The position numbers and the translations under genes were made by a program. A DNA stretch of 62,980 bases from an uncultured bacterium (GTDB lineage Bacteria; Patescibacteriota; Minisyncoccia; Phycocordibacterales; UBA9973): contig CAIMAO010000014.1 of the NCBI GenBank assembly GCA_903838985.1, positions 1 through 62,980 of the forward strand, in the 5' to 3' direction. The stretch's first letter is position 1; each line of letters begins with the position of its first letter. A model generated the notes under the pieces. It had not been told where the DNA came from and ran no database searches. It was given only the letters and a program-made list of their open reading frames with translations. Below are positions 1 through 62,980 of the stretch, piece after piece.

Positions 1-6
1 AAATAT

Positions 7-3000
7 ATGTATAAAAAATTTTTAATAGTATTTGTTTTTCTTTTTGTGGTCGTTGGCTTTATAAAATTTTCAGCTTTCGCAACAACTTTTACTCCACCTA
101 CTATATCGACAGGAAGTGCGTCAAATATTACATCAACATCAGCAGTGTTATCTGGTGGTGTAAATGGAAATGGTAGCAATGTTACAGCAAGTTTTAAATA
201 CAGCAGCACAAACTATCCAAATCCTTTTGGAGATAGTTGTTCTGATTATGATGTAAATTCTACTGTGGTAAACGCAAGCCCAAGCTCTTTTTCTAATGAT
301 AGAACAATAAGTGCTACTATAACTGGTTTATTACCTGGAACTACATATCATTATACTAGCGTAGCTAAAGCAGGTAATGATTACTGTGGTGGTTATTTGT
401 CATTTACTACTCTTCCCGCAGAGAGTGTCACAATTTCTCCTAGCACTACAACTCTTGAATTGAAAGATGGTGATTTTGTTGGGAGTTTCACAGTTAATGT
501 TCATAGTAATACGAATGGCGAACCAGCATGTTTGGTTTTTCCAAGTGGACATGATGTTGGTTCTTTGTCTAACAGAACGGATATTTTTTCAGTAATTTCA
601 AGGAATATAGGGACCTATCCAAACCTATGTGGAAACGGAGGAGTGACTGATTGGAGTGTAAAAATTGATATAAAAATACCTGTAGAAAACGCTGTACCAG
701 GTACTCATATTTTTAAAATTATACCTGCTAGTGGCACAAATCTCCCTTCTGCTGAAGGGAGTATAGTTATCCCTGAGATAACAGAAAGTGTGACAGTTTC
801 TCCAAACCCAGTGACACTTACCCTCTCATCAAATAATTATGTTGGAAGTTTTACAGTAGATGTTGTTAATAAATATCAACAATGTATTAAATTTCCTATT
901 GATTCAATCGCGGGTGTCATAAGTGGAGCTACTGTAATAGGAGATGCTTCTGGTAGTATTACTGGATCGCCAGCTCTTGGTTTTCAACAGGTGTGTGGAA
1001 GTGGTAAGTATAGTGTAAACATACCAATAAAGATTCCTTCGGTTGGTGTTGCTTCTGGTAGTTATCCTTATAAAATTAATTATTATTTTAATAGTGATTC
1101 TAGTCCTACAGCATATTCTCATTCGTTAACAGAGGATATTCATATTCCTCAAGTACATTATTATTATCATGATTATAATCTTGTGCCAAATCCTACTCCT
1201 GAGTCACCTGGATTGAAAGGTAGATATTATTTTGATTGTACAAGTACCAACAAAGCAGTAGATTGTGCTGGTCTTACGGGTGGTGGTTGGTTCAATCAAA
1301 AAGATAGGATTATAGTAATAGGGTCATTTAATGGACGTATAGGAGATTATGTTGGTTTTCCTAGTGGGTCTGGGCTTTATGTAGATAGTTTAGATCCTAG
1401 GTTTATAGCAACTATCACTTATGTATCTGAAACAAAAAATGCAATAGTTTTTACTGATGACACTGGAAAGAATTATAGTCCAGCTTTAGTTACATTGGTT
1501 CAGGTTGATAATCCAAAAGAACTTGATTTTTCAAATTTTAAGAGTATAGGTCTATATAAATTAGAGACAGTTGCTAGTCAAGTTAATTTAGGGGCAAGTC
1601 CTAGTTCAATAACTTTAGGACAAAAATCTACACTTTCTTGGGCATCAAGTAATATGGGAAGTTGTGATGGAGTTGGTTTTGATACAGGGGGTGCTATTAA
1701 GGGTAGTGTCTCGGTGACGCCTACTTCTCTTGGAATAAATACGTATAGCATAAATTGTTATAGTAATGGTGTGAGGGTAGTGGGAAATAGCACCACTATA
1801 AATGTTGTTGCTCCTATTGATCCTGCTACCATTCCAGCTTCTATTGTTGTATCAGCGAACCCTACGGTTTTTACAATAAATGACACAGATATTCAAAGAG
1901 TTTCTGAAATTAAAACAACGCCAATTAAAATAAAAAGTGGCAGTGTAGAATACGATGCTTCTATTGTTAAAAACAATGCTAAGATATTAGATAATTCGGG
2001 TCCAATCTTGGGTTGGTCAAATAAAGGAGATTTAGGTGCTACTCTGACGATAGGAGCTGGGAATGCTCAAGCAGGGACTTATAAAATATTAGTAAATGCA
2101 GATGGAATTTCTAGTATTGATGGTAAATCAGTTCCCTCAAATACTGTGACAATTACAGTTACTATAAATGCTGATGCTGTTTCTAATCTTCCAGATGTCA
2201 CAGCCAGCGTTGTTTCTCCATTTGGTGCTGTATTAAACAATGAAACTACATTTTCTTCTGTTATTTCTAATGTGGGTAGTGGTTCTATTAGTAATTTCCC
2301 ATATTTTTTCCAAACAGCTACAGGAAAATTCTTAAATATTGATAATCGTACTTATACTTACACTGGTGTAGCAGATATTGCTAATAGTAAAAAAATATCC
2401 CTTGATAAATATAATGATAGTCATTATAAAGAAACTGTCACATCTAAATTAACTTTTTCTTCAGAAGGGATAGTTTATGTTAGAGTTTGTGCGAATAAGA
2501 GTGATTCTAATAATTTTGGTCCTACTGAAGAACAAGATACAGACAACAATTGTAGCTTCCCATGGACAGAAGTAAGAGTGACAAAAACAGCGATACCAGA
2601 TCTTACCGCTGGCCCTGTTTCTCCAACTAGTGTTACTTCCGGAGCTGCTACAAAATTTATAGCAGACATAACAAACATAGGAACAGCTTCTACTGGTAAT
2701 GGAAATAGTTTTCCATATTTCTTCCAAACGACAAATGCTTTAGATTCAAAAGGAAATGGTGTTGAACCAATAATTCCTGATTCTACTAAAATGATAACAG
2801 ACAAACTTGATGTAAATAAATCTACTACTGCTACATCTAGTTCATTTACTTTCAACACGGGAGATACACCATATGTGAGAGTTTGTGCAAACAAGAGCGA
2901 TGCTAATACTTTTGGCACTGAAGTTTCGGAACCAGTAACCTTGAGAGATGATAATTGTGGAGATTGGACACAGATAACTGTGACGGATAAACCAGAAATA

Positions 3001-3735
3001 CCAAAGCCTGATCTTACTGCTGGACCCGTGATGTTTAAACAAGCTGATGCTGTTGTTGGAAATTCTATTGTTTTTACTTCAATAATATCAAACATAGGTA
3101 CAGCTTCTACAGGTAATAGTTTTTATAATTCTTTACAAATAGCTGATGATGTAGATGGAATAGACCCTGTATTTCCTTTAGATTCACAGCATTCAACACC
3201 TGCACTTGATATACCTGGCACAGGAAATGATACAGCTAATGTTTTTGCTTCGCACAGTTTCTCTGTAGCTAGAGATTATTCTGTTAGGTTTTGTGCTGAT
3301 GAAAATACTAATATGGTTGGATCTATCCCTGAATCAGATGAAGATCATAACTGTAGCGGTTGGACAAATATTACAATAGAACCAAAACCTGTTAATGGTG
3401 GATGGGGTGCTGCTCCTGATTGTCCGACAGCTTGTGGTCTTTCCGCAAGTACTTCATCTGGGGTTTGTAATAATCCTCCCCCACAAAATGGAGGTAGCAT
3501 TTGTCCTGCTAGTAGCCAACCGATTAATAATTGCAGTGCTACACCAGCATGTGCAGTTGATACTTGTGGTTCATCAGTTAATGGAAAAAGTTTTGTAAGT
3601 CTACCGACAACAGGTCTTTGTGGCGAGGGTACACAACAAAATTTAATATTAACAAATGGAAAGTGGACATGGAATTGTGGCACTGCATCATGTTCAGCTT
3701 CTAAAAAGAAGATTCCTCATGTTATAGAAAATTAA
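7..3735 (+). CDS. Large cell-surface protein (1242 aa): N-terminal membrane anchor/signal, three CARDB-like repeats, Cys-rich C-terminus with a thrombospondin type-1-repeat-like module
   Basis: Uninterrupted 1242-codon ORF. Hydrophobic N-terminus FLIVFVFLFVVVGFIKF. Three ~130-aa repeats (PDLTAGPV..ISNIGTASTGN..VRVCANKSD..C..W..I.V, nt ~2190-3380). C-terminal NGGWG..C...CG...CNNPPPQNGGSIC...C...C pattern. Confidence 0.6.
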   Translation: MYKKFLIVFVFLFVVVGFIKFSAFATTFTPPTISTGSASNITSTSAVLSGGVNGNGSNVTASFKYSSTNYPNPFGDSCSDYDVNSTVVNASPSSFSNDRTISATITGLLPGTTYHYTSVAKAGNDYCGGYLSFTTLPAESVTISPSTTTLELKDGDFVGSFTVNVHSNTNGEPACLVFPSGHDVGSLSNRTDIFSVISRNIGTYPNLCGNGGVTDWSVKIDIKIPVENAVPGTHIFKIIPASGTNLPSAEGSIVIPEITESVTVSPNPVTLTLSSNNYVGSFTVDVVNKYQQCIKFPIDSIAGVISGATVIGDASGSITGSPALGFQQVCGSGKYSVNIPIKIPSVGVASGSYPYKINYYFNSDSSPTAYSHSLTEDIHIPQVHYYYHDYNLVPNPTPESPGLKGRYYFDCTSTNKAVDCAGLTGGGWFNQKDRIIVIGSFNGRIGDYVGFPSGSGLYVDSLDPRFIATITYVSETKNAIVFTDDTGKNYSPALVTLVQVDNPKELDFSNFKSIGLYKLETVASQVNLGASPSSITLGQKSTLSWASSNMGSCDGVGFDTGGAIKGSVSVTPTSLGINTYSINCYSNGVRVVGNSTTINVVAPIDPATIPASIVVSANPTVFTINDTDIQRVSEIKTTPIKIKSGSVEYDASIVKNNAKILDNSGPILGWSNKGDLGATLTIGAGNAQAGTYKILVNADGISSIDGKSVPSNTVTITVTINADAVSNLPDVTASVVSPFGAVLNNETTFSSVISNVGSGSISNFPYFFQTATGKFLNIDNRTYTYTGVADIANSKKISLDKYNDSHYKETVTSKLTFSSEGIVYVRVCANKSDSNNFGPTEEQDTDNNCSFPWTEVRVTKTAIPDLTAGPVSPTSVTSGAATKFIADITNIGTASTGNGNSFPYFFQTTNALDSKGNGVEPIIPDSTKMITDKLDVNKSTTATSSSFTFNTGDTPYVRVCANKSDANTFGTEVSEPVTLRDDNCGDWTQITVTDKPEIPKPDLTAGPVMFKQADAVVGNSIVFTSIISNIGTASTGNSFYNSLQIADDVDGIDPVFPLDSQHSTPALDIPGTGNDTANVFASHSFSVARDYSVRFCADENTNMVGSIPESDEDHNCSGWTNITIEPKPVNGGWGAAPDCPTACGLSASTSSGVCNNPPPQNGGSICPASSQPINNCSATPACAVDTCGSSVNGKSFVSLPTTGLCGEGTQQNLILTNGKWTWNCGTASCSASKKKIPHVIEN

Positions 3736-3739
3736 AAAG

Positions 3740-3777
3740 ATATCAAAAAATTCCCCACTTGGGGAATTTTTTGATAT
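3740..3777 (+). terminator. Perfect 17-bp hairpin (atatcaaaaaattcccc/actt/ggggaattttttgatat) after the surface-protein gene; its 3' arm overlaps the pilB -10 box
   Basis: Exact inverted repeat read from the sequence, with a T-rich 3' arm. TATAAT at 3775-3780 lies 6 nt before the pilB ATG. Confidence 0.7.
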
Positions 3778-3786
3778 AATATATTT

Positions 3787-5532
3787 ATGCAAATAAACGA
3801 AGAACAATTGAAAAAAGCAATTCTAGAAGCAAAGCTTGTCACACGTTCTGAACTTGATGATTCAATTAAAAAAGCTGAGAATAAAAAACAAAAGTTTGGG
3901 GATATTTTGTTGTCAGATGGTAAAATTTCTGAAACAGATTTAAAAAGAATGGAAGCATTTGTTTTAGAAATTCCATTTATTAGTTTAGTTGATAAAAAAA
4001 TTAATTTTGATATTCTTTCTCTCATTCCTGAACCGATAGCAAGGAATCACAACATAATAGCTTATAAAAAAAGTGAAGCAGGTTTAGAAATAGCTATGCT
4101 CGACGTAGATGACCTTCCGATGATTGATTTTATTAAGAAACGTTCCGGAGAAAAAATTCTTCCAAGACTTACAGACACTGCTTCTATCAAATTTGCTCTT
4201 GTTCAATATAGAAAAAGTTTGCAAGCGGACTTTGATAATATAATTCAAAAAGAAACATTATCTATTTCTAAAGAAGGAGATGAAACAGAAAAAACAGAAG
4301 AAGAATTGAAAGCCTTAGCTGAGGATTTGCCAGTTATTAAAATTGTGGACTCATTAGTTTTTCACGCAATTCTACAAAATGCTTCTGACATACATATTGA
4401 GCCAGGGGAAAAGGAATTAATCGTCAGATACAGAATAGATGGAATACTTCATGATGCCATGGTGCTCGACAAAAATGCTGCACCAGGAATAACGACTCGT
4501 GTGAAAGTTTTGTCTAACCTAAAATTAGATGAAAAGAGATTACCTCAAGATGGAAGATTTAAAATAGATCAAAATGGTGAAAAAGTTTCTTTCCGTGTTT
4601 CAACATTGCCGACATTTTTTGGTGAGAAAGTAGTGATAAGAATATTGAAAGAAAATGCACATGGTTTTACTTTGGAAGACTTAGGTTTTCATGGAGAGGG
4701 ATTAGAAAGGATTCATGATTCTCTAAAACAAAAAGTGGGTATGGTGCTTGCGACAGGTCCGACTGGTTCTGGAAAAACTACGACACTTTATACAATGCTT
4801 GAACTTTTAAATAGACCGGAAGTTAACATTTCTACCGTTGAAGACCCTATTGAATATCAGATCTCTAGAGTAAATCAAACACAAGTCAAACCAGAGATTG
4901 GTTTTACTTTTGCAAATGGTCTTCGTTCTCTTCTTCGCCAAGATCCAGATATAGTAATGGTGGGAGAAATTCGTGATGTTGAAACAGCTGGATTGGCCAT
5001 AAATGCTTCTCTTACCGGACACCTTGTATTGTCCACTATTCACACCAACTCTGCTTCTGGGGCAATTCCACGCCTTATAGATATGGGTGTATTGCCTTTC
5101 TTAATAATTTCGACGGTCAAAACCATACTTGCCCAGAGACTCGTGCGTAAGCTCGTTTCAAGTAAAGAAAAGTATACTTTGTCAAAAGAAGAAATAAAAA
5201 ATCTAGGTAAACTTGTTGATTTAGATCGCATGCTTTTAATGTTGAAAAGTGAAAAAATAATTGGACCAAAAGATAATTGGGAGACAATTCATTTTTATAA
5301 ACCAGTTGCCAATAATGAATCTGCTGACGGATATTCTGGACGTATAGGGATACATGAAGTTTTGAAAGTCACTTCTTCTATAAAAGAATTGATTCTTCGT
5401 GGAGCTTCTCAGGATGACATAGAAGCACAAGCAAAGAAAGAGGGTATGATGACAATTTTAGAAGATGGAGTTTTCCAAGCAGCTTTAGGAATGACAAGCT
5501 TAGAAGAAGTATTTCGTGTTGTTTCTGAATAA
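3787..5532 (+). CDS. pilB: Type IV pilus / type II secretion assembly ATPase (PilB/GspE family)
   Basis: 581 aa. Walker A GPTGSGKTTTLY, VGEIRD and LSTIHTN boxes typical of GspE/PilB hexameric ATPases. N-terminal T2SSE_N-like region. Confidence 0.9.
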   Translation: MQINEEQLKKAILEAKLVTRSELDDSIKKAENKKQKFGDILLSDGKISETDLKRMEAFVLEIPFISLVDKKINFDILSLIPEPIARNHNIIAYKKSEAGLEIAMLDVDDLPMIDFIKKRSGEKILPRLTDTASIKFALVQYRKSLQADFDNIIQKETLSISKEGDETEKTEEELKALAEDLPVIKIVDSLVFHAILQNASDIHIEPGEKELIVRYRIDGILHDAMVLDKNAAPGITTRVKVLSNLKLDEKRLPQDGRFKIDQNGEKVSFRVSTLPTFFGEKVVIRILKENAHGFTLEDLGFHGEGLERIHDSLKQKVGMVLATGPTGSGKTTTLYTMLELLNRPEVNISTVEDPIEYQISRVNQTQVKPEIGFTFANGLRSLLRQDPDIVMVGEIRDVETAGLAINASLTGHLVLSTIHTNSASGAIPRLIDMGVLPFLIISTVKTILAQRLVRKLVSSKEKYTLSKEEIKNLGKLVDLDRMLLMLKSEKIIGPKDNWETIHFYKPVANNESADGYSGRIGIHEVLKVTSSIKELILRGASQDDIEAQAKKEGMMTILEDGVFQAALGMTSLEEVFRVVSE

Positions 5533-5537
5533 GTAAA

Positions 5538-6755
5538 ATGCTTTTTTCATATAAAGCAAAATTAAATAATGGAGAAATTTTTGAAGGGATAATGGAGGCG
5601 GCAGATCGTTATGCTCTTTCTCGTGAATTGAAATCTCGTGGTAATGTTCCTATCTCTATCGCAGAAAAAAAAGAAAATTCTTTTGATTTTTCTTCAATCT
5701 GGGCACATTATTTTTCTAAAATAAAAAACGAAGAGTTGATTATTTTTGCTAAAAATTTAAGTGGAATGCTGAAAGCAGGACTTTCTATGTCACGCGCATT
5801 GTCAGTTTTACAAAAACAAACAAAAAATGTCACTTTTGGTAAAATTTTGACATCATTAAATAATGAAATAAATGCGGGAGGAACTTTGTCTTCTGGTTTT
5901 ATGAAATTTCCAGATGTTTTTTCAAAACTTTTTGTTTCGATGACACACGCTGGCGAAGAATCTGGCAATCTTGATAATTCTCTTTCTGAAATTAGTATAA
6001 ATTTAGAAAAATCACACGCTTTGACCAAAAAAATAAAAGGAGCGCTTATTTATCCTGGAGTAATTCTTTCAGCAATGATTTTGATAGGCGTTTTAATGTT
6101 TGCATTTGTTGTGCCGACACTTGCTAATACTTTTAAAGAGCTTGGCGTAGAGTTGCCAATGTCAACAAAATTTATTATTTCTTTAGGTAATTTTTTCTCT
6201 AATTATTTAATTTTGTCTTTTGTTTTAATGATAGGATCTGTGTTTGGAATTATTTCACTATTGCGTGCAAACTTTATGACAAGATATGTTGATTTTATTG
6301 TATTAAGACTTCCATTTGTTGGTAATTTATCTAAAGAATTAAACATGGTTCGTACTGCTCGCACGATGGCCTCACTCTTGTCTTCTGGAGTTTCAATAAC
6401 AAGAGCAACAGAAATAACAGGAGATGTTTTACAAAACGTTTATTATAAAAAAGTTCTAGTTGAGTCGAAGGATGAAATAGAAAAAGGCTTACCATTTTCT
6501 AAAATTTTTGAAGAAAATCCAAATTTATATTCAGTAATGATGACAGAAATGATAGAGGTCGGAGAGGAGACAGGCAAACTTTCAGATATGCTATTTCAAG
6601 TGGCTACTTTTTATGAACAAGATATAGAAAACAAAACAAAAAATCTTTCCACTGTCATTGAACCAGTGCTTATGATATTGATTGGTGCTGCTGTTGGTTT
6701 CTTTGCTATTTCAATGATTTCACCTTTATATTCAGTAATGAATAATATTAAATAA
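5538..6755 (+). CDS. pilC: Type IV pilus platform protein (PilC/GspF family)
   Basis: 405 aa with duplicated GspF-type domain and hydrophobic segments. Starts 5 nt after pilB. Confidence 0.85.
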   Translation: MLFSYKAKLNNGEIFEGIMEAADRYALSRELKSRGNVPISIAEKKENSFDFSSIWAHYFSKIKNEELIIFAKNLSGMLKAGLSMSRALSVLQKQTKNVTFGKILTSLNNEINAGGTLSSGFMKFPDVFSKLFVSMTHAGEESGNLDNSLSEISINLEKSHALTKKIKGALIYPGVILSAMILIGVLMFAFVVPTLANTFKELGVELPMSTKFIISLGNFFSNYLILSFVLMIGSVFGIISLLRANFMTRYVDFIVLRLPFVGNLSKELNMVRTARTMASLLSSGVSITRATEITGDVLQNVYYKKVLVESKDEIEKGLPFSKIFEENPNLYSVMMTEMIEVGEETGKLSDMLFQVATFYEQDIENKTKNLSTVIEPVLMILIGAAVGFFAISMISPLYSVMNNIK

Positions 6756-6758
6756 AAA

Positions 6759-7226
6759 ATGAAAAATTTTTATAAAAAAGGCATAACTCTTTTAGAAGTA
6801 TTGATGGCAGTGGCTATTTTGGGTATTATTGTTTCTGTCGCACTTCCACAATTTTCAAAAATAAAAGAAAATCAAGTATTGCAAAATACTACTCAAGAAA
6901 TTTTATCTGCCCTTCGCCAAGCTCAATCACAAAGCTTGGCTTCAGTAAGTTTAGGAGAATTTGGAGTACATTTTCAAAAAGATCAAATTGTAATCTTTAA
7001 AGGACAAAGTTTTTCAGCTGGGGCGATGGATAATAATGTGATAGACATTGTCTCTCCTGCAAATATTTCTAATGTAACTTTTTCTGGTCTAAGTTCTGAG
7101 ACTGGTGATATATATTTTTCACGTTTATCAGGTGTGCCAAACAAAAATGGAACGATTACTGTTTCGACGCCATCTAATTCAAAAACCATCACTCTTTCTG
7201 CTACAGGCACAGCAAGCGTAAATTAA
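6759..7226 (+). CDS. Prepilin-type N-terminal cleavage/methylation domain protein (pilin or pseudopilin)
   Basis: N-terminus KKG-ITLLEVLMAVAILGIIV (Gly, then Glu at +5, then a hydrophobic helix). Located in the pilus operon. Confidence 0.7.
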   Translation: MKNFYKKGITLLEVLMAVAILGIIVSVALPQFSKIKENQVLQNTTQEILSALRQAQSQSLASVSLGEFGVHFQKDQIVIFKGQSFSAGAMDNNVIDIVSPANISNVTFSGLSSETGDIYFSRLSGVPNKNGTITVSTPSNSKTITLSATGTASVN

Positions 7227-7232
7227 ATTATA

Positions 7233-7739
7233 ATGAATATTTTTTTTCAAAAAAAAAATAAAAAAGAATCTAAATTTTTAACACAATCTGGTTTTATGAT
7301 GGTGGAGATACTCGTGGCTATATCTATCATAGTAGCTTCTATTTTAGCAGCAATGTCTGTTGCACAAAAATCTATTTCTATGTCTCATCAATCAGTACAC
7401 ATTTCACAAGCTAATTTTCTATTAGAGGAAGGGGCAGAAGCAGTGCGTCTCACTAGAGATAGTTCTTGGAGTAATATTAGTAGTCTTTCTGAATCTACTC
7501 AATATTATCCTACTTTTTCAAATACTTGGAATCTTTCTACCACTCCTAATAGTGTCGGTATTTTCATACGTACAGTAAGTATAAAAAATGTTAATCGGGA
7601 TAATACTACGGGGGACATTGTGAATACGGGAGGCACTCTTGATAACGGAACAAAGTTGATTACAGTAAATGTATCTTGGAATGAGGGAGGGAATGTTTTG
7701 AGTAAGAATTTGTCTTTTTATTTAATGGATATTTTTTAG
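7233..7739 (+). CDS. Prepilin-like minor pilin
   Basis: QSG-FMMVEILVAISIIVA N-terminal motif following a basic leader. Operon context. Confidence 0.55.
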   Translation: MNIFFQKKNKKESKFLTQSGFMMVEILVAISIIVASILAAMSVAQKSISMSHQSVHISQANFLLEEGAEAVRLTRDSSWSNISSLSESTQYYPTFSNTWNLSTTPNSVGIFIRTVSIKNVNRDNTTGDIVNTGGTLDNGTKLITVNVSWNEGGNVLSKNLSFYLMDIF

Positions 7740-7751
7740 TCAGAGAACTTT

Positions 7752-8249
7752 ATGAAAAATTTTAAGAAAAAAAACAAAGGATATGTGCTTCTAGAAACTA
7801 TTTTTTATATAGTTCTTTTTGCTATGTTATCTATTTCTGTCATTGATGCATTGCTTACAATGACAAAATCTTTTAAAGAAACGACTATTCAAGCAGAATT
7901 AATGCAAGGTGGAAATATAATGGAAAGATTATCTAGAGAAATAAAACAGGCTTATGGAGTAAACACTATTAATGTTAATGATTTAAAACTTAACACGACA
8001 GATACTAATGGGACAAAAAAAACTATAGAATTTTTGCTTTCTGGATCAGATATAGTGCTTAAAGACAACGATGTTTTTACAGGTAATTTAAATGGAGAAA
8101 ATATAAAAGTGACAAATCTTACTTTTACACAAATAAATACAGCTAAAAGTAAAGGTATTAAAATATTTTTAACAGTTTCTTCTAATGATGATATGCAAAA
8201 TCGCACGGAAGATTTTTATGATACAGTCGTGCTTCGAGGTAATTATTAA
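7752..8249 (+). CDS. Prepilin-like minor pilin
   Basis: NKG-YVLLETIFYIVLFAML N-terminal motif. Operon context. Confidence 0.55.
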   Translation: MKNFKKKNKGYVLLETIFYIVLFAMLSISVIDALLTMTKSFKETTIQAELMQGGNIMERLSREIKQAYGVNTINVNDLKLNTTDTNGTKKTIEFLLSGSDIVLKDNDVFTGNLNGENIKVTNLTFTQINTAKSKGIKIFLTVSSNDDMQNRTEDFYDTVVLRGNY

Positions 8250-8257
8250 TTTTAAAA

Positions 8258-9538
8258 ATGAAAGAATTTAAAAAAAGAAAAATAAATAAACAATCTGGTG
8301 CAGCTATGCTCATATCTGTGATATTTTTTCTTTTTATCTCTCTTGCTATAATTTCTGGTCTTGTTTCTCCTTCAGTTCGTGAATTTAGAGATGCAAATGT
8401 TGGATTGAATTCTAAGAAATCTTTTTACTTATCTGAATCAGGAGCTGAAGATGCTTATTATAGAATGTTGAAAAGTAAGACAATAGGTTCGAGTGAGACC
8501 ATTACTCTCGATTCCAATAAAGTTGTGACGACTATCACGCCCCAAGGTAATGATAAAATACAGATTACTTCTCTTGGAGATGTTTCTAGCTATCAAAGAA
8601 AAACAGAAATTATACTTTCTACTAATACAGTTATTCCATTTAATTATGCCGTAGAAGCCGGACAAGGAGGGGTCAATTTAGCTAGTAATACTTTAGTAAC
8701 TGGTGATATATATTCTAACGGATCCATCACAGGGGATCGTCCTGCAAAAGTGACTGGTAATGTGATTTCTGCTAGTAGTCCTGATATTAATGGAGCCACT
8801 GGACTCATTCAAGGTAATTCTCTTAGTCAGTATAATCAATTTCGTATTGGTACTGTTTCGGGTACAGCTCAAGCTCACACAGTTAACTATGTAGATTCTA
8901 CGGGGAATATTTATTGTAATACAGGCACAGGCAACAATAGATCTTGCACTGATCAATCTGACCCAACATATATAACTTTTCCTATTTCAGATTTAAATAT
9001 AACAGGATGGAAAGCCGGAGCTTTGACTGGTGGTATTATTAATAATAATTATTCTATATCACAAAGTATTACAATTGGTCCTAAAAAAATTAATGGTAAT
9101 TTGACTATTAGTGGTGGCATAGTGACTATTTCTGGAACATTGTGGGTGACGGGCAATATTACTGTTTCTGGTGGAGCTACTATACAACTTGCTTCGAATT
9201 ATGGTTCTAATGATGGAATAATTATTGCAGATGGCAATATCTCTATGTTGGGTGGAGGACATGCCACAGGATCTGGTGTCGCTGGTAGTTATATTATGTT
9301 GTTGAGTAATAGTTCTAGTAATAGCGCTTTTTCTATCTCTGGAGGTAGTGGTTCTGTCATAATTTATGCTCCTTTTGGCACTGTTAATATTTCTGGTAAT
9401 GCTTCTCTTAAACAAGTTACGGCTAATAAAATATTAGTTTCTGGTGCAAATGTCACTTATGAATCTAGTTTAGCTAACACAAGTTTTTCTGGTAGTTCTG
9501 CTGGTTCGTGGTCTATTGATAGCTGGGGAGAGAAATAA
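8258..9538 (+). CDS. Pilus-associated membrane-anchored protein (PilX-like N-terminus, beta-helix-like Gly/Ser/Asn repeats)
   Basis: KQSGAAMLISVIFFLFISLAII anchor. C-terminal repeats ISGGIVTISGTLWVTGNITVSGGATI. Last gene of the pilus cluster. Confidence 0.45.
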   Translation: MKEFKKRKINKQSGAAMLISVIFFLFISLAIISGLVSPSVREFRDANVGLNSKKSFYLSESGAEDAYYRMLKSKTIGSSETITLDSNKVVTTITPQGNDKIQITSLGDVSSYQRKTEIILSTNTVIPFNYAVEAGQGGVNLASNTLVTGDIYSNGSITGDRPAKVTGNVISASSPDINGATGLIQGNSLSQYNQFRIGTVSGTAQAHTVNYVDSTGNIYCNTGTGNNRSCTDQSDPTYITFPISDLNITGWKAGALTGGIINNNYSISQSITIGPKKINGNLTISGGIVTISGTLWVTGNITVSGGATIQLASNYGSNDGIIIADGNISMLGGGHATGSGVAGSYIMLLSNSSSNSAFSISGGSGSVIIYAPFGTVNISGNASLKQVTANKILVSGANVTYESSLANTSFSGSSAGSWSIDSWGEK

Positions 9539-9558
9539 AAATATGATATGATTATCCT

Positions 9559-10329
9559 ATGTCTAAAAAAATAGTCATAGGTAATTGGAAGATGAATCCA
9601 GCTTCTTTAAAAGAAGCAGAGAAATTATTTACTGAGACAGTAAAAATGCTTTCTGATGTAAAAAAAACAGAAGTAGTAATTTGTTCTCCTTTTTTGTATT
9701 TGGAAAAGTTAAAAAAGATTTCTAAAAAAATAAGTTTGGGTGCACAAAATATTTTTTGGGAAGAAGTCGGTGCTTATACGGGGGAAGTGTCAGGAGACAT
9801 GGTTTATAATATTGGAGCAAAATATGTCATTTTAGGTCATTCCGAGAGACGTAATTTTTTTGGTGGTGGAGAAAATAACGAAATAGTAAATAAAAAGATA
9901 AAATCAGCAATTAAAAGTGGACTTATTCCTATAATTTGTGTAGGAGAGAATGTAAGAGATGAAAATCATGAATATTTAAATTTTGTGAAAAAACAGATTG
10001 AAGAATGTTTCAATGGAATTTCTAAAAACTCTATTTCAAAGATCATCATTGCTTACGAACCTGTTTGGGCAATAGGTAAAGGTGCGTATCCTGCGACACC
10101 AGAAGAATTTCGTGAAATGAATATTTTTATAAGAAAAATTTTAAGTGATAAATTTGGTTTGAGCAATATTGAAGGAGTAAGAATAATCTATGGCGGGTCA
10201 GTTGATGAAAAAAATGCCTTAGATTTTATTATAGAAGGAAAAGCTGACGGTTTTCTTCCTGGACGTGCGAGTTTAAATCCAAAAAAGTTTTCTAAAATTG
10301 TAAAAATATGCGAAACATTAAACAAATAA
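9559..10329 (+). CDS. tpiA: Triosephosphate isomerase
   Basis: GNWKMN, GHSERR, AYEPVWAIG and YGGSV motifs. Confidence 0.9.
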   Translation: MSKKIVIGNWKMNPASLKEAEKLFTETVKMLSDVKKTEVVICSPFLYLEKLKKISKKISLGAQNIFWEEVGAYTGEVSGDMVYNIGAKYVILGHSERRNFFGGGENNEIVNKKIKSAIKSGLIPIICVGENVRDENHEYLNFVKKQIEECFNGISKNSISKIIIAYEPVWAIGKGAYPATPEEFREMNIFIRKILSDKFGLSNIEGVRIIYGGSVDEKNALDFIIEGKADGFLPGRASLNPKKFSKIVKICETLNK

Positions 10330-11447
10330 AAAATTTTAAAAATAAAATAATATTATTGCGAGCAGGTTTTGATGTTCCCATAAAAGATGGCAAGGTAATT
10401 GATTCTAGAAGAATTGAAATATTATTACCAACCATAAAATACCTTAAAAATAAAGGTCCACTTGTGATTTTATCTCACCAAGGTAGACCAGAAGGCAAGA
10501 GAGATGTGGCATTTTCTCAAAAACCACTTATTCCTGTTTTAGAAAAGTTATTAAAACAAAAAATTAAATTTGCAGATAGTTGTGTTGGTGTTGAAACAGA
10601 AAAAATGGTAAGGAGCTTGAAAAAAGGTGAAGTTCTTTTGCTTGAAAATTTGCGTTTTGAAAAAGGCGAAGAAGCAAATGATCCAGTTTTTGCGAAAGAG
10701 CTCGCTAAGTTGGGGGATATTTATGTTGTAGATGCATTTCCGGATGCTCATAGAAAACATGCTTCGATTGTTGGTGTACCAAAATATCTACCCAGTTATG
10801 CTGGCTTTCAATTTTTGAAAGAAGTGAAATATTTGTCTCTTGTTTTAGAAAAAGCTAAACATCCCTTTCTTTTAATCTTAGGTGGAGCAAAATTTGATAC
10901 AAAACTTCCAATTATTAAACGTTTTTTGAAAAATGTGGATAATATTTTTATTGGTGGAGCATTAGTTAGCCAAGTTTTGAAAGAAGAAGGATTTGAAACA
11001 GGTATTTCTTTAATTGAAAATAAAAATTATGGTTTAAAATATATTGTAAAAAATCCTAAAATTATGTTGCCGATTGATCTTATTGTTGTCGGAGAAAAAA
11101 TTAAACGAGTCTCTTCTTTTAATGGTGTAGCAAAAAAAGAAAATATTGTTGATATTGGTCCGGAAACAATAAAAGAATTAGAAAATAAAATTAAAAAGGC
11201 AAAAATGATTTTATGGAATGGACCACTTGGAGAATCGAGTGCTGGTTTTTATGAAGGGACAGAAAAAATAATTCGTGCTATTGCGAAGACAAAGGCAATA
11301 TCCATAGTCGGAGGAGGAGATACTACAGAAGTAATATCTAAACTAAAATTAGAAAATAAATTTACCTTTGTTTCTACTGGAGGTGGAGCAACATTAGAAT
11401 ATTTAGCCAATGGCACATTGCCAGGTATTAAAGCCCTCTTTCACTAA
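10308..11447 (+). CDS. pgk: Phosphoglycerate kinase
   Basis: RAGFDVP, SHQGRP, GGGDT and STGGGA motifs. Overlaps the tpiA end by 22 nt. Confidence 0.9.
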   Translation: MRNIKQIKNFKNKIILLRAGFDVPIKDGKVIDSRRIEILLPTIKYLKNKGPLVILSHQGRPEGKRDVAFSQKPLIPVLEKLLKQKIKFADSCVGVETEKMVRSLKKGEVLLLENLRFEKGEEANDPVFAKELAKLGDIYVVDAFPDAHRKHASIVGVPKYLPSYAGFQFLKEVKYLSLVLEKAKHPFLLILGGAKFDTKLPIIKRFLKNVDNIFIGGALVSQVLKEEGFETGISLIENKNYGLKYIVKNPKIMLPIDLIVVGEKIKRVSSFNGVAKKENIVDIGPETIKELENKIKKAKMILWNGPLGESSAGFYEGTEKIIRAIAKTKAISIVGGGDTTEVISKLKLENKFTFVSTGGGATLEYLANGTLPGIKALFH

Positions 11448-11449
11448 AG

Positions 11450-11863
11450 CTATGGACGGGCAAGCTCTTCAATAATCTTTTTAGCTATTTCTTTTAGTTG
11501 ACCTTCTTTTGGTGTTTTTGCTGGCCAAACTGGTAAATTGTCCCCAATAAATCTAGGTATTATGTGAGTGTGAGAATGAAAGATAATTTGTCCAGCAGCC
11601 TTGCCGTTATTTATTGATATGTTTACTCCATCTGCTCCAGATTTTTTTATTGCTAAGCCTATTTTTTTTGTTATTTTCATAATATGAATAGCTATTTCTT
11701 CTGGCAATTCAAAAAGATTTTCAAAATGTTTTTTTGGAATAATTAAAGTATGCCCAATATTAACTGGTTTTATATCTAAAAATGCTAAGACCAAATCATC
11801 TTCATAAATCTTTTCACTTGGTATTTCATTTTTTATAATTTTACAAAAAATACAGTCTTCCAT
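11450..11863 (-). CDS. HIT-family (histidine triad) nucleotide hydrolase
   Basis: Histidine triad HSHTHIIP near the C-terminus. CIFCKI zinc-like N-terminus. Confidence 0.85.
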   Translation of the reverse strand: MEDCIFCKIIKNEIPSEKIYEDDLVLAFLDIKPVNIGHTLIIPKKHFENLFELPEEIAIHIMKITKKIGLAIKKSGADGVNISINNGKAAGQIIFHSHTHIIPRFIGDNLPVWPAKTPKEGQLKEIAKKIIEELARP

Positions 11864-11899
11864 GCGGATATTATATCAAATTATGTTAAAATTTGCTTT
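11864..11899. promoter_or_regulatory. 36-bp divergent promoter region with two leaderless-type -10 boxes (HIT gene and recJ)
   Basis: TATAAT on the minus strand (11870-11875) lies 6 nt from the HIT ATG. TAAAAT (11887-11892) lies 7 nt from the recJ ATG. No Shine-Dalgarno sequence on either side. Confidence 0.5.
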
Positions 11900-13654
11900 A
11901 TGCAGCAGTATTCTGAATTATTGAGATCAATTTTAGAAAAAAGAGGTATAAAAACAGCAGAAGAAGCTGAGGTTTTTTTGAATCCAGATTATAAAAGGGA
12001 TTTACATAGTCCATTTGAAATGAGAGACATGGAGAAAGCTTGTGTGAAGCTTTTTGAAGTTATAGAAAATAAAGAAAAAATAATCATTTATGCTGATTAT
12101 GATTGTGATGGTATTCCTGGCGCTGTTATTTTAGAAGATTTGTTTAAAAAAATAGGATACAAAAATTATGAGATTTATATTCCAGGTAGAAATTCTGAAG
12201 GCTATGGTTTAAATCTTCCTGCTATAAAACAGTTTGCAGAAAAAAATGTAAAACTTTTGATAACTATTGATTTGGGTATTACAGCTGTTTCAGAAGTTGC
12301 ACAAGCAGAAGTAAATGGGATTGATGTGATTATTACAGATCATCACTTACCAAAACAAAAAACTCAGGATATAAAAAATTCTCCCGCCTTCGCCCTCGGA
12401 GACAAAGAGACAGGGGACCCACGGCTCCTTAATTTTTCATATCCTGAGTTTTTTTTGCCTAAAGCTTATGCCATTTTAAATCCCAAAGTAGATAATTATT
12501 CTGAAAAAATGTTGTGTGGAGCGGGTGTCGTTTTTAAATTCGTTCAGGGTTTTATAGAAAAATATGGAGAATTTTATAAAATAAATGAAGGATGGGAAAA
12601 ATGGCTTTTGGATATGGCTGGACTGGCTACTCTTTCTGACCTAGTTCCACTTTTGGGAGAAAATAGGGCAATAGCATATTTTGGTATGACAGTTTTACGG
12701 AAATCTCCACGTCCTGGTTTGCAAAAACTTTTATCAAAAATGAATATTGATCAAAAATATTTATCTGAAGATGACGTTGGTTTTATGATAACACCTAGGT
12801 TGAATGCGGCTTCTAGAATGGATGATCCAATGCGAGCCTATGAACTTTTAGCTACAAATGACGAGGTTGAAGCAGGAGTATTGGCTACTCATTTGTCAAA
12901 GATAAATGATGATAGGAAAACAATGGTGACTTCTATTATGCGAGAAGTACATAAAAAATTTGAAAAAAATGGAGATAGAGAAATGAAAGAAGTGATAGTA
13001 ATAGGTAATCCAAATTGGCGTGTGGGTGTATTAGGACTCGTAGCAAATAAAATTTCAGATGAGCACAAAAAGCCTGTTTTTGTCTGGGGTAAAGATGAGA
13101 ATGATTTTATAAAAGGTTCTTGCAGGAGTGATGGTTCTGTTTCTTTGGTTGAACTTATGACAGAAACAAGTGAATTTTTTATGGAATTTGGTGGTCATGA
13201 ATTTGCTGGTGGTTTTACTGTCCATAATGACAAAATTCATTTTTTGGAAGATGCTCTTTCTAACTCTTTTAAAAAAGTAAAACGTGAAAAAACAGAAAGT
13301 GAAATAGTCTTTGATATCAAAACCGACTTAAGTGCAGTTAATATGAAAAATTGGCGTGAAATAGAAAAAATGGCTCCATTTGGTTTAGCCAATCCAAAAC
13401 CTATTTTTCTTTTTGAAAATGTAAAAATAGAAAATATTAAAAAATTTGGTAAAAATGGATCAGGTGAACATTTAGAAATTAGCTTTTCAGATATAAATAA
13501 AAATAAAGCAAAGGCTATTTCTTTTTTTTCAAATAATGACTCATTTAAGACTACATTGAATGAAGGTTTGAATGTTAATCTTCTTGCCACTTTTGATTTA
13601 TCTAGATTTAGGGGTAGGGTAGAGCTAAGATTAAGAATAATTGATATACTTTAA
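11900..13654 (+). CDS. recJ: Single-stranded-DNA-specific exonuclease RecJ (with in-frame repeat-element insertion)
   Basis: DHH-family motifs DYDCDG, DLGIT and ITDHH. DHHA1 motif GGHEFAGG. ~31 extra residues lie between the two LP motifs that flank DHH. Confidence 0.85.
   Translation: MQQYSELLRSILEKRGIKTAEEAEVFLNPDYKRDLHSPFEMRDMEKACVKLFEVIENKEKIIIYADYDCDGIPGAVILEDLFKKIGYKNYEIYIPGRNSEGYGLNLPAIKQFAEKNVKLLITIDLGITAVSEVAQAEVNGIDVIITDHHLPKQKTQDIKNSPAFALGDKETGDPRLLNFSYPEFFLPKAYAILNPKVDNYSEKMLCGAGVVFKFVQGFIEKYGEFYKINEGWEKWLLDMAGLATLSDLVPLLGENRAIAYFGMTVLRKSPRPGLQKLLSKMNIDQKYLSEDDVGFMITPRLNAASRMDDPMRAYELLATNDEVEAGVLATHLSKINDDRKTMVTSIMREVHKKFEKNGDREMKEVIVIGNPNWRVGVLGLVANKISDEHKKPVFVWGKDENDFIKGSCRSDGSVSLVELMTETSEFFMEFGGHEFAGGFTVHNDKIHFLEDALSNSFKKVKREKTESEIVFDIKTDLSAVNMKNWREIEKMAPFGLANPKPIFLFENVKIENIKKFGKNGSGEHLEISFSDINKNKAKAISFFSNNDSFKTTLNEGLNVNLLATFDLSRFRGRVELRLRIIDIL
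12357..12454 (+). repeat. Nested-hairpin element inside recJ: 24-bp A/T-rich inverted repeat enclosing a 50-nt G/C-rich core
   Basis: Left arm aaaaaactcaggatataaaaaatt (12357-12380) is complementary to right arm aatttttcatatcctgagtttttt (12431-12454), with 1 mismatch. Core: ctcccgccttcgccctcggagacaaagagacaggggacccacggctcctt. Confidence 0.85.
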
Positions 13655-13658
13655 AAAT

Positions 13659-14129
13659 ATGAAAAAAGATAAAATAGTTATTTATACAGATGGAGCAGCA
13701 AGGGGCAACCCTGGGGAAGCTGGATGGGGTGCTATTTTAATTAATGGAAATAAAATTTTTGAAATGGGTGGGTATTCGAAACACGCGACCAATAATCAAA
13801 TGGAACTTTCTGGCCCCATAGAAGCCTTAAAATATTTACAAAAAAATAAAATAAATATTCCTGTAGAAATTTTTTCTGATTCAAAATATGTAATATTGGG
13901 AATTACAGAGTGGATTTTTAATTGGCAAAAAAATAATTGGAGAAATGCTGCGAAAAAACCGGTTCTAAATAAAGAACTCTGGCAAGAACTTTATTCTCTG
14001 ACAGAACAATTTAAAATAAAATGGATTTATGTGGCAGGACATAATGGTGATAAATGGAATGAAAGGGCAGATGAAATAGCTACAAATTTTGCAGATGGAA
14101 ATGAGATAGAACTTAAAAAAGAGAAATAA
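13659..14129 (+). CDS. rnhA: Ribonuclease HI
   Basis: TDGAARGNPGEAGWG, NNQMEL, SDSKYV and NERADEIA motifs. Start moved to the ATG at 13659 (MKKDKIVIY), just after the recJ stop. Confidence 0.85.
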   Translation: MKKDKIVIYTDGAARGNPGEAGWGAILINGNKIFEMGGYSKHATNNQMELSGPIEALKYLQKNKINIPVEIFSDSKYVILGITEWIFNWQKNNWRNAAKKPVLNKELWQELYSLTEQFKIKWIYVAGHNGDKWNERADEIATNFADGNEIELKKEK

Positions 14130-14250
14130 ATTTTATTTAATTTTTGTTATGATTTTCTTTTAAGTTCGGAGCGAGAGAGATACTTGACTTTTTTATATAA
14201 AGTAGTACTGTATATTTATATACGTTCTTTGATATTTCCTTTTTGTTTAT

Positions 14251-14303
14251 ATTTGTTAGGTCTTCTCTGTTTCTTTATAGGATTAGAGAAGACCTAAACA
14301 AAT
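14251..14303 (+). promoter_or_regulatory. 18-bp stem hairpin (one bulge, 16-nt loop) in the 5' region of the REC-like gene
   Basis: atttgttaggtcttctct pairs with agagaagacctaaacaaat. The hairpin ends 17 nt before the ATG, next to aaggaaaaa. No T-run follows. Confidence 0.5.
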
Positions 14304-14320
14304 AATTAAGGAAAAATAAA

Positions 14321-14986
14321 ATGAAAAAGTTAAGCATTCTTGTAGTTGAAGATAACGCTAGTTATTTAGAAATTGCAAAAAAGGTGTTTGAAGGCATTGA
14401 AAATCTAGAAGTAGATTCTGCCACAAACAGAAATGATGCTCTCCTTAAACTGAAGAGCAAAAAGTATGACGCTGTGATAACCGACAGAAACATGCCTTCT
14501 TTTGAAGGGGAATCTCTTCAGTTAGAGCTTCTTCCAAAAGAGGTTCAAAACGTCGATCCATATCGGGAAGAGATAGAAGGTGAAATTAAAAAGTCTATTA
14601 TTTTAGCTCGTAATTATGATGGACTTCAAGGTGATATTGTTGCTCTTACATCGGCTCTTGTTCATGGAATTACAACACTTGTACACAGCTGGCATGGAGA
14701 TTCTTCAAGTTTTTCTTTCTATTATCTTCGCTCTGGTAAGTATGGCGTGAACAAAGAAGAAGTTATCGATATTTTAAAAAAATATTCTGTGACTTTCGAA
14801 GAATACGTTCAAAATTCTTTCTTCAAAGAAGAATCATTGGCCGACGTTCTTTATAATAATAACTGGTATTGTTCCAGCATTAAATCTCCTGCAAGAATAG
14901 ATTCTGAAAACCGGTACGTTAGAAAAACCGATCCAGAATCGTGGGCGCATGCTATCCATTTATTGAAAAAATGGGAAGATTGGTAG
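14321..14986 (+). CDS. Orphan protein with receiver (REC)-like N-terminus and an unrecognised C-terminal region
   Basis: ILVVEDN...YDAVITDRNMP resembles the CheY acidic pocket and phospho-acceptor. The remainder does not match any output domain I recognise. Confidence 0.4.
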   Translation: MKKLSILVVEDNASYLEIAKKVFEGIENLEVDSATNRNDALLKLKSKKYDAVITDRNMPSFEGESLQLELLPKEVQNVDPYREEIEGEIKKSIILARNYDGLQGDIVALTSALVHGITTLVHSWHGDSSSFSFYYLRSGKYGVNKEEVIDILKKYSVTFEEYVQNSFFKEESLADVLYNNNWYCSSIKSPARIDSENRYVRKTDPESWAHAIHLLKKWEDW

Positions 14987-15036
14987 TAAAAATTTTCAGA
15001 GGATAATGAATAAGCCTAATATTAAAATTATTCACA

Positions 15037-15066
15037 ATATAGTCAACATTAATTTGTTGGCTATAT
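15037..15066 (+). terminator. Hairpin terminator after the REC-like gene
   Basis: atatagtcaaca/ttaatt/tgttggctatat (12 bp, one G-U pair) followed by ttattttaattt. Confidence 0.5.
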
Positions 15067-15121
15067 TTATTTTAATTTGAATTTGTGAATGTTGTGAACT
15101 TTTTTAATGTATAATTAAAAT

Positions 15122-15673
15122 ATGTTGGAAAAGAATCAAAATGAAAAATTGGATATAGAAACAAGAATAGCTATACCTAAAGAATGGAAAAAGCTTCGAG
15201 ATTTTCGTTTAAATTTATTGGATGACGAAAGTGGTAATAGTTATGTTGCTACTTCTAGGCAAATTAGAGAAATAAAAAAAAGAACAGATGAGCAATGGAA
15301 AGATATTTTGTTTGGTAAAGATAAATTTTCCGTTATAGCTTTAAAGGATTCAGAAGTAGTAGGAATGGGGCGTGCAGAAAAATATAAAGGAATTTGGCAT
15401 TTGTTTAATCTTGGAGTAAAAGATGAATTTAGAAGAGCAAGAATCGGTGCAAAATTAACGGCAATACGTCTAAATGAAATAAAGATACGCGGAGGAAAAG
15501 AGGTGTATATTTTTGTAAGTAAAAGAAACGTGCCATCTCTGAAAAATGCAGAATCTTTTGGTTTTAGAAGAGATAACACTTTTTGGGGTAGAGTAAGAAA
15601 TAGAATGATTTTAGATGATGTAAACAATCCAATTACAACAAAAAGAATTGAAGAAGTTTTGAACGAAAAATAA
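15122..15673 (+). CDS. GNAT-family N-acetyltransferase
   Basis: VVGMGRAE...LGVKDEFRRARIGAKL resembles acetyl-CoA-binding motif A (R-x-x-G-x-A). TATAAT at 15110-15115 lies 6 nt before the ATG. Confidence 0.6.
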   Translation: MLEKNQNEKLDIETRIAIPKEWKKLRDFRLNLLDDESGNSYVATSRQIREIKKRTDEQWKDILFGKDKFSVIALKDSEVVGMGRAEKYKGIWHLFNLGVKDEFRRARIGAKLTAIRLNEIKIRGGKEVYIFVSKRNVPSLKNAESFGFRRDNTFWGRVRNRMILDDVNNPITTKRIEEVLNEK

Positions 15674-15690
15674 AATTTAAATATAAAAAT

Positions 15691-17193
15691 ATGCAGGATA
15701 GAATTTTCTATTCAATTTGTTTTGGTTTCATAAGTGGAATATTTTTACGATCGCTAACCTTTGTTGATGTTTATTTGGTTGTTTTATTTGGAATAATTGC
15801 GCTTGTTTTGCTTTTCTTTTTTAAATTTATATCACCCCGTCACTCGCGAGCGACAGGGTCGAAAAATAAGTGGGGAATTATTTTGGGAATTTTTATTTTG
15901 TCTTTTTCTTTTGGAATATTTAGATTTCATTTAGCAGATGTTCCAGCACCACAAATTTTTGAATCTCAAGTGAATCAAAAAGTTATTCTTGTTGGAAAAA
16001 TTGTAGACGAACCAAGTTTGTCAGAAAATAATCAAAAATTGGTTGTAGAAATAGTAGAAAAAGATAGTAAAAGTAAAATTTTATTGTCATCTAATTTAGA
16101 TGAAGTTTATAAATATGGAGATGAAATAAAATTTGAAGGAAAATTAGAAAAACCAGATAATTTTATGACAGATCAAAATAAAGAATTTGATTATATAAAT
16201 TATTTACGTAAAGACGGCATATTTTATTCTGAAAGGTATCCTAAAATTGAAATATTATCACACGAGAATGGGAATTTTATAAAAAGTGCGCTATTTTCTG
16301 TTAAAGAATTTTTTATAAATAAAATTAGTTTGGTAATACGTGAACCAGAATCTTTATTTATGAATGGATTGATTTTGGGGGAGAAGTCTTCTTTTGGTCA
16401 ATCTTTAAGACAAAGTTTTGTGAATACTGGGACGATACACATAGTCGCACTTTCTGGATACAATGTGACTATCGTTGCTGAATGGATTATGAAAATTTTT
16501 GCTTTTTTACCTAAAAATCTAGGTATTTTTGCTGGAATTTTGGCTATTATTCTTTTTGTTTTAATGACAGGTGGGTCTTCGACGGCTATTCGTGCGGGCA
16601 TAATGGCTACACTTGCACTAGCCGCTCGTCTTATAGGGAGGAATTATGATGTGACAAGGGCACTTATTTTAGCGGGTGTTTTTATGGTTTTGATAAATCC
16701 ATTTATTCTTGTGTTTGATGTTTCGTTTCAACTTTCTTTTATCGCGACTGTCGCTGTGATTTATTTTTCTCCTAAATTAGAAAAACATTTTCTATGGGTC
16801 ACAGATAAATTTGGCTTGAGAGATATTGTTTCTGTCACATGTGCTGCATATATTTTTGTTTTACCTTTTATTCTTTATAAAATGGGTAATCTTTCTCTGG
16901 TTGCTTTGCCTGCGAATACTTTGATTTTGCCATTTATTCCGTTCACAATGATTTTAGGATTTTTGACTGGTTTTATTGGTATTATTTCGTATGTATTTTC
17001 AGTTCCATTTGGATATATATCTTATTTGTTTTTGCATTATGAGCTTTCGATAATAAGTTTCTTTTCAAATATACCTTTTGCGTCACTTACGATACCTGAT
17101 TTTCCACTTATTTTTACAATACTAATTTATGCCTATTTTATTTATAGACTTTTTGGAAGGAGTATAAAAAGTTTTTTTACTGAGCCTTTTTAA
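15691..17193 (+). CDS. comEC: ComEC/Rec2 DNA-uptake channel, N-terminal (OB/DUF4131-like plus competence) part
   Basis: 500-aa polytopic membrane ORF. GTIHIVALSGYNVTIV and GGSSTAIRAGIMA resemble the competence domain. No MBL domain in this ORF. Confidence 0.75.
   Translation: MQDRIFYSICFGFISGIFLRSLTFVDVYLVVLFGIIALVLLFFFKFISPRHSRATGSKNKWGIILGIFILSFSFGIFRFHLADVPAPQIFESQVNQKVILVGKIVDEPSLSENNQKLVVEIVEKDSKSKILLSSNLDEVYKYGDEIKFEGKLEKPDNFMTDQNKEFDYINYLRKDGIFYSERYPKIEILSHENGNFIKSALFSVKEFFINKISLVIREPESLFMNGLILGEKSSFGQSLRQSFVNTGTIHIVALSGYNVTIVAEWIMKIFAFLPKNLGIFAGILAIILFVLMTGGSSTAIRAGIMATLALAARLIGRNYDVTRALILAGVFMVLINPFILVFDVSFQLSFIATVAVIYFSPKLEKHFLWVTDKFGLRDIVSVTCAAYIFVLPFILYKMGNLSLVALPANTLILPFIPFTMILGFLTGFIGIISYVFSVPFGYISYLFLHYELSIISFFSNIPFASLTIPDFPLIFTILIYAYFIYRLFGRSIKSFFTEPF
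15833..15875 (+). repeat. G/C-rich island translated in-frame within comEC (SPRHSRATGSKNKWG loop)
   Basis: caccccgtcactcgcgagcgacagggtcg...gtgggg stands out from AT-rich flanks. It shares gcgagcgac with family-C cores. Confidence 0.5.
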
Positions 17194-17770
17194 AATTTTC
17201 TTCTATAACTTCCCAGTTTAGATTTTCAAAAAAAGCTTCAATATATTTTTTCTTATCTGCCGGTGTGTAATCAAGGTAATAGGAATGTTCCCACATATCT
17301 AAAGCTAAAATCATTTCGCAACTATTGAGCTGGCCGAAATGTTGTTCATCCACCCAAGCGTTTAATAATCTATTTTCTTTTTTATCAAAATAAAGTATTG
17401 CCCAACCTATTCCTCTGGTCGTCGCTATTGCTTTTAATAGTTCTAACCACTTTTCAAAAGAGCTCCATTCTTTTATTATTGATTCTCTTAATTTACTTTC
17501 TTCAGGTAAAGCTTTAGACCCGCCAGAGAGGGAACTAAAGTAAATTTCATGGTTTCGCATACCATTGTATTCAAAACCAAATCTTTTTTGTAAACCACTC
17601 AAAATACCCATATTTTCTTCTGGTTTTTCAGATAATTCCTTTATTTTTTCTAAAACCAAGTTTGTGTGAGTGACATATCCAGTATAGAGTTTTAAATGCT
17701 CCTCTATGCTTTTAACTGAAATGCTCTTTAGTTCACTGATGTTAAATGTTTTTTGTATAAATGTTTGCAT
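17177..17770 (-). CDS. Fe/Mn-type superoxide dismutase
   Basis: DMWEHSYYLDY and NHEIYF metal-ligand motifs; GWAILYFD. Lies antisense between the two comEC parts and overlaps the first by 17 nt. Confidence 0.8.
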   Translation of the reverse strand: MQTFIQKTFNISELKSISVKSIEEHLKLYTGYVTHTNLVLEKIKELSEKPEENMGILSGLQKRFGFEYNGMRNHEIYFSSLSGGSKALPEESKLRESIIKEWSSFEKWLELLKAIATTRGIGWAILYFDKKENRLLNAWVDEQHFGQLNSCEMILALDMWEHSYYLDYTPADKKKYIEAFFENLNWEVIEENFKKAQ

Positions 17771-17831
17771 TTTTTTATTGTGTTAATTTTATAATAATAA
17801 TGTGGAGATAATTTCGTGTTAATATTATAGC

Positions 17832-18701
17832 ATGTTTGAAAATTGCAAAAAATACTTTTTGCTTTTCTTGGCTGTTTTGCTTTTGATAGCAAATATTTAC
17901 CTTTTTTATTTTGATTGGCAAAGTTCTCAAAGAAAACTTACTTTTGCGATGCTTGACGTTGGACAGGGTGATGCTCTTTTTGTTGAATCCCCAACGGGCA
18001 CACAAATATTGATAGATGGTGGCCCACCGAGAAAAATTTTAAGTCAACTTTCTCGTGTGATGTCTCCATTTGATAGAAGTATTGATGCATTCATTATTAC
18101 CAATCCAGATGCAGATCATATTGGTGGATTTTTGGATGTGTTAAAGACTTATAAAGTTGATGAAGTGTTTGAACCAGGAACTTTAACGGATTCTAAAACA
18201 TATCAATCATTAAAAGATCAAATGAAGAAAAATAATGTTAAAGATTTTTTAGCAAAAAGAGGAATGAGGCTTGATGTTGGAGGTGGGGCATTTATTGATA
18301 TTTTATTTCCAGATAGAGATGTATCTTCTTGGGCGACCAATGATGGTTCTGTCGTTGCTCGGCTTTCTTATGGCGATACTTCTATTATGCTCACTGGAGA
18401 CGCAACCGTAAAAACAGAAAATATAATTTTAGGAGAAAATTCTTCAGCAAAATTACATAGCACTATTTTAAAAGTGGGGCATCACGGCTCACGCACTTCT
18501 TCATCTTTTGATTTTGTAAAAACAGTTTCACCCACGTATGCACTTATCTCAGATGGTAAAGATAATAAGTATGGGCATCCACACAAAGAGACGTTGGATA
18601 CTTTGACATCTTTGGGCGTGAAAATTTTTAGGACTGATATTTTAGGTACTATATTTATGAAATCTGATGGTATAAAACCTATATTTTCTTTTAAAAACTA
18701 A
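17832..18701 (+). CDS. ComEC C-terminal metallo-beta-lactamase-fold domain protein (separate ORF with its own TM helix)
   Basis: LDVGQGDA, ITNPDADHIGG, LTGDA and VGHHGS motifs of the ComEC MBL nuclease domain. N-terminal helix FLLFLAVLLLIANIYLFYF. Confidence 0.75.
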   Translation: MFENCKKYFLLFLAVLLLIANIYLFYFDWQSSQRKLTFAMLDVGQGDALFVESPTGTQILIDGGPPRKILSQLSRVMSPFDRSIDAFIITNPDADHIGGFLDVLKTYKVDEVFEPGTLTDSKTYQSLKDQMKKNNVKDFLAKRGMRLDVGGGAFIDILFPDRDVSSWATNDGSVVARLSYGDTSIMLTGDATVKTENIILGENSSAKLHSTILKVGHHGSRTSSSFDFVKTVSPTYALISDGKDNKYGHPHKETLDTLTSLGVKIFRTDILGTIFMKSDGIKPIFSFKN

Positions 18702-18788
18702 AAATAGCTGCTTTCTTGCGACTCGCATTCTAACCTGAATGTGGTCTACGAATCTAATATTGCGTATGTCGCAGAAAGCACTATTTTT
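18700..18788 (+). terminator. Giant terminator-like hairpin (21 bp, two bulges) enclosing a 45-nt core, followed by a T-run
   Basis: aaaaatagctgctttcttgcgac pairs with gtcgcagaaagcactattttt. Core: tcgcattctaacctgaatgtggtctacgaatctaatattgcgtat. Starts at the comEC-MBL stop codon. Confidence 0.7.
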
Positions 18789-18819
18789 AGTTTATTTGTT
18801 TCTGGGATATAATAGATTT

Positions 18820-20019
18820 ATGCGAGATAAACAAGTAGAAAAATTAATAAAAGAAGAAGAAAAAAGGCAAAAAAGTGTTATTAATTTAATTGCTTCAGAA
18901 AACTATGTTTCAGAAGATATTTTGAAAGCTTTGGGCTCAAAATTAACAAATAAATATGCAGAAGGTTATCCAGGCAAAAGATATTATGGGGGGAATACTG
19001 TTATTGATAAGGTTGAAAATCTTTGCATAGAGCGTGCTTTAAAACTTTTTAAACTAAATAAAAATGATTGGCATGTAAATGTTCAGCTTCTTTCTGGTTC
19101 TCCTGCAAATTTTGCTTTATATTCTGCTCTGGTTCCAATTGGTGGAAAAATTATGGGAATGAAATTATCTTCAGGTGGACATTTAACCCATGGTCATCCA
19201 GCATCAATGACAGGGAAGTTGTGGAAGTCTATTCAATTTGAAGTTGATTCAAAAACAGAAGTAATTGATTATGAAAAATTAAAACAAATAGCAATTTCAG
19301 AAAAACCAAATATTATTGTTGCAGGTTTTACAGCTTATCCTAGATTTGTAGATTTTAAAAAATTTAGAGAAATTGCAGATGCTGTGGTTTATCCTGATGG
19401 CAAGAAGGGAGCACTTCTTCATATAGATATGTCTCATTTTGCAGGGCTTGTTGCAGGCGGAGTGTATCCATCACCATTTCCTTATGCAGATAGTGTGATG
19501 ACTACTACACACAAAAGCCTTCGTGGCCCAAGGCAAGCTATTTTATTTGTAAAAAAAGACGATAGAGGTTTGGATAAGAAGTTAGATAAAATGATAATAC
19601 CAGGACTTTTTGGTGGCCCACATGAAAACAACATTGCAGCTGTAGCTATTGCTCTTAAAGAAGCTAGTACTGGAGAATTTAAAAAATATGCAAAACAAGT
19701 AATGAAAAATGCAAAAATTTTAGCAAAAGAACTTCAAAAACTTGGCTGGCATATTATTTCAGGTGGCACAGATTCTCATTTAATTTTAATGGATACTTGG
19801 ATGAATGGAGCAGGTATTTCTGGGAAAGAAGCGAGTGAAAAGCTTGAAAAAGCAGGAATTATTGTAAACATGAATGCTATCCCAGGAGATGTTCGTGGCG
19901 TGATGGATCCTTCTGGTATTCGTCTTGGTACTTGCGCAGAGACAACCCGTGGCAAAAAAGGAAAAGATATGATTTTAATTGCGAAAAAAATAGATAAAAT
20001 TTTAAAAGCTAACAAATAA
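18820..20019 (+). CDS. glyA: Serine hydroxymethyltransferase
   Basis: GGHLTHGH and TTTHKSLRGPR motifs. Start set at MRDKQVEKL (ATG 18820), 6 nt after TATAAT (18808-18813). The upstream part of the track ORF covers the hairpin element. Confidence 0.9.
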   Translation: MRDKQVEKLIKEEEKRQKSVINLIASENYVSEDILKALGSKLTNKYAEGYPGKRYYGGNTVIDKVENLCIERALKLFKLNKNDWHVNVQLLSGSPANFALYSALVPIGGKIMGMKLSSGGHLTHGHPASMTGKLWKSIQFEVDSKTEVIDYEKLKQIAISEKPNIIVAGFTAYPRFVDFKKFREIADAVVYPDGKKGALLHIDMSHFAGLVAGGVYPSPFPYADSVMTTTHKSLRGPRQAILFVKKDDRGLDKKLDKMIIPGLFGGPHENNIAAVAIALKEASTGEFKKYAKQVMKNAKILAKELQKLGWHIISGGTDSHLILMDTWMNGAGISGKEASEKLEKAGIIVNMNAIPGDVRGVMDPSGIRLGTCAETTRGKKGKDMILIAKKIDKILKANK

Positions 20020-20023
20020 TTTT

Positions 20024-20752
20024 ATGTTAAAAAACAAAACAATTTTAATAACAGGTTCATCTTCTGGAATTGGTGCAGCTACAGCAAGACTTGCGAAAGA
20101 ATATGGTGCGACGCCGATTCTTCATGGGAAAACAGACAGTGAAGATCTAAAAAATTTTGCTAAAGAATTAGGTTGTGAATATATTTTTTGTGATGTTGCA
20201 GATAAAGAAGCAGTAGATAAAGCTGTCCAAGATATTTTAGTGAAAGTAGGGAAAATAGATATTTTAGTGAATTCTGCTGGTATAGCAATTAGGAGTAAGT
20301 TTTTGGAATCAACAGATGAAGATTGGATTAACGTATTTAAAGTAAATGTTTTAGGTACAACTCATTTTTGTCAGGCAATCATTCCACAAATGCAGAAAAA
20401 TAACTATGGGAGGATAGTTAATATTGCTTCTATAAGATCTTTTGCAAGTACGTCAGGTCGTCCTGTTTATTCTGCGTCAAAAGCAGCTGTGATGAATCTT
20501 ACGGCTTCAATGGCTAAAGAATTTGCTCCAGTTATTGCTGTGAATGCTGTGGCTCCTGGTTTTACGGAAACTCCAATAGCTAAAGTGTGGGATGAAGAAG
20601 TTTGGAGACAATTGAAAACCTCGTTGTTGGGGAGAGTCGCTCAACCAAAAGAAATTGCAGAAGCAATTTTGTTTTTAGCTAGTGACAGAGCTAGTTTTAT
20701 GACTGGTCAGACTGTGATTGTTGATGGTGGTTATTCAATTTCAGGAAAATAA
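20024..20752 (+). CDS. Short-chain dehydrogenase/reductase (FabG-like)
   Basis: TGSSSGIGAA cofactor motif, NSAG, and YSASKAA catalytic motif. Confidence 0.85.
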   Translation: MLKNKTILITGSSSGIGAATARLAKEYGATPILHGKTDSEDLKNFAKELGCEYIFCDVADKEAVDKAVQDILVKVGKIDILVNSAGIAIRSKFLESTDEDWINVFKVNVLGTTHFCQAIIPQMQKNNYGRIVNIASIRSFASTSGRPVYSASKAAVMNLTASMAKEFAPVIAVNAVAPGFTETPIAKVWDEEVWRQLKTSLLGRVAQPKEIAEAILFLASDRASFMTGQTVIVDGGYSISGK

Positions 20753-20755
20753 TCT

Positions 20756-21166
20756 ATGAAAATATATTTTTCAGGATCAATAAAAGGAGGAAGAGAAGAT
20801 AAAGAAATTTATTTTGAAATAATAAATATTTTAAAAAAATATGGTGAAATTTTGACTGAATATGTTGGAGACCAGAATCTCTCTTCTTATGGCCAAAAAA
20901 ATTTTACAGATGAACAAATATATGAAAAAGATACACAATGGCTAAAAATAGCTGATGTAATTGTAGCGGAGGTGACGACTCCTAGTCTAGGTGTCGGTTA
21001 TGAAATTGCTTTTGCAGAATCTTTAGGTAAAAAGATTCTTTGTTTATATAGAGAAAATGGAAGTAAAAGTCTTTCTAGTATGATAAAAGGAGATAAAAAT
21101 TTAGACGTAAAAACATACAAAGAAGTTAAAGATTTAGAAATAGTATTTCAAGAATTTTTTAAATAA
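20756..21166 (+). CDS. 2'-deoxynucleoside 5'-phosphate N-hydrolase (DNPH1/Rcl)-like protein
   Basis: IYFSGSIKGGRED...VIVAEVTTPSLGVGYEIAFAE...LSSMIKG matches the DNPH1 pattern as I recall it. Confidence 0.75.
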   Translation: MKIYFSGSIKGGREDKEIYFEIINILKKYGEILTEYVGDQNLSSYGQKNFTDEQIYEKDTQWLKIADVIVAEVTTPSLGVGYEIAFAESLGKKILCLYRENGSKSLSSMIKGDKNLDVKTYKEVKDLEIVFQEFFK

Positions 21167-21223
21167 AAACTATTAAAATAAAGAATAATTCTCAATTTAA
21201 GTTTTTTTTGGTATAGTTGCTGT

Positions 21224-21913
21224 ATGGCAAAAAGGGGTAAATTAATAGTTATAGATGGGACAGATGGGAGTGGAAAGTCTACCCAGATAGCTCTTTTAGT
21301 TAATCGTTTTAAAAAAGATGGATACAAAGTTAAAGTTGTTGATTTTCCGGAATACTATTCTAATTTTTTTGGTAAATTTATTGGTCATTGTTTAACTGAA
21401 CAATACTATAATTTCGTAAGAGTACATCCAAAGATAGCTTCTGTACTTTATGCGGCGGATCGTTTCGAATCAAAAGAAAAAATAGAAATTTGGCTTAAAA
21501 AAGGATATATAGTCATTGCCGATAGATATGTTAGTGCGAATCAAATTCATCAAGGAGGAAAGATTTCTAATGTTAAAAAACGCCAAGCATTTATTAAGTG
21601 GCTTGATGAGATGGAATACAAAGTTTTTAAAATTCCAAGACCAGATGTTGTCTTTTATTTAAACTTATCGCTTCCTTTTATTTTGCAGTTAATAAAAGAA
21701 CGTAATAAAGAAACAAAACGTTCTTATGTTGGCAAAAAGAAAGATATTGTAGAAGGAGATATTGAATATTTAACAAATTCACATAAAAGTGCTGTTTGGC
21801 TTGCAAAGACTCAACCCGAATTTGTGCAGATAGAATGTACAGCAAAAAGCGTTCTACGTACTAGAGAAGATATTCATGAAGAGGTTTATAAGAAAGTAAA
21901 AAAAATAATATGA
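21224..21913 (+). CDS. tmk: Thymidylate kinase-like nucleoside monophosphate kinase
   Basis: P-loop IDGTDGSGKSTQ and DRY motif (ADRYVSAN). Confidence 0.7.
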   Translation: MAKRGKLIVIDGTDGSGKSTQIALLVNRFKKDGYKVKVVDFPEYYSNFFGKFIGHCLTEQYYNFVRVHPKIASVLYAADRFESKEKIEIWLKKGYIVIADRYVSANQIHQGGKISNVKKRQAFIKWLDEMEYKVFKIPRPDVVFYLNLSLPFILQLIKERNKETKRSYVGKKKDIVEGDIEYLTNSHKSAVWLAKTQPEFVQIECTAKSVLRTREDIHEEVYKKVKKII

Positions 21914-22419
21914 AAATTCCAATCGTAAACGAAAAAGATGAGATTATATCTTATAAAGAAAGAGAAGAAACTACTCGTGATGATATAAGAAGAATTGTTG
22001 GGTTATATGTTTTTAATGAGAAAGGTGAAACCCTTATAGCAAAAAGACAAAAAACTAAAAAATTAGATCCAAATTTATGGGGTCCTTCGGTTGCTGGAAC
22101 AGTTGATGAAGGTTTTGATTATGATAATACAGTTCTGAAAGAGGCGGAAGAAGAAATAGGTCTTAAGAATATTAAACCTATATTTTTTAAAAAATATTTT
22201 TATGAAACTCTTAATGCAAGAAGATTTAGTTCTGTGTATTATGTAACTGTTAATTCTATAGAGACAATATTTAAATTACAAGAAGATGAGGTTTCAGAAG
22301 TTAAGTGGATTAATCTAGAAGATTTGGGAAAATGGTTTAAAGATAAACCTGAACAATTTGTTCCATCTTTTCAAAATACGATTGATAATATTAAAGAAAT
22401 TTATGAAAATAAAAATTAA
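21910..22419 (+). CDS. NUDIX hydrolase
   Basis: Nudix box GTVDEGFDYDNTVLKEAEEEIGL. Confidence 0.8.
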   Translation: MKIPIVNEKDEIISYKEREETTRDDIRRIVGLYVFNEKGETLIAKRQKTKKLDPNLWGPSVAGTVDEGFDYDNTVLKEAEEEIGLKNIKPIFFKKYFYETLNARRFSSVYYVTVNSIETIFKLQEDEVSEVKWINLEDLGKWFKDKPEQFVPSFQNTIDNIKEIYENKN

Positions 22420-22825
22420 AAAATTAAAAGAAAATGCAAAATTACCAAAGTATCATCATCCTGGAGATGTGGGTATGGATCTATATTCTATGGAAGAATA
22501 TACCGTTAAACCAGGGGAAAGACACTACTTTTATCATGGTTTTGCTCTTGAATTTCCTGAAGGTTATGCGGCAATTGTCAAAGATAAATCGAGTATTTCA
22601 AAAGCGGGACTTCATTCGATGGGTGGTGTATTTGATGCTGGTTTTAGAGGAGAATATAATACTTTATTGGTAAATCTTTCTGATGAGTCTTATACTGTAG
22701 AGGTGGGAGATAAAGTAGCTCAGCTTGTTATTTTCCCAGTAGCTATTTCAGAACTGGAAGAAGTAGATGAATTAGGAAATTCAAGTAGAGGTTTAGGTGG
22801 TTTTGGTTCAACGGGTAGAAAATAA
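22403..22825 (+). CDS. dut: dUTP diphosphatase
   Basis: GDVGMDLYS, DAGFRGE and RGLGGFGSTG motifs. Start set at MKIKIKKLKENAKLP (ATG 22403). Confidence 0.85.
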   Translation: MKIKIKKLKENAKLPKYHHPGDVGMDLYSMEEYTVKPGERHYFYHGFALEFPEGYAAIVKDKSSISKAGLHSMGGVFDAGFRGEYNTLLVNLSDESYTVEVGDKVAQLVIFPVAISELEEVDELGNSSRGLGGFGSTGRK

Positions 22826-22826
22826 A

Positions 22827-24566
22827 ATGGACATAAAAACAAAATTAGAAAATTTAATAAGAGAAGCACTTAGTAAACTTGATATAGAAGTTAAAGATAT
22901 TTCTCTTGAACACCCAGCAGATTTAAAAATGGGGGATTTTTCAACAAATATCGCAATGTCTTTTGCAAAGAAAATGGGTGCTAATCCAAAGGAATTAGCA
23001 GAAAAAATCGCAGAAGTCCTTCGACAAGCTCAGGACGATTCGCTAGAGCGAATCGAAGCAAAAAACGGATTTATTAATTTTTATTTATCTCAAGATTTTT
23101 TTGTTAATTCTGTCAAAGAAATTTTAGAAAATAAAGATTTTGGGAAAAATAATATTTTTTCTGGTAAAAAAATAATGGTTGAATATACAGATCCAAACCC
23201 TTTTAAACCATTTCACATTGGACATTTGATGAGTAATGCCATAGGTGAATCTATTTCTCGTATAGTTGAATTTTCTGGCGCAAAAACAATTAGAGCAAAT
23301 TACCAAGGTGATGTTGGCCCACACGTAGCGAAAGCAATTTTTGGTATGTTTAAGGCTGGTCCACCGGCAGATGAATCTGCTCCTGCTTCAGTTTTAGCTC
23401 AGTATATTGGTGAATGTTATTCAGATGGGAGTAACGCCTATGATACTGACGAAGAAGCAAAAAAAGAAATAAATGAGATAAATAAAAAAGTTTATGACAG
23501 AAGTGATGAAGGGGTTAATCAGGTTTATGACTGGGGAAGGAGAGTGACGCTTGAGGCGTTTGAAGAACTTTATAAAATGCTTGGCACAAATTTTAATTAT
23601 TATTTCTTTGAAAGCATTGTTGCTCCTATTGGTTTAAAAATAGTAAATGAAAAACTTAAAGATAAAAAATCTGAAAATATCTTCGAAAAAAGTGATGGAG
23701 CAATAGTCTTTCATGCAGAAAAGTATGATCCGAAATTGCATACGAGAGTTTTCATAAATTCTCAAGGCCTACCAACTTATGAAACAAAAGAATTAGGACT
23801 TACAGAAATGAAGTTTGAAAAAGAAAAATTAGATATGTCAGTAGTTATAACAGCAAATGAGCAAGAAGAGTATATGAAAGTTGTAACTAAGGCCTTGGAG
23901 ATAATGAATCCAGAAATTGCATCTAAAATGAAGCATATTGTTCATGGCATGATGCGCCTCGCTTCTGGAAAGATGTCTTCTAGAAAAGGTAATGTGATTA
24001 CAGGAGAATCTTTACTTTTGGAATCTTGTGAACAAATTTTAGAAAAAATAAAAGATAGAGATTTAACAGAAGAAGAGAAAAAACAAATAAGTAATGATGT
24101 TGGAGTTTCTGCATTGAAATATTCTATTTTGAAACAAAACATTGGTGGAAATATTATTTATGATTTTGAAAAATCTATTTCATTTGAAGGAGATTCTGGT
24201 CCGTATCTACAATATTCATATGCTAGAGCAAGGTCTATTATAGAAAAAGCAAAAATAGAAAATATATTGCCTAGCTTTTTATTAAACAATGAAAATACTG
24301 ACATGTTGCCACTAGGCGATATAGAGAAATTGTTATACAGATTTCCTGAAGTAGTATTTAGGAGCGCAGAAGAATTTGAGCCACACTATATTGCAAACTA
24401 CTTGATAGACATTGCTCGTGCTTTTAATACTTATTATGGTAATACAAAAATAATTGATAAGGATGATTTAATGTCTCCCTACAAAATAGCTCTGACTTTA
24501 GCATTTTCTAATATAATGAAAAATGGATTATATTTACTTGGGATAAAAGCTCCAGAGAAAATGTAA
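22827..24566 (+). CDS. argS: Arginine--tRNA ligase
   Basis: PFHIGHLMSN (HIGH) motif, GFINFYL, and a C-terminal DALR-type anticodon-binding region. Start set at MDIKTKLENL. Confidence 0.9.
   Translation: MDIKTKLENLIREALSKLDIEVKDISLEHPADLKMGDFSTNIAMSFAKKMGANPKELAEKIAEVLRQAQDDSLERIEAKNGFINFYLSQDFFVNSVKEILENKDFGKNNIFSGKKIMVEYTDPNPFKPFHIGHLMSNAIGESISRIVEFSGAKTIRANYQGDVGPHVAKAIFGMFKAGPPADESAPASVLAQYIGECYSDGSNAYDTDEEAKKEINEINKKVYDRSDEGVNQVYDWGRRVTLEAFEELYKMLGTNFNYYFFESIVAPIGLKIVNEKLKDKKSENIFEKSDGAIVFHAEKYDPKLHTRVFINSQGLPTYETKELGLTEMKFEKEKLDMSVVITANEQEEYMKVVTKALEIMNPEIASKMKHIVHGMMRLASGKMSSRKGNVITGESLLLESCEQILEKIKDRDLTEEEKKQISNDVGVSALKYSILKQNIGGNIIYDFEKSISFEGDSGPYLQYSYARARSIIEKAKIENILPSFLLNNENTDMLPLGDIEKLLYRFPEVVFRSAEEFEPHYIANYLIDIARAFNTYYGNTKIIDKDDLMSPYKIALTLAFSNIMKNGLYLLGIKAPEKM
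23017..23055 (+). repeat. G/C-rich motif in argS: 20-mer tccttcgacaagctcaggac (identical to the ftsK copy) followed by palindrome cgattcgct-ag-agcgaatcg
   Basis: Exact 20/20 match to the reverse complement of 45288-45307. Translated here as LRQAQDDSLERIE. Confidence 0.9.
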
Positions 24567-24569
24567 TTT

Positions 24570-25946
24570 ATGACTCAAGATCAAGCCTTAAATATTTTAA
24601 AAACTGGTGCTAATGTTTTTTTGACTGGTGAACCAGGTTCAGGAAAAACATATGTTGTGAATGCTTATGTGAAATATTTGCGTACTTGTTTTGTGGAACC
24701 ATCTATCACAGCGTCCACGGGTATTGCGGCTACACATATAGGAGGAATGACGATACATTCTTGGAGTGGAATAGGCATCAAAACAAAATTAGATAGATAT
24801 GATTTAGATAAAATCGTGACTAGTGAATATATTTCTAAACGTATTCATAAGGCACGAGTTTTGATTATTGATGAGATTTCTATGCTTTCTCCGAATATGC
24901 TTGATATGGTGGACTTGGTTTGTCGCGAAATAAGACAAAACAGTGAAGCATTTGGTGGTTTGCAAGTTATTTTTGTTGGTGATTTTTTTCAATTGCCACC
25001 GATTGTCAAAAAAGATTATATAGAGAAGAAACAAAATAATCTTCTTTCAGATATTCAAAAAAATAATGGCATTTTCGCTTATGACAGTGGAGCTTGGGAG
25101 AGAGCTACTCCTGTGGTTTGTTATTTAACAGAACAACATAGACAGGATGATAAAAATTTTCTTTCTGTTCTTTCGGCAATACGTACCAATAATGTAAAAA
25201 AAGAACATTTGAAACATATCAATACTCGTCAGATCGACATAGAAGATATGCCAGAAGATGTCACGAAACTTTTTTCTCATAATATAAATGTTGATCAAGT
25301 AAATAATGCTGAACTTATGAAATTAGAAACGCAAGTTAAAACATTTATGATGTCTTCGGAGGGGAATGATGCGATAGTATCTGCACTTAAAAAAGGATGT
25401 TTGTCTCCAGAAAAATTGGAATTAAAAGTTGGAGCTATTGTTATGTGCACGAAAAATAATCAGAAAGAAAGATATGTGAATGGCACATTGGGGAATGTGA
25501 TTGCATTTGAAGAATTTAGCGGCTTTCCAATTATTAAAACAAAAAATGGTAGAAATATAACGATTACACCTCTTGATTGGACTGTTGAAGAAAATGGTAA
25601 AATTCGTGCACAGATAACACAAGTGCCACTTCGTTTGGCGTGGGCTATTACAGTGCATAAAAGTCAGGGAATGAGTTTAGATGAAGCTGTCGTTGATTTG
25701 TCTCAAATATTTGAATTTGGTCAAGGTTATGTGGCACTCTCGAGAGTACGTAGACTTTCAGGACTTTATTTACTTGGGATAAATGAACATGCACTTAAAG
25801 TACACCCAGAAATTTTGAAAAAAGATATTGATTTTAGAAATATATCTGAAAATGCCGTAAAAGTTTTTGGTAAACTTTCTAAAAGTGAACTTAAAAAAAT
25901 GCATAGTAATTTTATTGTTGCTTGTGGAGGAAAAACAAAAAAATAG
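24570..25946 (+). CDS. PIF1/RecD-like ATP-dependent DNA helicase
   Basis: Walker A GEPGSGKTY, Walker B LIIDEISM, FVGDFFQLPP, and C-terminal TVHKSQGMS. Confidence 0.8.
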   Translation: MTQDQALNILKTGANVFLTGEPGSGKTYVVNAYVKYLRTCFVEPSITASTGIAATHIGGMTIHSWSGIGIKTKLDRYDLDKIVTSEYISKRIHKARVLIIDEISMLSPNMLDMVDLVCREIRQNSEAFGGLQVIFVGDFFQLPPIVKKDYIEKKQNNLLSDIQKNNGIFAYDSGAWERATPVVCYLTEQHRQDDKNFLSVLSAIRTNNVKKEHLKHINTRQIDIEDMPEDVTKLFSHNINVDQVNNAELMKLETQVKTFMMSSEGNDAIVSALKKGCLSPEKLELKVGAIVMCTKNNQKERYVNGTLGNVIAFEEFSGFPIIKTKNGRNITITPLDWTVEENGKIRAQITQVPLRLAWAITVHKSQGMSLDEAVVDLSQIFEFGQGYVALSRVRRLSGLYLLGINEHALKVHPEILKKDIDFRNISENAVKVFGKLSKSELKKMHSNFIVACGGKTKK

Positions 25947-26019
25947 ATAGAAAATTTATGCTTTATAAAGCAAGGTTAAAGATGTAGAAAAAAAGCATTT
26001 TTTCTGTTAATATCTACTT

Positions 26020-29000
26020 ATGGACGCTAATAAAGAAAATAAGTCAGAAACAGCTTTTAGAGAAGAGCGTATTTTAGAGTTTTGGAAAGAAAATAATGTT
26101 TTTGAAAAATCATTAGAAAAAGAAGCTCCAAAAGGGAATTATGTTTTTTATGATGGCCCTCCTTTTGCTACGGGTCTTCCACATTATGGTCATATTTTAG
26201 GAAGTGTCACCAAAGATGTTATTGGACGTTATCAAACGATGTCTGGTTTTTCTGTGCCACGACGTTGGGGTTGGGATTGTCATGGTTTACCAATAGAAAA
26301 TATTGTTGAAAAAGATTTGAATATTTCTGGTAAGAAAGCCATTGAAGAAATGGGAATAGATAAATTTGTTGAATACGCTCGTAGTAAAGTTTTGACTTAT
26401 GTTTCTGAATGGGAAAAGACGGTTAACCGTATTGGAAGATGGGTGGATTTTAATAATTCTTATAAAACAATGGATAACACTTTCATTGAGAGTGTTTGGT
26501 GGGCGCTTGGAGAATTAAACAAAAAGGAATTACTTTATGAAGGCGTGAGAGTACTCGCATATTGTCCTCGTTGTGAAACTCCGATTGCCAATTCTGAAAT
26601 TGCGATGGATAACAGTTATAAAGATATCACTGATATTTCGGTGTATGTAAAATTTAAATTAAAACCAGGACAAAAGTTTGGGAAGAATGAAGATGGTGAA
26701 TGCACAACGCGAGATAGTGCCTATGTTATTGCATGGACGACAACGCCGTGGACACTCCCAGGAAATACTGCATTGGCTGTAAGTAAAGATGTTTCATATA
26801 GTGCAGTGCGAATTGATGACAAAGAAGAACTTTTGTTTGTTGCCACAGAGTTGGTAAATAAAATTTTTAAAGATCATAAGATTGAAATAGTTCGTACTTT
26901 TATGGGTTCAGGTCTTATTGGGCTTTCTTATGAGCCAATATTTGATTATTACAAAAATATTGATATGCCAAATAAAGAAAATATTTGGAAAGTTTGGCAT
27001 GCAGATTTTGTGACGACAGATGTGGGGACGGGGATAGTTCATGAAGCTCCTGCTTTTGGTGAAGATGATATGAATCTTGCTAAGGAACATAGCATTCCAT
27101 TTATTCGACACGTTGAACCAAATGGTACTTTCTCAAAAGAAGTTTTAGATTTTGTTGGAATAAAAGTTAAACCAAAAGAAGATCATCAATCAACTGATGT
27201 TTTGATAATTAAATTTTTAGCAAAAAATGGAACTCTTTTTGCGAAAGAAAAAATAATTCACTCTTATCCACATTGTTATCGTTGTGAAACCCCACTTCTT
27301 TATTATGCTTTGCCTTCATGGTTTGTGAATATACAAAAAGTCAAAAAAGATTTGCTTAAGAATGCTGAGATAATGAATTGGATTCCAGCTCATTTGAAAG
27401 ATGGACGTTTCAAAAATACAATGGAATCAGCTCCTGATTGGACTATTTCACGTAACCGTTATTGGGCAAGTCCTTTACCTATTTGGAAGTCAGACTCTAA
27501 CGAGATTATGTTTGTGAATTCTATTGAAGATTTAAAGAAAAAAACAAAAAAATCTGGAAATAAATATTTTGTAATGCGACATGGTGGTGCTGAAAGTAAT
27601 CTTAAAGATACTGTAAGTTCTAAAGTTGAAGACGTTGATCATTTAACAGAAGAGGGTAGGAAAGAAGTTTTGAAATCCGTTTTAGAGTTAAAAGACAAAA
27701 AAATTGATTTGATAATAGCTTCTGATTTCATGAGAACTAAGGAAACAGCAGAAATTGTTCAAAGAGAATTAGGACTTTCAAGTGATCAGCTAATTTTTGA
27801 TAAAAGACTATGGGAATTATGTGCAGGAGTTTTTGATGGAAAAACTTGGCAAGAATATTCTGATTTTCGTAAAGGAAAAGACTGGTATTCTTATGTACCA
27901 GAAGATGGAGAATCTTGGAAGCAAATGAAAAGAAGAACAATAGAATTTTTGTATGAGATAGAAGAAAAATATAAAGGAAAGAATATTTTAATAGTTACAC
28001 ATGAAGGTCCAGCTAGATCATTTTTTGTAGGATCTCAAGGATTAAGTGATATTGAAACAATAAAAGTACTAGAAAGTGACGAACTTGGTTTTAAAAACGC
28101 TCAAGTTCGAAATATCGAATTTGTTCCACTTCCTCATAATGAGAATTATGAGCTTGATTTACATAGGCCTTATATAGATAAGATCGTGCTTGTAGATGAA
28201 AAAGGTAAAGAATATAAAAGAATACCAGAAGTGATTGATTGTTGGTTTGAATCTGGTTCAATGCCATTTGCTCAAGATCATTATCCATTTGAAAATTTAG
28301 ACTGGAAAGATAAAAATTTTCCATCTGGTTTTGTCGCAGAGTATATTGCTCAGACAAGGACTTGGTTTTATTATACTCACGTTATTTCTTCTATATTATT
28401 TAATCAAGCACCATTTAAAAATGTTGTGACTACTGGGACTATCTTGGCAGAAGATGGTCAAAAAATGTCAAAATCAAAAAATAATTTTCCAGATCCTTGG
28501 ATATTATTTAATAAATATGGAGTTGACGCACTTCGTTTCTATTTGATGTCTTGTCCGGTTATGAAAGGTGAAGATATTAATTTCTTAGAGAAAGCAGTTC
28601 AGGATATTTCAAATAAAATAATAAATAGATTGAATAATGTTTTAGCTTTCTATGAATTATATCGTGATAGAGAATTGGAAACTTTGGAATATGAAAAGTC
28701 AGATGATATTTTGGATCAATGGATTGTTTCTCGTTTGAATGAATTAATTACTGAAACGACAGATGGGATGGAAAAATATGATATGTCTTTAGCGACAAAA
28801 CCTTTTGATTTATTTATTGGTGATCTTTCTACTTGGTATTTACGTAGATCACGTGACAGAATAAAAGATGGAGATAAAAACGCAAAACAAACTTTATATT
28901 TTGTATTAAAAACTCTCGCAAAATTGATGGCTCCATTTGCGCCATTTTCTGCTGAAGATATTTGGCTAAGATTAAAAAATGAAAAAGAAGTTGAAAGTGT

Positions 29001-29529
29001 TCATTTAGCAGAATGGCCCTTCGCTATCGCTCAGGACTTTCAGCCAGAAGTTTTAAAAAATATGGCAGAAATTAGAAAGATAGTTTCTCTTGGATTTGAT
29101 GCTCGTCAAAAAGCTGGTATAAAAGTTCGTCAGCCTCTTTCTGTATTAAAATTTAAGATAGAAAATAAATTATCTGATGAATTACTTTCTTTAGTTAAAG
29201 ATGAAGTCAATGTAAAAGAAGTAATTTTTGATAAAAACATTGAAGGAGAAATATTTTTAGACATAAACATTACCTCAGAATTGAAACAAGAGGGGGATTA
29301 TCGAGAATTAGTAAGAGCTATTCAAGATATGCGTAAAAAAATGGGACTTACTCCAAGTGACGTGGTTTCTGTCACTATTGAAACGAATGATGAAGGTAAA
29401 AATTTGATCCAAAAATTTGAAAATGATTTAGTAAAAGTTATTCTTGCTTCAAAAATTGAATTCAAAACTAATGAAGGTGAAGAAATAAAAATTGACGAAA
29501 TGGTATTCAAAACATCTATTCAAAAATGA
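26020..29529 (+). CDS. ileS: Isoleucine--tRNA ligase (type 2) carrying an internal histidine-phosphatase (PGAM-like) domain
   Basis: PHYGHILG (HIGH), WTISRNRYW, KMSKSK and DCWFESGSMP motifs. A ~190-aa insert carries RHG (FVMRHGGAESN), SDFMRTKETA and IVTHEG motifs. Confidence 0.9.
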   Translation: MDANKENKSETAFREERILEFWKENNVFEKSLEKEAPKGNYVFYDGPPFATGLPHYGHILGSVTKDVIGRYQTMSGFSVPRRWGWDCHGLPIENIVEKDLNISGKKAIEEMGIDKFVEYARSKVLTYVSEWEKTVNRIGRWVDFNNSYKTMDNTFIESVWWALGELNKKELLYEGVRVLAYCPRCETPIANSEIAMDNSYKDITDISVYVKFKLKPGQKFGKNEDGECTTRDSAYVIAWTTTPWTLPGNTALAVSKDVSYSAVRIDDKEELLFVATELVNKIFKDHKIEIVRTFMGSGLIGLSYEPIFDYYKNIDMPNKENIWKVWHADFVTTDVGTGIVHEAPAFGEDDMNLAKEHSIPFIRHVEPNGTFSKEVLDFVGIKVKPKEDHQSTDVLIIKFLAKNGTLFAKEKIIHSYPHCYRCETPLLYYALPSWFVNIQKVKKDLLKNAEIMNWIPAHLKDGRFKNTMESAPDWTISRNRYWASPLPIWKSDSNEIMFVNSIEDLKKKTKKSGNKYFVMRHGGAESNLKDTVSSKVEDVDHLTEEGRKEVLKSVLELKDKKIDLIIASDFMRTKETAEIVQRELGLSSDQLIFDKRLWELCAGVFDGKTWQEYSDFRKGKDWYSYVPEDGESWKQMKRRTIEFLYEIEEKYKGKNILIVTHEGPARSFFVGSQGLSDIETIKVLESDELGFKNAQVRNIEFVPLPHNENYELDLHRPYIDKIVLVDEKGKEYKRIPEVIDCWFESGSMPFAQDHYPFENLDWKDKNFPSGFVAEYIAQTRTWFYYTHVISSILFNQAPFKNVVTTGTILAEDGQKMSKSKNNFPDPWILFNKYGVDALRFYLMSCPVMKGEDINFLEKAVQDISNKIINRLNNVLAFYELYRDRELETLEYEKSDDILDQWIVSRLNELITETTDGMEKYDMSLATKPFDLFIGDLSTWYLRRSRDRIKDGDKNAKQTLYFVLKTLAKLMAPFAPFSAEDIWLRLKNEKEVESVHLAEWPFAIAQDFQPEVLKNMAEIRKIVSLGFDARQKAGIKVRQPLSVLKFKIENKLSDELLSLVKDEVNVKEVIFDKNIEGEIFLDINITSELKQEGDYRELVRAIQDMRKKMGLTPSDVVSVTIETNDEGKNLIQKFENDLVKVILASKIEFKTNEGEEIKIDEMVFKTSIQK
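29018..29037 (+). repeat. Diverged copy of the G/C-rich motif inside ileS (ccttcgctatcgctcaggac)
   Basis: Shares ccttcg...gctcaggac with the argS/ftsK 20-mer. Translated as PFAIAQD. Confidence 0.6.
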
Positions 29530-30146
29530 ATTTAGAAAATAAAAAACTTGTTTTGTTTGATTTTGATGGGGTGTTGGTAGACACCTTGTTGGTTTGTTAT
29601 TCTATCAATGCTGAAATTCATGAAAACTTATCGTTAGAAGAATATAAAACATTCTTTTTAGGTAATATTTATAGTGCCATTAGAAAAGATGGAACACCTA
29701 AGATATCTTTACCTGAGTTTCCAGAGTTATATGAATTAAGAACAAGAGAAATAATAATTCCTGAGATACTGAAATCTATTTTAAAAGAATTATCTGACTC
29801 TTATATTTTGATAGTTATTTCATCTACCCATACTAAACAAATAAAAAAAATATTAGAAAGAGAAAATGTTTTAGAATGTTTTACTGATATTTTAGGTTCA
29901 GATGTTGAACGAAATAAAGTTATTAAAATAAATTCTGCTTTAGAAAAATATAATATTTCATCGAAGGATGTTGTATTTATCACAGACACTGTCGGTGATG
30001 TCAAAGAAGCGAGGGAATGTGGTGTAGAAGCTATAGCTGTGACATGGGGTTTTCATGACAAAGAGACATTGGAAAAAGTGAATCCAATTGCAATTGTTGA
30101 TGACCCCAAAAATTTATTAAAGATAATTAATAAGGTATTAGAATAG
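29526..30146 (+). CDS. HAD-superfamily hydrolase
   Basis: Motif I LFDFDGVLVDT. C-terminal TDTVGD acidic motif. ATGA overlap with the ileS stop. Confidence 0.75.
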   Translation: MNLENKKLVLFDFDGVLVDTLLVCYSINAEIHENLSLEEYKTFFLGNIYSAIRKDGTPKISLPEFPELYELRTREIIIPEILKSILKELSDSYILIVISSTHTKQIKKILERENVLECFTDILGSDVERNKVIKINSALEKYNISSKDVVFITDTVGDVKEARECGVEAIAVTWGFHDKETLEKVNPIAIVDDPKNLLKIINKVLE

Positions 30147-30206
30147 GCTTATTTATTGGTGGGGATTATGTAGTTTATAAATTGAAGAATATAGTATAAT
30201 TTAAAT

Positions 30207-30767
30207 ATGGAAGATTTTATAAAAGAAGCACGAAGGTTAGCATATTCTGAAGTAGAAAGGACAAATATGCCTGTGAAAGCTCATGTTGATTTATCTACAA
30301 AGATAGCAAAAAAATTAGCAAAAGAACTGGGGGCAAATATTGATATTGTTGAGGCTGGAACTTTGCTTATGGATTGTGTAATTGGACAAGCATTAAAAGA
30401 AAATAGGCAAAAGGATCATATTAAAATGTCACTTGATAGAGCAAATGAACTTTTGGTTAACTCTTCCTTGTCTGAGATAGAAAGAGAAAATATTCGTCAT
30501 TGTATTTTGGAACATCATGGAGTTAATAAATTTTATTCTTTAGAATCCGAGATTTGTTGCAATGCAGATTGTTATAGGTTTATCTCAATTAAAGGCTTTT
30601 CTTTTGCTGTACGATATTTAAGAGATATGCCTTTTAGTGATCTAGTTGTATTGTTAAATGACAAAGCAAATGAAAAATGGAATGCTTTGAGCCTTGATAT
30701 GGTTAAGAAAGAACTTGAACCACAATATAAAACAATTCTTGAGATATTAGAAGAGCTAAAAAAATAA
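30207..30767 (+). CDS. HD-domain-like protein
   Basis: Weak HD-type signature (ILEHHG) only. TATAAT (30195-30200) lies 6 nt before the ATG. Confidence 0.4.
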   Translation: MEDFIKEARRLAYSEVERTNMPVKAHVDLSTKIAKKLAKELGANIDIVEAGTLLMDCVIGQALKENRQKDHIKMSLDRANELLVNSSLSEIERENIRHCILEHHGVNKFYSLESEICCNADCYRFISIKGFSFAVRYLRDMPFSDLVVLLNDKANEKWNALSLDMVKKELEPQYKTILEILEELKK

Positions 30768-30779
30768 TTTTGTAAATTT

Positions 30780-31364
30780 ATGAAAAAAGTATTTATAGTA
30801 CATGGTTTTGGGGGGATGCCAAACGGAGGTTGGATTCCTTGGCTGATGCAAGAATTAGCTCAAAAAAGAGTGTCTGCTTGTGCATTATCTATGCCAGACT
30901 CGAAAGAACCTGTTGTCTCAAAATGGATAGAAGAAATTGCTCATGCTGTAAATAATTCTTTGGAAGATGAAATATATTTAGTAGGGCATAGTTTGGGTGT
31001 GCCAGCAATATTGAGGTATTTGGAATCTACCTCAATAGACAAAAAAATTTCTGGTGTTTTGTTAATGTCTGGTTTTATTAGTCCGCTAGAACCTGAAAAT
31101 AAAGAAAGTAATTATCGTAAAATAGATTCTTTTGTTGTTCCTGAAATAGATTTTAATAAAATAAAAGATAAATCAGATAAATTTGTCGTATTTCATAGTA
31201 TTGATGATCCTGCTGTCCCGTTTTCTCACGGAGAAAAGATTTCTATTGCATTAAATTGTGAGCTTGTAAAAACAGAAAAAGGTGGACATTTTTATATTTT
31301 ATCTGAACCTATCTGTTATAAAATTCCAGAAGTCTTAAGCATAATGGAAAAAATTTTAAGCTAA
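30780..31364 (+). CDS. Small alpha/beta serine hydrolase (YdeN/RBBP9-like)
   Basis: IVHGFGG and the nucleophile elbow VGHSLG. ~190 aa. Confidence 0.65.
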   Translation: MKKVFIVHGFGGMPNGGWIPWLMQELAQKRVSACALSMPDSKEPVVSKWIEEIAHAVNNSLEDEIYLVGHSLGVPAILRYLESTSIDKKISGVLLMSGFISPLEPENKESNYRKIDSFVVPEIDFNKIKDKSDKFVVFHSIDDPAVPFSHGEKISIALNCELVKTEKGGHFYILSEPICYKIPEVLSIMEKILS

Positions 31365-31942
31365 TGCATCATATTTATCACACAGAAGGCATAATATTGA
31401 GTAGTGCAAATTTTGGAGAAACAGGAAAATACTATTCTATCTTTACTCGTGACTTAGGTATGATATATGCTTCGGCACAAGGCGTACGAAAAATGTCTTC
31501 GAAACTTCGTTTTGTTTTGCAAGATTTTGCTTATGTAAAAATTGATTTTGTAAAAGGGAAAGATTTTTGGAGGATTACGAGTGCTTCAAAAACAAACAAA
31601 CTTGAAAAATTGTCTAGATCAGAAGTTTTTGAAGTTTTTGTAAACATTTCTAAATTATTAAAACGCTTACTGGCGGGGGAAGACCCAAATAAAATTTTGT
31701 TTCTCGATTTATTAAATTGTTTATCAGTTTTGGAAGAAACAAAAAGCAAAGATGAATTGCGTAATATTGAGGCTATTATTGTTTTGCGTATCTTAAATAA
31801 CTTAGGATATATAGGAGGTGATGAAGTATTAAAAGATTTTATTAAATCACCATTTGAGGAAGATTTGTTGTTTAGAGTCTCTAGTAGTAGGGATAAAATA
31901 TTGTATCAAATCAATAAAGCACTTAAAGAAACTCATCTATAA
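31364..31942 (+). CDS. recO: DNA repair protein RecO
   Basis: N-terminal OB-type pattern TEGIILSSANFGETGKYYSIFTRDLGMIYASAQGVRK typical of RecO. Confidence 0.7.
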   Translation: MHHIYHTEGIILSSANFGETGKYYSIFTRDLGMIYASAQGVRKMSSKLRFVLQDFAYVKIDFVKGKDFWRITSASKTNKLEKLSRSEVFEVFVNISKLLKRLLAGEDPNKILFLDLLNCLSVLEETKSKDELRNIEAIIVLRILNNLGYIGGDEVLKDFIKSPFEEDLLFRVSSSRDKILYQINKALKETHL

Positions 31943-32002
31943 TTCGCATTTAAACTTTTGTAGGGATTTTAAAATACCATGTGTAATGGTATAATATAAC
32001 AG

Positions 32003-33934
32003 ATGTCGCCTTATGATAGAGATAAATTAAATAAACTGGAGGATTTAAAAAGTAAGCTTTTTAATAAAAATTATGAACCGAAAATTGAGCATCGTGACAT
32101 ATTTCCTCATTTTCAGAAAATGGATGTGGTAGATACTTGGGCAGAGAAAGAAAATTCTGGTCCAGACTTTAGAGAAAAGTTTTTTATGAAAACGTCTATG
32201 TTTAAGAAATTTTTTATATTTTCAATAGTTTTTTTTGTTTTAGCTTTAGGTTATGCAGCCTATATGTTTTTTGGTAATAGTAATAGTGTTTCTAATGACA
32301 ATATTGATATTGCAGTTTTGAGTAATGCTTTCACTTCGGGGGGGGAAGAATATCCACTTTTGCTTGAAATAACCAATAAAAATAGTTCACCACTTGAACT
32401 CGTAGATCTCGTCATAGAGTATCCAAAAAGCTCCGAGAGCACTTTAACAAGTGATAATGAACATTTGCGTGTATCTCTCGGTACGATACCTGCTGGTGGA
32501 GTAAAAAATGAAAATGTTAAATTTGTTTTGTATGGTGAACAAGGAAGCACTCGTCCGATAAAAATTTCTCTTGAATACAGAGTTGAAGGTTCAAATGCTA
32601 TCTTTATTAAAGACAAAACCTATGAAGTTTCTATTAGTTCTACCCCGATAAATCTTTCTGTAGATGCTCCCAATGAAGCAAGTGCAAATCAAGACATAAA
32701 TCTAAATGTTAAGGCTACATTAAATTCTACTAAACCAGTTTCTAATATGTTGTTAAAAATGGATTATCCTATTGGTTTCCAGTTTACTAGTGCTACACCA
32801 GCTCCTTCAATAGGAAATAATGTTTGGTATTTGGGAGACTTAGCTCCTGGAGCCGAACATAGCATAGCTATAGTCGGTAGGATGATAGATGTTTTTGATG
32901 GAGAAGAAAAGGTATTTCGTGCTTGGAGTGGTTCCCAATCTACAGAAGATAAATCTCAAATAGGTGTTGTGTTTAATTCTTTAGAGCATCCAGTGATGAT
33001 TAAAAAATCTTCAATTGATGCAAAGCTTGTAATAAATGGTGTCACAAATAGTGAATACGCCGTAGATACAAAAACTCCGATTCAGGGTTTGATACATTGG
33101 ACGAACAATTTAGAAACAAAAATAAATAATTTAAAAATTACAGCAAAAATTTCTGGTAATGCCGTAAATCGTAAAACAATAACAGCAGGTGATGGTTTTT
33201 ACGATTCTTCACAAGATACAATAACTTGGGATAAAAATTCACAAGATAAATTTGCAGAGGTAAATCCAAATGATTCTGGTGATGTATCTTTTTCATTTTC
33301 TCCGACAGCCCTATTCTCAGCTTCGGGCGGACTTGTCTCTTCTCCGACAGCTAATATAGACATCTCTATCACAGGAGAACAAGCACAGGGTGGTGGGGTT
33401 GTCACAGAGCTTGGAAATAAACAATCAAGGGTAATAAAAATAATTTCAGATGTTGGACTTTCCAACAAAGCACTTTATTATTCTGGTTATTTTAAAAATA
33501 GTGGACCAATACCTCCTAAGGTAGGACAAAAAACTACATACACTATTGTATGGTCTCTTTCTAATACAGCTAATAATATTTCAAAAGCTCAAGTGCATTC
33601 AGTGTTGCCATCTTGGGTGCGTTTTGTTGGTCCAATATCTCCAGCCACAGAAGATTTAGTTTACAATCCTTCAACAAAAGAAATAGTCTGGAATATAGGG
33701 GGAATTCCAAGTGGCACAGGTATTACCGGATCGGGAAGAGATGTATCTTTCCAAATTGAGCTCACTCCTTCACTTTCTCAAGTTGGCTTAACTCCGACAA
33801 TTATAAATGATGCGACTTTGACCGGACACGATGATTTTGCTAATGTAGATATACGAGTTAATAAGTCTTCACTCAACACTAGACTTTTGAATGATGCTAG
33901 TTTCCCTTCAGATGGTAGTGATGTAGTAGAATAA
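32003..33934 (+). CDS. Membrane-anchored extracellular protein of unknown function
   Basis: 643-aa ORF with one TM helix (FFIFSIVFFVLALGYAAYMFF), then beta-rich domains. TATAAT lies 7 nt before the ATG. Confidence 0.4.
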   Translation: MSPYDRDKLNKLEDLKSKLFNKNYEPKIEHRDIFPHFQKMDVVDTWAEKENSGPDFREKFFMKTSMFKKFFIFSIVFFVLALGYAAYMFFGNSNSVSNDNIDIAVLSNAFTSGGEEYPLLLEITNKNSSPLELVDLVIEYPKSSESTLTSDNEHLRVSLGTIPAGGVKNENVKFVLYGEQGSTRPIKISLEYRVEGSNAIFIKDKTYEVSISSTPINLSVDAPNEASANQDINLNVKATLNSTKPVSNMLLKMDYPIGFQFTSATPAPSIGNNVWYLGDLAPGAEHSIAIVGRMIDVFDGEEKVFRAWSGSQSTEDKSQIGVVFNSLEHPVMIKKSSIDAKLVINGVTNSEYAVDTKTPIQGLIHWTNNLETKINNLKITAKISGNAVNRKTITAGDGFYDSSQDTITWDKNSQDKFAEVNPNDSGDVSFSFSPTALFSASGGLVSSPTANIDISITGEQAQGGGVVTELGNKQSRVIKIISDVGLSNKALYYSGYFKNSGPIPPKVGQKTTYTIVWSLSNTANNISKAQVHSVLPSWVRFVGPISPATEDLVYNPSTKEIVWNIGGIPSGTGITGSGRDVSFQIELTPSLSQVGLTPTIINDATLTGHDDFANVDIRVNKSSLNTRLLNDASFPSDGSDVVE

Positions 33935-33947
33935 GTTATAAAGTAAT

Positions 33948-35279
33948 ATGGAAAAAGAAAATAACAATTTAATGGAGAAAATAGTTTCACTTTGCAAGAG
34001 AAGAGGATTTATTTTTCCTGGCTCGGAAATTTATGGGGGTTTAGCAGGTACGTATGATTGGGGACATTTTGGAGTAGCTTTGAAGAATAATATAAAACAA
34101 TATTGGTGGAAAAAATTTGTAGATAGTAGACGTGATATGTATGGCATAGATGCAGCAATATTGATGCGTCAAGAAGTTTGGCAAGCATCAGGACATGTGG
34201 CTGGTTTTGCTGATCCAATGATTGAATGTGAAAAATGCAAAGAAAAATATCGCACAGATCAGATTGTAGATAAAAATAAATGTGAAAAATGTGGTGGAAA
34301 ATTAATTGAAGAAAAAATGTTCAATATGATGTTTCAAACGAAAGTCGGAGCGTCAGATGATTCAAGTGCTATCTCATATTTACGTCCAGAGACAGCTCAA
34401 GGTATGTTTGTTAATTTCAAAAATACAGTGGATGCTTTTCATCCTAAACTTCCTTTTGGTATGGCTCAGATAGGTAAGGCTTTTAGAAACGAGATAACTC
34501 CCCGTGATTTTATTTTTCGTGTTCGTGAATTTGAGCAGATGGAAATAGAATATTTTACCAGAGAAGAAGATTGGGAAAAATATTTTGAATATTGGAAAGG
34601 TGAAATGCTTTCTTGGATGGAAGAGGTTGGTATCGATATGAATAAAGTTCATGAACTTGAAGTATTAGCTGAAGATCGTGCACATTATTCCAAAAGAACA
34701 GTAGATTTTGAATTTGATTATCCATTTGGCAAGAAAGAACTTTTTGGTCTCGCATATAGGACTGATTTTGACTTAGCAAATCATAAACTTGATTATATCG
34801 ACGAAGAAAAAAGTGAAAAAATAACTCCGCATGTCATTGAACCAACCTTTGGTGTTGACCGTGCAGTGCTTGCAATATTGTTGTCTTCTTATTTTGAAGA
34901 CCCCGAAGGAAAGCAAGAAGCTTCCAACGGGGCAGGAGAAAAAGAAGGAAGGGTATATCTTAAGTTCAAACCCAGTATTGCTCCAGTTATTTGTGCTGTT
35001 TCGCCTTTATTGAAGAATAAACCAGAATTAGTTGAATATGCTAATACTAAAGTTTTTGCATCTCTTAAAGCAGAATTTGGGCGTGTAATGTGGGATGACA
35101 ATGGTAATATAGGTAAACGTTATCGTCGTCAGGATGAGATAGGCACACCATTTTGTATTGTTGTTGATTTTGATACTCTTACAGATGATACAGTGACTGT
35201 GCGGGATCGTGATACAGGTGAACAAGAGAGGATAAAAGTTTCAGATTTGAAAAACTACATAAAAGAAAAGATAAATTAA
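33948..35279 (+). CDS. glyQS: Glycine--tRNA ligase (alpha2 class II type)
   Basis: RPETAQGMFVNF, FRNEITPR and GVDR motifs, plus a Zn-ribbon CEKCKEK..CEKCGG. Confidence 0.9.
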   Translation: MEKENNNLMEKIVSLCKRRGFIFPGSEIYGGLAGTYDWGHFGVALKNNIKQYWWKKFVDSRRDMYGIDAAILMRQEVWQASGHVAGFADPMIECEKCKEKYRTDQIVDKNKCEKCGGKLIEEKMFNMMFQTKVGASDDSSAISYLRPETAQGMFVNFKNTVDAFHPKLPFGMAQIGKAFRNEITPRDFIFRVREFEQMEIEYFTREEDWEKYFEYWKGEMLSWMEEVGIDMNKVHELEVLAEDRAHYSKRTVDFEFDYPFGKKELFGLAYRTDFDLANHKLDYIDEEKSEKITPHVIEPTFGVDRAVLAILLSSYFEDPEGKQEASNGAGEKEGRVYLKFKPSIAPVICAVSPLLKNKPELVEYANTKVFASLKAEFGRVMWDDNGNIGKRYRRQDEIGTPFCIVVDFDTLTDDTVTVRDRDTGEQERIKVSDLKNYIKEKIN

Positions 35280-36547
35280 TGAAATTCACAAAGAAAGTTT
35301 TAAATAATGGTTTGCGAGTGATAACAGTGCCGATGAAGGATAACCCCACGGCAACTGTTTTAGTGTTGGTAGAAGCTGGTTCTAAATATGAGACAAAAGA
35401 AATAAATGGTTTATCTCATTTTTTGGAGCATATGTGTTTTAAGGGTACAGTGAAAAGGCCAAAAGCGATAGATATTTCAAAAGAGTTAGATGCTCTTGGC
35501 TCACAATATAATGCTTTTACATCTCAAGAATACACAGGATATTACGCCAAATCAGATGCAAAGCATTTTAGTAAAATTTTTGATATCGTTTCAGATATTT
35601 ATTTGAACTCCACTTTCCCAGAAGCCGAAATGCAAAAAGAAAAAGGTGTGATTATTGAAGAAATAAATATGTACGAAGATCTTCCAAACAGACATGTTCA
35701 AGATTTAATGATGGAGCTTCTGTATGGTGATCAACCAGCAGGGTGGAATATAGCTGGTCCAAAGAAAAATATTTTAAACATGAAGCGTGATAATTTTGTA
35801 GAATATAAGAAAAATCATTATCTTCCAGAAGCCACAGTGATAATAGTTGCAGGGCAAGTAAAAGAGAGTGATGTTTTAAAAGAAGTAAATAGGGTTTTTA
35901 ATAAAATTCCAAGTGGTAAAAAAGCATCTAAATTAAAAGTAAAAGAAATACAAAAAAAGCCAGAAGTTTTAGTAAAATATAAAAAAACAGACCAAACGCA
36001 TTTTGTTTTGGGTGTTCGAAGCTTTGATTTGTTTAATAAAAAAAATACTGTGCTTGCTGTCTTGGGTGGAGTTTTGGGTGGAGGAATGAGTTCAAGACTT
36101 TTCCAAAAATTACGTGAAGAAATGGGTGTAGGATATTACGTTCGTGCTTATAACGATGCTTATACAGATCATGGATTTTTCCAGATTTCTGCAGGAGTAG
36201 ATAATAAAAGAATTTATGAAGTAATTGAAGCGGTTTTAGAAGAATGTAAAAAATTAAAAAATGAAAAAGTTAGTCTCGAGGAATTAAATAAAGTTAAAGA
36301 ATGCTTGATAGGAAACATGAAGCTTTCCTTAGAATCCAGTGACGATATTGCAAATTTTTATGGAGGACAGGAACTTTTGAAAAAAGAAATGAAAAGTTCA
36401 GAAGAAAAAGCAGAAGAAATACGAAAAATTACAGCAACTCAAATTAAAACATTAGCGAATGAGATATTTGCTAATGAAAAACTCAACTTAGCACTCATTG
36501 GGCCTTTTAAAGATAAAGCAAAATTCTCAAAAATACTAGGATTTTAA
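35279..36547 (+). CDS. M16-family (pitrilysin-like) zinc peptidase
   Basis: Inverted zinc motif HFLEH (HxxEH) followed by MCFKGT. Confidence 0.8.
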   Translation: MKFTKKVLNNGLRVITVPMKDNPTATVLVLVEAGSKYETKEINGLSHFLEHMCFKGTVKRPKAIDISKELDALGSQYNAFTSQEYTGYYAKSDAKHFSKIFDIVSDIYLNSTFPEAEMQKEKGVIIEEINMYEDLPNRHVQDLMMELLYGDQPAGWNIAGPKKNILNMKRDNFVEYKKNHYLPEATVIIVAGQVKESDVLKEVNRVFNKIPSGKKASKLKVKEIQKKPEVLVKYKKTDQTHFVLGVRSFDLFNKKNTVLAVLGGVLGGGMSSRLFQKLREEMGVGYYVRAYNDAYTDHGFFQISAGVDNKRIYEVIEAVLEECKKLKNEKVSLEELNKVKECLIGNMKLSLESSDDIANFYGGQELLKKEMKSSEEKAEEIRKITATQIKTLANEIFANEKLNLALIGPFKDKAKFSKILGF

Positions 36548-36585
36548 TTATTTCAAAAGTTAGGTAATTGTGTTATTATAACTTT

Positions 36586-37668
36586 ATGTCTGAAAAGAAT
36601 AACATAAATTCTATTTCAATATCTACCGGTACAATAATCCGATTCTTTTTGGTTGCACTTGGTTTATATTTGATTTGGTTTTTGAGGAGCATTTTCTTGG
36701 TTCTTTTGACTGCTATTATTATCGCTTCTTTTGTTGAATCAGCCTTACCTTATTTCAAAAAAATAAAGATAAATAGAGTCTTGGGAGTGGTTATTTTATA
36801 CGTATTTTCTATTCTTTTTTTAGCTTTGTTTTTTTACCTTTTTGCTCCACTTCTTATAACAGAAGTTTATAATCTTTCTAATTTCTTATCTTCTTATATT
36901 CCAGATTCCACGATTTTAAATTATTTTAGAAATGATGCATTTTCTGGTGCTAAAGACATTGTTAATAATCTTTCTCACAGTCTTTCTCTTACAACACTTA
37001 TTTCTACTTCAAATGCTTTTGTCACAAACTTGTCTGGAGGATTTTTCCAAGTACTTTCTGTGGCCTTTGGTAGCATATTCAATGTTGTACTTATTGTTCT
37101 TATTTCCTTTTATCTTTCAATAGAAGAAAATGGTATAGAAAAGTTTTTGAGAATTATTTTACCGATAGAGCATGAAGAATATGCTGTAGATTTATGGAAA
37201 CGTTCCCGTAGAAAGATTGCATTGTGGATGAAAGGGCAAATGTTGCTCGGTGTTCTCATCGCTATTTTGACTTACTTAATGCTTTCTTTGATAGGCATTG
37301 AATATGCTCTTCTTTTGGCTATTATTGCAGGAATAATGGAGCTCATACCTTATGGTATTTTGGTTGCACTTATCCCAGCTGTATATTTTTCTTATCTTTC
37401 AGGGGGGCTTTCAAGTGCTTTAGTTGTAACTGGTGCTTATACGATACTTCACCAATTTGAAGTTTTCTTGTTTTCTCCTTTAGTTATAAAAAATGTAGTA
37501 GGTCTTTCTCCACTTGTTGTTATTATTGCGGCATTAGTTGGTTTTGAACTTGGTGGCTTCTGGGGTTTAGTACTTGCCATTCCTGTGGCTGTATTTGTTA
37601 TGGAATTACTTGGTGATATTGAAAAACATAAAACTTTTAATAGAACAACAAATGACGAAACAAAATAG
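36586..37668 (+). CDS. AI-2E/PerM-family (UPF0118) membrane transporter
   Basis: Polytopic membrane ORF with the family's typical length and C-terminal ALIPAVYF...GL..VLAIP pattern. Start set at MSEKNNINS. Confidence 0.6.
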   Translation: MSEKNNINSISISTGTIIRFFLVALGLYLIWFLRSIFLVLLTAIIIASFVESALPYFKKIKINRVLGVVILYVFSILFLALFFYLFAPLLITEVYNLSNFLSSYIPDSTILNYFRNDAFSGAKDIVNNLSHSLSLTTLISTSNAFVTNLSGGFFQVLSVAFGSIFNVVLIVLISFYLSIEENGIEKFLRIILPIEHEEYAVDLWKRSRRKIALWMKGQMLLGVLIAILTYLMLSLIGIEYALLLAIIAGIMELIPYGILVALIPAVYFSYLSGGLSSALVVTGAYTILHQFEVFLFSPLVIKNVVGLSPLVVIIAALVGFELGGFWGLVLAIPVAVFVMELLGDIEKHKTFNRTTNDETK

Positions 37669-39115
37669 TTTTTACATCACTACGACATTACCTTATGTAA
37701 ATGCTCCTCTCCACATGGGGCATGCTCTTGAACTTGTGCGTGCAGATACTATTGCTCGTTATAAAAAACTTATTGGTTGTGATGTGTATTTTAATACAGG
37801 CACAGACGAGCATGGAATAAAAATATACGAGAAAGCTAAAGAGAAAAATTTAGAGGTTAAAGATTTTGTTGATCAAGGTTTTGAAACTTTTAAAGAGCAG
37901 TTGAAAATGTTTGGAGTGAGTGAAGATATTCATTTTATTCGCACTACAGATGAACATCATGAGAAATCAGCACAAGAATTTTGGAAAAGAGTTTCTGAAA
38001 ATGGCTATATTTATAAAAAAAATTATGAAGCCAAGTATTGTGTTGGATGTGAAAGTGAAAAAACTGATTCTGAATTAGAAAATAATGAATGTAAAGAACA
38101 TCCAGGTGTAAAAATTTCAATAATTAAAGAAGAAAATTATTTTTTCAAATATTCTGCGTTTCAGGAAAAACTCTTAGACTTCTATGAAAAAAATCCAAAT
38201 TTTATTGTTCCAGATTTTCGTTTCAATGAAATAAAAAGTTTCGTGAATAATGGTTTACAAGATTTTTCTATTTCAAGATTAAAATCCAAAATGCCATGGG
38301 GAATAGAGGTGCCAGGGGATTCTGAGCACGTAATGTATGTTTGGTTTGATGCATTAGTAAACTATATTTCCACACTTGGTTGGCCTGAAAATATTGAACA
38401 ATTTGAGAAATATTGGATAAATGGAACACCCACACAATATTGTGGTAAAGATAATACCCGTTTTCAAGGTGCTATGTGGCAGGCTATGCTTATGGCAGCT
38501 TTTGGAGACGATAAACATTGTTCTAGTCAGATAGTTGTAGATGGTTTTATTACAGGTGAAAATGGTGTCAGAATGTCTAAAACTATAGGAAATGTCGTTG
38601 ATCCTAGGGATGTAGTAAATGAATATGGCACAGATGCTCTCAGATATTTTTTGTTGAGAGAAATAAGTAGTTTTGAGGATAGTCCATTTACTATAGAGCG
38701 TTTCAAAGATGCTTACAATTCTGGGCTTGCAAATGGATTGGGGAATTTAGTTTCAAGAACTATGCAGATGGTAGTTTCATATGGTATTGATATATCTCTT
38801 GTGGATGAGAAAAGTTTTATTTTTAATCATGATTATTCGTTCTCTTCACTTGAAAATTTCAAAATAAAAGATGCAATGGACTATATTTGGGATTGTATTT
38901 CTACTACTAATTTAATGATTCAAAATAAAGAACCTTATAAAAAAATAAAAATAAATCCAGATGAAGCAAAGAAAGATATAGTACAGATTGTACAACAGTT
39001 GTTTGACATTGCTTTTATGTTAGAACCGATGTTACCTAATGTTTCAGAGCAAATTATTTTGTTATTGAAAGAAAATAAAAAGCCAGAACAGCCACTATTT
39101 TTACGTAAAGAATAA
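37652..39115 (+). CDS. metG: Methionine--tRNA ligase
   Basis: PYVNAPLHMGH (HIGH), RMSKTIGN (KMSKS-like), and Zn knuckle CVGCES...C.EH. Start set at MTKQNSFY, which overlaps the upstream gene by 17 nt. Confidence 0.9.
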   Translation: MTKQNSFYITTTLPYVNAPLHMGHALELVRADTIARYKKLIGCDVYFNTGTDEHGIKIYEKAKEKNLEVKDFVDQGFETFKEQLKMFGVSEDIHFIRTTDEHHEKSAQEFWKRVSENGYIYKKNYEAKYCVGCESEKTDSELENNECKEHPGVKISIIKEENYFFKYSAFQEKLLDFYEKNPNFIVPDFRFNEIKSFVNNGLQDFSISRLKSKMPWGIEVPGDSEHVMYVWFDALVNYISTLGWPENIEQFEKYWINGTPTQYCGKDNTRFQGAMWQAMLMAAFGDDKHCSSQIVVDGFITGENGVRMSKTIGNVVDPRDVVNEYGTDALRYFLLREISSFEDSPFTIERFKDAYNSGLANGLGNLVSRTMQMVVSYGIDISLVDEKSFIFNHDYSFSSLENFKIKDAMDYIWDCISTTNLMIQNKEPYKKIKINPDEAKKDIVQIVQQLFDIAFMLEPMLPNVSEQIILLLKENKKPEQPLFLRKE

Positions 39116-39116
39116 T

Positions 39117-39974
39117 ATGCCAAAATACATAGATATACATTCACATATAAATTTTAAGGTATTTAATGAAGACAGAGATGAAGTAATAAAAAGAGCACTT
39201 GATAATGATACTTGGCTTATAAATGTCGGAACTCAAGTAGATACTTCTAGAAAGGCTATTGAACTTGCTCATAAATATGAAAAAGGTGTTTATGCTATTG
39301 TTGGTTTGCATCCAATACATACGGACGCATCTTTCCACGACGAAGAAGAACTGGGTGAAGAGGGACAAGAATTCACTTCACGTGGAGAAATTTTTGATAA
39401 AGAAGTTTATAGAGAGTTTTTGAAAGATCCTAAAGTGGTTGCGATAGGAGAGTGTGGTTTAGATTATTATCATTTAGACTTAGAATCAATTGAGAAACAA
39501 AAAAAAGCATTTGTTGAGCAAATTGAACTTGCGAATGAAGTAGGTAAACCATTAATGCTTCATATACGTAACAATCCACAAGATAAGACACACAATGCGT
39601 ATTTTGATACTTGTGAATTATTAAAAAAGTTTCCTAAAGTTAAAGGAGTTTCGCATTTTTTTGCTGGTAGTGTAGAAGATATGAAAAGATTTGTTAATCA
39701 GGGTATCTATGTTTCTTTTGCAGGCCCTGTCACTTATAAACCAAAACCAGAAATTTGCGATTATCATAAAGTAATTTTAGAGACTCCACTTGATATGATT
39801 TTGACTGATACAGATTCACCATATGTGGCCCCAGCTCCGTATCGTGGGAAACGTAATGAACCTTTATATGTTAAAGAAATTGTTAAAAAAATAGCTGAAA
39901 TAAAAGGTTTGCCGGAAGAGGAAGTTGCAAAAGCTATAATAAATAACGCAAAAAAGCTTTTTGACATTTCTTAA
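39117..39974 (+). CDS. tatD: TatD-family metal-dependent hydrolase/DNase
   Basis: IDIHSHINF, GECGLDYYH, LHIRN and DTDSPY motifs. Confidence 0.85.
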   Translation: MPKYIDIHSHINFKVFNEDRDEVIKRALDNDTWLINVGTQVDTSRKAIELAHKYEKGVYAIVGLHPIHTDASFHDEEELGEEGQEFTSRGEIFDKEVYREFLKDPKVVAIGECGLDYYHLDLESIEKQKKAFVEQIELANEVGKPLMLHIRNNPQDKTHNAYFDTCELLKKFPKVKGVSHFFAGSVEDMKRFVNQGIYVSFAGPVTYKPKPEICDYHKVILETPLDMILTDTDSPYVAPAPYRGKRNEPLYVKEIVKKIAEIKGLPEEEVAKAIINNAKKLFDIS

Positions 39975-39989
39975 TAATATTGCTAATAT
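39961..39989 (+). promoter_or_regulatory. Near-consensus sigma-70-type promoter (TTGACA-17 nt-TAATAT) for the rpsF-ssb-rpsR operon
   Basis: TTGACA at 39961-39966, a 17-nt spacer, TAATAT at 39984-39989. The predicted start (~39996) coincides with the base of the leader stem. Confidence 0.6.
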
Positions 39990-39995
39990 ATGAAT

Positions 39996-40063
39996 ATCTC
40001 ATTTGAGCTGGCACTGAATCCAGCTCACAAGCCCTTTTAAAGGGTAAAGGTCCGTAGTGAGAT
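39996..40063 (+). promoter_or_regulatory. Structured 5' leader upstream of rpsF (candidate S6:S18 autoregulatory leader)
   Basis: Closing stem atctcat/gtgagat encloses a perfect 8-bp hairpin (tgagctgg-cactgaat-ccagctca) and ccctt-tta-aaggg. Lies 27 nt upstream of rpsF. Confidence 0.4.
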
Positions 40064-40090
40064 TTATTAAAAATAATTATAGTTAGATAA

Positions 40091-40579
40091 ATGGATAATA
40101 CTAATGAAAATATAGAAACAAATTCTCGTATATACGAGGTTGGTTATCTTTTGGTTCCTACTCTTTCCGAAGAGAATGTACCAGGTGTTTATAGTGGTTT
40201 AAAAGATCTTGTCGTTGGTTTTGGTGGAGAAATAATTTCAGACGAAATGCCTAAAATGATCCCCATTGCTTATTCAATGCTCAAGGTTGTTCAAAATGTA
40301 CGAAATAAATTTAATACAGCATATTTTGGTTGGATTAAATTTGAAATAAGTGCAGATAAAATTTCAGAAATTAAAAAGAAATTGGATTTAGATCCAAATG
40401 TCATTAGATTTTTGATTTTGAAGACAGTAAGAGAAAATACTATTGCTGCCAAAAGATTTGTTCATAAAGATTCTAGAAGAAAAGCTCCAACTGTTAAAAA
40501 AGAAGGAGAAAATGAAACTGTCCTTCCTATAGATAAGGAAGAGATAGATAAAGAGATAGATGCTATGGTCTCAGCATAA
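40091..40579 (+). CDS. rpsF: 30S ribosomal protein S6 (with C-terminal extension)
   Basis: YEVGYLLVP N-terminal signature. Conserved rpsF-ssb-rpsR gene order. Confidence 0.8.
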   Translation: MDNTNENIETNSRIYEVGYLLVPTLSEENVPGVYSGLKDLVVGFGGEIISDEMPKMIPIAYSMLKVVQNVRNKFNTAYFGWIKFEISADKISEIKKKLDLDPNVIRFLILKTVRENTIAAKRFVHKDSRRKAPTVKKEGENETVLPIDKEEIDKEIDAMVSA

Positions 40580-40610
40580 TATTATTATTAATAATAAATA
40601 ATTTAAAATT

Positions 40611-41069
40611 ATGTATTTAAACAAAGCAATTGTAATAGGAAATTTAACTCGCGATCCAGAACTTCGCTCATTACCTTCAGGGATAAAAGTTTGTACTTTT
40701 TCTTTAGCTACCAATCGTGTCTGGAAAGATAAAAATAACGCTCGTCAAGAATCTACTGACTATCACAATGTTGTAGTCTTTGGAAGACAAGCAGAGACGG
40801 TTGCTCAGTATATGAAGAAGGGAAGCTCAATATTGGTTGAAGGTAGAATGCAGACAAGAAGTTGGGATGATAAAACAAGTGGAGAAAAGAAATATCGTAC
40901 AGAAATAGTTGCAGATCGTACTCAATTTGGTCCTAAGGGAGGAGCTCCTAGTTCTGGCACACAAAATGCAGAATCTGGAAAGTCAGCTGGTCCAAAAGGT
41001 CAAGAACAAGAACTTGATACTATAGAATATCCAGAAGAAGATATTAATCCAGAAGATATTCCTTTCTAA
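40611..41069 (+). CDS. ssb: Single-stranded DNA-binding protein
   Basis: OB-fold N-terminus MYLNKAIVIGNLTRDPELR, Gly/Gln-rich linker, and C-terminal acidic tip ending DIPF. Confidence 0.9.
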   Translation: MYLNKAIVIGNLTRDPELRSLPSGIKVCTFSLATNRVWKDKNNARQESTDYHNVVVFGRQAETVAQYMKKGSSILVEGRMQTRSWDDKTSGEKKYRTEIVADRTQFGPKGGAPSSGTQNAESGKSAGPKGQEQELDTIEYPEEDINPEDIPF

Positions 41070-41093
41070 AAATTATAAATTAATTAAGAAAAT

Positions 41094-41294
41094 ATGAAAC
41101 AAGATTATTTTTCAGCAAACAATATAAAATATATAGACTACAAGGATATTGAAATCTTAAAGAAGTTTCTAAACCCAAATGGTAAAATAATGAATCACAA
41201 GCGTACTGGCGTGACAGCAAAGAATCAACGTCAGCTTGCTGGTGCTATAAAAAATGCAAGATTCTTAGGCTTACTTCCTTTTGTAGCTAAATAA
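41094..41294 (+). CDS. rpsR: 30S ribosomal protein S18
   Basis: [36 protein letters not shown] pattern. Confidence 0.9.
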
Positions 41295-41305
41295 AATATA
41301 AACTA

Positions 41306-41331
41306 AAAAAGCCCCCAATTGGGGGCTTTTT
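41306..41331. terminator. Bidirectional intrinsic terminator between rpsR (+) and efp (-)
   Basis: aaaaagccccc-aatt-gggggcttttt: a perfect 11-bp hairpin with A- and T-runs on both sides. Confidence 0.8.
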
Positions 41332-41342
41332 AATTAGATTAG

Positions 41343-41927
41343 TTAAACTCTTTCTACATAATCACCAGTTTCTGTGTTTACACGGATTATATCTCCTTCT
41401 TCTATAAACATTGGTGTGCTTAATGTTGATCCATTTTCTAAAGTAATAATTTTATTACCACTTTTAGAAGTATCTCCACGGACAGCAGGTGGGGCCTCTT
41501 TTACTTTAAATTCCATTTTTATAGGTAGAGTTATTTTTATTATTTTTTCTTCGTCATCATCATCCCATACTAGAGCTGTGACATTTCCATTTTCTTTGAA
41601 AAATTTTCCAGCATCACCTATTAAGGAAGAGTCTAATTTAAATCGATTTTTAGGGTCATCTGGATTGCAGAACCAATATTCACCCTTGTTATGATAAAGG
41701 AATTTTATATCTTTTTTCTCTATATCTGCTTCTAGGGCAGAGTCAGAGACGTGAAAAGTAGCAGAAATTGTCTTTCCAGATATTAAACTTCGTAATTTAA
41801 CTTGGTTTTGAGGCTTTCTTTGTTGTGTTCTTGCGACATGAGAATCTACCACTTCACAAGGTTCATCAGCATAAATTATTATTTTCTTCTCTCTAATTTC
41901 ATTGTATTGAAGTTGTGACATAAACAA
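41343..41927 (-). CDS. efp: Elongation factor P
   Basis: Three-domain EF-P-like length. The N-terminal pattern EVVDSHVARTQQRKPQNQVKLRSLISGK aligns with the EF-P KOW domain. The start may be 41921 (MSQLQY). Confidence 0.8.
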   Translation of the reverse strand: MFMSQLQYNEIREKKIIIYADEPCEVVDSHVARTQQRKPQNQVKLRSLISGKTISATFHVSDSALEADIEKKDIKFLYHNKGEYWFCNPDDPKNRFKLDSSLIGDAGKFFKENGNVTALVWDDDDEEKIIKITLPIKMEFKVKEAPPAVRGDTSKSGNKIITLENGSTLSTPMFIEEGDIIRVNTETGDYVERV

Positions 41928-41980
41928 TATATTAACAGATTAATTTATAAAATCAAATTTTTTACCAAAACCAAAGAAAC

Positions 41981-42088
41981 AACTCCAGAAACAATATTTT
42001 TGTCGGTACGGATTTTTTGAAGCTTAAAAAATCCTGAAATTGGCTCGCCGTCGCTCGCCAAACCCCTTAAAAATATTTTTCTGGAGTT
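41981..42088 (+). repeat. Family-A nested-hairpin element, copy A1 (between recA and efp)
   Basis: 20-bp outer stem with a bulged C (aactccagaaaCaatattttt / aaaaatatttttctggagtt) around a 67-nt core. The first 40 nt of the core are identical to copy A2. Confidence 0.9.
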
Positions 42089-42093
42089 ATTTT

Positions 42094-43131
42094 TTATTCT
42101 TCTGCAAACTTTTTACGAATTTCTTTTAAGATTTGATCTGCTATTTTGTGGTTTTCTTTTAAGAAAGTTCTTGTGGAATCATAACCCACACCTAATTTTA
42201 CTTTTTCAGCTTTTTCTCCACTTGGCATATAGAAATATGAATTACCAGTTTTTTCTACTATTTTAAATTTCTCTCCTAATGCAATAATTTCACCTTCTTT
42301 GGAAATACCTTCATTATAAATAATATCAAACTCTGTTTGTTTAAATGGCGCAGCAACTTTGTTTTTTACTACCTTCACACGAGTACGACTTCCGACGATA
42401 TCTTCTCCTTTTTTAATTTGTGCAATTTTTCTGATATCAAGTCTTACAGAAGTGTAAAATTTTAATGCTTTACCTCCTGGAGTAGTTTCAGGATTGCCAA
42501 ACATAACTCCGATTTGCATTCTTATTTGGTTTATAAAAATAACTACAGTTTTAGATCTAGCTACAATGGCTGTGAGTTTGCGAAGTGCTTGAGACATAAG
42601 TCTTGCTTGTTTACCTATATGATAAGCACCCATATCTCCCTCTATTTCATCCTTTGGTGTTAGTGCAGCGACAGAGTCTACGACAATGACATCAATTTTT
42701 CCTGTTCGTACTAGACTCTCAACTATCTCGAGTGCTTGTTCTCCTGTATCTGGTTGAGAGATAAGCAAGTCATCTATATTTACTCCAAGTTTTTTTGTAT
42801 AATCTGGGTCCATTGCATGTTCAGCATCTATATATGCACAGATTCCTCCGAGTTTTTGTGCTTCAGCACATATATGCAACGATAGGGTAGTCTTGCCTGA
42901 AGATTCTGGTCCAAATATTTCAATTATTCTTCCACGTGGTATTCCTCCGACACCGAGAGCCATATCAAGACCCAAAGAACCTGTAGGTATAGTATTTATA
43001 TCTACTTTTGGTGAATCACCAAGTTTCATAATTGAGCCTTCTCCAAATTTTGCTTGTATTGCTTTTAATGTATCATCAAGCATTGATACACCTACTGACT
43101 TATCTTCTTTTTTTTCTTTTTTCTTTACCAT
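42094..43131 (-). CDS. recA: Recombinase RecA
   Basis: GPESSGKTT Walker [10 protein letters not shown] Walker B, and loop motifs. Start set at [12 protein letters not shown] (ATG 43131). The longer track ORF runs into repeat element B1. Confidence 0.95.
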
Positions 43132-43141
43132 AAATTTTTTT

Positions 43142-43273
43142 GAATTATAAAACTTGTTGCAGGTGTAATTTTTGAGAGATATTGCGCAGGCTGTCGAGCC
43201 GAGCATAGCAAATTTTCAGTAGAAAATTATGCGTGTCTATCAAAAACTATACCAAAAAAAAGTTTTGTAATTC
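43142..43273 (-). repeat. Family-B nested-hairpin element, copy B1 (upstream of recA)
   Basis: Outer arms gaattataaaactt / aagttttgtaattc. The core 43181-43236 in reverse complement matches B2: acacgcata, then a 7-bp hairpin, then tgctatgctcggctcgNcagcctgcgcaat. Confidence 0.8.
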
Positions 43274-43281
43274 TGATATTA

Positions 43282-43626
43282 TTAATATATTAACTTATAA
43301 ATTTTTTCATCATTATTGCCAAATTTGTCTTTGGCTTTGATGCTAATGACATTATAACCTAAAGAAAGGATAATTGTCTCGTCAAAATTTCCCCTCTGGT
43401 CTATTGATATAGGACGGTCATTTAAGGTTAAATTTACTGCATTTTTTGCATTTCCTGTTATTTCTAGAATATTGTTTGTGACCTTACTTCCATCCACAAT
43501 GTTTACGTTTTTTATTTTCACACCAAAGATTAAAGCTTCAGATCTAAAGAAAGCGTAAATGACAATGAAAAGCAAAAAAATTGAAATTCCAACTATTTTT
43601 ACCAATTTTTTTGCATCTGTATTCAT
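43282..43626 (-). CDS. Small membrane-anchored protein with beta-sandwich-like ectodomain, function unknown
   Basis: 114-aa ORF with TM helix IVGISIFLLFIVIYAFF. Sits between repeat elements B1 and C1. Confidence 0.4.
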   Translation of the reverse strand: MNTDAKKLVKIVGISIFLLFIVIYAFFRSEALIFGVKIKNVNIVDGSKVTNNILEITGNAKNAVNLTLNDRPISIDQRGNFDETIILSLGYNVISIKAKDKFGNNDEKIYKLIY

Positions 43627-43638
43627 TGTGTTTATTTT

Positions 43639-43727
43639 TGCGGGGTTTACTTTTTTGAGCTGGTCTGGTTGAGCCCTTAGGACTTAATGAGGGCGACCCG
43701 AGGACCCGAAAAAAAGTAAACCCCGCA
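43639..43727 (+). repeat. Family-C nested-hairpin element, copy C1 (immediately downstream of ftsK)
   Basis: 18-bp perfect outer stem tgcggggtttactttttt / aaaaaagtaaaccccgca. Core: gagctggtctggttgagc, a variable hairpin, then gcgacccgaggacccga. Confidence 0.9.
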
Positions 43728-43737
43728 GGAAATTTCA

Positions 43738-45984
43738 TTACATTACATTTTCTCCATTTTCATCATGTGAAATTTTTTCTAAAACTTCTCTTGGTTTAGC
43801 ACCATCACCAGCACTTATTACTCCACGTTCTTCCAATTTATCCATAAGTCGTGCGGCACGAGCATATCCTAGTTTTAATTTTCTTTGCAGATATGAGGTA
43901 GATGCCTTTCCAGCTTCTATCACACATTGTCTAGCTTCTTCATACATTTCATCTTCATCCTCGTCTTCATCTGCAAGGCTACTTTCAAAAATACTTTTAT
44001 CAGCTGATATAGAACCCGTAGTCAAAGATATTTCATCGGTTATTTCATCTTTGTAAGTGTCGACTAAATATTTTACAACTTTTTTGACTTCTGTTTCTGA
44101 AATAAATGCACTTTGTAAACGTTCAGGTTGAGCTTCACCAGAAGAATAGAGCATATCTCCAGCACCTAGTAGTTTTTCTGCTCCACCGGCATCTAAAATA
44201 GTACGGGAGTCTATTTGTGAAGAAACCTTTAAGGCTACACGGGCAGGGATGTTTGCTTTAATGAGTCCAGTAATGACATTTACTTCTGGACGTTGGGTGG
44301 AAAGTATCAAATGTATGCCGACAGCTCTAGACATTTGTGCGAGTCGTACGATGGCTGACTCTAATTCTCTTGGATAAGCAGTCATAATATCTGCCAATTC
44401 GTCTATTATTATCACTATGTATGGCAAACGATCTGCATCTACTTCTGTTTGAGTGCCATCAGCACCTATTTTCATCTTCTTTGGGTTTTTGCCAAATATA
44501 TTTGTGTGATAAGACTCAATATCTCTTACAGATTCTGCTTCTAATATATCGTAACGGCGATCCATTTCTTTTGCTGCCCATTTCAAAGCGAGTATTGTTT
44601 TCTTTGCTTCAGTTATGACTGGGGTAAGTAAATGTGGAATGTTGTTGTAGAGTGTCAGCTCTACACGTTTTGGATCTATTAATATTAGTTTCAAATCATC
44701 TGGCCCATTTCTGTAGAGCAGGGAAGCTATTATAGAGTGTATTGTCACAGATTTTCCAGAACCAGTCGTTCCTGCTACTAATGCATGTGGCATTTTTGCT
44801 AAGTTTCCAAAAACAGCCTTTCCAGATATTCCACGACCGAGTGCTATTGTGAGAGGTTTTTGAGAATTTTGGAATTTAGCATCTGAAAGTAATGTAGCGA
44901 GTCCAACAATAGATTTTGATTTGTTTGGTATTTCTATACCTACGAGTGATTTGCCTGGTATAGGTGCTTCTATACGTATTGGATGTGCTGCCAAAGAAAG
45001 TGCGAGGTCATTTTGTAAACCTACGATGCGTGAGAGTTTTACTCCTTCAGCTGGTTTTAATGCATAACGTGTGACAGTTGGTCCGACGGTTATTTCATCC
45101 ATCTCTACTTCAATACCGAAGTTTGCAAGTGTGCGTTTAATAATATTTGCATTTGCTTTTATATCTCCTGTATTTGGTTTTCCTTTATCTTCTTCAAGTA
45201 ATGAAAGTGGGGGAGGGACATAGGTAGAGATCAGTCCACTTTTTCTTTTTTTGATAGGTATATCTTCCTCTTCTTCATTGGTTGCTTGTCCTGAGCTTGT
45301 CGAAGGATTTTTATTTACCATGCCGAGGACTTTTTTAACTTTTTCTGCAGAGGAACTTTTTTCTTCCTCTTCTGTAATAGATTTTTGTACTTCTTTTATT
45401 TCATTTTCATTTAAAGTGTTTTTAGTGTTTTCTATTTGTATTTTTTTACCAGTAAAGAAACTCCAAATTTTAACAAAAAATGGAGCTAGGTTTGGCTTCG
45501 CGTCAAACATTATTATTATTGAGATTATTAAAATTGCTCCGAGGAAAATTATACTTGCATAAACATCAAAAAGAGATACGAGTGGCTTAGATAAAATTTT
45601 CCCTAGTAGCCCCCCAGAATGGTTGAGTGATGCGACGTCTACCATGCCAAGTCCTGATAGTAAAAACATTGTTGCACTTATTGCACGTGTCCATCCTAAG
45701 TTTGGAGTTTCTGATTTTATAAAAGAAGATCCAAGCAGTAAAAAAAGAATTGGAAGTAATATATACCCGACACCGAGCATATAGTCTAAAAATTCATAAA
45801 TATTTCTTCCAGCCATACCTCCCATATCAAACATCGACATCAAAAGAAAGATAGTTAGAACAAAAAAAAGAACTGCCCATATTCCGTGTTTCGTTTCAGT
45901 TTTCAAACCAGTTGCGAAAGATAAATTTTTACCAAAAGTTTCTTTATTATTTTTTTGTTTTTTCTGTTTTTCTTTTTTTGCCAT
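43738..45984 (-). CDS. ftsK: DNA translocase FtsK/SpoIIIE
   Basis: N-terminal TM segments, low-complexity linker, motor with GTTGSGKSV and IIIDELAD, and a C-terminal gamma wHTH (YLQRKLKLGYARAARLMD). Confidence 0.9.
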   Translation of the reverse strand: MAKKEKQKKQKNNKETFGKNLSFATGLKTETKHGIWAVLFFVLTIFLLMSMFDMGGMAGRNIYEFLDYMLGVGYILLPILFLLLGSSFIKSETPNLGWTRAISATMFLLSGLGMVDVASLNHSGGLLGKILSKPLVSLFDVYASIIFLGAILIISIIIMFDAKPNLAPFFVKIWSFFTGKKIQIENTKNTLNENEIKEVQKSITEEEEKSSSAEKVKKVLGMVNKNPSTSSGQATNEEEEDIPIKKRKSGLISTYVPPPLSLLEEDKGKPNTGDIKANANIIKRTLANFGIEVEMDEITVGPTVTRYALKPAEGVKLSRIVGLQNDLALSLAAHPIRIEAPIPGKSLVGIEIPNKSKSIVGLATLLSDAKFQNSQKPLTIALGRGISGKAVFGNLAKMPHALVAGTTGSGKSVTIHSIIASLLYRNGPDDLKLILIDPKRVELTLYNNIPHLLTPVITEAKKTILALKWAAKEMDRRYDILEAESVRDIESYHTNIFGKNPKKMKIGADGTQTEVDADRLPYIVIIIDELADIMTAYPRELESAIVRLAQMSRAVGIHLILSTQRPEVNVITGLIKANIPARVALKVSSQIDSRTILDAGGAEKLLGAGDMLYSSGEAQPERLQSAFISETEVKKVVKYLVDTYKDEITDEISLTTGSISADKSIFESSLADEDEDEDEMYEEARQCVIEAGKASTSYLQRKLKLGYARAARLMDKLEERGVISAGDGAKPREVLEKISHDENGENVM
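45288..45307 (-). repeat. G/C-rich 20-mer in the ftsK linker, identical to the argS copy
   Basis: The reverse complement of gtcctgagcttgtcgaagga is tccttcgacaagctcaggac. Translated here in a different frame (PSTSSGQAT). Confidence 0.9.
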
Positions 45985-46042
45985 ACTGCTATTTTATCAC
46001 AAAACGTGGATCTAAAAAAGAAAGGAAATAATTTCTTCCTTT

Positions 46043-46141
46043 GCGTAATGTTATGTTTTACGAGCTGGTCTGGTTGAGCTCGCTCTTTTAAAAAATTTTG
46101 TGCGAGCGACCCGAGGACCCGAGTAAAATATAAGATTATGC
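46043..46141 (+). repeat. Family-C nested-hairpin element, copy C2 (upstream of ftsK)
   Basis: 19-bp outer stem gcgtaatgttatgttttac / gtaaaatataagattatgc (two G-U pairs, one mismatch). Same 18-nt and 17-nt core blocks as C1, with a different inner hairpin (gctcgc...gcgagc). Confidence 0.85.
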
Positions 46142-46149
46142 AAAAATAT

Positions 46150-46258
46150 TTCCGCAAGGTTATTAAAAAAAATAGTCCGAATATTTTTTTACTAAAAAAT
46201 TTCTCAAGACTCGCGCCGTCGCGCTCCGTAGCCTATTTTTTTCAACAACCTTGCGGAA
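46150..46258 (+). repeat. Diverged family-A-like nested-hairpin element, copy A3
   Basis: 26-bp outer stem ttccgcaaggttattaaaaaaaatag / ctatttttttcaacaaccttgcggaa; both mismatches become G-U on the minus strand. The core contains ctcgcgccgtcgcgctc (compare A2 ctcgcaccgtcgcgctc). Confidence 0.75.
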
Positions 46259-46289
46259 AAAATGTCCTTAATGATTTCCTTTAAAGGAC

Positions 46290-46317
46290 TTGCAAAAAGT
46301 GTAGGTGTGTATATAAT
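46290..46317 (+). promoter_or_regulatory. Promoter TTGCAA-16 nt-TATAAT inside the annotated 5' end of the 46262 ORF
   Basis: TTGCAA at 46290-46295 and TATAAT at 46312-46317. An in-frame ATG at 46325 lies 7 nt downstream (leaderless-type spacing). Confidence 0.5.
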
Positions 46318-46324
46318 GGACAAC

Positions 46325-47242
46325 ATGTTAGGGGAAAATAAAAACATAAAAGACACCCCACAAAGCTCTCAAAAAGACACTTCTGCCATGTCTGCAAATC
46401 TTAGTAATGGCAGCCCAAGTGTTTCTCTCTCCACTATCTCACATTGGCATAATTTCTCTGGTTCTTATAAAAAGACAGACAAGCTCGTCACTGCACTTTA
46501 CATGGTCACAGACACTATGGAAAAAGAAGAACCAATGCGCCTAAAGTTAAGGACATTAGGAACAGAAATTCTATCGGACATACACAATATATCAAAGACT
46601 ATCCCTGATCTAGGAAGGATAGAACAAGTGTTGTCCTTTTTAAATATTGCTTACGATCTACATATGATTTCTGAAATGAACCACAGTATTTTAAAGAAAG
46701 AGTTTTTAGAGTTAAGAAAATCTATTAATGAATTTAAAGCACATAAAAACAATTGGCTTCCAGATTTTATGCTGGAGCCTGCAGAAAATTTTGAGCAAGA
46801 AGAATCTTCTATTTCTTACGAAAATGAATTAAATTCTTCTAACGGACATAAACAATTTAAGACCTTGTCCTTTATAAAAGGACATAGTGTTTCTCCTATA
46901 AAATCTGGCACAAGAATAGGTGTCCAAAAGGGAAGTACTTTGCTCACAGCTTTGAATAAAGTTGCTACATCAAAAGTTTCAAATGGGAGTGAAGGAAAAG
47001 AAGCTTTTGAGAACCTAAAAAATAAAAGACGTGAAGAGGTAATAGCTATCATAAAAGAGAAGAAAAATACTACAGGGATAGACGGAGCTACTATAACGGA
47101 CATCAGAAATATGGCTAAAGGAGCTCTTGTTTCTTGTGGAGAAAAAACATTACAAAGGGAACTTGTTTCTATGGTGTCCGATAGAATTTTATATCGGACA
47201 GGCTCTAAACGTTGGAGTAATTATTTTATAGTTGCTAAATAA
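46325..47242 (+). CDS. Hypothetical protein with helical N-domain and C-terminal winged-helix-like region
   Basis: ORF open from 46262. Start preferred at MLGENKNIKD because of the promoter spacing. The C-terminus ITDIRNMAKGALVSCGEKTLQRELVSMVSDRILYRTGSKRWSNY looks wHTH-like. Confidence 0.4.
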   Translation: MLGENKNIKDTPQSSQKDTSAMSANLSNGSPSVSLSTISHWHNFSGSYKKTDKLVTALYMVTDTMEKEEPMRLKLRTLGTEILSDIHNISKTIPDLGRIEQVLSFLNIAYDLHMISEMNHSILKKEFLELRKSINEFKAHKNNWLPDFMLEPAENFEQEESSISYENELNSSNGHKQFKTLSFIKGHSVSPIKSGTRIGVQKGSTLLTALNKVATSKVSNGSEGKEAFENLKNKRREEVIAIIKEKKNTTGIDGATITDIRNMAKGALVSCGEKTLQRELVSMVSDRILYRTGSKRWSNYFIVAK

Positions 47243-47305
47243 AACACCAGTCGCCAGATTGTTTATTTTAAAAGCTACTGACCCTTTTGTTTTTAAAAGC
47301 ATATC

Positions 47306-47409
47306 AGCACCAAATTACTAATTTAAAAACACGCATATTTGCTTGCTAGCAAATTGCTATGCTCGGCTCGTCAGCCTGCGCAATGTTTTAAAATCAGTAA
47401 TTTGGTGCT
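47306..47409 (+). repeat. Family-B nested-hairpin element, copy B2
   Basis: 19-bp outer stem agcaccaaattactaattt / aaatcagtaatttggtgct (1 mismatch). Core blocks 47329-47337 and 47355-47384 are shared with B1. The inner hairpin differs but is still paired. Confidence 0.85.
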
Positions 47410-47499
47410 TTTAGGGGAGGTAGTTAGGATATCTATTTTGCACCTAAAAACCCTTAAATCTCGTATATATTTATAAGGTAATTATTGTCCATTTTTTAG

Positions 47500-47528
47500 T
47501 TGCTTTTTGGCATGAAATATGCGATAAT
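47500..47528 (+). promoter_or_regulatory. Promoter TTGCTT-17 nt-GATAAT ~620 nt upstream of the S-layer-like gene
   Basis: Spacing counted directly from the sequence. The predicted start (~47535) abuts the first stem of the structured element. Confidence 0.45.
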
Positions 47529-47535
47529 TATCCCC

Positions 47536-47614
47536 GTGGAATAACTCATTTCATTTCGATGAAATTCTCAAATTTTGTTATAGCTTAAAGGCTAAAAATT
47601 TGCGAGTTATCCAC
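47536..47614 (+). ncRNA. Candidate structured RNA (three-way junction) at the 5' end of a long untranslated leader
   Basis: P1 gtggaataactc/gagttatccac (11 bp, one bulge). P2 atttcat-ttcg-atgaaat. P3 caaatttt...aaaatttg with an apical tagc/gcta pairing. Confidence 0.35.
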
Positions 47615-47710
47615 ATAATATATTGCTCTATCTTTGAGCTATATATTATAATGTTTATGTGAATGCAAATCGCACATTATTGAATGTGTTTTGCATAAGT
47701 AAATGCATTT

Positions 47711-47785
47711 GTTTTCGTTCACGATTACATCGAAATAATCGTGAACGAAAACAACCAATCAAAGGTCGCAAATTTTTGATTGGTT
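47711..47785 (+). promoter_or_regulatory. Two adjacent perfect hairpins (17 bp and 11 bp) in the untranslated region
   Basis: gttttcgttcacgatta-catcgaaa-taatcgtgaacgaaaac is followed directly by aaccaatcaaa-ggtcgcaaatt-tttgattggtt. No T-run follows. Confidence 0.6.
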
Positions 47786-47937
47786 TAATCCATTTAAGCT
47801 TTTCACAGAGCTTTGATGGATCAAGGTTAGGTCATTGAAAACAGTTGTGTTTAAGATGTTAAAATCTTTTTCACAATAATAACCCCGTTAAAAATTTTGT
47901 AAAAAGAATTTTGATTCGGGATGTTTTCATTCTCAAT

Positions 47938-47989
47938 TTGAAGTCAAAAAAATTAAAACTTTTTTGTTTCAGATTGAAGTCAAAAAAAT
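47938..47989 (+). repeat. Direct repeat of a 16-mer ttgaagtcaaaaaaat (two copies, 36 nt apart)
   Basis: Exact copies at 47938-47953 and 47974-47989, ~160-200 nt upstream of the S-layer-like gene. Confidence 0.8.
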
Positions 47990-48144
47990 CTGTTCATTAT
48001 TAAATTGTTCACCGCATTATTATTTGTTTTAAATTATAAATTATAGGTGATCAAAAATAATGATAGACAAATACGCTTTTAGTTTTGTTCATTCATTAAA
48101 AGGTTTGAACAAGTCGAAACTAATTAATGGCGTAGAAAAAAATT

Positions 48145-51100
48145 ATGAGTAAATTATTAAAATCAAAATTTCTTCTTGGTTTAATGATGGTTTTAGCTTT
48201 TGCTGTTCTTGCAAGTTCAGCTGATGCAGCTATCACAAAGACCTTGAAGTATGGTTCAAAGAACGCACAAGTAAAAGAACTTCAACAGAAGCTTGGCGTT
48301 TCTGCAACAGGTTACTTTGGTACTCTTACCAAGGCAGCAGTTGTAAAATACCAAAAGGCAAATAATCTTAAAGCCGACGGAGTAGTTGGTCCAAAGACTT
48401 ACGTATTAGTAAATGCAATAGCTGACGGTACAGTTCCTCCAGTAGATGGTGGTACAGTTCCTCCAGTAACAACTGGTCCTGTATCAGTATCTCTTGCAAC
48501 TGACAATCCAGCTGCAGGAACAGTACTTTCCGGACAAGCAGGAGCAGATCTTGCACACTTCACATTCACAGGAACAGGAGTAGTTAGCTCTGTAACTTTG
48601 ACTCGTGGTGGTGTTTCAAATCAAAGTACTCTTTCAAATGTTTATCTATATGACGGTGCAACTCGCTTAACAGATGGATACACATTTAACAATACAAGTA
48701 CTCTTACAATAAATAATCTTAACCTTGTAGTTAGTGGAACAAAAACAATAGCTGTTAAAGCTGATGTTGCTGTTGCTGATTACAGTGTTTCAGTTATCCT
48801 TTCATCATATACAGTTGGTTCAACAGTAACTGCTGCTTCTGTAAAAGGTAATGAAATGTTTATTGCTAGTGGTTCAGGCCTTCTAGGTACAGCTGCTCTT
48901 ACAGTAGCCTCACCTTCTCCTGCTGCTGCAACAATAAACGCTGGTTCAATGAATCAAAGTTTGTGGACAAATACATTGAGTATTGGTTTACATACTTCAA
49001 ATCTTTACGGAATGACTGTTAAGATGATTGGTTCAGCTCCTTCAAATACTCTTGCTAATGTTGGCTTGTATCTTGATGGTGTTAAAGTTTCAAGTGCTTC
49101 AGTAAATTCAAATAGTCAATACGTATTTGATTTGTCAGGAGCTCCAGTTTCATTGACAACTGGTTCACATCAACTCGAAGTTCGTGGGGATGTTGTTGCA
49201 GGTGCATACAGAAACTTCTATCTATCTCTTGAAAAATCTTCTGATCTTATGATTAAAGATGGTCAAGTACAAGGTGGTATGATTGCTTTGACTCCAACAT
49301 ACAGTGGAGTAGCAGTAAGTAATATGCTTGGTGGTTTGGTTACTATCAACAATGGTACTCTTACTATCAATCAAGACCCTTCATTTAGCAGTACTACTAC
49401 ATTAGTTGGTGGTGCTACTGGTGTTAAGATGGCAGCATATAAATTTACAGCTTACGGTGAAGATGTAAAGGTTAATAGTCTTTCATTTACTCCTTCAATA
49501 AATCTTACCGCACCAGCTACTCCAGATTCTCTTATTAATGTAGGTTTGTATGTAAACGGTGGTCAAGTTGGTTCAAACCAAACAGCAGTTGATGGAACAG
49601 CATTAAACTTTAGTAGTTTAGGCTCTAACTTGATTGTTTCAGCAGGAAGTTCTGTTATTGTAGAAATAAAAGGTGACGTTATAAATGGAAGTAGTATTAC
49701 CGCAACAGCAGGTACAGTCAAATTTGACTTAGCTTCTGGTTCAAGTAATGCTCAAGGTGTAACTTCAGGTCAATTGACTTCAACAGCTTCAGCCGGTGGT
49801 CAATCACTAACAGTTTCATCAACAAACGTTACTTTTGCTCAAACATCAGGATGGGCAGCTTCTTCAATTGCTCCTAATAAATCAGGTGTAAAAGTTGGTA
49901 CATTTACAGTATCAACTGGATCAGCTGAAGGTATCACATTGAATAATATTCTTGTAGGTATCACAGGAACAATGATTGATCATAATCAAATTACAAACAT
50001 CACTCTTAAAGATGGAAATACTGTATTAGGTACTCCTATTGGAAATCCAACAGCATCAAATAACTTCTCAGTTACTTTGCCTGTTGCAATTTCTTCTTCA
50101 AAGACAATTGATGTTTATGCTGATATAGGATCAAGTGCTGCTACTTACACAGTTATTCCAGCAATGACAGTAACATACCGTGGTGCTACTTCAAATGTAA
50201 CAACTACATCAAGTCCAGTAACTGGTTCTACAATCACAGCTAACGTTGCAAGTATCGTTGCTGGTGGGGTAACATTCGTTCCTTCATCATCAATGGTTGC
50301 TCAATTCTTGGTTGGTGGTCAGTCATCAGTATCAATTGGTACATTTAACGTTAAAGCAAATACATTAGTTGGTGGTGCTGTAATCAAAGACGTAACAGTC
50401 ACTGTTCCAGCTAATACTATTGGTTCTGTAACATTAAATGGTGTAACAGGACAAGTAAATGGTACAACAGCTACACTTTACAACGTAGGTCTTACAGTAC
50501 CAGCAGATGCTTCTGGAATTAACGTTCCTATGACAGTATCACTAGTATGTGTAAGTGCTGCAGGAGGTGGATGTGCAGGAGTTTCTTATTCAGATCTTAC
50601 TGCTCAAATCACAACCTTAACTTACTTTGATGGTTCAGTTACACAATCAATCTCACCTACAGCAATCACTGCTACTCATAAATTAGTTGCTTCAAAACCA
50701 ACAATCAGTATGAGTACATCAAGTGGTTCAGGATTTGTGACTGGAAATCAACAAATTGGTACATTCACAGTAGCAGCTGACGCTGCTGGTGATATTAAGG
50801 TTCAAGCTATACCAGTTGTAATTTCTATCTCAGGTGCTGCTACAATCACTGCAGGAACAGTAGAACTTCGTGATTCAACAGGTAACACAGTTCTTGTTGG
50901 AACAGGTGGTGTAAACGGTTCTGCAGGATTAGATGGTTCTGGAACATTTGCTTTCAATACTTCAGCAAGAACTATTGCAAAGGGAACTTCAGAAACATAC
51001 ACAGTCTGGGCAACATTTGCAGGTGTGACAGGTGGTTCAAACACAATGAATGAATCATTCTCACTAGGTGCTAAGGCTTCATTCCTATGGACTGATGTCA

Positions 51101-51174
51101 TCGGCGCTCATGCAAGTGCTACTGGTGCATTGTTAAATACATACCCAACATCAACTCAAACAAAGTCTAACTAG
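48145..51174 (+). CDS. Candidate S-layer/cell-wall-anchored surface protein (signal peptide, peptidoglycan-binding domain, ~900-aa Thr/Ser/Gly/Val-rich beta region)
   Basis: Signal peptide ending ASSADA. PG_binding_1-like LKYGSKNAQVKELQQKLG...DGVVGPKT. Repetitive beta-rich remainder. Visibly less AT-rich than neighbouring genes. Confidence 0.55.
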   Translation: MSKLLKSKFLLGLMMVLAFAVLASSADAAITKTLKYGSKNAQVKELQQKLGVSATGYFGTLTKAAVVKYQKANNLKADGVVGPKTYVLVNAIADGTVPPVDGGTVPPVTTGPVSVSLATDNPAAGTVLSGQAGADLAHFTFTGTGVVSSVTLTRGGVSNQSTLSNVYLYDGATRLTDGYTFNNTSTLTINNLNLVVSGTKTIAVKADVAVADYSVSVILSSYTVGSTVTAASVKGNEMFIASGSGLLGTAALTVASPSPAAATINAGSMNQSLWTNTLSIGLHTSNLYGMTVKMIGSAPSNTLANVGLYLDGVKVSSASVNSNSQYVFDLSGAPVSLTTGSHQLEVRGDVVAGAYRNFYLSLEKSSDLMIKDGQVQGGMIALTPTYSGVAVSNMLGGLVTINNGTLTINQDPSFSSTTTLVGGATGVKMAAYKFTAYGEDVKVNSLSFTPSINLTAPATPDSLINVGLYVNGGQVGSNQTAVDGTALNFSSLGSNLIVSAGSSVIVEIKGDVINGSSITATAGTVKFDLASGSSNAQGVTSGQLTSTASAGGQSLTVSSTNVTFAQTSGWAASSIAPNKSGVKVGTFTVSTGSAEGITLNNILVGITGTMIDHNQITNITLKDGNTVLGTPIGNPTASNNFSVTLPVAISSSKTIDVYADIGSSAATYTVIPAMTVTYRGATSNVTTTSSPVTGSTITANVASIVAGGVTFVPSSSMVAQFLVGGQSSVSIGTFNVKANTLVGGAVIKDVTVTVPANTIGSVTLNGVTGQVNGTTATLYNVGLTVPADASGINVPMTVSLVCVSAAGGGCAGVSYSDLTAQITTLTYFDGSVTQSISPTAITATHKLVASKPTISMSTSSGSGFVTGNQQIGTFTVAADAAGDIKVQAIPVVISISGAATITAGTVELRDSTGNTVLVGTGGVNGSAGLDGSGTFAFNTSARTIAKGTSETYTVWATFAGVTGGSNTMNESFSLGAKASFLWTDVIGAHASATGALLNTYPTSTQTKSN

Positions 51175-51197
51175 TTTGAATTGTTAAGGATATAAGA

Positions 51198-51285
51198 GTT
51201 TCTCAAAACTTAAAATTGAAAGTCTGATTGACTAAATCAATTCCAAAAACCCCGATCGCAATTTAAAGCGACGGGGTTTTTGCGT
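51198..51285 (+). repeat. 88-nt cassette-boundary repeat, copy R1 (palindrome plus intrinsic terminator)
   Basis: gtttctcaaaacttaaaattgaaagtctgattgactaaatcaattccaaaaaccccgatcgcaatttaaagcgacggggtttttgcgt. Starts 23 nt after the surface-protein stop. Confidence 0.9.
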
Positions 51286-51320
51286 TGGTTGGTTAAAATT
51301 TTTATGTTAAAATTATAATA

Positions 51321-51927
51321 ATGAAAAATAAACGTTACGCTTTTATAGACGTTCAAAATACTGAAAGCACCACTCGTCAACTTCTTGGTTTTTTAATTGA
51401 TTGGAAAAAGCTTTTTTTATTTCTTAAAAATGAATGGAAATGTGAAAAAGTTTTTTTTCTATTCTGGAATAGATGTTGGAGATATAGAAACTGAAAAAGA
51501 ATTTGAGAATCTTTCCAATGGAGGTTGTATTGTTTGTTCTAAAATTGTTTTTTCTTATAAAAACAAAAATAAAAACATTCAAACAAAATGTCCAAGTTGT
51601 GGTAATGAATTTATTGAAGTAGTTGATATGGGATATAACAGAAAATCAAATTGTGATGTTGATTTGACTGTTGATGCGATGGAAAACGCTAGTCCAAACA
51701 CTGAGTTTTATCTTTTTTCAGGTGATGGAGATTTTGAATATTTAATAAAAAAAGTGATAGAAAAAGGTGTATTTGTTCATATAGTATCAAGTGCGAAAAA
51801 AATAAAAAATGGACCCAATTATTCAACTTCTAGATTTTCCACAAAATTACGTAAACTTACTGAAGAAAAAGGTAAGCCCGTTGATTTTCTTAATATAGAT
51901 AATTTGAAGTTTAAAATTAAAAAATAG
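51321..51927 (+). pseudogene. NYN/LabA-like domain protein with Zn-ribbon insert, interrupted by a +1 frameshift in a T8 tract
   Basis: Frame 1 (51321-51458) encodes MKNKRYAFIDVQN...CEKVFF. The track ORF continues as FYSGIDVG...CDVDLTVDA...LFSGDGDFEYL in the +1 frame. The frames join at ttttttt(t) 51451-51458. Confidence 0.6.
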
Positions 51928-51934
51928 GCAAGCA

Positions 51935-51962
51935 AAAAGGCCGCGAAGCGCGACCTTTTTTA
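51935..51962 (+). terminator. G/C-rich hairpin terminator after the NYN gene
   Basis: aaaaggccgcg-aag-cgcgacctttttt (one internal mismatch) followed by a T-run. Confidence 0.7.
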
Positions 51963-52013
51963 ATGACAATTAAAGTATAACAAAACGTATTTTCTTGTCA
52001 AGCATTTTGTAGA

Positions 52014-52101
52014 GTTTCTCAAAACTTAAAATTGAAAACCTGATTGACTCAATCAATTCCAAAAACCCCGATCGCAATTTAAAGCGACGGGGTTTTTGCA
52101 T
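52014..52101 (+). repeat. 88-nt cassette-boundary repeat, copy R2
   Basis: Near-identical to R1, R3 and R4 (a few substitutions by manual alignment). Confidence 0.9.
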
Positions 52102-52129
52102 TTTTATCTCACCCCATAATTGATAGGGC

Positions 52130-52156
52130 AGCCCCCTACACCAGGTGTAGGGGGCT
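52130..52156. repeat. REP-like palindrome P1 (agccccctacacc-a-ggtgtagggggct)
   Basis: Perfect 13-bp arms. Lies 18 nt upstream of the RayT-like ATG. Contains GTAG/CTAC. Confidence 0.9.
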
Positions 52157-52173
52157 ATGTTATAATAATAAAT

Positions 52174-52875
52174 ATGACATACAGAAAAGTTTCTTTATCG
52201 TCTGGAGAATATTTTCATATTTTTAATAGGGGGAACAGTAAACAGAAAATTTTTCTTGATGAAAAAGACAGAGAGCGTTTTGTAAAACTTTTGTATTTAT
52301 CTAACTCGAAGAAGAGCGTTAATTTCCGTGATGATATTGTAAGTCAGAAAATTGACGCTTTTGATTTTGATAGGGGAGAAACTCTTGTTTCGATTGGTGC
52401 TTGGGTCTTGATGCCAAATCATTTTCATATATATTTAACGTCCCCTACACCAGGTGTAGGGGACGAAGAGATGAAGAGAAACGAGGAAAATAAATCTAAT
52501 ATTACATTATTTGTACATAAACTTTGTATGAGTTATGTAAAATATTTTAATAAAAAATATGACAGGACTGGTGCGCTTTTTGAAGGACCTTTTAAATCTG
52601 TTCATATAGAAAATGATGGCCAAGCGAAATATCTTTTCTCGTATATACACTTAAATCCTTTGAAACTTATTGATCCAAATTGGAAAGAAAATATTAATAA
52701 AAATATTGATATCACTTTAAAATATTTAGATAATTACAATTGGAGTAGTTATAATGATTATTATGGAATTTTAAGAAAAGAAAATAAAATTTTACAACGA
52801 AAAGATTTTCCAGATTATTTTTCTGATATTAAAAGTTTTAAATCAGAAATTTTTTCTTGGTTAAAATATGAGTAG
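52174..52875 (+). CDS. IS200-like Y1 (HUH) transposase of the RayT/COG1943 type
   Basis: YFHIFNRGN, WVLMPNHFHIYL (HUH), KYFNKKYDRTGALFEGPFKS, YLFSYIHLNPLK (catalytic Tyr region), and NWSSYNDY. Start set at MTYRKVSL. Confidence 0.7.
   Translation: MTYRKVSLSSGEYFHIFNRGNSKQKIFLDEKDRERFVKLLYLSNSKKSVNFRDDIVSQKIDAFDFDRGETLVSIGAWVLMPNHFHIYLTSPTPGVGDEEMKRNEENKSNITLFVHKLCMSYVKYFNKKYDRTGALFEGPFKSVHIENDGQAKYLFSYIHLNPLKLIDPNWKENINKNIDITLKYLDNYNWSSYNDYYGILRKENKILQRKDFPDYFSDIKSFKSEIFSWLKYE
52441..52463. repeat. REP-like palindrome P2, in-frame inside the transposase gene
   Basis: tcccctacacc-a-ggtgtagggga is translated as SPTPGVG directly after the HUH motif. Confidence 0.9.
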
Positions 52876-52883
52876 TTTAATTT

Positions 52884-52908
52884 TTCCCCTACACCAGGTG
52901 TAGGGGAA
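52884..52908. repeat. REP-like palindrome P3
   Basis: ttcccctacacc-a-ggtgtaggggaa, 9 nt after the transposase stop. Confidence 0.9.
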
Positions 52909-52963
52909 AGTCGTTTTGTTTTGCAATTTGCGGTTTTTATTTTGCTTGTGGTATTATAAAAGT

Positions 52964-53224
52964 ATGAAAAAAGTTGTGAAAAAAACATCTGATAAATTTC
53001 TTACGGAAACTAAGTTTGAAAAGAGTATGCAATCTGTTGCAAAATCTTTTGCAGACCAGGCTGATGTTATGCAAATGATGCTTAAAGAAATCAAGACAAT
53101 TCATCAAGATAATAGATATTTTAAGGAAAATATTGTTAGTTTAAACAGTGATGGTTTGTCTTATGATAAGAAAATTGAAAATCTAACTATTAGAATAGAA
53201 AAACTAGAGCTTAAAGTAAGTTAG
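52964..53224 (+). CDS. Small coiled-coil protein, function unknown
   Basis: 86-aa ORF starting MKKVVKKTSDKF, 6 nt after an extended -10 (TGgTATTAT). The longer track ORF start lies in the promoter module. Confidence 0.35.
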   Translation: MKKVVKKTSDKFLTETKFEKSMQSVAKSFADQADVMQMMLKEIKTIHQDNRYFKENIVSLNSDGLSYDKKIENLTIRIEKLELKVS

Positions 53225-53233
53225 TTAACTAAA

Positions 53234-53321
53234 GTTTCTCAAAACTTAAAATTGAAAGTCTGATTGACTCAATCAATTCCAAAAACCCCGATCGCAATTT
53301 AAAGCGACGGGGTTTTTGCGT
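53234..53321 (+). repeat. 88-nt cassette-boundary repeat, copy R3
   Basis: Starts 9 nt after the preceding stop codon. Palindrome tgattga-c-tcaatca plus terminator ccccgatcgc-aatttaaa-gcgacggggttttt. Confidence 0.9.
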
Positions 53322-53351
53322 TTCCTCCCGCTCCATATCGATATTGATAGT

Positions 53352-53382
53352 GCAGCCCCCTACACCAGGTGTAGGGGGCTGC
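53352..53382. repeat. REP-like palindrome P4 (perfect 15-bp arms)
   Basis: gcagccccctacacc-a-ggtgtagggggctgc. Preceded by attgatagtg, as P1 is by attgataggg. Confidence 0.9.
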
Positions 53383-53433
53383 TTTGTCCTGAAGTTTGCA
53401 ATTTTTATTTTGCTTGTGGTATGCTTAAGGTAT

Positions 53434-53721
53434 ATGAAAAAGGCAACATTTCAAATTGGTTTACCAATAACAATATTTAAAGAAGGGAAAAGCTATGTAG
53501 CATATAGTCCGGCTCTTGATCTTTCTACTTCTGCCTCTACATATTTAAAGGCAAGAAGTCGTTTTTCAGAAGTAACCAAAATATTTTTTGAAGAACTTAC
53601 AGAAATGGGCACCTTAGAATCTGTGCTTGCTAGTTTGGGTTGGCAAAAATTAAAAACAAATTGGCATCCACCAGTTGTTGTTTCAAACTATACACAATCT
53701 ATAAATTTAACAAATGCCTAA
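53434..53721 (+). CDS. hicB: HicB-like antitoxin (UPF0150-type N-domain)
   Basis: IFKEGKSYVAYSPALDLSTSASTYLKA pattern. Overlaps the downstream hicA-like gene by 8 nt. Start set at MKKATFQIG. Confidence 0.6.
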   Translation: MKKATFQIGLPITIFKEGKSYVAYSPALDLSTSASTYLKARSRFSEVTKIFFEELTEMGTLESVLASLGWQKLKTNWHPPVVVSNYTQSINLTNA

Positions 53722-53944
53722 AAAGCAAAATATAACTAATAAACAGTTTCAAAAATTTCTGGTATATTTAGGTTGTACTTTAAAACGTTCTCATGGAGAC
53801 CACTTTGTTTATATTCGTTCAGGTTTAATTCGTCCAATTATTATACCGAAAGATAGTCCCTTGCCACAGTTTATTATTAGAAACAATTTAAGATTGCTTG
53901 GTTTAACATGGGAAGAATTTTTTGATATTTTAAATAAATTGTAA
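53714..53944 (+). CDS. hicA: HicA-like mRNA interferase toxin
   Basis: 76 aa. KFLVYLGCTLKRSHGDHFVYI...IIIPKDSPLPQFIIRNNLRLLGLTWEEF fits the HicA/YcfA pattern. Confidence 0.65.
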   Translation: MPKKQNITNKQFQKFLVYLGCTLKRSHGDHFVYIRSGLIRPIIIPKDSPLPQFIIRNNLRLLGLTWEEFFDILNKL

Positions 53945-53960
53945 TCACAGCTTATTATTT

Positions 53961-54182
53961 ATGAATACAAAATATGATAAAATTGCAGATGCACTTTATG
54001 TTAAATTTAAGCAAGGTAAAATTGCCAAGACTCTTCGTCTTGAGAATCATCTAATAGTTGATTTAGATAATAAGTCAAATATTTTGGGAGTAGAACTTCT
54101 CAACGCTAAATCTCAACTTGCACCAGCATTTATAAAACAATTTTTTGGAAAAGATATCGTTAAACAAATTGCTTTTGCTTAA
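53961..54182 (+). CDS. DUF2283-family small protein
   Basis: YDKIADALYVKF...IVDLDNKSNILGVELLNA matches the DUF2283 pattern as I recall it. Confidence 0.6.
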   Translation: MNTKYDKIADALYVKFKQGKIAKTLRLENHLIVDLDNKSNILGVELLNAKSQLAPAFIKQFFGKDIVKQIAFA

Positions 54183-54187
54183 GTATA

Positions 54188-54276
54188 GTTTCTCAAAACT
54201 CAAAATTGAAAGCCTGATTGACTCAATCAATTCCAAAAACCCCGATCGCAATTTAAAGCGATGGGGTTTTTTGCGT
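54188..54276 (+). repeat. 88-nt cassette-boundary repeat, copy R4
   Basis: Starts 5 nt after the DUF2283 stop. Four differences from R3, including one extra T. Confidence 0.9.
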
Positions 54277-54302
54277 TTTTATCTGTATGATATAATAAAA
54301 TT

Positions 54303-54506
54303 ATGGAAAAAGATTTTGACGAATGGAATAATTTAAAGAAAACAACCAATAACTTGGATATTAAAATAAAAATTCGTGTAGGCGAAATTCGTTGGTAAGG
54401 TAGAATTCTTGATAAAAAAAGGCTTGAAGAGAAATTATTTGAAATATCAGAAGCAGAACTTGAAGAAATAAAGAAATCTTACTGTAAGCTTATAATGTCA
54501 AATTAA
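54303..54506 (+). pseudogene. Remnant of a PemK/MazF-like toxin gene (internal deletion plus in-frame TAA)
   Basis: MEKDFDEWNNLKK...IRVGEIRW-stop (TAA 54396) continues in the same frame as GRILDKKRLEEKLFEISEAELEEIKKSY. The central SH3-like barrel is missing. TATAAT lies 6 nt before the ATG. Confidence 0.4.
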
Positions 54507-54527
54507 TTCTGTTTTTATAGAAATACC

Positions 54528-54551
54528 AAAGGCCGTCTTTCGACGGCCTTT
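54528..54551 (+). terminator. Hairpin terminator closing the cassette region
   Basis: aaaggccgtc-tttc-gacggccttt: a perfect 10-bp stem. Confidence 0.6.
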
Positions 54552-54689
54552 GAATGGGTTACCCCAACTTATATTAAAAATATAGCAAAACACTTATGTT
54601 TGTCAAGAATTTTGTAATATTTCCATATTTGGTGCGTCTATGTTAGTATAATTGGTATTTATTATAAGTTTATTAAGTCTTAAAAAACT

Positions 54690-55184
54690 ATGGAAAATAA
54701 AGATAGTAAGGAAATGATGAAATATGTTAACTATGCGATAGGGGCAATAGTGATTATTTTAATCGTTGTTTTGGTGGTTTTAAAGGTCCGAAGTTCTAAA
54801 GAAGCAGCTTTGAATGAGGTTGCTCCAGTGGTTGTAGACACTACAAAGGCCACAGAAGACACAAGCAAAGGCAGTGTGAACTCTGGCAGTAAAGCAAAGC
54901 CTATGAGCTATGCTGATGCTTTAATAAAGTATGCTGATAAGAGAATTCAGCTTGATAAAGATTGTCAGGCTTTCCCAAACAATGTCACTTATAAAGACAA
55001 TACAGGCATAATGATAGATAATCGTGCACCTGTAGCTCGTACAGTAAAAATAGGCACAGAATATTCTGTCAAAGCTTATGGTTTCAAGATTATTGTTTTA
55101 CCTGATACATATCTAAAATCAAAAACTATTTTAGTTGATTGTGACAAATCTCAAAACGTAGCAACTATCCTAGTACAGGAATAA
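54690..55184 (+). CDS. Membrane-anchored protein, function unknown
   Basis: 164-aa ORF with a single TM helix AIGAIVIILIVVLVVL. Confidence 0.4.
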   Translation: MENKDSKEMMKYVNYAIGAIVIILIVVLVVLKVRSSKEAALNEVAPVVVDTTKATEDTSKGSVNSGSKAKPMSYADALIKYADKRIQLDKDCQAFPNNVTYKDNTGIMIDNRAPVARTVKIGTEYSVKAYGFKIIVLPDTYLKSKTILVDCDKSQNVATILVQE

Positions 55185-55205
55185 AAAAATAATTATTGTT
55201 TTTTC

Positions 55206-55240
55206 AAAAAGTGGAGAACTGAAAAAGTTTTCCACTTTTT
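55206..55240 (+). terminator. Intrinsic terminator
   Basis: aaaaagtgga...tccacttttt (10 bp) followed by tttttgtttt. Confidence 0.65.
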
Positions 55241-55243
55241 GTT

Positions 55244-55273
55244 TTGACAATTTCATTGTTTGGATAATATAAT
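55244..55273 (+). promoter_or_regulatory. Consensus promoter TTGACA-18 nt-TATAAT
   Basis: TTGACA at 55244-55249 and TATAAT at 55268-55273. The ATG at 55283 is 9 nt downstream. Confidence 0.6.
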
Positions 55274-55282
55274 TTATTCAAT

Positions 55283-55927
55283 ATGGAAAAAATAAAAAAA
55301 ATATTGGCTCACAAGATTTTTAAAATAATTAAGTGGGTTTTTTTAATTTTACTCGGATTGTTTATTATTTTGATAATCGGTCGTGTGATCTATCGCAACA
55401 ATGAAGAAAAGACCAATGAACAAGTAATAAAAATTCACAATACCAAACTCACGCTAGATGATGTAATGGGTAAAAATCTTCCGCCAGATCCGAGAGCCCT
55501 CGCTGATAAGACCGTGCAGGGGATTGATGCAAATAAAAATGGCATTCGTGATGACGTTGAGCTTGCAGTCTTTAAGGAATATCCAAATTCTGCCAAAACT
55601 CGCGCTGTGCTTTTGCAGTATGCACTAGCATTGCAGATGGAGGTTGTACAGCCGATGGTGAACACAACGACAGCAACAGAAATAGTTCGTGAGCAAGATA
55701 GGGCTGGTTATTGTGTCAGTGATACTCTTGTGCCCAGAAAAAGTTCTGAAGATTCAAGAAGCAATGCAGATATGGAAAAAATAAATGGTTTTATTAATTT
55801 TGTTGAGAATAAGCAATTTAATAATAAAGAACGTAAAGAAATGAATAATACTTTTTTGAAGAATCTAAGAAGTTACTCAGATTTAGATAAAATTTGTGAT
55901 GTAGATTATAGTAAATTATTAAATTAA
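55283..55927 (+). CDS. Membrane-anchored protein with an EF-hand/dockerin-like Ca-binding loop, function unknown
   Basis: TM helix WVFLILLGLFIILIIG. The loop DANKNGIRDDVE fits D-x-N-x-N-G-x-x-D-x-x-E. Confidence 0.4.
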   Translation: MEKIKKILAHKIFKIIKWVFLILLGLFIILIIGRVIYRNNEEKTNEQVIKIHNTKLTLDDVMGKNLPPDPRALADKTVQGIDANKNGIRDDVELAVFKEYPNSAKTRAVLLQYALALQMEVVQPMVNTTTATEIVREQDRAGYCVSDTLVPRKSSEDSRSNADMEKINGFINFVENKQFNNKERKEMNNTFLKNLRSYSDLDKICDVDYSKLLN

Positions 55928-55948
55928 AGGTTAATTTAAAATATTTAT

Positions 55949-58900
55949 ATGAAGAATAAGATATTGTTTATTTTTATTCTAATTTGTTTGTTTTCTATTT
56001 GCGTTAAGGTTTCAGCAAATGAAATATGTTCTCCAACAGGGTATAGTGTTGTTACGGTCAATGGTATATTTACTGATGAAAAGGGGGCGAAATATAATAA
56101 AAATCAATTATCTTATAAACTTGCGGCAACCTATAATAATGAACCGATAAACATTGATTATCTGTACAACCAAACCCACCTTCTCGGTGTTGGGGATTTG
56201 ATTGATGCTGTAAATCAAGGACTTTTTGACCAAAAATCTGATTATGATTTGGTGGAAATGATAAATGATGCAAGTCAAAAAGTTAAAACCCAAAAACTTT
56301 TACTCGTTTCTCATTCACAGGGTAATTTTTACGCAAATAATTTTTATGACAAAGTAGCAGATCAACAAGGTGGTGTTCCTTCTAAATCTATTGGAGTTTA
56401 TAGTGTTGCTTCTCCAGCAAATCGTGTTGCTGGCGGAGGAAAATATCTAACTTCAGATACAGATAAAGTCATAGCTTCTGTGGTGGGTCGTTTCATCAAA
56501 ATTTTACCACCAAATATTCATATACCTTTGCAAGAAGCCGATGGTAATGGGCATAGTTTTTCAGATGTTTATTTAAAATATCAAAGTGATAGGATTATTT
56601 CTGATATAAAATCTTCTCTTAATAATTTAAAAGAAAATGATGAACAAGAGGCAGATCAGCCTTGTATTTCTGCACCAGAATTGACAATAAATCATAAAAT
56701 ACAAGGTGTTTTATTGAATTCTGCAGATTTTGTAATAAACAATACAAAAAGTGCGACAGTGTATGCCGCAAATACTTTATATAATACGACGCTAGCTGTG
56801 GGTAATGTTGTGAAAGGTTTACTAGCCACAGCTGTAGAAAGTTTACCAAATACTAAAAGTGTGACTACGTTGCCTGTTGTTGTCCCAGAAAATAAAAATA
56901 CAAATGTTGCAAACCAAAATATTCCAAAAGAAACGACAAAAGTTGTTGATAAAAATATAATTAAAGAAACAAAAAATACTGAAACAACCAAGGTAGTAAA
57001 AGTTGCTGATGTTTCTCCAGTTTTAGACAAAAAAGATGTTTTGAGCAACGTCATAAAACCCGTTGTTTCTAATGTTGTTTCTTTTGGAGGCGGTGGAGGT
57101 GGGGGGAGTGTCGTCGTCGTTCAGCCAGAAGAAAAACCAGTAATAAAAGATGAAAAGAAAGATGATCCAGTAGTGCCACCACCAGTAGAACCTGTTCCAG
57201 ATGTCACTTCACCGGTCATTACTATTTTAGGGAATAACCCAGAAGTAGCAATTACAAATTCTGTTTATGTTGATGCTGGAGCTACTGCCCTCGATGCTGT
57301 AGATGGTGTGCGTGAGGTGGAGAGTACTGGCACTGTTGATACATCTAGAAGAGGAAGTTATATCATTATATATAAAGCTTCAGATAAGTCTGGAAATATT
57401 GCGACAGCTACTCGTACGGTGAATGTTGCAACTTATAAATATGTTCCTAAATATAAATTTGGCCTAGATAATGGTGATGGTAATTATTGGCAGAATTGGG
57501 CATTTAATGGATCAAATGTTTATGATTGGGCTGACAGTTATGTAGATAATTATTTACATGAACAATTTAAAATTCAAACTTATGCTGGAGGTTTTTGGTG
57601 TTCGCAATGTTTACAGCGTGGTGTTTTTAAACATAATCCTCAAGAAGGTTTTGAAAGATCAGATCTCTTAACTTCTGGTCTTGAAAATAATCCACAAAAT
57701 AATGAAATTGATATGATTTACAATGTTGTTATTCAATGGGATTCTGCTGGTTATACTTATAAAATTACAAATGGTGATAATGTTTATGCGACAGGACGCA
57801 CAGATGTTGCGAATTTAAATAAAGATATGTGGGTCGGTTGGGATGGTTCCTTTAATGATTTTAAGAATTTTCCTGCAGGAAATTGGACGGGTTCTTCTGG
57901 TTGGTACCCATTTGGTCTCACAGGCGGGGGAAGTATGATTTTGCAACCATTTCCAATTTATAAAGAGCCTACCTCTGCAAGTCCTTCACTTTCTCTTATA
58001 AATAAAGGTGTATATGCAGGAGTAGGTGTGACGCCGACATATGGTAGGACGAATTTAACAGCATTTAATTTTCAAGTAATTTATACAGATAAAAATAATA
58101 TTGCACCACAAAATGTAAAACTTCATGTTGTTAACACAGTTACAGGGTTTTCTTTTCCAGAAGTTTCGATGACAAAGATATCTCAGGGCGGGGATGTTTT
58201 AAGTGATGGAAATTTTGCAAACGGAGAAATATATACTGCAAATAATATTTTGTATGACACAGGAATTTATAAATATTATTTTACCGCAAATGATGGTTCT
58301 GGAAATTTGGTAGAAATGCCTTACAACGAAAGATTAAATTTTGGTGTTGTGCCTTCCACTTACACTTATATTCCTCAATATTCTTTTGGGACAGAAAATG
58401 GAGATGGAAATAATTGGCAAGTTTGGTCTTTTAATGGATCAAATGTCTATGATTGGTCAGACACGTATGTTGATAATTATTTGCATGAACAATTTAAACT
58501 TCAAGATTATCCTGGGGGATTTTGGTGCTCGCAATGTTTACAAAGAGGTATATTTAATCACGATCCACAAAAAGGTTTTGAAACTTATGATCTTCTCACG
58601 TCTAATCTGGAACACAATCCACAGAATAATATGATTGCCGTTACTTATGATGTATCTTTGCAATGGGACGCAACTGGTTATACATATACTATTTCTCATG
58701 ATGCTACTGTTGATGCCACTGGCCATACAGATGTTGCAAACGTGAATGAAAATATGTGGGTTGGCTGGGATGGATCGTTTAATAATTTTAAAACTTTTCC
58801 TTCTGGACGTTGGCAAGGTGCTTCGGGCTGGTATCCGTTTGGTTATACAGGTGGGGATAGTATGATTTTGAAACCTTATCCAGTTTATGTTTATTCTGGC

Positions 58901-59581
58901 CCCATTCTTAGTAAACAAAAGTCTGTTACTTCTTTTAATTTTATGAATTTAGTTCCAGAAGTTGACGGAGTTCTTGATGAAAATAATCATACTATTTCTA
59001 TGACTGTTTCATTTGGGACAGATGTGAAAACTCTTGTGCCGACTATTGGAATTTCTCTAAGTGCGTCTGTTGTTCCAAATAATAATGTTGTTCAAGATTT
59101 TACTAATCCTGTCACTTACACCGTTACAGCAGAAAATGGTTCTATACAAAATTATATTGTGACAGTAAATGTTGCTCCAGATCCAAACCCAGTACCTGCA
59201 CCAGTTCCTGATCCCGTTCCAGCTCCAGATGTTACTCCGCCTTCTATTACAAGTTATACACTTAATGGTGTTGCTGATAATGTGACAATAAATCCAGCTA
59301 AAACACCTGTTTCTGTTGTTTTAAATTCTAGTGAAAATGTAAATTGGATGTCTATAAAAATTGAAAATCAGAATGATATAGGAATTTACAAAACATTTCT
59401 GTCTGGAAATGGTTGTGTTGATGGTACGAATACTTGCAGTAAAACTTGGGATGGGGCTTTGACTAAGGGAGATATTCAAAATGGTGCTTATCATATTAAA
59501 GTTCACATGAAAGATCCAGCAAATAATGAATTTAATGATTATATTCTCCCTTATGTAATAAATGTAGACACTTCTATTTAA
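55949..59581 (+). CDS. Giant secreted protein (1210 aa): lipase-like alpha/beta-hydrolase head, Pro-rich linkers, Ig-like segments, duplicated ~190-aa Trp/Cys-rich module
   Basis: Signal peptide. LLLVSHSQGNFY nucleophile elbow. PVITILGNNPE...DAVDGV Ig-like segment. Tandem modules begin near nt 57431 and 58358 (NGDGN.WQ.W.FNGSNVYDW.D.YVDNYLHEQFK...GGFWCSQCLQRG). Confidence 0.5.
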   Translation: MKNKILFIFILICLFSICVKVSANEICSPTGYSVVTVNGIFTDEKGAKYNKNQLSYKLAATYNNEPINIDYLYNQTHLLGVGDLIDAVNQGLFDQKSDYDLVEMINDASQKVKTQKLLLVSHSQGNFYANNFYDKVADQQGGVPSKSIGVYSVASPANRVAGGGKYLTSDTDKVIASVVGRFIKILPPNIHIPLQEADGNGHSFSDVYLKYQSDRIISDIKSSLNNLKENDEQEADQPCISAPELTINHKIQGVLLNSADFVINNTKSATVYAANTLYNTTLAVGNVVKGLLATAVESLPNTKSVTTLPVVVPENKNTNVANQNIPKETTKVVDKNIIKETKNTETTKVVKVADVSPVLDKKDVLSNVIKPVVSNVVSFGGGGGGGSVVVVQPEEKPVIKDEKKDDPVVPPPVEPVPDVTSPVITILGNNPEVAITNSVYVDAGATALDAVDGVREVESTGTVDTSRRGSYIIIYKASDKSGNIATATRTVNVATYKYVPKYKFGLDNGDGNYWQNWAFNGSNVYDWADSYVDNYLHEQFKIQTYAGGFWCSQCLQRGVFKHNPQEGFERSDLLTSGLENNPQNNEIDMIYNVVIQWDSAGYTYKITNGDNVYATGRTDVANLNKDMWVGWDGSFNDFKNFPAGNWTGSSGWYPFGLTGGGSMILQPFPIYKEPTSASPSLSLINKGVYAGVGVTPTYGRTNLTAFNFQVIYTDKNNIAPQNVKLHVVNTVTGFSFPEVSMTKISQGGDVLSDGNFANGEIYTANNILYDTGIYKYYFTANDGSGNLVEMPYNERLNFGVVPSTYTYIPQYSFGTENGDGNNWQVWSFNGSNVYDWSDTYVDNYLHEQFKLQDYPGGFWCSQCLQRGIFNHDPQKGFETYDLLTSNLEHNPQNNMIAVTYDVSLQWDATGYTYTISHDATVDATGHTDVANVNENMWVGWDGSFNNFKTFPSGRWQGASGWYPFGYTGGDSMILKPYPVYVYSGPILSKQKSVTSFNFMNLVPEVDGVLDENNHTISMTVSFGTDVKTLVPTIGISLSASVVPNNNVVQDFTNPVTYTVTAENGSIQNYIVTVNVAPDPNPVPAPVPDPVPAPDVTPPSITSYTLNGVADNVTINPAKTPVSVVLNSSENVNWMSIKIENQNDIGIYKTFLSGNGCVDGTNTCSKTWDGALTKGDIQNGAYHIKVHMKDPANNEFNDYILPYVINVDTSI

Positions 59582-59608
59582 GGCAAGTTTTGTGTTATTA
59601 TAGAAGTA

Positions 59609-59755
59609 ATGGCAAAACATTTTTTAAAGACCTTAATTATATTTATTGGAATGATTGTTTTAGGCCTTATCGGGGTTTATTTAGCAAGCAATTATGATAA
59701 AGATGCGAATCTAAATAATACAGCGGCAAGTAACAAGATCCAGATTGCAAAATAA
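59609..59755 (+). CDS. Possible 48-aa single-TM protein (below the ORF-track cutoff)
   Basis: ATG 59609 encodes MAKHFLKTLIIFIGMIVLGLIGVYLASNYDKDANLNNTAASNKIQIAK. Supported only by the ORF and a hydrophobic helix. Confidence 0.25.
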   Translation: MAKHFLKTLIIFIGMIVLGLIGVYLASNYDKDANLNNTAASNKIQIAK

Positions 59756-59775
59756 AATAAATATGTTATGCTATT

Positions 59776-59921
59776 GGTACCGCAAAGAAAGTAGGTTTAT
59801 CTATATTTAGATAAGTAAATCCTATTTAGTGGGTCGATATTCGCCGAAGAGGCGAAGAATTACTTGCGGCGAAAGCCCGCCTTGACTTGCGAGTCAATGA
59901 GCGAGGCAGGCCGTTTTTTTT
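59776..59921 (+). promoter_or_regulatory. Structured leader with terminal intrinsic terminator upstream of rplJ (candidate L10 leader/attenuator)
   Basis: Long-range helix ccgcaaag/cttgcgg. Hairpins ttatcta/tagataa and ttcgcc-gaaga-ggcgaa. A G/C hairpin gcccgcc...ggcaggc contains ttgact-tgcg-agtcaa and is followed by T8 (59914-59921). Confidence 0.5.
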
Positions 59922-59953
59922 GTTTATAAAAAATATTGGTATAAAAAACAATT

Positions 59954-60436
59954 ATGTTACAAAAATCAAGAAAAGAAGAGATGATAAAAGGCCTAGAAAA
60001 GGCAATCAAAGAATCTGAATCTGTAGTTTTTGTAAACTTTCATGGATTAAAAGTTGGCGATGAAACAATTCTTCGTCGAGGTTTAAGAGATCAAGGAGTT
60101 GATTATAAAGTATCCAGAAAGACATTACTAAAACGTGCACTTTCCAAAAAAGCTGAAGGAGAAATTCCAGAGCTTTCTGGTGAAGTTGCTATAGCATATT
60201 CAAAAGATGAGGTTGCTTCTTCTCGCGAAATTTACAATTTTCAAAAAGCTCACAAAGGTGTTTTAGAAATACTTGGCGGAATTTTTGAAGGTAAATTTGT
60301 GAATAAGGATAAGATGATAGAAATAGCTACTATCCCATCTAGGGAAGTATTACTTTCTAAAATTGCATTCTTGCTTAAATCTCCTATGCAACGTTTAGCT
60401 ATCGCAGTTAATGAAGTTGCAAAGCTTCGCCCATAG
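59954..60436 (+). CDS. rplJ: 50S ribosomal protein L10
   Basis: Typical L10 length and pattern (VFVNFHGLKV..LR..LR..G...KV.K.TL). Directly upstream of rplL. Confidence 0.9.
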   Translation: MLQKSRKEEMIKGLEKAIKESESVVFVNFHGLKVGDETILRRGLRDQGVDYKVSRKTLLKRALSKKAEGEIPELSGEVAIAYSKDEVASSREIYNFQKAHKGVLEILGGIFEGKFVNKDKMIEIATIPSREVLLSKIAFLLKSPMQRLAIAVNEVAKLRP

Positions 60437-60491
60437 GGGCTATAGTCGAGGGGAGAAATAATTATTAAAAGTTTATTAATATAAAAAATAT

Positions 60492-60860
60492 ATGTCAAAA
60501 TTTGATTCATTTATGAAAGACCTTGAAGATGCATCAGTTCTAGAATTGAACGATCTTGTAAAGGCAATAGAAGAAAAGTTTGGAGTATCAGCTGCTGCTG
60601 TCGCTGCTGTCGGACCTGCAGCAGGTGCTGCAGCTGAAGTAGAAGAGAAGGATTCATTTACTGTTGTTCTTACATCAGCTGGTGAACAAAAGATTGCTGT
60701 TATGAAAGTTGTGAAAGAAGTTTTGAGTCTTGGTCTTAAAGAAGCAAAAGATTTAGTTGATGCCGCTCCTTCAACCTTAAAAGAAGGAATGAAGAAAGGT
60801 GAAGCTGAAGACTTTAAGAAAAAGATTGAAGAAGCAGGAGGCAAGATAGAACTTAAATAA
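60492..60860 (+). CDS. rplL: 50S ribosomal protein L7/L12
   Basis: Ala-rich hinge [15 protein letters not shown] and C-terminal [19 protein letters not shown]...EAGGKIELK. Confidence 0.95.
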
Positions 60861-60871
60861 TTAACAAATAT

Positions 60872-60983
60872 AAAAAACCAAGAACAAGATTTTTGTCGGT
60901 ACGGATTTTTTGAAGCTTAAAAAATCCTGAAATTCTCGCACCGTCGCGCTCGAAACCCCTTAAAAATCTTTTCTTGGTTTTTT
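60872..60983 (+). repeat. Family-A nested-hairpin element, copy A2, acting as the rplL terminator
   Basis: 22-bp outer stem with a bulged C (aaaaaaccaagaaCaagattttt / aaaaatcttttcttggtttttt) followed by a T-run. 67-nt core; the first 40 nt are identical to A1. Confidence 0.9.
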
Positions 60984-61020
60984 GTTGTTTTTTGTAAAAA
61001 AGGTGGTATTATGTACGCAT

Positions 61021-61602
61021 ATGGAAATTCTGGGCAAAATATTAGGCAATCCGGCAAGGGTGAAAATAATGAGACTTTTTTTGCTAAATTCAAAGACTAG
61101 TTTTAGTAAAAAAGATATTATAAAAAGAAGTCGTGTCAATTCTAGTGCAGCAAGTAGGGAAATTAGACTTTTGTCTTCTATTGATTTTATTAGGAAACAT
61201 ACTACAAATTGGTTTTTCAATCCACTTTTTAAATATGCAAAAGAATTTGATAAACTTTTAGTTGGTGCAGACACTATAGATAAAAAAACAATTGCAGATA
61301 GTTTTAAAAAAGTTGGCAAAGTAAAATTCCTATTAGTTTCTGGTATTTTTATAAAAAACGAAGATACGAGGGTAGACTTACTCATAGTGGGGGATAAAAT
61401 GAAGAGAAATAAAATTGAAGAAGAAATAAAAAAACTCGAAGCTGAGATAGGTACCGAGCTTGTGTATGCTGTATTTGATACTAAAGAATTTATATATAGA
61501 CTAAATATGTATGATAAACTCATTAGAGATGTGCTTGATTTCCCTCATGAAGTTGTCTTGCAAGCTAAAGAGTTATCCACACAATCTTTAAAAAAGAGCT
61601 AG
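61021..61602 (+). CDS. Winged-helix (ArsR/MarR-like) N-terminal domain protein, function unknown
   Basis: GNPARVKIMRLFLLNSKTSFSKKDIIKRSRVNSSAASREIRLL resembles a wHTH. Start set at MEILGKILG (ATG 61021). Confidence 0.4.
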   Translation: MEILGKILGNPARVKIMRLFLLNSKTSFSKKDIIKRSRVNSSAASREIRLLSSIDFIRKHTTNWFFNPLFKYAKEFDKLLVGADTIDKKTIADSFKKVGKVKFLLVSGIFIKNEDTRVDLLIVGDKMKRNKIEEEIKKLEAEIGTELVYAVFDTKEFIYRLNMYDKLIRDVLDFPHEVVLQAKELSTQSLKKS

Positions 61603-61779
61603 AAATTGATATATGGAGTACCATATATCAATGGCACTCGGACATTAGGCAAATATATTTGCCTATGATCCTCGTTTATTGATATAATAATAGTGAAACT
61701 TTATAAGGTCGAAACTTAAAAAGTCTTTATTATTAATGTCAGTTTTTATTAACTGACGTGCCGAATAGGCGAAATTATT

Positions 61780-62475
61780 ATGAGTAACATTTGGTTAACA
61801 TGGGGTGATGTTTTTAATGCATCATTACAAAATTTGTGGTGGGGCTTTATTCAATTTGCTCCAAGACTTGTTTTAGCTATTATATTTTTTGTTGTTGGTT
61901 GGGTCTTAGGATCTCTTATTGCTAAAGCATTTCAAGAAGTTTTCCGTGCTTTGAAAATAGACAGCCTTTTCCATTCTATTGGAGTAGGTGATTTCTTTAG
62001 AAAAGCAGGAATGAATTTTAACTCAGGATATTTTATAGGAGAAGTGATTAAATGGTTTGTAATTGTTATTTTCCTTCTTCCTTCTCTTAACTTAATTGGT
62101 TTGGATTACATTGCATCTTTCTTAAAAGATGATGTTCTTGGATTCTTGCCAAAAGTTGTAGTCGCCGCATTTGTTTTGATCATCGCTACAATTGTTGCTG
62201 ATTTCCTTTCAAAGACAGTTTTGGCTGGATCTCGTGCAATGAATTTAAAATCTGCAAATATGCTTGCTTCTTTGGTAAAGTATACTATTTGGATTTTTGC
62301 ATTCATCATAGCATTGGGTCAATTGGGAGTTGCTGAGGGATACATGAATACTCTTTTTGCTGGAATCATAGGTATGCTCGCACTAGGTGGTGCTCTAGCT
62401 TTTGGCTTGGGTGGCAAAGATGCTGCAGCAAAATTGATTTCAAAGCTTGGAGAAGAAATGTCTCATAGACAATAA
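61780..62475 (+). CDS. Multi-pass membrane protein with repeated conserved-TM-helix pattern (mechanosensitive-channel-related?)
   Basis: 231 aa with 4-5 hydrophobic helices and repeated FxP+hVxAhhhhhhG.hh motifs. Functional call is tentative. Confidence 0.4.
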   Translation: MSNIWLTWGDVFNASLQNLWWGFIQFAPRLVLAIIFFVVGWVLGSLIAKAFQEVFRALKIDSLFHSIGVGDFFRKAGMNFNSGYFIGEVIKWFVIVIFLLPSLNLIGLDYIASFLKDDVLGFLPKVVVAAFVLIIATIVADFLSKTVLAGSRAMNLKSANMLASLVKYTIWIFAFIIALGQLGVAEGYMNTLFAGIIGMLALGGALAFGLGGKDAAAKLISKLGEEMSHRQ

Positions 62476-62504
62476 TTATATAGATTTTATTAGGTTTTTT
62501 AGAA

Positions 62505-62533
62505 AAAAGATGTCCCCAGTTGACATCTTTTTT
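62505..62533 (+). terminator. Intrinsic terminator
   Basis: aaaagatgtc-cccagtt-gacatctttt followed by a T-run. Confidence 0.7.
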
Positions 62534-62847
62534 CGTTTAATATATACTCTCTTTATCAGTATGAATATAACAAGAAACATTCTAAAAAGGCGGTGTTAAT
62601 ACAAGCTTTCTTTTGCTTGTTGACCGCCCCGAAGGCGGTTTTTTGTTTGATAGAAATGGCTTGAATATTGACAACTAAAATCCTGTTCCTCGTCTTATAG
62701 CGTGCAGCCTGTACGCGTAGGGTCTTTTTGTAGAGGAAACAGGGCAAGTAAAGAAAATTTTTAAGTAGCGAGCGGTCGTGAAAGAAAATGTTATTTTTTA
62801 CTTTCTTCATTCAAGTTGGATGGAGTAAATGTGGTTTGCAAATTTCT

Positions 62848-62980
62848 TAACAGGAAATTTAAGGGCGTATGGTGGATGCCTTGACTTTAAGAGGCGATGA
62901 AGGACGTGGCGTTGCTGCGATAAGCTTCGGGGAGGTGCTTAGCTACCTTTGATCCGGAGATTTCCGAATGGGGAAACCCT
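62848..62980 (+). rRNA. rrl: 23S ribosomal RNA, 5' end (partial, runs off the window)
   Basis: gggcgtatggtggatgccttg...aggcgatgaaggacgtg...gataagcttcgggga...gatccggagatttccgaatggggaaaccc matches the universally conserved 23S domain I start. The exact 5' end is approximate. Confidence 0.85.

Follow-up and report, generated by a model that had tools for sequence, protein, structure and literature searches.

The recJ gene of an uncultured bacterium, located in the 62,980-nt stretch of DNA analysed here (the window), encodes an additional segment beside its catalytic motif, and the DNA encoding this segment is a long palindrome. What is this DNA, is it translated, and how did it come to lie in a coding sequence? 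Homologue names placed the host in Ca. Nomurabacteria/Paceibacterota, within the CPR. The recJ product carries the DHH, DHHA1 and RecJ_OB domains, matches solved RecJ structures and retains all conserved RecJ motifs despite bearing the insert. The features of the locus were as follows, where family A denotes the repeat family described below and v3 one of its subfamilies.

11900..13654, + strand: recJ ORF, 584 aa, intact, the host of the element (ORF call, domains and structure match)
12338..12346, + strand: codons of the DHH catalytic motif, directly 5' of the insert (sequence and orthologue alignment)
12354..12380, + strand: AT-rich 5' arm of the hairpin, with the inner part AAAAAATT found family-wide and a copy-specific outer part
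12381..12430, + strand: core of family A, subfamily v3, 50 nt, GC-rich, CTCCCGCC...GGCTCCTT
12387..12420, + strand: diagnostic core pattern CCTTCGCCNTCGGAG-N9-CAGGGNACCC, 34 nt, found in at least 120 metagenome stretches
12431..12457, + strand: 3' arm of the hairpin (inverted-repeat search and stem-pair analysis)
12455..12484, + strand: LPKAYAILNP codons, where RecJ homology restarts

The hairpin insert of recJ and its orthologues

An inverted repeat was found exactly where the initial annotation had placed it, with two 24-nt arms (12357-12380 and 12431-12454; one mismatch, 96% complementary) lying 50 nt apart around the core. Pairing of the arms reached ~27 positions (12354-12380 with 12431-12457). 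As RNA, a 118-nt stretch folded to -34 kcal/mol (z = -4.9, with none of 200 shuffles equally stable) and, as DNA, to -19 kcal/mol (z = -4.0). In comparison to Staphylococcus aureus RecJ (8y30), query residue 149 aligned with chain residue 169 and query residue 186 with chain residue 175. This equated to 36 query residues versus 5, or about 31 extra, in agreement with the ~31-residue insert annotated between the DHH and LPKAYAILNP motifs, and the insert begins two residues past DHH. The frame was indeed open throughout the palindrome, forming part of the one intact 584-aa ORF, and the peptide quoted for the loop was correct. The identical RecJ protein was recorded on 17 contigs, and an assembly artefact is therefore ruled out.

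Translation of the insert is deduced from its frame and from the pattern of stop codons, and its likely consequence for the protein was modelled using AlphaFold2 with 58 homologues (mean pLDDT 83, pTM 0.82). The best structural match of the RecJ model was S. aureus RecJ 8y30 (TM 0.84). Residues 153-164 and 168-184 of the insert had pLDDT values below 50, whilst the rest of the model was confident, so the proposed structural check returned a low-confidence loop in an otherwise well-modelled RecJ. The low pLDDT of residues 153-184 is consistent with flexibility, and the insert is most simply read, from this model, as a tolerated flexible loop beside the active site.

Scanning the whole window against Rfam 15 at the gathering score gave LSU rRNA as the sole match and none for the recJ element, and a permissive scan of 12300-12510 returned generic hairpin matches only (≤28 bits, far under the cut-offs). 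ARAGORN found no tRNA-like gene, and an intein was rejected because 31 aa is too small.

Presence and absence of the insert at a clean site was evident when 120 close RecJ proteins were aligned. Most of them had the empty form of the site, DHH-LPH(A/E/K)(I/V/T)-LPRAYAILNP, and these empty orthologues from the clade carried 5 residues at the insert position, as in 8y30; a homologous, non-palindromic segment shared by all relatives was therefore not what was found. The same ~31-aa insert (NSPAFALGD..GDPRLLN) occurred in 12/120 proteins, the arm-encoded parts alone in 3/120 (L056 (P0008), P0009 and P0011), and other ~30-aa inserts at the same site in 2/120, and many of the 120 carried 8-10 extra residues there. 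Insert-bearing proteins were scattered in a neighbour-joining tree from which the insert had been left out, although this tree was star-like and poorly resolved and is suggestive only.

At the DNA level, six recJ loci (L001, L054, L055, L059, L060 and L073) shared one core type between differing arms, and in L056 the arms were joined directly, giving a simple hairpin. The recJ site of L058 had other arms, and its core was the reverse complement of an intergenic element in the window (43639-43727, family B), whilst that of L057 held a third core. From these differing cores, we conclude that the recJ site is an insertion hotspot and that the cores represent repeat families. ComEC and type IV pilus/T2SS genes adjoin recJ in these genomes.

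Family A copies between and within genes

The diagnostic core pattern was detected in at least 120 stretches among public metagenome contigs, several of which had two to three copies, and 142 matches were recovered among the collected loci. No match was found in viral contigs (IMG/VR) scanned with the same pattern. The unit, where boundaries were clean, was about 92-102 nt long and occurred at a density of about one copy per 3-60 kb; the exact core occurs once in the 63-kb window, with no second family A copy there. Each copy combined a nearly invariant GC-rich core of about 45-50 nt with two stems, a short, conserved inner one (AAAAAATT / AATTTTTT) and an AT-rich outer one with a sequence that no other copy shared. 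A 3-bp helix adjoining the core covaried (GAG/CTC, GCG/CGC, GCA/UGC and CCG/CGG). The outer arms of different copies were 35% identical, which is the level expected by chance, and only the inner 8-16 nt were common to them; arms paired with their own partner had a mean duplex energy of -8.3 versus -4.5 kcal/mol (p = 3.5e-24). Subfamily v1 was the commonest and had the consensus AAAAAATTTCTGAGCCTTCGCCCTCGGAGTCATAAGGACAGGGRACCCACGACTCTTAAAATTTTT. Different subfamilies occurred together within one contig.

We determined the location of 106 unique copies lying away from contig edges, scoring a copy as in-gene when its frame was open for at least 150 nt on both sides. About three quarters (83/106) were intergenic and about a fifth (23/106) lay in open frames. 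Genes had been called on both sides of 69 intergenic copies, and the orientation of these genes relative to the element was (+,+) for 51 copies, (+,-) for 10, (-,+) for 6 and (-,-) for 2; median distances were ~4 nt to the upstream stop codon and ~4 nt to the downstream ATG. Family A thus fills the spacers of operons, reading in the same direction as the genes. Where the local strand differed from the locus majority, element orientation tracked the local genes, at a small number of informative loci.

The 23 in-gene copies were distributed across seven genes, and all were in-frame and stop-free. The CCA/HD, LeuRS, FAD-oxidase and RsmH names below were assigned from conserved motifs read in the translations.

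recJ: in-gene copy, insertion confirmed against a solved homologue
CCA-adding/HD-domain-like protein: in-gene copies in six orthologues
LeuRS: in-gene copies at a single site, in two different reading frames
MnmA: in-gene copy, extra residues relative to a solved homologue
FAD-oxidase-like protein: in-gene copy
PheRS-alpha: in-gene copy, extra residues relative to a solved homologue
RsmH-like methyltransferase: in-gene copy in reverse orientation

Subfamilies differed in where they resided. v1, in which TGA/TAA stops close all but one of the three forward frames, was found 60 times in intergenic positions versus twice in ORFs, and its copies in genes were confined to its one open forward frame. 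The stop-free v2 was found 22 times between genes versus 11 times in ORFs, and v3, the recJ type, nine times in ORFs and never between genes. Although 4-5 frames are open in v2 and v3, about six of eight independent gene insertions used the one that reads NS(G/P)AFALGD. Neither this single-frame preference nor the sense bias is explained by plain insertion followed by filtering.

These data bear directly on whether the recJ element might be excised or bypassed before the mature protein is made, in the manner of an intron, T4 gene 60 or the mitochondrial 'byp' elements, leaving RecJ without the 31 residues. Some yeast mitochondria bypass GC-rich inserts within AT-rich genes, and the recJ mRNA would carry a stable hairpin at the element, which gives this reading some precedent. 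A removed element would, however, escape constraints on frame and stops, and removal is for that reason unlikely: all 23 in-gene copies keep the frame without a stop, the subfamilies resident in genes are those lacking stops, the frame is also preserved in the arms-only and short variants, and the Rfam scans returned no ribozyme or intron family. Judged from these sequence patterns, we consider removal very improbable.

Gain and loss of the hairpin and conservation of its core

A flank-based search identified orthologous intergenic sites in both filled and empty states. In the closest pair (L149 and L140), whose flanks were 94-96% identical, the empty site was a 7-nt spacer between stop and ATG, whilst the filled site held the whole hairpin, including its outer arms. 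At one spacer, three species were filled, with unrelated outer arms, and a fourth was empty. The hairpin is thus gained or lost as one whole unit and, from the comparison of filled and empty states, the arms were not pre-existing hairpins in the target, at least at these intergenic sites. The initial proposal of a mobile or templated element able to enter coding DNA gains support from this, as well as from the recurrence of the core in at least 120 stretches and in at least six housekeeping genes besides recJ.

Hallmarks of known transposition were also sought. No target-site duplication was visible at the filled/empty pairs; direct repeats at the boundaries were absent in 79/115 copies and 1 nt long in 26/115, although these counts used RNAfold boundaries, which over-extended the stems and are unreliable. 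The 1.9 Mb of collected loci were also searched for a longer parent whose core halves had been split apart, and none was found: the halves lay 24-27 nt from each other, at 25 nt in 143/146 pairings, save for a truncated copy and for two neighbouring copies whose halves paired by chance over 1624 nt. No transposase was found with family A. As transposase, target-site duplication and parent were all missing from these searches, the claim of mobility is drawn entirely from distribution.

Taken as a whole, the recJ insert is probably a copy from a family of non-autonomous palindromic repeats (family A) of Nomurabacteria/Paceibacteria that spread as whole hairpins. Under this explanation, the unit would move, or would have moved, as a mobile element through some enzyme, and copies within genes would survive only where a loop of the protein tolerates them, with selection purging those that carry stops or frameshifts. 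The copy in recJ would be translated into a flexible surface loop. Complementarity of the arms would operate on DNA, either as a hairpin or cruciform or through template-switch correction of the palindrome, rather than as an RNA stem, and the core would be the recognised part, read by the mobilising machinery or by a sense-strand host factor. The sense bias and the single-frame preference noted above count against this explanation, and so do two further observations. A resident copy that is purely selfish would be expected to decay, which the core fails to do, and orthologous intergenic sites share the same core between unrelated outer arms, which the explanation leaves unaccounted for.

To follow resident copies, we compared recJ loci that had been chosen by protein homology and were therefore free of ascertainment by the core pattern. 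Third-codon-position identity was 0.76-1.0 in the core versus 0.42-0.68 in the 300-nt flanks, and the identity of the arms (0.56-0.96) resembled that of the flanks. Constraint on the core is therefore at the level of nucleotides and not of the peptide, and the LeuRS site, used in two frames, points the same way. The initial annotation had suggested that the insertion was tolerated or selected; the conserved part turned out to be the nucleotides of the core, and conservation of the peptide did not hold. Synonymous sites of recJ were near saturation, whilst orthologous copies retained the core.

That the palindromic DNA is coincidental, and the insert simply a lineage-specific RecJ loop, might be considered given that the site is a variable loop in this clade, with many orthologues carrying 8-10 extra residues. 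We regard this as extremely improbable, as the same 50-nt core is present at more than 120 unrelated loci, the third-position data place the constraint on DNA and not on the peptide, changes in the arms are compensated and the fold has a z-score of -4.9.

The compensation was apparent in the six recJ copies, where both sides had changed in 12/27 stem pairs and 85% of cells remained Watson-Crick. G-T accounted for only 1/24 non-Watson-Crick cells. Family-wide, the arms folded equally well from either strand, and no RNA strand asymmetry was found (166 G-U pairs on the plus versus 241 on the minus strand, of 3135). Template-switch correction of quasi-palindromes is an established mutational mechanism. 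To judge from these patterns, arm complementarity may be kept at the DNA level, through selection on the hairpin or through template-switch correction, and an RNA stem evolving via wobbles fits less well. Resident cores escape decay, and nearly all intergenic copies have the sense orientation; both features suggest that the core is read as a sequence, be it by the mobilising machinery, by a host factor or by the two together.

Such recognition brings in a possible, if tentative, alternative that overlaps with the main explanation, namely that purifying selection maintains the core, locus by locus, as a host sequence signal for which the hairpin is the presentation scaffold. The signal could be read in the sense transcript (protein binding or processing between cistrons) or in DNA (an uptake-type signal), and in-gene copies would be tolerated by-products. 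Conservation of third codon positions in the recJ core while arms and flanks diverge, the gene orientation bias (51 versus 2) and the few loci at which the element follows local genes that deviate from the majority strand all argue for a host signal. The sharing of one contig by several subfamilies adds to this, as gene-conversion homogenisation is then not evident, and so does the proximity of ComEC and type IV pilus/T2SS genes to recJ. A host signal fits less readily with the single family A copy in the 63-kb window and with the absence of the element from most recJ orthologues. Also against it are the lack of an Rfam family match, arms without RNA strand asymmetry (the 166 plus and 241 minus G-U pairs) and a recJ stem without wobble intermediates, and covariation within the core is not demonstrable because the core hardly varies.

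A different order of events would separate the two parts of the element. An AT-rich hairpin could have arisen first in recJ, with mobile GC-rich cores (A, B and F) entering its loop later. This two-step route would account for old, diverged arms around young, near-identical cores, and arm divergence at roughly the flank rate beside a core that does not diverge is in keeping with it. The arms-only forms (L056, P0009 and P0011) could be its intermediates, but an in-frame 51-nt deletion of the core explains them equally well. The recJ site holds a family B core in L058 and a third core in L057, as expected for exchange of cores, yet the L058 arms have no detectable homology to the arms that carry family A. 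Scattering of insert-bearing proteins in the neighbour-joining tree would also agree, subject to the poor resolution of that tree, as would two core-less perfect palindromes in the window (3740-3777 and 47709-47754). However, empty intergenic sites are without any hairpin, which implies that arms and core arrive together, and we consider the two-step route unlikely.

A further proposal, which we view as doubtful, combines selection and templating. Here the ~45-nt core would be a selected sense-strand signal across the CPR, for expression or DNA uptake, and hairpin-templated insertion (snap-back or template-switch) would give each copy its matched arms. If true, this would amount to a class of mobile element without shared termini that writes new loops into essential proteins.

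Known palindromic repeats and other hairpins in the window

Rickettsia palindromic elements (RPEs; Ogata et al. 2000, 2002) comprise about ten families of roughly 150 bp, and in R. conorii 44 copies are present, nearly half of them fused in-frame to ORFs (PMC10969869). By analogy, they are the closest known counterpart of family A, as an analogue and not as a class to which it belongs. Both consist of short palindromic repeats of several families in a small AT-rich genome, located between genes and, unusually often, in-frame within unrelated housekeeping genes. In both, one frame predominates and yields a recurrent peptide, and no associated transposase is known. RPEs insert where the protein fold permits, and family A may do so too, the low pLDDT of the recJ insert being consistent with a flexible loop. 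Family A likewise comprised many palindromic copies of ~100 nt with recurrent in-frame, stop-free insertions into genes. However, its CPR/Patescibacteria hosts belong to an unrelated phylum, and the likeness drawn here is one of architecture and distribution. Family A is also shorter (about 92-102 nt versus about 100-150 bp), conserves a central GC-rich core between arms unique to each copy, maintains resident cores at synonymous positions and has a strong sense-orientation bias among its intergenic copies.

Bacterial MITEs (Correia/NEMIS, ERIC, BOX, RUP and Nezha) resemble family A in that they are small and non-coding, form hairpins, reach high copy numbers and lie mostly between genes, now and then fused in-frame to ORFs. 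A MITE is defined by terminal inverted repeats that every copy shares, by duplication of the target site and by an insertion sequence as parent. The termini of family A vary with each copy, no consistent duplication was seen with the boundaries available, no parent was found in the collected loci, and its conserved centre with copy-specific arms is the reverse of the MITE arrangement; by its termini and the missing parent, family A does not qualify as a MITE. REP/BIME sequences, which are mobilised by RAYT (IS200/IS605-like Y1 transposases), are likewise palindromes that act as DNA hairpins, and single-strand DNA transposition would predict an orientation bias. The stems of family A are complementary without wobble pairs. 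REPs, however, are 20-40 nt long, strictly extragenic and usually clustered, and the orientation of family A tracked genes and not the majority strand of the locus (few informative loci).

Yeast mitochondrial GC clusters and 'byp' elements are also GC-rich mobile inserts in very AT-rich genomes, including protein-coding genes. These are organellar and lack a long AT-rich closing stem, and the ribosome skips byp, whereas family A always keeps the frame. DNA uptake sequences (Neisseria DUS and Haemophilus USS) share with the family A core its conservation of nucleotides across species. Also common to both are positions after genes, often in hairpins, and within ORFs where the frame permits, as well as enrichment in genome-maintenance genes. 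Uptake-sequence cores are 9-12 nt long, occur about once per kb and function in either orientation, compared to ~45 nt and about one copy per 3-60 kb for family A.

In the library searched, nothing linked CPR with palindromic repeats or RPEs, and neither a paper on family A nor an Rfam family was found. With family A, the "protein-coding palindrome" known from Rickettsia would have another and independent example, here in a lineage that is unrelated and also has reduced genomes. CPR/Patescibacteria are deemed extremely streamlined, yet hairpin repeats of ~100 nt occupy many of their intergenic spacers, and RecJ appears to have acquired a loop of ~30 residues from them, as do other core proteins, among them three tRNA-related enzymes and two aminoacyl-tRNA synthetases. 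Some lineage-specific insertions seen in proteins of the CPR may be explained by the family, which also matters for annotation and assembly, given that copies are located at contig ends. The mechanistic puzzle is a conserved core around which each copy has its own matched arms, and filled, empty and arms-only states are plentiful for its study.

The initial annotation had likened the recJ hairpin to intergenic elements at 42-47 kb and 60.9 kb. The shared architecture was borne out, but the sequences belong to other families (B-E), listed here with strand where assigned.

41974..42095, no strand assigned: family C element, downstream of recA
43140..43251, - strand: second family E element, upstream of recA, boundaries approximate
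43639..43727, - strand: family B element, intergenic, TCGGGTCCTCGG...CCAGACCAGCTC, with the same core at the L058 recJ site
46030..46153, - strand: second family B element, inner hairpin different and flanks conserved, boundaries approximate
46149..46259, no strand assigned: family D element (inverted-repeat and fold analysis)
47306..47409, no strand assigned: family E element (inverted-repeat and fold analysis)
60863..60992, no strand assigned: family C element, directly past the rplL (L7/L12) stop codon

In all of them, a branched, GC-rich interior was closed by a long AT-rich stem, and z-scores were -3.8 to -6.8. Overlap of the element at ~43140-43251 with an ORF probably reflects an over-long recA start call. 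An inverted repeat at 45842-45976 was rejected as an element, as it consisted of low-complexity A/T runs at an FtsK-like N-terminus. Families B-E recurred in related genomes, often at contig ends, and a family B element was also located just upstream of recJ in L005, L009 and L029.

Family-A copies at orthologous spacers and as variants

The same family-A core (the near-invariant, GC-rich centre of a ~92-102-nt palindromic repeat) occurs at orthologous intergenic spacers across different genomes. Among the related-genome and metagenome loci compared (L-numbers), this was seen in L082 and L100 and again in L180, L087 and L126, the latter set alongside L098, whose genome is empty at the orthologous spacer. 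Comparison of these spacers revealed that the outer arms of the copies are wholly unrelated between genomes, yet complementary within each copy. None of the explanations tested fits a shared core with unrelated outer arms at orthologous spacers.

Variant copies were found at two further loci:

L084, 7760-8010: family-A unit and the start of the downstream gene, tandemly duplicated
L081, 346 nt into the reverse complement (minus strand): truncated family-A copy (5' half only) in an RsmH-like gene

In L084, there is overlap between ATGATAAATAATTATG and the second unit's 5' arm. The truncated copy in L081 lies close to the position of a full family-A copy in L061, which is oppositely oriented.

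Surroundings of recJ in relatives

The short spacer between recJ and the divergent HIT gene, only 36 nt long in the window, is occupied by hairpins in several relatives. These belong to family B, a separate family with a different core, or are of other types:

L005, 9881-9969: hairpin element
L009, 9876-9978: hairpin element
L013, 9908-9974: hairpin element
L029, 6418-6519: hairpin element

Two loci carry additional genes downstream of recJ:

L058, 13055-21752: integrated block shortening comEC, which lies downstream of recJ/rnhA
L054, 11798-12064: small GIY-YIG nuclease gene in the recJ-rnhA interval

The L058 block carries genes for a serine recombinase and a Prim-Pol/AAA_25 protein, as well as for two N6/N4 DNA methyltransferases. 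L054 is the sole relative with a GIY-YIG gene between recJ and rnhA.

Other repeats and rRNA genes in the window

The following features were located elsewhere in the window:

3740-3777 and 47709-47754: perfect palindromes of 18-19 bp, loops of 2-8 nt
51194-54277: 94-nt direct repeat, four copies spaced 816-1220 nt
52119-53380: four CCCCTACACCAGGTGTAGGGG hairpins
57431-57730 and 58358-58657: 300-nt direct repeat (76% identity) within a 1210-aa ORF (55949-59581)
62849-62980: 5' end of the 23S rRNA gene

As no 16S rRNA or tRNA gene was detected in the 62.8 kb preceding the 23S start, the rRNA genes may be unlinked. The palindrome at 3740-3777 (ATATCAAAAAATTCCCCA/TGGGGAATTTTTTGATAT) is similar to the family-A inner stem with the core absent, and both palindromes may be core-less relatives or terminators. 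Every 94-nt repeat copy terminates in a terminator-like hairpin (AAAAACCCCGATCGC...GCGACGGGGTTTTT); together with the CCCCTACACCAGGTGTAGGGG hairpins, these repeats look like a series of paralogous small gene cassettes. The 300-nt repeat is also visible at the protein level as a doubled segment (YKFGLDNGDGNYWQNW... / YSFGTENGDGNNWQVW...).

Follow-up and report, generated by a model that had tools for sequence, protein, structure and literature searches.

How a complete phosphatase comes to lie inside an aminoacyl-tRNA synthetase, and whether the two enzymes work together, is the question raised by the ileS gene of the 62,980-nucleotide stretch of DNA from an uncultured CPR bacterium analysed here (hereafter the window). 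Few enzymes are as conserved as the aminoacyl-tRNA synthetases. It is rare for their catalytic body to have acquired a further catalytic domain, and past cases, above all the CP1 editing domain, have proved instructive. The gene (positions 26020..29529, forward strand, like all features below) is one unbroken open reading frame encoding an isoleucyl-tRNA synthetase (IleRS) of 1169 amino acids. The product scores 843.8 bits against the TIGR00392 ileS profile (cut-off 621.4), despite a match that is split by the insert, and it carries the HIGH motif as HYGH (residues 55-58), KMSKS (815-819), the CP1 editing motif TTTPWT (240-245) and the further class I/CP1 motif GTGIVHEAPAFGEDD, all of them invariant or nearly so among 78 homologues. 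Judged from its sequence, the synthetase is of type 2, the eukaryote-like, mupirocin-tolerant kind, since it ends in the type-2 C-terminal domain (DUF5915 in Pfam, residues 1078-1169) and not in a type-1 zinc-finger tail. Its best PDB matches are enzymes of this kind, namely Priestia megaterium IleRS2 (8C8U/8C8V), yeast IleRS (7D5C, 8WND) and Thermus thermophilus IleRS (1ILE), with which it shares full-length homology (E about 1e-210), the HIGH-type and KMSKS motifs, the CP1 editing motifs, the DUF5915-type domain and the CP core zinc cysteines (C182/C185/C419/C422); the type-1 structures 8C9E and 1FFY match far more weakly. A plasmid-type mupirocin-resistance enzyme (MupA/MupB) was also considered and rejected, with 684 and 679 bits against the cut-off of 1900 of the NCBIfam exception model.

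The phosphatase domain is placed at the tip of CP3, a subdomain that spans SRNRYWG to DxWF; in the yeast enzyme, both of these ends form part of the lining of the tRNA A76/reveromycin pocket. The N-terminal half of CP3 (residues 474-511, WTISRNRYW...PIW...SIEDLKKKTKK; 27439..27552) is followed by a nested His_Phos_1 branch 1 domain of 190 residues (512-701, from SGNKYFVMRHG to VRNIEF; 27553..28122) and then by the C-terminal half (702-739; 28123..28236), in which the linker VPLPHNENYEL precedes the segment from DLHRPYID to KRIPEVI. This second half runs into D740-C-W742-FESG, whose equivalent in yeast IleRS lines the tRNA A76 pocket. A preliminary description of this DNA had remarked on an over-long spacing between PIW and DLHRPYID and had put the insert at 27556-28130. 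The spacing is indeed long (223 residues for W489 to D713, against ~30-60 in insert-less type-2 enzymes, counted from PxW through DLHRPxID), and the inferred boundaries given above differ from that span by 3-8 nt. Relative to 8C8U, the nearest solved IleRS structure, residues 11-508 correspond to 10-477 and residues 707-1138 to 481-919, with ~198 residues replacing a 3-residue loop. In an alignment of 128 sequences, the columns of the insert are filled by 191-217 residues in IleRS that carry it and by 5-29 in those that do not, two cleanly separated modes.

The junctions themselves are highly conserved: S512-G513-N514-x-Y516-F517 on one side and F701...P705-H706 on the other are near-invariant, as is the whole linker VPLPHNENYEL between the phosphatase and DLHRPYID. 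The P-L-P-H-N part of this linker probably belongs to CP3 and not to the insert, given the PLP-type sequence that precedes DxHRP in T. thermophilus IleRS. The ‘SG.K’ found in insert-less IleRS is not an excision scar, because ELEKxSGxKVxDLH is a general consensus of the CP3 tip, present even in phosphatase-less IleRS2. The near-invariant S512 and H706-N707 that flank the insert could recall an intein; this was rejected because the fold modelled for the entire insert is that of a histidine phosphatase and not of a HINT domain, and because the +1 Cys/Ser/Thr nucleophile is lacking, residue 708 being E, A or K.

An architecture of this kind might also result from a chimeric contig or a mis-joined ORF, the more so as Logan contigs of four runs break at the 5' junction (27540-27572; this junction was assessed on contigs). 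However, the break falls on a shared 33-mer of higher depth, and its alternative left branches encode the IleRS CP3 of co-occurring relatives (VIGSIADLKA, DLKSKTKKST), so that the same junction exists in other strains. Single Logan contigs from three runs span the 3' junction, the identical 1169-residue protein recurs, with the same neighbours, in several independently assembled samples (10 contigs in all), and hundreds of independent MAGs plus one SAG have the same architecture in uninterrupted ORFs. The chimera envisaged in the preliminary description is thus answered by the recurrence of the same protein in several assemblies and of the same junctions in other strains and species: the artefact reading is effectively refuted, and we regard its remaining probability as negligible. 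An alternative genetic code or a split gene, considered for some short PF00133+PF00300 fragments (P0001, P0003, P0031, P0033, P0006), was rejected as well, the GTDB loci being uninterrupted ORFs of 1100-1250 residues in code 11; in L081, the one contig examined, ORFs overlap in different frames, as is typical of indel errors.

All the motifs on which the insert had been recognized as a branch-1 histidine phosphatase within an IleRS are found in the protein, both those of the synthetase (WTISRNRYW, 474-482; PIW, 487-489; DLHRPYID, 713-720; DCWFESGSMP, 740-749) and those of the insert (FVMRHGGAESN, 517-527; LTEEGRKEV, 542-550; IIASDFMRTKETAEIV, 565-580; ILIVTHEGP, 656-664). The identification itself is borne out by the Pfam match, the aligned catalytic residues, the fold model and the many species with the same junctions. 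PF00300 (His_Phos_1) matches residues 517-670 (E=8.2e-27, 94.6 bits for a gathering score of 21.7), splitting the tRNA-synt_1 match in two, and the insert alone reaches 99.3 bits. The catalytic R/H/R/E/H set is correctly aligned and near-invariant in more than 260 sequences. It comprises the RHG motif R520-H521-G522 (27577..27585; R in 200/200, H in 200/200 and G in 197/200 sequences), whose H521 is the predicted phospho-accepting nucleophile, the phosphate-pocket residue N527 (27598..27600; 195/200), the second phosphate-binding arginine R572 in the motif S568-x-x-x-R-T-K-E-T (27733..27735; 200/200), the predicted general acid/base E599 (27814..27816; 197/197, with Asp in a minority of distant relatives) and the second catalytic histidine H661 in IVTHEGP (28000..28002; 200/200). 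Of 262 sequences, 213 show the full signature R-H-G-N-R-E-H without any deviation, and nearly all the others have conservative variants; a few lineages retain the domain with damaged catalytic residues (R572W in P0175, E599N in P0282, a degenerate domain in P0208). The RHG of the insert aligns to that of PhoE (1EBB). An AF2 model of the insert (pLDDT 93.2, pTM 0.90) retrieves with Foldseek only histidine phosphatases as top matches (TM 0.74-0.79, E down to 2.6e-14), the best being 200-residue phosphomonoesterases: iPSP1 4IJ6, TIGAR, PhoE 1H2E, HFP 9MMH, GpgP and CobC. Sequence and model together therefore describe the domain as a complete branch-1 histidine phosphatase with intact catalytic residues, predicted to be active and catalytically competent, of the PhoE/CobC/iPSP size class.

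Its specificity is harder to place. The insert scores under the curated cut-off of every named NCBIfam His_Phos_1 subfamily considered (CobC, archaeal dPGM, GpmA/GpmB, PspA/PSP1, SixA). The whole protein reaches 75.2 bits for CobC (cut-off 162.9), 73.8 for dPGM_arch (225), 43.5 for PSP1 (277), 39.9 for PspA (350) and 37.6 for GpmB (261), and the insert alone 33.6 for SixA (74.5). The cap region (about residues 600-630) is the most variable part of the domain, and hence there is no conserved specificity pocket. The known branch-1 phosphomonoesterases (PhoE/YhfR 1EBB, 1H2E; CobC 6NRU, 6E4B; iPSP1 4IJ5, 4IJ6; TIGAR; GpgP; HFP 9MMH) have the same fold and size, the same RHG...R...E...H constellation and a cap region, but the IleRS-associated domain is nested in another enzyme or encoded beside ileS. 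It also lacks, as read directly from the sequence, the R-x-QG / FTGW segment that usually follows RHG in the family. Net charge ranges from -7 to +26 in standalone phosphatases and from -14 to +25 in nested ones and follows lineage, not state; neither charge nor pI showed a state-specific signature indicating RNA binding in standalone versus nested forms.

The preliminary description had called the arrangement unusual, and this is true among characterized synthetases; in the sampled Paceibacteria-type relatives, by contrast, the insert is the norm. The domain is present in 120 of the 120 best homologues in a survey of IleRS for the same insertion, in 104 of the top 150 cluster representatives (clustering at 50% identity), and in at least 382 GTDB species representatives (Paceibacteria/Parcubacteria). 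Where ileS has no insert, the same phosphatase subfamily is found as a free-standing gene between argS and ileS, with the same catalytic set; the standalone P0013 (Staskawiczbacteria), 42% identical to the insert, starts 2 nt after argS and ends 4 nt before an insert-less ileS. When loci were collected starting from the phosphatase (n=80), it was inside ileS in 44 and directly upstream of it in 32, that is, tied to ileS in 76/80, and inside any other gene in 0/80. Conversely, none of 125 insert-bearing loci had a second phosphatase copy within 4-5 kb, and a locus with both a free-standing and a nested copy, sought among them as an intermediate state, was not found in that range. The subfamily is thus almost always directly upstream of ileS or nested in it, and never both in one sampled locus, an association that spans IleRS clades with cores only about 35-40% identical. 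The block argS-[phosphatase]-ileS is flanked downstream by recO. In the window, argS lies at 22797..24566, the upstream neighbour that precedes the free-standing phosphatase in insert-less relatives, and recO at 31364..31942. These two are the only broadly conserved neighbours, the HAD, 186-residue ORF, Ser_hydrolase and PIF1 helicase genes being lineage-specific. In the window, the Ser_hydrolase gene is free-standing and follows ileS at a distance of three genes; a domain of this family is nested in the IleRS P0268. A full-text search of the literature brought up no account of a phosphatase nested in IleRS or encoded next to it.

The same phosphatase subfamily is nested independently at several IleRS loops. 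Beyond CP3, it occupies at least three other loops in other CPR lineages, sometimes twice in one protein. The distinct sites (A, A'', B and C, with P0222 and P0261 as variants of site B and site C, besides double-domain proteins) are spread over several loops of the catalytic body and also include the beginning of the anticodon-binding domain, and one site-B protein comes from Peregrinibacteria, a different CPR class. No N-terminal read-through fusion of the phosphatase to IleRS was seen, though the two genes may be 4 nt apart, which argues for selection on position. Other domains are nested in some CPR IleRS too: a NUDIX of the MutT/ADP-ribose-pyrophosphatase-like type, a GNAT (together with the phosphatase in P0280 and P0282), a Ser_hydrolase and, beside the phosphatase in P0216, a P-loop kinase domain that resembles small-molecule kinases and Pnkp1 only faintly (E 0.02-0.05). 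Neighbour-joining (NJ) trees were built for the core of IleRS, for five sub-regions, for ArgRS from the adjacent gene and for the phosphatase, the last of these almost without bootstrap support. They imply 5-9 changes between nested and standalone states, against about 25 with shuffled labels. The insert changes much faster than the catalytic core (97% identity in the N-core but 53% in the insert between the window and L004). Recent recombination as the source of this core/insert discordance was rejected, four-fold sites being saturated in all regions with no sign of recent transfer. Most likely, the nested copy derived from the neighbouring gene.

On balance we lean, somewhat beyond an even chance, towards an active phosphomonoesterase that, in CPR bacteria, became attached to the catalytic body of IleRS again and again and serves it as a functional partner. 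From the established chemistry of the family, H521 would attack a phosphomonoester held by R520, R572, N527 and H661, E599 would protonate the leaving group, and the phospho-histidine intermediate would then be hydrolysed. The tethered enzyme may act on a phosphomonoester bound at, or released from, the acceptor-end/active-site region of IleRS, and the free-standing form, as a co-translated subunit of its own, would take on the same task. The preliminary description had proposed hydrolysis of a nucleotide or tRNA-end phosphate, or regulation, and these stay candidate roles. The substrate is possibly a nucleotide-type small molecule or, with slightly less probability, a 3'-phosphorylated tRNA end; to our knowledge, no RNA 3'-phosphatase has been described among the histidine phosphatases. 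Some observations count against a partnership: the scores under all named-subfamily cut-offs, the unrelated small metabolites on which the closest solved relatives of the insert act, and the variable cap in an insert that evolves fast relative to the catalytic core. We hold more tentatively, and at well below an even chance, that CPR IleRS needs a dedicated phosphomonoesterase, so that selection for the coupling drove nesting at least four times and otherwise maintained immediate adjacency, with IleRS as a wider hub for grafted enzymes. Its candidate roles would be the healing of 3'-phosphorylated tRNA(Ile) ends at the synthetase, the removal of a phosphorylated nucleotide blocking the site, or the erasure of an inhibitory phosphate on IleRS; more broadly, IleRS might gather nucleotide- or tRNA-processing enzymes (NUDIX, kinase, GNAT, esterase).

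The same distribution could instead reflect the capture of a neighbour, or mere co-expression, with an ordinary housekeeping or metabolic phosphomonoesterase that has no mechanistic link to aminoacylation. In compact genomes, small genes adjacent to ileS would nest in permissive loops of an essential, constitutively expressed protein, which would secure their expression, stoichiometry or stability. The unrelated MutT-like NUDIX, GNAT, P-loop kinase and Ser_hydrolase domains nested in CPR IleRS fit such a general ‘host gene’ phenomenon as well as they fit a specific coupling, and the Ser_hydrolase, free-standing near the window ileS and nested in P0268, is a case in point. With four different nesting sites, the domain does not stand in one constant geometry to the active site, which also favours capture, as do the fast evolution of the insert and its resemblance to small-metabolite phosphatases. 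Against it, the subfamily goes with ileS in 76/80 loci and never enters argS, although equally adjacent to it; the easy N-terminal fusion over the 4-nt gap is never seen, while internal nesting has arisen in at least four loops; the residues at the junctions hardly vary; and the association holds across IleRS clades that have diverged to about 35-40% identity in their cores. We consider simple capture rather unlikely.

Two further readings give the domain a role within the synthetase itself. As a protein phosphatase acting in cis, it would strip an inhibitory phosphate off IleRS, as a built-in eraser or immunity module. The superfamily does include protein phosphatases (SixA, PGAM5, Sts), HipA-like toxin kinases are known to phosphorylate the synthetases GltX and TrpS, and tethering at loops of the catalytic body, the pairing of kinase and phosphatase domains in P0216 and a variable, fast-evolving surface around an invariant catalytic core would suit such a conflict. 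However, the insert retains the cap region typical of small-molecule members and stays below the SixA cut-off, the conserved neighbourhood yielded no partner kinase, the kinase domain of P0216 bears a weak likeness to small-molecule kinases only, and no IleRS phosphosite is known; this role appears improbable. Even less probable, to the point of being hard to sustain, is a mainly structural one in which the domain is a scaffold replacing the CP3 zinc knuckle and its catalysis is vestigial. The ancestral knuckle cysteines are gone from the window CP3, which has S491 and N494 instead and thus differs from T. thermophilus IleRS, and the four cysteines are lost only in insert-bearing IleRS (45/100, the window included, versus 0/28 insert-less ones); the domain also persists despite the catalytic damage in P0175, P0282 and P0208. 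Yet in 54 of the 100 insert-bearing enzymes the zinc cysteines persist alongside the insert. The catalytic residues do not vary in more than 95% of over 260 sequences, though overall identity is only about 40%, and the free-standing orthologues have this catalytic set as well.

Synthetases with accreted domains are already known. NCBIfam NF040702 (ileS_w_GNAT, ‘isoleucine--tRNA ligase, N-acetyltransferase domain-containing’) is a curated precedent for an IleRS with an extra enzyme domain, but that domain is a GNAT and the window protein is not a member (326.7 bits, cut-off 1999). Histidine phosphatases fused to another catalytic domain are likewise known from PRK07238 (bifunctional RNase H / CobC-type acid phosphatase, Rv2228c type), which matches residues 507-668 at 60.8 bits, far under its cut-off of 326, and from PFK-2/FBPase-2; these are end-to-end fusions with different partners, whereas the IleRS phosphatase is nested. 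A parallel in architecture is CP1, a hydrolytic domain nested in the class Ia Rossmann fold whose insertion point differs between bacterial and archaeal/eukaryal LeuRS, just as the phosphatase has different insertion points across lineages. CP1, however, is ancient and universal and acts on aminoacyl esters, whereas the IleRS insert is restricted to CPR bacteria, is a predicted phosphomonoesterase and persists as a free-standing gene in sister lineages.

The occurrence of an apparently active phosphatase in hundreds of uncultured CPR species, its interchange between adjacent and nested states and its repeated nesting constitute unusually strong comparative evidence for a functional partnership, one that apparently has no prior description in the literature. 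If the coupling is not mechanistic, these loci would still be a neat natural case of streamlined genomes in which a neighbouring gene has repeatedly become a nested domain, and would provide a ready map of the permissive insertion loops of a class Ia synthetase. If it is, it would reveal an accessory function not seen before in the charging of tRNA, or else an additional level of regulation or repair, in the CPR bacteria, a very large and little understood part of the bacterial tree.

The isoleucyl-tRNA synthetase (IleRS) of the window is encoded by a single ORF (ileS, 26020–29529, + strand, 1169 aa), which scores 843.8 bits against TIGR00392 (cut-off 621.4) and carries DUF5915, the type-2 C-terminal domain in Pfam. 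The nearest solved structures are Priestia megaterium IleRS2, the yeast and Candida enzymes, and Thermus IleRS. A Pfam His_Phos_1 match at residues 517–670 (E = 8.2e-27) splits the tRNA-synt_1 match in two, in agreement with the preliminary description of a histidine phosphatase inside IleRS, whose quoted motifs were all found where it had placed them in the protein. When aligned with 8C8U, window residues 11–508 correspond to 10–477 and residues 707–1138 to 481–919, so that the window enzyme has ~198 residues where 8C8U has three. We place the domain limits at residues 512–701 (nt 27553–28122). Following the domain boundaries of Candida and yeast IleRS, the CP3 subdomain extends from SRNRYWG to DxWF; its ends, the CP2-3 linker ARDWNVSRNRYWG and D527/W529, line the pocket for the tRNA 3' end and reveromycin A, and in Thermus CP3 includes a zinc motif (PMC7191050; PMC7955072). 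The insert lies at the tip of CP3, immediately past the consensus ...EL-x-K-x-SG of insert-less type-2 enzymes. An antisense 88-aa ORF (28091–28357, − strand), which overlaps CP3 and the 3' end of the insert, is purely mechanical; it lies in strongly conserved coding sequence and is most unlikely to be a gene.

A survey of other IleRS for the same insertion recovered PF00300 in all 120 best full-length homologues (61–77% identical, 1144–1232 aa), and the insert with both flanks is encoded in at least 382 GTDB species representatives, the ORFs of the insert-bearing GTDB loci being uninterrupted. When 1.84 billion cluster representatives were searched exhaustively, the domain was present in 104 of the 150 best matches. 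The nearest genome-record relatives among the matches listed are labeled Candidatus Nomurabacteria, Paceibacteria or Parcubacteria. The catalytic Arg and His residues proved correctly aligned: R520, H521, R572 and H661 are invariant in 200 aligned sequences, accompanied by E599 (197/197), G522 (197/200) and N527 (195/200), the cap region being the most variable part of the domain. The seven-residue signature RHGNREH occurs in 213 of 262 sequences and conservative variants in almost all the remaining ones, with damaged or partial signatures only in P0175, P0282, P0208 and P0253. The domain modeled alone reached high confidence (pLDDT 93.2, pTM 0.90) and was also the most confident region of the full-length model. 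Its Foldseek neighbors are phosphomonoesterases of 200 aa (TM 0.74–0.79), namely iPSP1, mycobacterial hydrolases, TIGAR, PhoE, HFP, GpgP and CobC. Conservation and predicted structure thus identify the insert as a histidine phosphatase with a competent-looking active site. The domain falls under the curated cut-offs of every named subfamily and is a member of the family without a nameable substrate class.

That this architecture might be an assembly chimera has a practically negligible probability. An identical 1169-aa protein occurs, with the same neighbors, on 10 contigs from several sample assemblies, and Logan contigs from four lake-water runs cover the junction region, single contigs spanning the 3' junction. 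In all four runs the contigs break at 27540–27572, a 33-mer with ~2× the flanking depth that encodes the near-invariant KKSGNKYFVMRHG junction; because co-occurring strains share this junction, the assembly graph branches here. The other left branches, once translated, read VIGSIADLKA and DLKSKTKKST; both are CP3 sequence from the IleRS of co-occurring relatives and lead into the same start of the phosphatase. The Logan comparison was made at contig level, the form in which these older runs are stored, a limit of no consequence beside the comparative data. Some database “proteins” combining PF00133 and PF00300 in 195–315 aa are pieces on long contigs (L081, ENA contig_37099; P0001, P0003, P0031, P0033). 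In L081, ileS is broken into ORFs of 602, 218, 219 and 106 aa overlapping in different frames. These fragmented genes most likely represent indel errors or pseudogenes, not genuinely split synthetases.

The nearest relatives of the insert outside IleRS are ~190-aa proteins of Staskawiczbacteria and other Parcubacteria (37–46% identity). One of them, P0013, is encoded 2 nt past argS and 4 nt ahead of an ileS whose 946-aa product has no insert; this order, argS-phosphatase-ileS-x-recO, is found on at least 24 contigs. The window shares this frame, with argS (22797–24566) upstream and recO (31364–31942) downstream of ileS. Among 80 loci retrieved from GTDB genomes with the standalone proteins alone as query and classified by local searches, the domain lay inside ileS in 44 and in a separate gene directly upstream of ileS in 32, most of these overlapping or within 40 nt; ileS was on the opposite strand in one and missing from the fetched flank in three, and in none was the domain inside argS or another non-ileS gene. 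No second phosphatase copy was found within 4–5 kb of any of 125 insert-bearing loci and, therefore, the nested and standalone forms are alternatives in the sampled loci. A free-standing phosphatase also lies directly upstream of ileS in a divergent second type-2 clade (L090–L095, L098, L101–L103, L105, L108, L110, L132; ~35–40% core identity to the window, motif LISKKRYWGL), so that the pairing spans deeply separated IleRS lineages. In the window, the argS-ileS slot that in relatives is empty or holds the free-standing phosphatase is exactly occupied by a PIF1-family helicase gene (24570–25946, + strand), for which the flanks of the 160 other loci yielded no homologue. At 32.8% G+C, the window encodes a single IleRS and a single phosphatase domain and is free of tRNA genes; a further class I synthetase ORF (37571–39112, + strand, ~513 aa), MetRS-like by a weak match to the IleRS profile, has no phosphatase-profile match.

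Read-through across the 4-nt gap would be the simplest conceivable fusion, yet none of the full-length proteins mapped has an N-terminal phosphatase domain and nesting is internal instead. Mapping the domain of the 104 representatives onto window coordinates and reading its flanks defined four sites. Most are at site A, the CP3 tip as in the window. Site A'' lies past DLHKHFVD..C.KC and ahead of KRIPEVLDCWF (P0291, P0286), site B past SGSMPYAQxHYPF and ahead of FPADFIAEGLDQTRGWF (P0194, P0222, P0308, P0277, P0269, P0280, P0282, P0286), and site C past AYxFFxTYANID and ahead of LDxWIxSEL, at the start of the anticodon-binding domain (P0261, P0237, P0268, P0191, P0277, P0269). P0222 carries the annotation Peregrinibacteria, which is another CPR class. 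Several proteins carry two copies, in tandem at site A in P0199 and at two sites (A+C, B+C or A''+B) in P0191, P0277, P0269 and P0286. The four sites imply tethering, not a single fixed geometry.

The insert changes far faster than the core, with mean distances inside the core clade of the window of ~0.9–1.2 and ~0.24, respectively; relative to L004, identity is 97% in the N-core and 53% in the insert. Nested and standalone states group together strongly (5–9 parsimony changes versus ~25 with shuffled labels), though not monophyletic on any tree built (IleRS core, five sub-regions, ArgRS, phosphatase). The standalone L144 and nested L138 loci form a shallow pair (bootstrap 100) with cores ~70% and phosphatases 40% identical. 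A single origin at site A is favored by the homologous C-terminal linker (L/F)P(H/Y/F)(N/D)-x5-(D/N)(L/F)HRP, common to all site-A proteins and missing from insert-less enzymes, whose fully ancestral-looking CP3 tips argue against repeated clean excision. These observations conflict; the two copies may have coexisted for a long time before being lost differentially, a cassette may have moved between lineages, or the trees may be in error. Every region is saturated at synonymous sites, so no recent event is visible. The CP3 zinc-knuckle cysteines (CxxC...CxC) are kept in 28/28 insert-less and 54/100 nested enzymes and lost in 45/100 nested ones, including that of the window (residues 489–497 and 722–731; nt ~27484–27510 and 28183–28212), so that the domain may have rendered the zinc site unnecessary. 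Along ileS, divergence forms a mosaic. Relative to the L003 group (‘E43’ clade: L002, L003, L020, others), identity is ~46–52% in the core, ~66% in the insert and ~70% in the C-terminal domains; the reverse holds for the L004 group (L004, L010, others; core 94–97%, insert 53%). The pattern suggests that in one lineage the catalytic body was replaced or underwent a burst of change.

Comparative evidence strongly suggests that the phosphatase is a partner of IleRS. The main arguments that the association was selected and not accidental are that nesting has recurred at internal positions, that the domain is specific to ileS and that the residues at the junctions are near-invariant; the fast evolution of the insert, its variable cap, the four nesting sites and the other small enzymes nested in CPR IleRS argue for caution, and co-expression without mechanistic coupling is a less probable reading that deserves some weight. 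Histidine phosphatases work through a phospho-enzyme and an acid/base residue. Here, H521 would form the phospho-enzyme and E599 would be the acid/base; our best guess for the substrate, and no more than that, is a phosphomonoester located at or close to the acceptor-end/active-site region, either a nucleotide or a tRNA 3' phosphate. It is improbable that the domain acts as a protein phosphatase in cis, and a mainly structural role is more improbable still.

IleRS may also simply be a tolerant host for neighboring genes. Several phosphatase-bearing CPR IleRS contain further nested enzymes: a MutT-like NUDIX in the CP1 region (P0240, P0212), a GNAT acetyltransferase (P0280, P0282), a P-loop kinase (AAA_18/AAA_33; P0216) and a Ser_hydrolase (PF06821; P0268). 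The last family is free-standing in the window three genes downstream of ileS (30780–31364, + strand), and an HAD_2 hydrolase (29526–30146, + strand) overlaps the ileS stop codon (ATGA). Three recognized hydrolase-type enzymes are thus encoded in or just downstream of the window ileS; among 124 related insert-bearing loci, only ~10 have homologues of the HAD and Ser_hydrolase genes. Full-text searches of the literature turned up no account of a phosphatase-in-IleRS architecture, and public records name these proteins ‘isoleucine--tRNA ligase’ or ‘class I tRNA ligase family protein’. The nearest curated precedent is the GNAT-containing IleRS of NCBIfam, in which the extra domain is a GNAT instead of a histidine phosphatase. 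The architecture is that of a class Ia synthetase that has accreted a catalytic domain, and IleRS seems to serve these CPR lineages as a general platform on which small enzymes dock.

Follow-up and report, generated by a model that had tools for sequence, protein, structure and literature searches.

The 62,980-nt stretch of DNA analyzed here (the 63-kb window), from a Candidatus Nomurabacteria MAG (CPR, tiny genome, 33% GC), carried eight elements belonging to four families, A to D. Families A, B, C (Ca/Cb) and D, together with others found in relatives, are probably small, hairpin-shaped, non-autonomous mobile DNA families of ∼85–130 nt. What was copied was the whole foldback: the AT-rich terminal inverted repeats that pair as the outer stem, the bulged core rich in G/C and the apical hairpin, which varied. 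Copies were gained or lost at precise positions, both in AT-rich spacers and at permissive codon positions, where they were in frame and translated. The distribution of the elements does not track relatedness. They are best read as non-autonomous palindromic mobile elements similar to MITEs, Rickettsia RPEs and REPINs; no published description of such elements in CPR bacteria was found. The comparison set consisted of ∼90 related loci (labeled L005, L007, L093, etc.), among which the A, B, C and D cores recurred at differing sites and in both orientations.

Sequence and ORF positions revealed that each of the five spacers between efp and 47.4 kb contained a long foldback, so that the original observation of a nested hairpin in every one of them was borne out (A1, B1, C1, C2 with A3, and B2). 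In these foldbacks, an outer stem rich in A/T enclosed a conserved core rich in G/C and inner hairpins that varied; the elements overall were non-coding, with terminal inverted repeats and paired arms of 13–27 bp. Families A, B and C occurred in this region, while the fourth, D, lay in frame within recJ. The features of the window, including a transposase gene considered below, were:

12355–12456, + strand: D, family-D foldback, in frame in recJ between DHH-LP and LPKAYAILNP; AT-rich arms of 24–26 bp, GC-rich core of ∼50 nt
15832–15858, + strand: G/C-rich comEC mini-hairpin of 27 nt, in frame, encoding SPRHSRATG
41974–42095, + strand: A1, family-A foldback in the efp/recA spacer, flanked by the stop of recA and the start of efp; core (42002–42068) a three-way junction of outer stem, AT-rich hp1 and GC-rich hp2
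43150–43265, − strand: B1, family-B foldback flanked by the stop of the 114-aa gene and the start of recA; 31-nt 3′ core block at 43181–43211, repeat common to B1 and B2 spanning 43181–43243
43639–43727, + strand: C1, family-C foldback flanked by the stop of ftsK and the start of the 114-aa gene; core (43657–43709) composed of GAGCTGGTCTGGTTGAGC, a hairpin and GCGACCCGAGGACCCGA; perfect outer stem of 18 bp
46044–46140, + strand: C2, second family-C copy, upstream of ftsK; core at 46062–46122
46149–46259, + strand: A3, divergent family-A member in the divergent ftsK/hypothetical-gene spacer; outer stem of 27 bp
47306–47409, + strand: B2, family-B foldback past the hypothetical gene; outer stem of 26 bp
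52174–52875, + strand: gene for a RAYT-like Y1 HUH transposase, which is no more than a candidate trans-acting enzyme, 5 kb from the elements
60863–60993, + strand: A2, family-A foldback directly past the rplL stop codon; core at 60895–60961

That three core families would each be present at least twice was confirmed by exact repeats of C and B and by an identity of 81% over 127 nt between A1 and A2. The 18-nt 5′ half of C occurred exactly twice in the window and the 31-nt core of B twice, and dinucleotide shuffles gave an expectation of 0.00 for both, as well as for the GC block common to A2 and A3. A3 was a divergent member of family A, its alignment to A1 and A2 being patchy and best over this block (65–76% over 34 nt). 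Outer stems, proposed to be specific to each copy, were so for C2, in which the core halves were identical to those of C1 whereas the inner hairpin and outer stem were unrelated; those of A1 and A2, however, were related, with compensatory changes, and the C1 stem resembled the stem of a C copy that a relative carries at a different site. Together with the recJ insert, the elements supplied six of the window's eight longest short-range inverted repeats, and all of them folded far better than shuffles (z −3.4 to −8). The C halves GAGCTGGTCTGGTTGAGC and GCGACCCGAGGACCCGA paired with each other with bulges, neither being self-complementary, and enclosed inner hairpins that were always paired despite sequences unrelated between copies. 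Families A and B formed three-way junctions. The 65-nt core of family A was nearly invariant; stems, and the hp2 of A, varied with compensation. Roughly a dozen elements, drawn from A, Ca, Cb and D, shared the termini AGAAA(N)T...A(N)TTTCT.

The suggestion that a mobile element was involved would have been refuted by the lack of an empty-site/filled-site pattern in related genomes; a comparison of orthologous spacers instead supported it, with empty and filled sites plentiful among relatives. L007 had 8-nt spacers between ftsK, the 114-aa gene and recA, where the window carries C1 and B1. The ftsK/114-aa spacer held an ortholog of C1 in L093 and L095 and was absent in L005 and L008, while the 114-aa/recA spacer held B in the window, C in L093, L095 and L008, Cb in L005 and no element in L007. 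The two near-identical C copies of L093, which lay in adjacent spacers, were alike over at least 105 nt including their stems, which points to duplication of the entire unit. In relatives, the ftsK/hypothetical-gene spacer contained A in the opposite orientation and a long B variant, and the B2 site contained an orthologous B in L005, L093 and L095, with hp1 and hp2 that differed yet stayed paired. The 36-nt HIT/recJ spacer was empty in most of ∼60 loci; in 14 or more species it was filled, by no fewer than four families and always at one junction (Cb in both orientations, Ca, A and one further family). Elements were gained as blocks of 50–110 nt at precise points. The idea that hairpins at terminators serve as targets was borne out only in part: a Cb element lay precisely within the hp1 loop of a truncated A element and a bare stem existed in recJ, but most fills were whole palindromes, stems included, located in codons or in spacers that lacked such a hairpin when empty. 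The clustering of elements around DNA-metabolism genes was real, whereas the functional link implied by it was not supported, as elements in relatives also adjoined argS, ileS, a HIT-family gene, sod, rplL and type IV pilus genes.

Within recJ, the insert of 31 aa occupied a single codon position at which relatives had D, C in forward or in reverse orientation, a bare stem, small GC hairpins or no insert at all; the bare form, an AT-rich stem without the D core, was present in one lineage. The LPK/LPK repeat round the insert was ancestral, as empty alleles carry LPHxxLPR. The nearest relative of a D-bearing RecJ was almost always empty (e.g., 90% identity, vs. ∼84% among D-bearing proteins). 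The RecJ tree was poorly resolved, and the scattered distribution in recJ could alternatively result from homologous recombination between species instead of transposition. Between species, the D core was 87–98% identical, compared to 73–83% for the flanking recJ DNA and 59–86% for the stems. This conservation of cores, in species whose RecJ proteins were only 70–85% identical, would be uncommon in a purely selfish element and is in keeping with a function for the host or at the RNA level. Family C was inserted in frame in the ileS of L033 and L071, the in-frame copies of C and D (recJ, ileS) occurring in either orientation, and the 27-nt comEC insert was absent from two relatives. Among the genes originally said to contain or adjoin G/C-rich sequences, recJ, comEC and rplL (A2) were confirmed, but the window's ileS was empty at the position where relatives carry their insert, and the G/C-rich patch examined in argS was ordinary coding sequence without an insert. 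No clear target-site duplication was found, the HIT/recJ flanks being too AT-rich for a firm call and the single readable junction, between the D core and its stem, permitting ≤1 nt.

It is unlikely that the elements are primarily functional structured RNAs, whether small RNAs, cis-acting elements of the 3′ or 5′ UTR, or sites of processing or protein binding, with foldbacks kept by selection on RNA structure and spread by duplication of a useful module. The hp2 of family A contained four covarying pairs among 16 copies, with invariant unpaired junction bases between the covarying helices, inner hairpins were invariably paired whatever their sequence, and cores outdid the neighboring coding DNA in conservation, yet no relevant Rfam 15 family was matched at the gathering threshold or even at E ≤ 10. 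Folding was strand-asymmetric owing to G·U pairs (C1, −49.5 vs. −41.8 kcal/mol; C2, −35.6 vs. −21.7 kcal/mol), a point in favor of RNA, but the better-folding strand of B and C was mostly the one not transcribed with neighboring genes. B was sense to the adjacent gene in 6/6 copies and A was intergenic in 15/15, whereas A and C lay either with or against the direction of transcription, even at a single site, and C and D occurred in frame inside genes. These two orientations and the in-frame ORF copies disfavor RNA function as the primary explanation, and the switching of spacer occupancy among unrelated families in close relatives, many of them empty, is not expected of a required cis-element. 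What survives of the structured-RNA suggestion is the covariation in A and the orientation of B, and an added RNA-level role, especially for these two families, may exist. A hammerhead ribozyme, the core of which is CUGANGA...GAAA...UH, was only a near-miss for family A (GGUA|C, CUGAAR and CGAAAC round the three-way junction), since manual mapping placed A at position 8 in 7 of 16 copies and U at position 9, and stem I did not close beside the putative cleavage site.

A second proposal, that the cores are DNA-uptake signals similar to the Neisseria DUS or Haemophilus USS, marking self DNA for a ComEC/type IV pilus machinery and accumulating as inverted pairs in terminators, is very improbable and was not supported. 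By Pfam labels, the lineage encodes ComEC as well as ATPase and platform proteins of type IV pili, its cores are conserved across a family-level clade, and both orientations and ORF-internal copies are found, as with USS. Known uptake signals, however, occur about once per kb, and the density here was far too low (∼59 copies of A–D in 1.54 Mb, or ∼1 per 26 kb with all families pooled). In addition, the conserved units were of 30–65 nt with structured bulges, not words of 9–12 nt, at least four unrelated cores coexisted within one genome, and gain was by block insertion and not through point mutations that an uptake bias would favor. Also very improbable are ordinary intrinsic terminators or chance palindromes of AT-rich spacers, immobile and diverging by descent, which as a sole explanation are refuted by the repeat statistics and insertion polymorphisms: hairpins do arise easily in AT-rich genomes, and A2, B2 and C1 lie past stop codons and are followed by T runs, but identical GC-rich cores of 18–31 nt occurred at unlinked sites (0.00 expected), copies were also found upstream of genes, in divergent promoter regions (C2, A3) and inside ORFs, the filled/empty pattern was clear, and a terminator scan, a weak test with its loop limit of 3–8 nt, flagged none of the elements.

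Known systems resemble these putative mobile elements to different extents. RPEs occupy spacers and also lie in frame within unrelated housekeeping genes, whose products tolerate them as translated loops (PMC10969869). By description, the likeness extends to palindromic non-coding repeats of ∼100–150 bp in a reduced AT-rich genome, several coexisting families, the lack of a known transposase and in-frame translated insertion, here in recJ (31 aa), ileS, comEC (the mini-hairpin) and the RAYT gene (a hairpin). The differences are the phylum (CPR/Patescibacteria here, Alphaproteobacteria for RPEs) and the short G/C-rich bulged core, which is conserved here across species, the stems and apical hairpin being variable. 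Among the elements, copies nested in hairpin loops were also observed, and different families re-used one insertion point.

A REPIN is composed of two inverted REPs, each an imperfect palindrome, with a spacer between them (PMC3337134). REPs and REPINs are likewise hairpin-forming, G/C-rich, non-autonomous and thought to be handled as folded single strands; further points in common are the target-site duplication of ≤1 nt at the one readable junction and the presence in the genome of a RAYT-like gene with flanking inverted hairpins. In contrast, the dispersed A–D repeats are not the same as the hairpins flanking the RAYT gene (CCCCTACACCAGGTGTAGGGG), their halves are not palindromic themselves, A and B being three-way junctions, C and D are not extragenic, and A–D cores are shared between species whereas RAYT-flanking hairpins vary from RAYT to RAYT.

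Classical MITEs (Correia/NEMIS, RUP, ERIC, Nezha) are similar in being <300 bp, non-coding and foldback-forming with terminal inverted repeats, in intergenic hot spots with occasional in-frame intragenic copies, in possible terminator or promoter effects and in insertion polymorphism between related genomes, which was observed here. They differ in that the elements of the window had no demonstrable target-site duplication, no insertion sequence with the same ends was found that could be their parent (1.6 Mb, partial genomes), and the center, not the termini, was most conserved. Integron attC sites are recognized as folded single strands. They share with the elements conserved paired boxes with extrahelical bases, flanking a center that is always paired but varies widely in length and sequence, which may point to a similar mechanism and not to membership, as no integrase, cassette array or R/L box consensus was seen here and the elements are dispersed.

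G/C-rich hairpins in a very AT-rich compact genome are also shared with yeast GC42 and fungal mitochondrial double-hairpin elements. GC42-type clusters of yeast mitochondria show presence/absence polymorphism between strains, substitutions that fall mostly in loops, indicating a constrained hairpin, and palindromic units reported to merge into composites, and they have no known mobilizing mechanism (PMC4478555). AG target-site nucleotides and a proposed RNA-mediated route are features of GC42 that were not seen here. The mitochondrial elements differ further in residing in an organelle instead of a free bacterial genome, and the elements here include long AT-rich outer stems in the unit.

The only candidate mobilizer in the window was the RAYT-type HUH transposase (52174–52875), and this role is rather unlikely. 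Its protein contained the motifs HIFNRG...PNHFHIYL...YVKYFN...GALFEGPFKS and had itself no Pfam or PDB match; it was 46–49% identical to proteins of L014 and L092, homologs that passed the Pfam Y1_Tnp (PF01797) cutoff, and homologs matched NCBIfam REP_Tyr_transpos weakly, below its cutoff. The gene was flanked by simple hairpins (CCCCTACACCAGGTGTAGGGG, within 52119–52156 and 52872–52909), with further copies of this hairpin downstream (within 53343–53380) and in frame inside the gene (within 52428–52465). RAYT-like genes were very common in the clade, where their flanking hairpins were simple palindromes of 19–25 nt, species-specific and differing between RAYTs. No sequence link between such hairpins and A–D cores was detected: in 77 metagenomic RAYT loci the best flanking hairpins were simple palindromes, and none resembled the A–D cores; only three A–D copies occurred in these loci (353 kb), none adjacent to RAYT.

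With the elements read as mobile DNA, the conserved core (bulges, tandem G·A pairs, invariant junction bases) would be the module recognized by a trans-acting enzyme, probably acting on a folded single strand, and stems and apical hairpins would be free to vary provided that pairing holds. Apical loops of existing hairpins would be one favored landing place, leading to nesting, and a role as terminators or at the RNA level may have been acquired by some copies. Neither a transposition event nor an excision junction nor an autonomous parent element was observed, no transposase adjoined any element copy (partial genomes), and core halves separated by a gene were not found in 1.6 Mb of related loci (partial genomes). 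A more specific and rather doubtful version is that the cores are recognition modules of a hairpin-specific ssDNA enzyme (a RAYT-like HUH enzyme on non-cognate substrates, or a host factor) that inserts foldbacks preferentially into the apical loops of hairpins, nesting them stepwise; in a more radical variant, family A, with its hammerhead-like three-way junction, could move via an RNA intermediate. If such loop insertion were true, the elements would represent a class of loop-targeting mobile DNA, kept across a whole CPR family and tolerated in essential genes.

The window had a G+C content of 33% and was placed by its RecA and RecJ homologs in Candidatus Nomurabacteria (Parcubacteria/Paceibacterota, CPR); its sequence is also present on a 218-kb ENA scaffold. 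The genes around recA and ftsK, and two elements located elsewhere, were positioned as follows.

12355-12456: D, a copy of a fourth foldback family, inside recJ
41343-41927, minus strand: efp
42094-43131, minus strand: recA
43282-43626, minus strand: gene for a 114-aa membrane protein
43738-45984, minus strand: ftsK
46262-47242, plus strand: conserved hypothetical gene
60863-60993: A2, a further family-A copy, after rplL

The spacers from efp to B2 contained, in order, A1, B1 (inverted), C1, C2 together with A3, and B2, each element being a long foldback in which an AT-rich outer stem encloses a conserved G/C-rich core and a variable inner hairpin. The A, B and C cores were exact or near-exact repeats for which 0.00 matches were expected from shuffles, of the eight longest short-range inverted repeats found in the window, six were these foldbacks or the recJ insert, and folding z-scores of the foldbacks ranged from -3.4 to -8. 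Together, the repeat statistics, inverted-repeat ranking and folding scores therefore confirmed the original prediction that every spacer between efp and 47.4 kb holds such an element. The non-coding stretch following B2 (47410-48144, ∼0.7 kb) was unusually long and included a perfect 19-bp hairpin at 47709-47754 (TTGTTTTCGTTCACGATTA...); the corresponding region of the related locus L095 had a similar TCGTGAACGAAAAC motif, and the stretch had no Rfam match at the gathering threshold.

Family C formed a single bulged hairpin consisting, from outside to inside, of an AT-rich stem, a tandem G·A, a GGUCU/GGACC helix, a bulge, a GGUU/GACC helix and a variable apical hairpin. Families A and B were three-way junctions of an outer stem, an AT-rich hairpin (hp1) and a GC-rich hairpin (hp2), with the module CTCGGCTCGNCAGCCT in common. 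C1, C2 and the copy in the related locus L008 each had a unique inner hairpin, unrelated to the other two, and the 65-nt A core was nearly invariant across 16 copies, with covariation at four pairs of hp2. About 12 elements from A, D and both C subtypes (Ca and Cb) had AGAAA(N)T...A(N)TTTCT termini. Two features of A–D are unusual: conservation is higher at the center, which is common to many species, than at the ends, and the apex is variable, yet always paired.

Related loci were compared at recA (L005-L008 and L093-L096) and at recJ (80 loci from GTDB genomes, L013-L092), amounting to 1.54 Mb after deduplication. Fuzzy matching over this sequence gave the following copy numbers; one of seven B matches (in L058) looked spurious and was left out.

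Family A: 15 copies, all intergenic, at at least 10 distinct sites
Family B: 6 copies
Family Ca: 8 copies
Family Cb: 16 copies
Family D: 14 copies

The same families, and others besides, emerged when AT-rich stems enclosing GC-rich loops were sought in an unbiased way. Between species, D cores were 87–98% identical, compared to 73–83% for the flanking recJ DNA and 59–86% for the stems. On small and partly non-independent counts, B was sense to the neighboring gene in all six cases, C was mostly antisense-folding in the sense strand (∼10 versus 3), and A was mixed.

Comparison with relatives revealed precise filled and empty sites. L007 had spacers of only 8 nt at the C1 and B1 positions, and the spacer between ftsK and the 114-aa gene was wholly missing from L005 and L008. 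The spacer between the 114-aa gene and recA was filled by B in the window, by a C element in L008, L093 and L095, and by Cb in L005. That between the hypothetical gene and ftsK held A3 and C2 in the window, an A in the opposite orientation and a long B variant in L093 and L095; L005 had B with a short C there, and the family present in L007 was unrelated. Between recA and efp, where the window had A1, L093 and L095 had a Cb fused to an A truncated exactly in the hp1 loop; evidence for hairpin loops as landing sites is a further unusual feature of A–D. True orthologs of B2 and C1 were found in L093 and L095, with compensatory hairpin changes. Two almost identical C copies of at least 105 nt occupied adjacent spacers of L093 and included the outer stems, so that the copied unit is the whole foldback. 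The 36-nt spacer between the HIT gene and recJ was empty in most of the ∼60 loci examined, while at least 14 species had a complete palindrome (Cb in both orientations, Ca, A or another family) at one shared junction, HIT-gene start codon/recJ -10 box.

Rearrangements were also observed around efp: relative to recA, this gene was inverted in L005, L007, L093 and L095 with respect to its arrangement in L008 and the window, and the boundary coincided with the spacer holding A1 in the window. L007 (GCA_023267215.1) carried another multi-branched G/C-rich foldback family at 1987-2199 and 6438-6565 (ACAACCCC...CCCCTCTCC/GGAGAGGGG...GGGGTTGT), filling the ftsK-upstream and efp-upstream spacers, where A–D were absent. 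Two short contigs (L003 and L004) encoded an identical RecA protein and diverged totally from the exact edge of the A1 core (window ∼41990-42000). The breakpoint reflects either a rearrangement between strains at the element or a repeat-caused assembly chimera, and because of the latter possibility it was left out of the evidence.

Copies were also found inside genes. Relative to solved RecJ structures and 119 homologs, D added 31 aa in frame between DHH-LP and LPKAYAILNP. The same codon position was empty in 53 of 79 loci; D was present in five, C in three (both orientations represented), a core-less AT-rich stem in one, and small G/C-rich hairpins of ∼24–30 nt in 17. Similar to the latter inserts, all in other species, was a 27-nt G/C-rich in-frame hairpin in comEC (15832-15858), which encoded SPRHSRATG and was missing from two relatives. 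Compared with the bare recJ stem, the filled one carried a 51-nt core cleanly inserted at the palindrome center, with at most 1 nt duplicated. An origin of the outer stems by inverted target duplication was rejected, as neither arm of the recJ insert resembled the empty allele, and the LPK...LPK direct repeat at the insert was rejected as a target-site duplication because empty alleles already have LP..LP. Since the RecJ neighbor-joining tree was poorly resolved and star-like, gains and losses were not countable and nearest-neighbor identities were used instead. The closest relative of a D-bearing RecJ was nearly always an empty one; presence therefore does not track relatedness. G/C-rich elements had been proposed in or beside five genes outside the cluster, and those at recJ (D), comEC and rplL (A2) were borne out. 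The argS patch examined proved to be ordinary coding sequence, and the ileS claim failed for this window; two species had an in-frame C copy in ileS. D near argS and Cb before recJ were just upstream of start codons, outside the ORFs.

These results fit non-autonomous palindromic mobile DNA: sites are precisely filled or empty, the same junctions are re-used by unrelated families, both orientations occur, copies lie in frame in coding sequence and are duplicated locally as whole units, and the distribution does not follow relatedness. Among the options left by the original prediction (mobile element, structured RNA or DNA-uptake signal), its suggested comparison of empty and filled spacers in relatives came out in favor of the first. 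Some families, A and B above all, may have an RNA-level role, which could account for the conservation across species. Rfam searches, both at the gathering threshold and relaxed to E ≤ 10, yielded nothing beyond spurious miRNA-type hairpin matches, and a hammerhead assignment of family A, made on the 16-copy alignment, failed at hammerhead positions 8 and 9 and at stem I. A function as DNA-uptake signals is not supported, density, length and mode of gain all being contrary to it. Viral carriers were rejected, A and D cores being absent from IMG/VR and its 37 matches to the C pattern being chance matches in GC-rich contigs without an AT-rich foldback. The clustering near recA and ftsK was real, and several relatives had the five recA–ftsK spacers filled again, but elements were equally found beside genes unrelated to DNA metabolism. 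The cluster is therefore taken to mark a permissive block of genes, each transcribed separately, and not a functional association. Elsewhere in the window, a G/C-rich structured leader at 59800-59920 (GCGGCGAAAGCCCGCC...GGCAGGCCGTTTTTT), upstream of the probable rplJ gene at 59954, may be of an L10-leader-like type, although no Rfam family was found at gathering score. A 23S rRNA gene, of which the window includes just the 5′ end (62849-62980), is cut by the window edge, and a 300-nt direct repeat (57431-57730 and 58358-58657, 76% identity) lies within a 1,210-aa ORF (55949-59581).

A gene for a RAYT-like Y1 HUH protein (REP-associated transposase) was located at 52174-52875. It was missed by Pfam, but the protein was 46–49% identical to proteins above the Y1_Tnp cutoff; single-sequence and profile searches of the PDB gave no match. 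The gene was flanked by CCCCTACACCAGGTGTAGGGG hairpins (within 52119-52156 and 52872-52909), with an extra copy ∼470 nt downstream (within 53343-53380) and another in frame just after the HUH motif (within 52428-52465), giving the 14-aa insert TSPTPGVGDEEMKR. The clade was extremely rich in RAYT homologs; of the candidates scored, 6,795 reached E ≤ 1e-10. At 77 metagenomic RAYT loci the flanks nearly always held a simple 19–25-nt palindrome, different for each RAYT and in no case A–D-core-like, and A–D were rarer near RAYTs than in recJ loci. The clade thus has classical REP-RAYT pairs, of which A–D are not the cognate repeats; the RAYT was rejected as their cognate enzyme, and any link between them is speculative. 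A search of the related loci for an autonomous parent element found none. A 94-nt repeat was also present in four copies, 91–96% identical (51194-51287, 52010-52103, 53230-53323 and 54184-54277), three just upstream of ORF starts (an NYN-domain gene, the RAYT-like gene and the ORF at 53344) and the fourth ∼400 nt upstream of the ORF at 54690. A small terminator-like hairpin (AAAAACCCCGATCGC...GCGACGGGGTTTTT) forms the end of each copy, giving the array a cassette-like look.

Among known systems, A–D most closely resemble Rickettsia palindromic elements in their in-frame coding copies (PMC10969869), REP/REPIN sequences in hairpin handling and the lack of clear target duplication (PMC3337134), and yeast mitochondrial GC clusters, likewise G/C-rich hairpins of an AT-rich genome, with loop-biased change and palindrome merging (PMC4478555). 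They fail the defining tests of REPINs. Of the hallmarks of classical MITEs, two were missing: there was no clear target-site duplication, and no parent insertion sequence was found in the related loci. Full-text literature searches found no paper joining palindromic elements, REPs or REPIN/RAYT with Patescibacteria/Parcubacteria, and the one match listed for MITEs and the candidate phyla radiation treats diversity-generating retroelements, not elements of this type.

The invariant bulged core between varying, always paired helices provides a natural dataset on hairpin recognition by enzymes, and RAYTs are so abundant in the clade that an enzyme–substrate test could be run purely on oligonucleotides, with no need for a culture. 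Length polymorphisms in marker proteins are accounted for by the elements, as probably are some assembly breaks. Genomes of CPR/Patescibacteria are considered extremely streamlined. The presence of at least five selfish hairpin families, re-using a few spacers, in frame in recJ, ileS and comEC, and recurrent across many species, implies that mobile DNA is still shaping these streamlined genomes.
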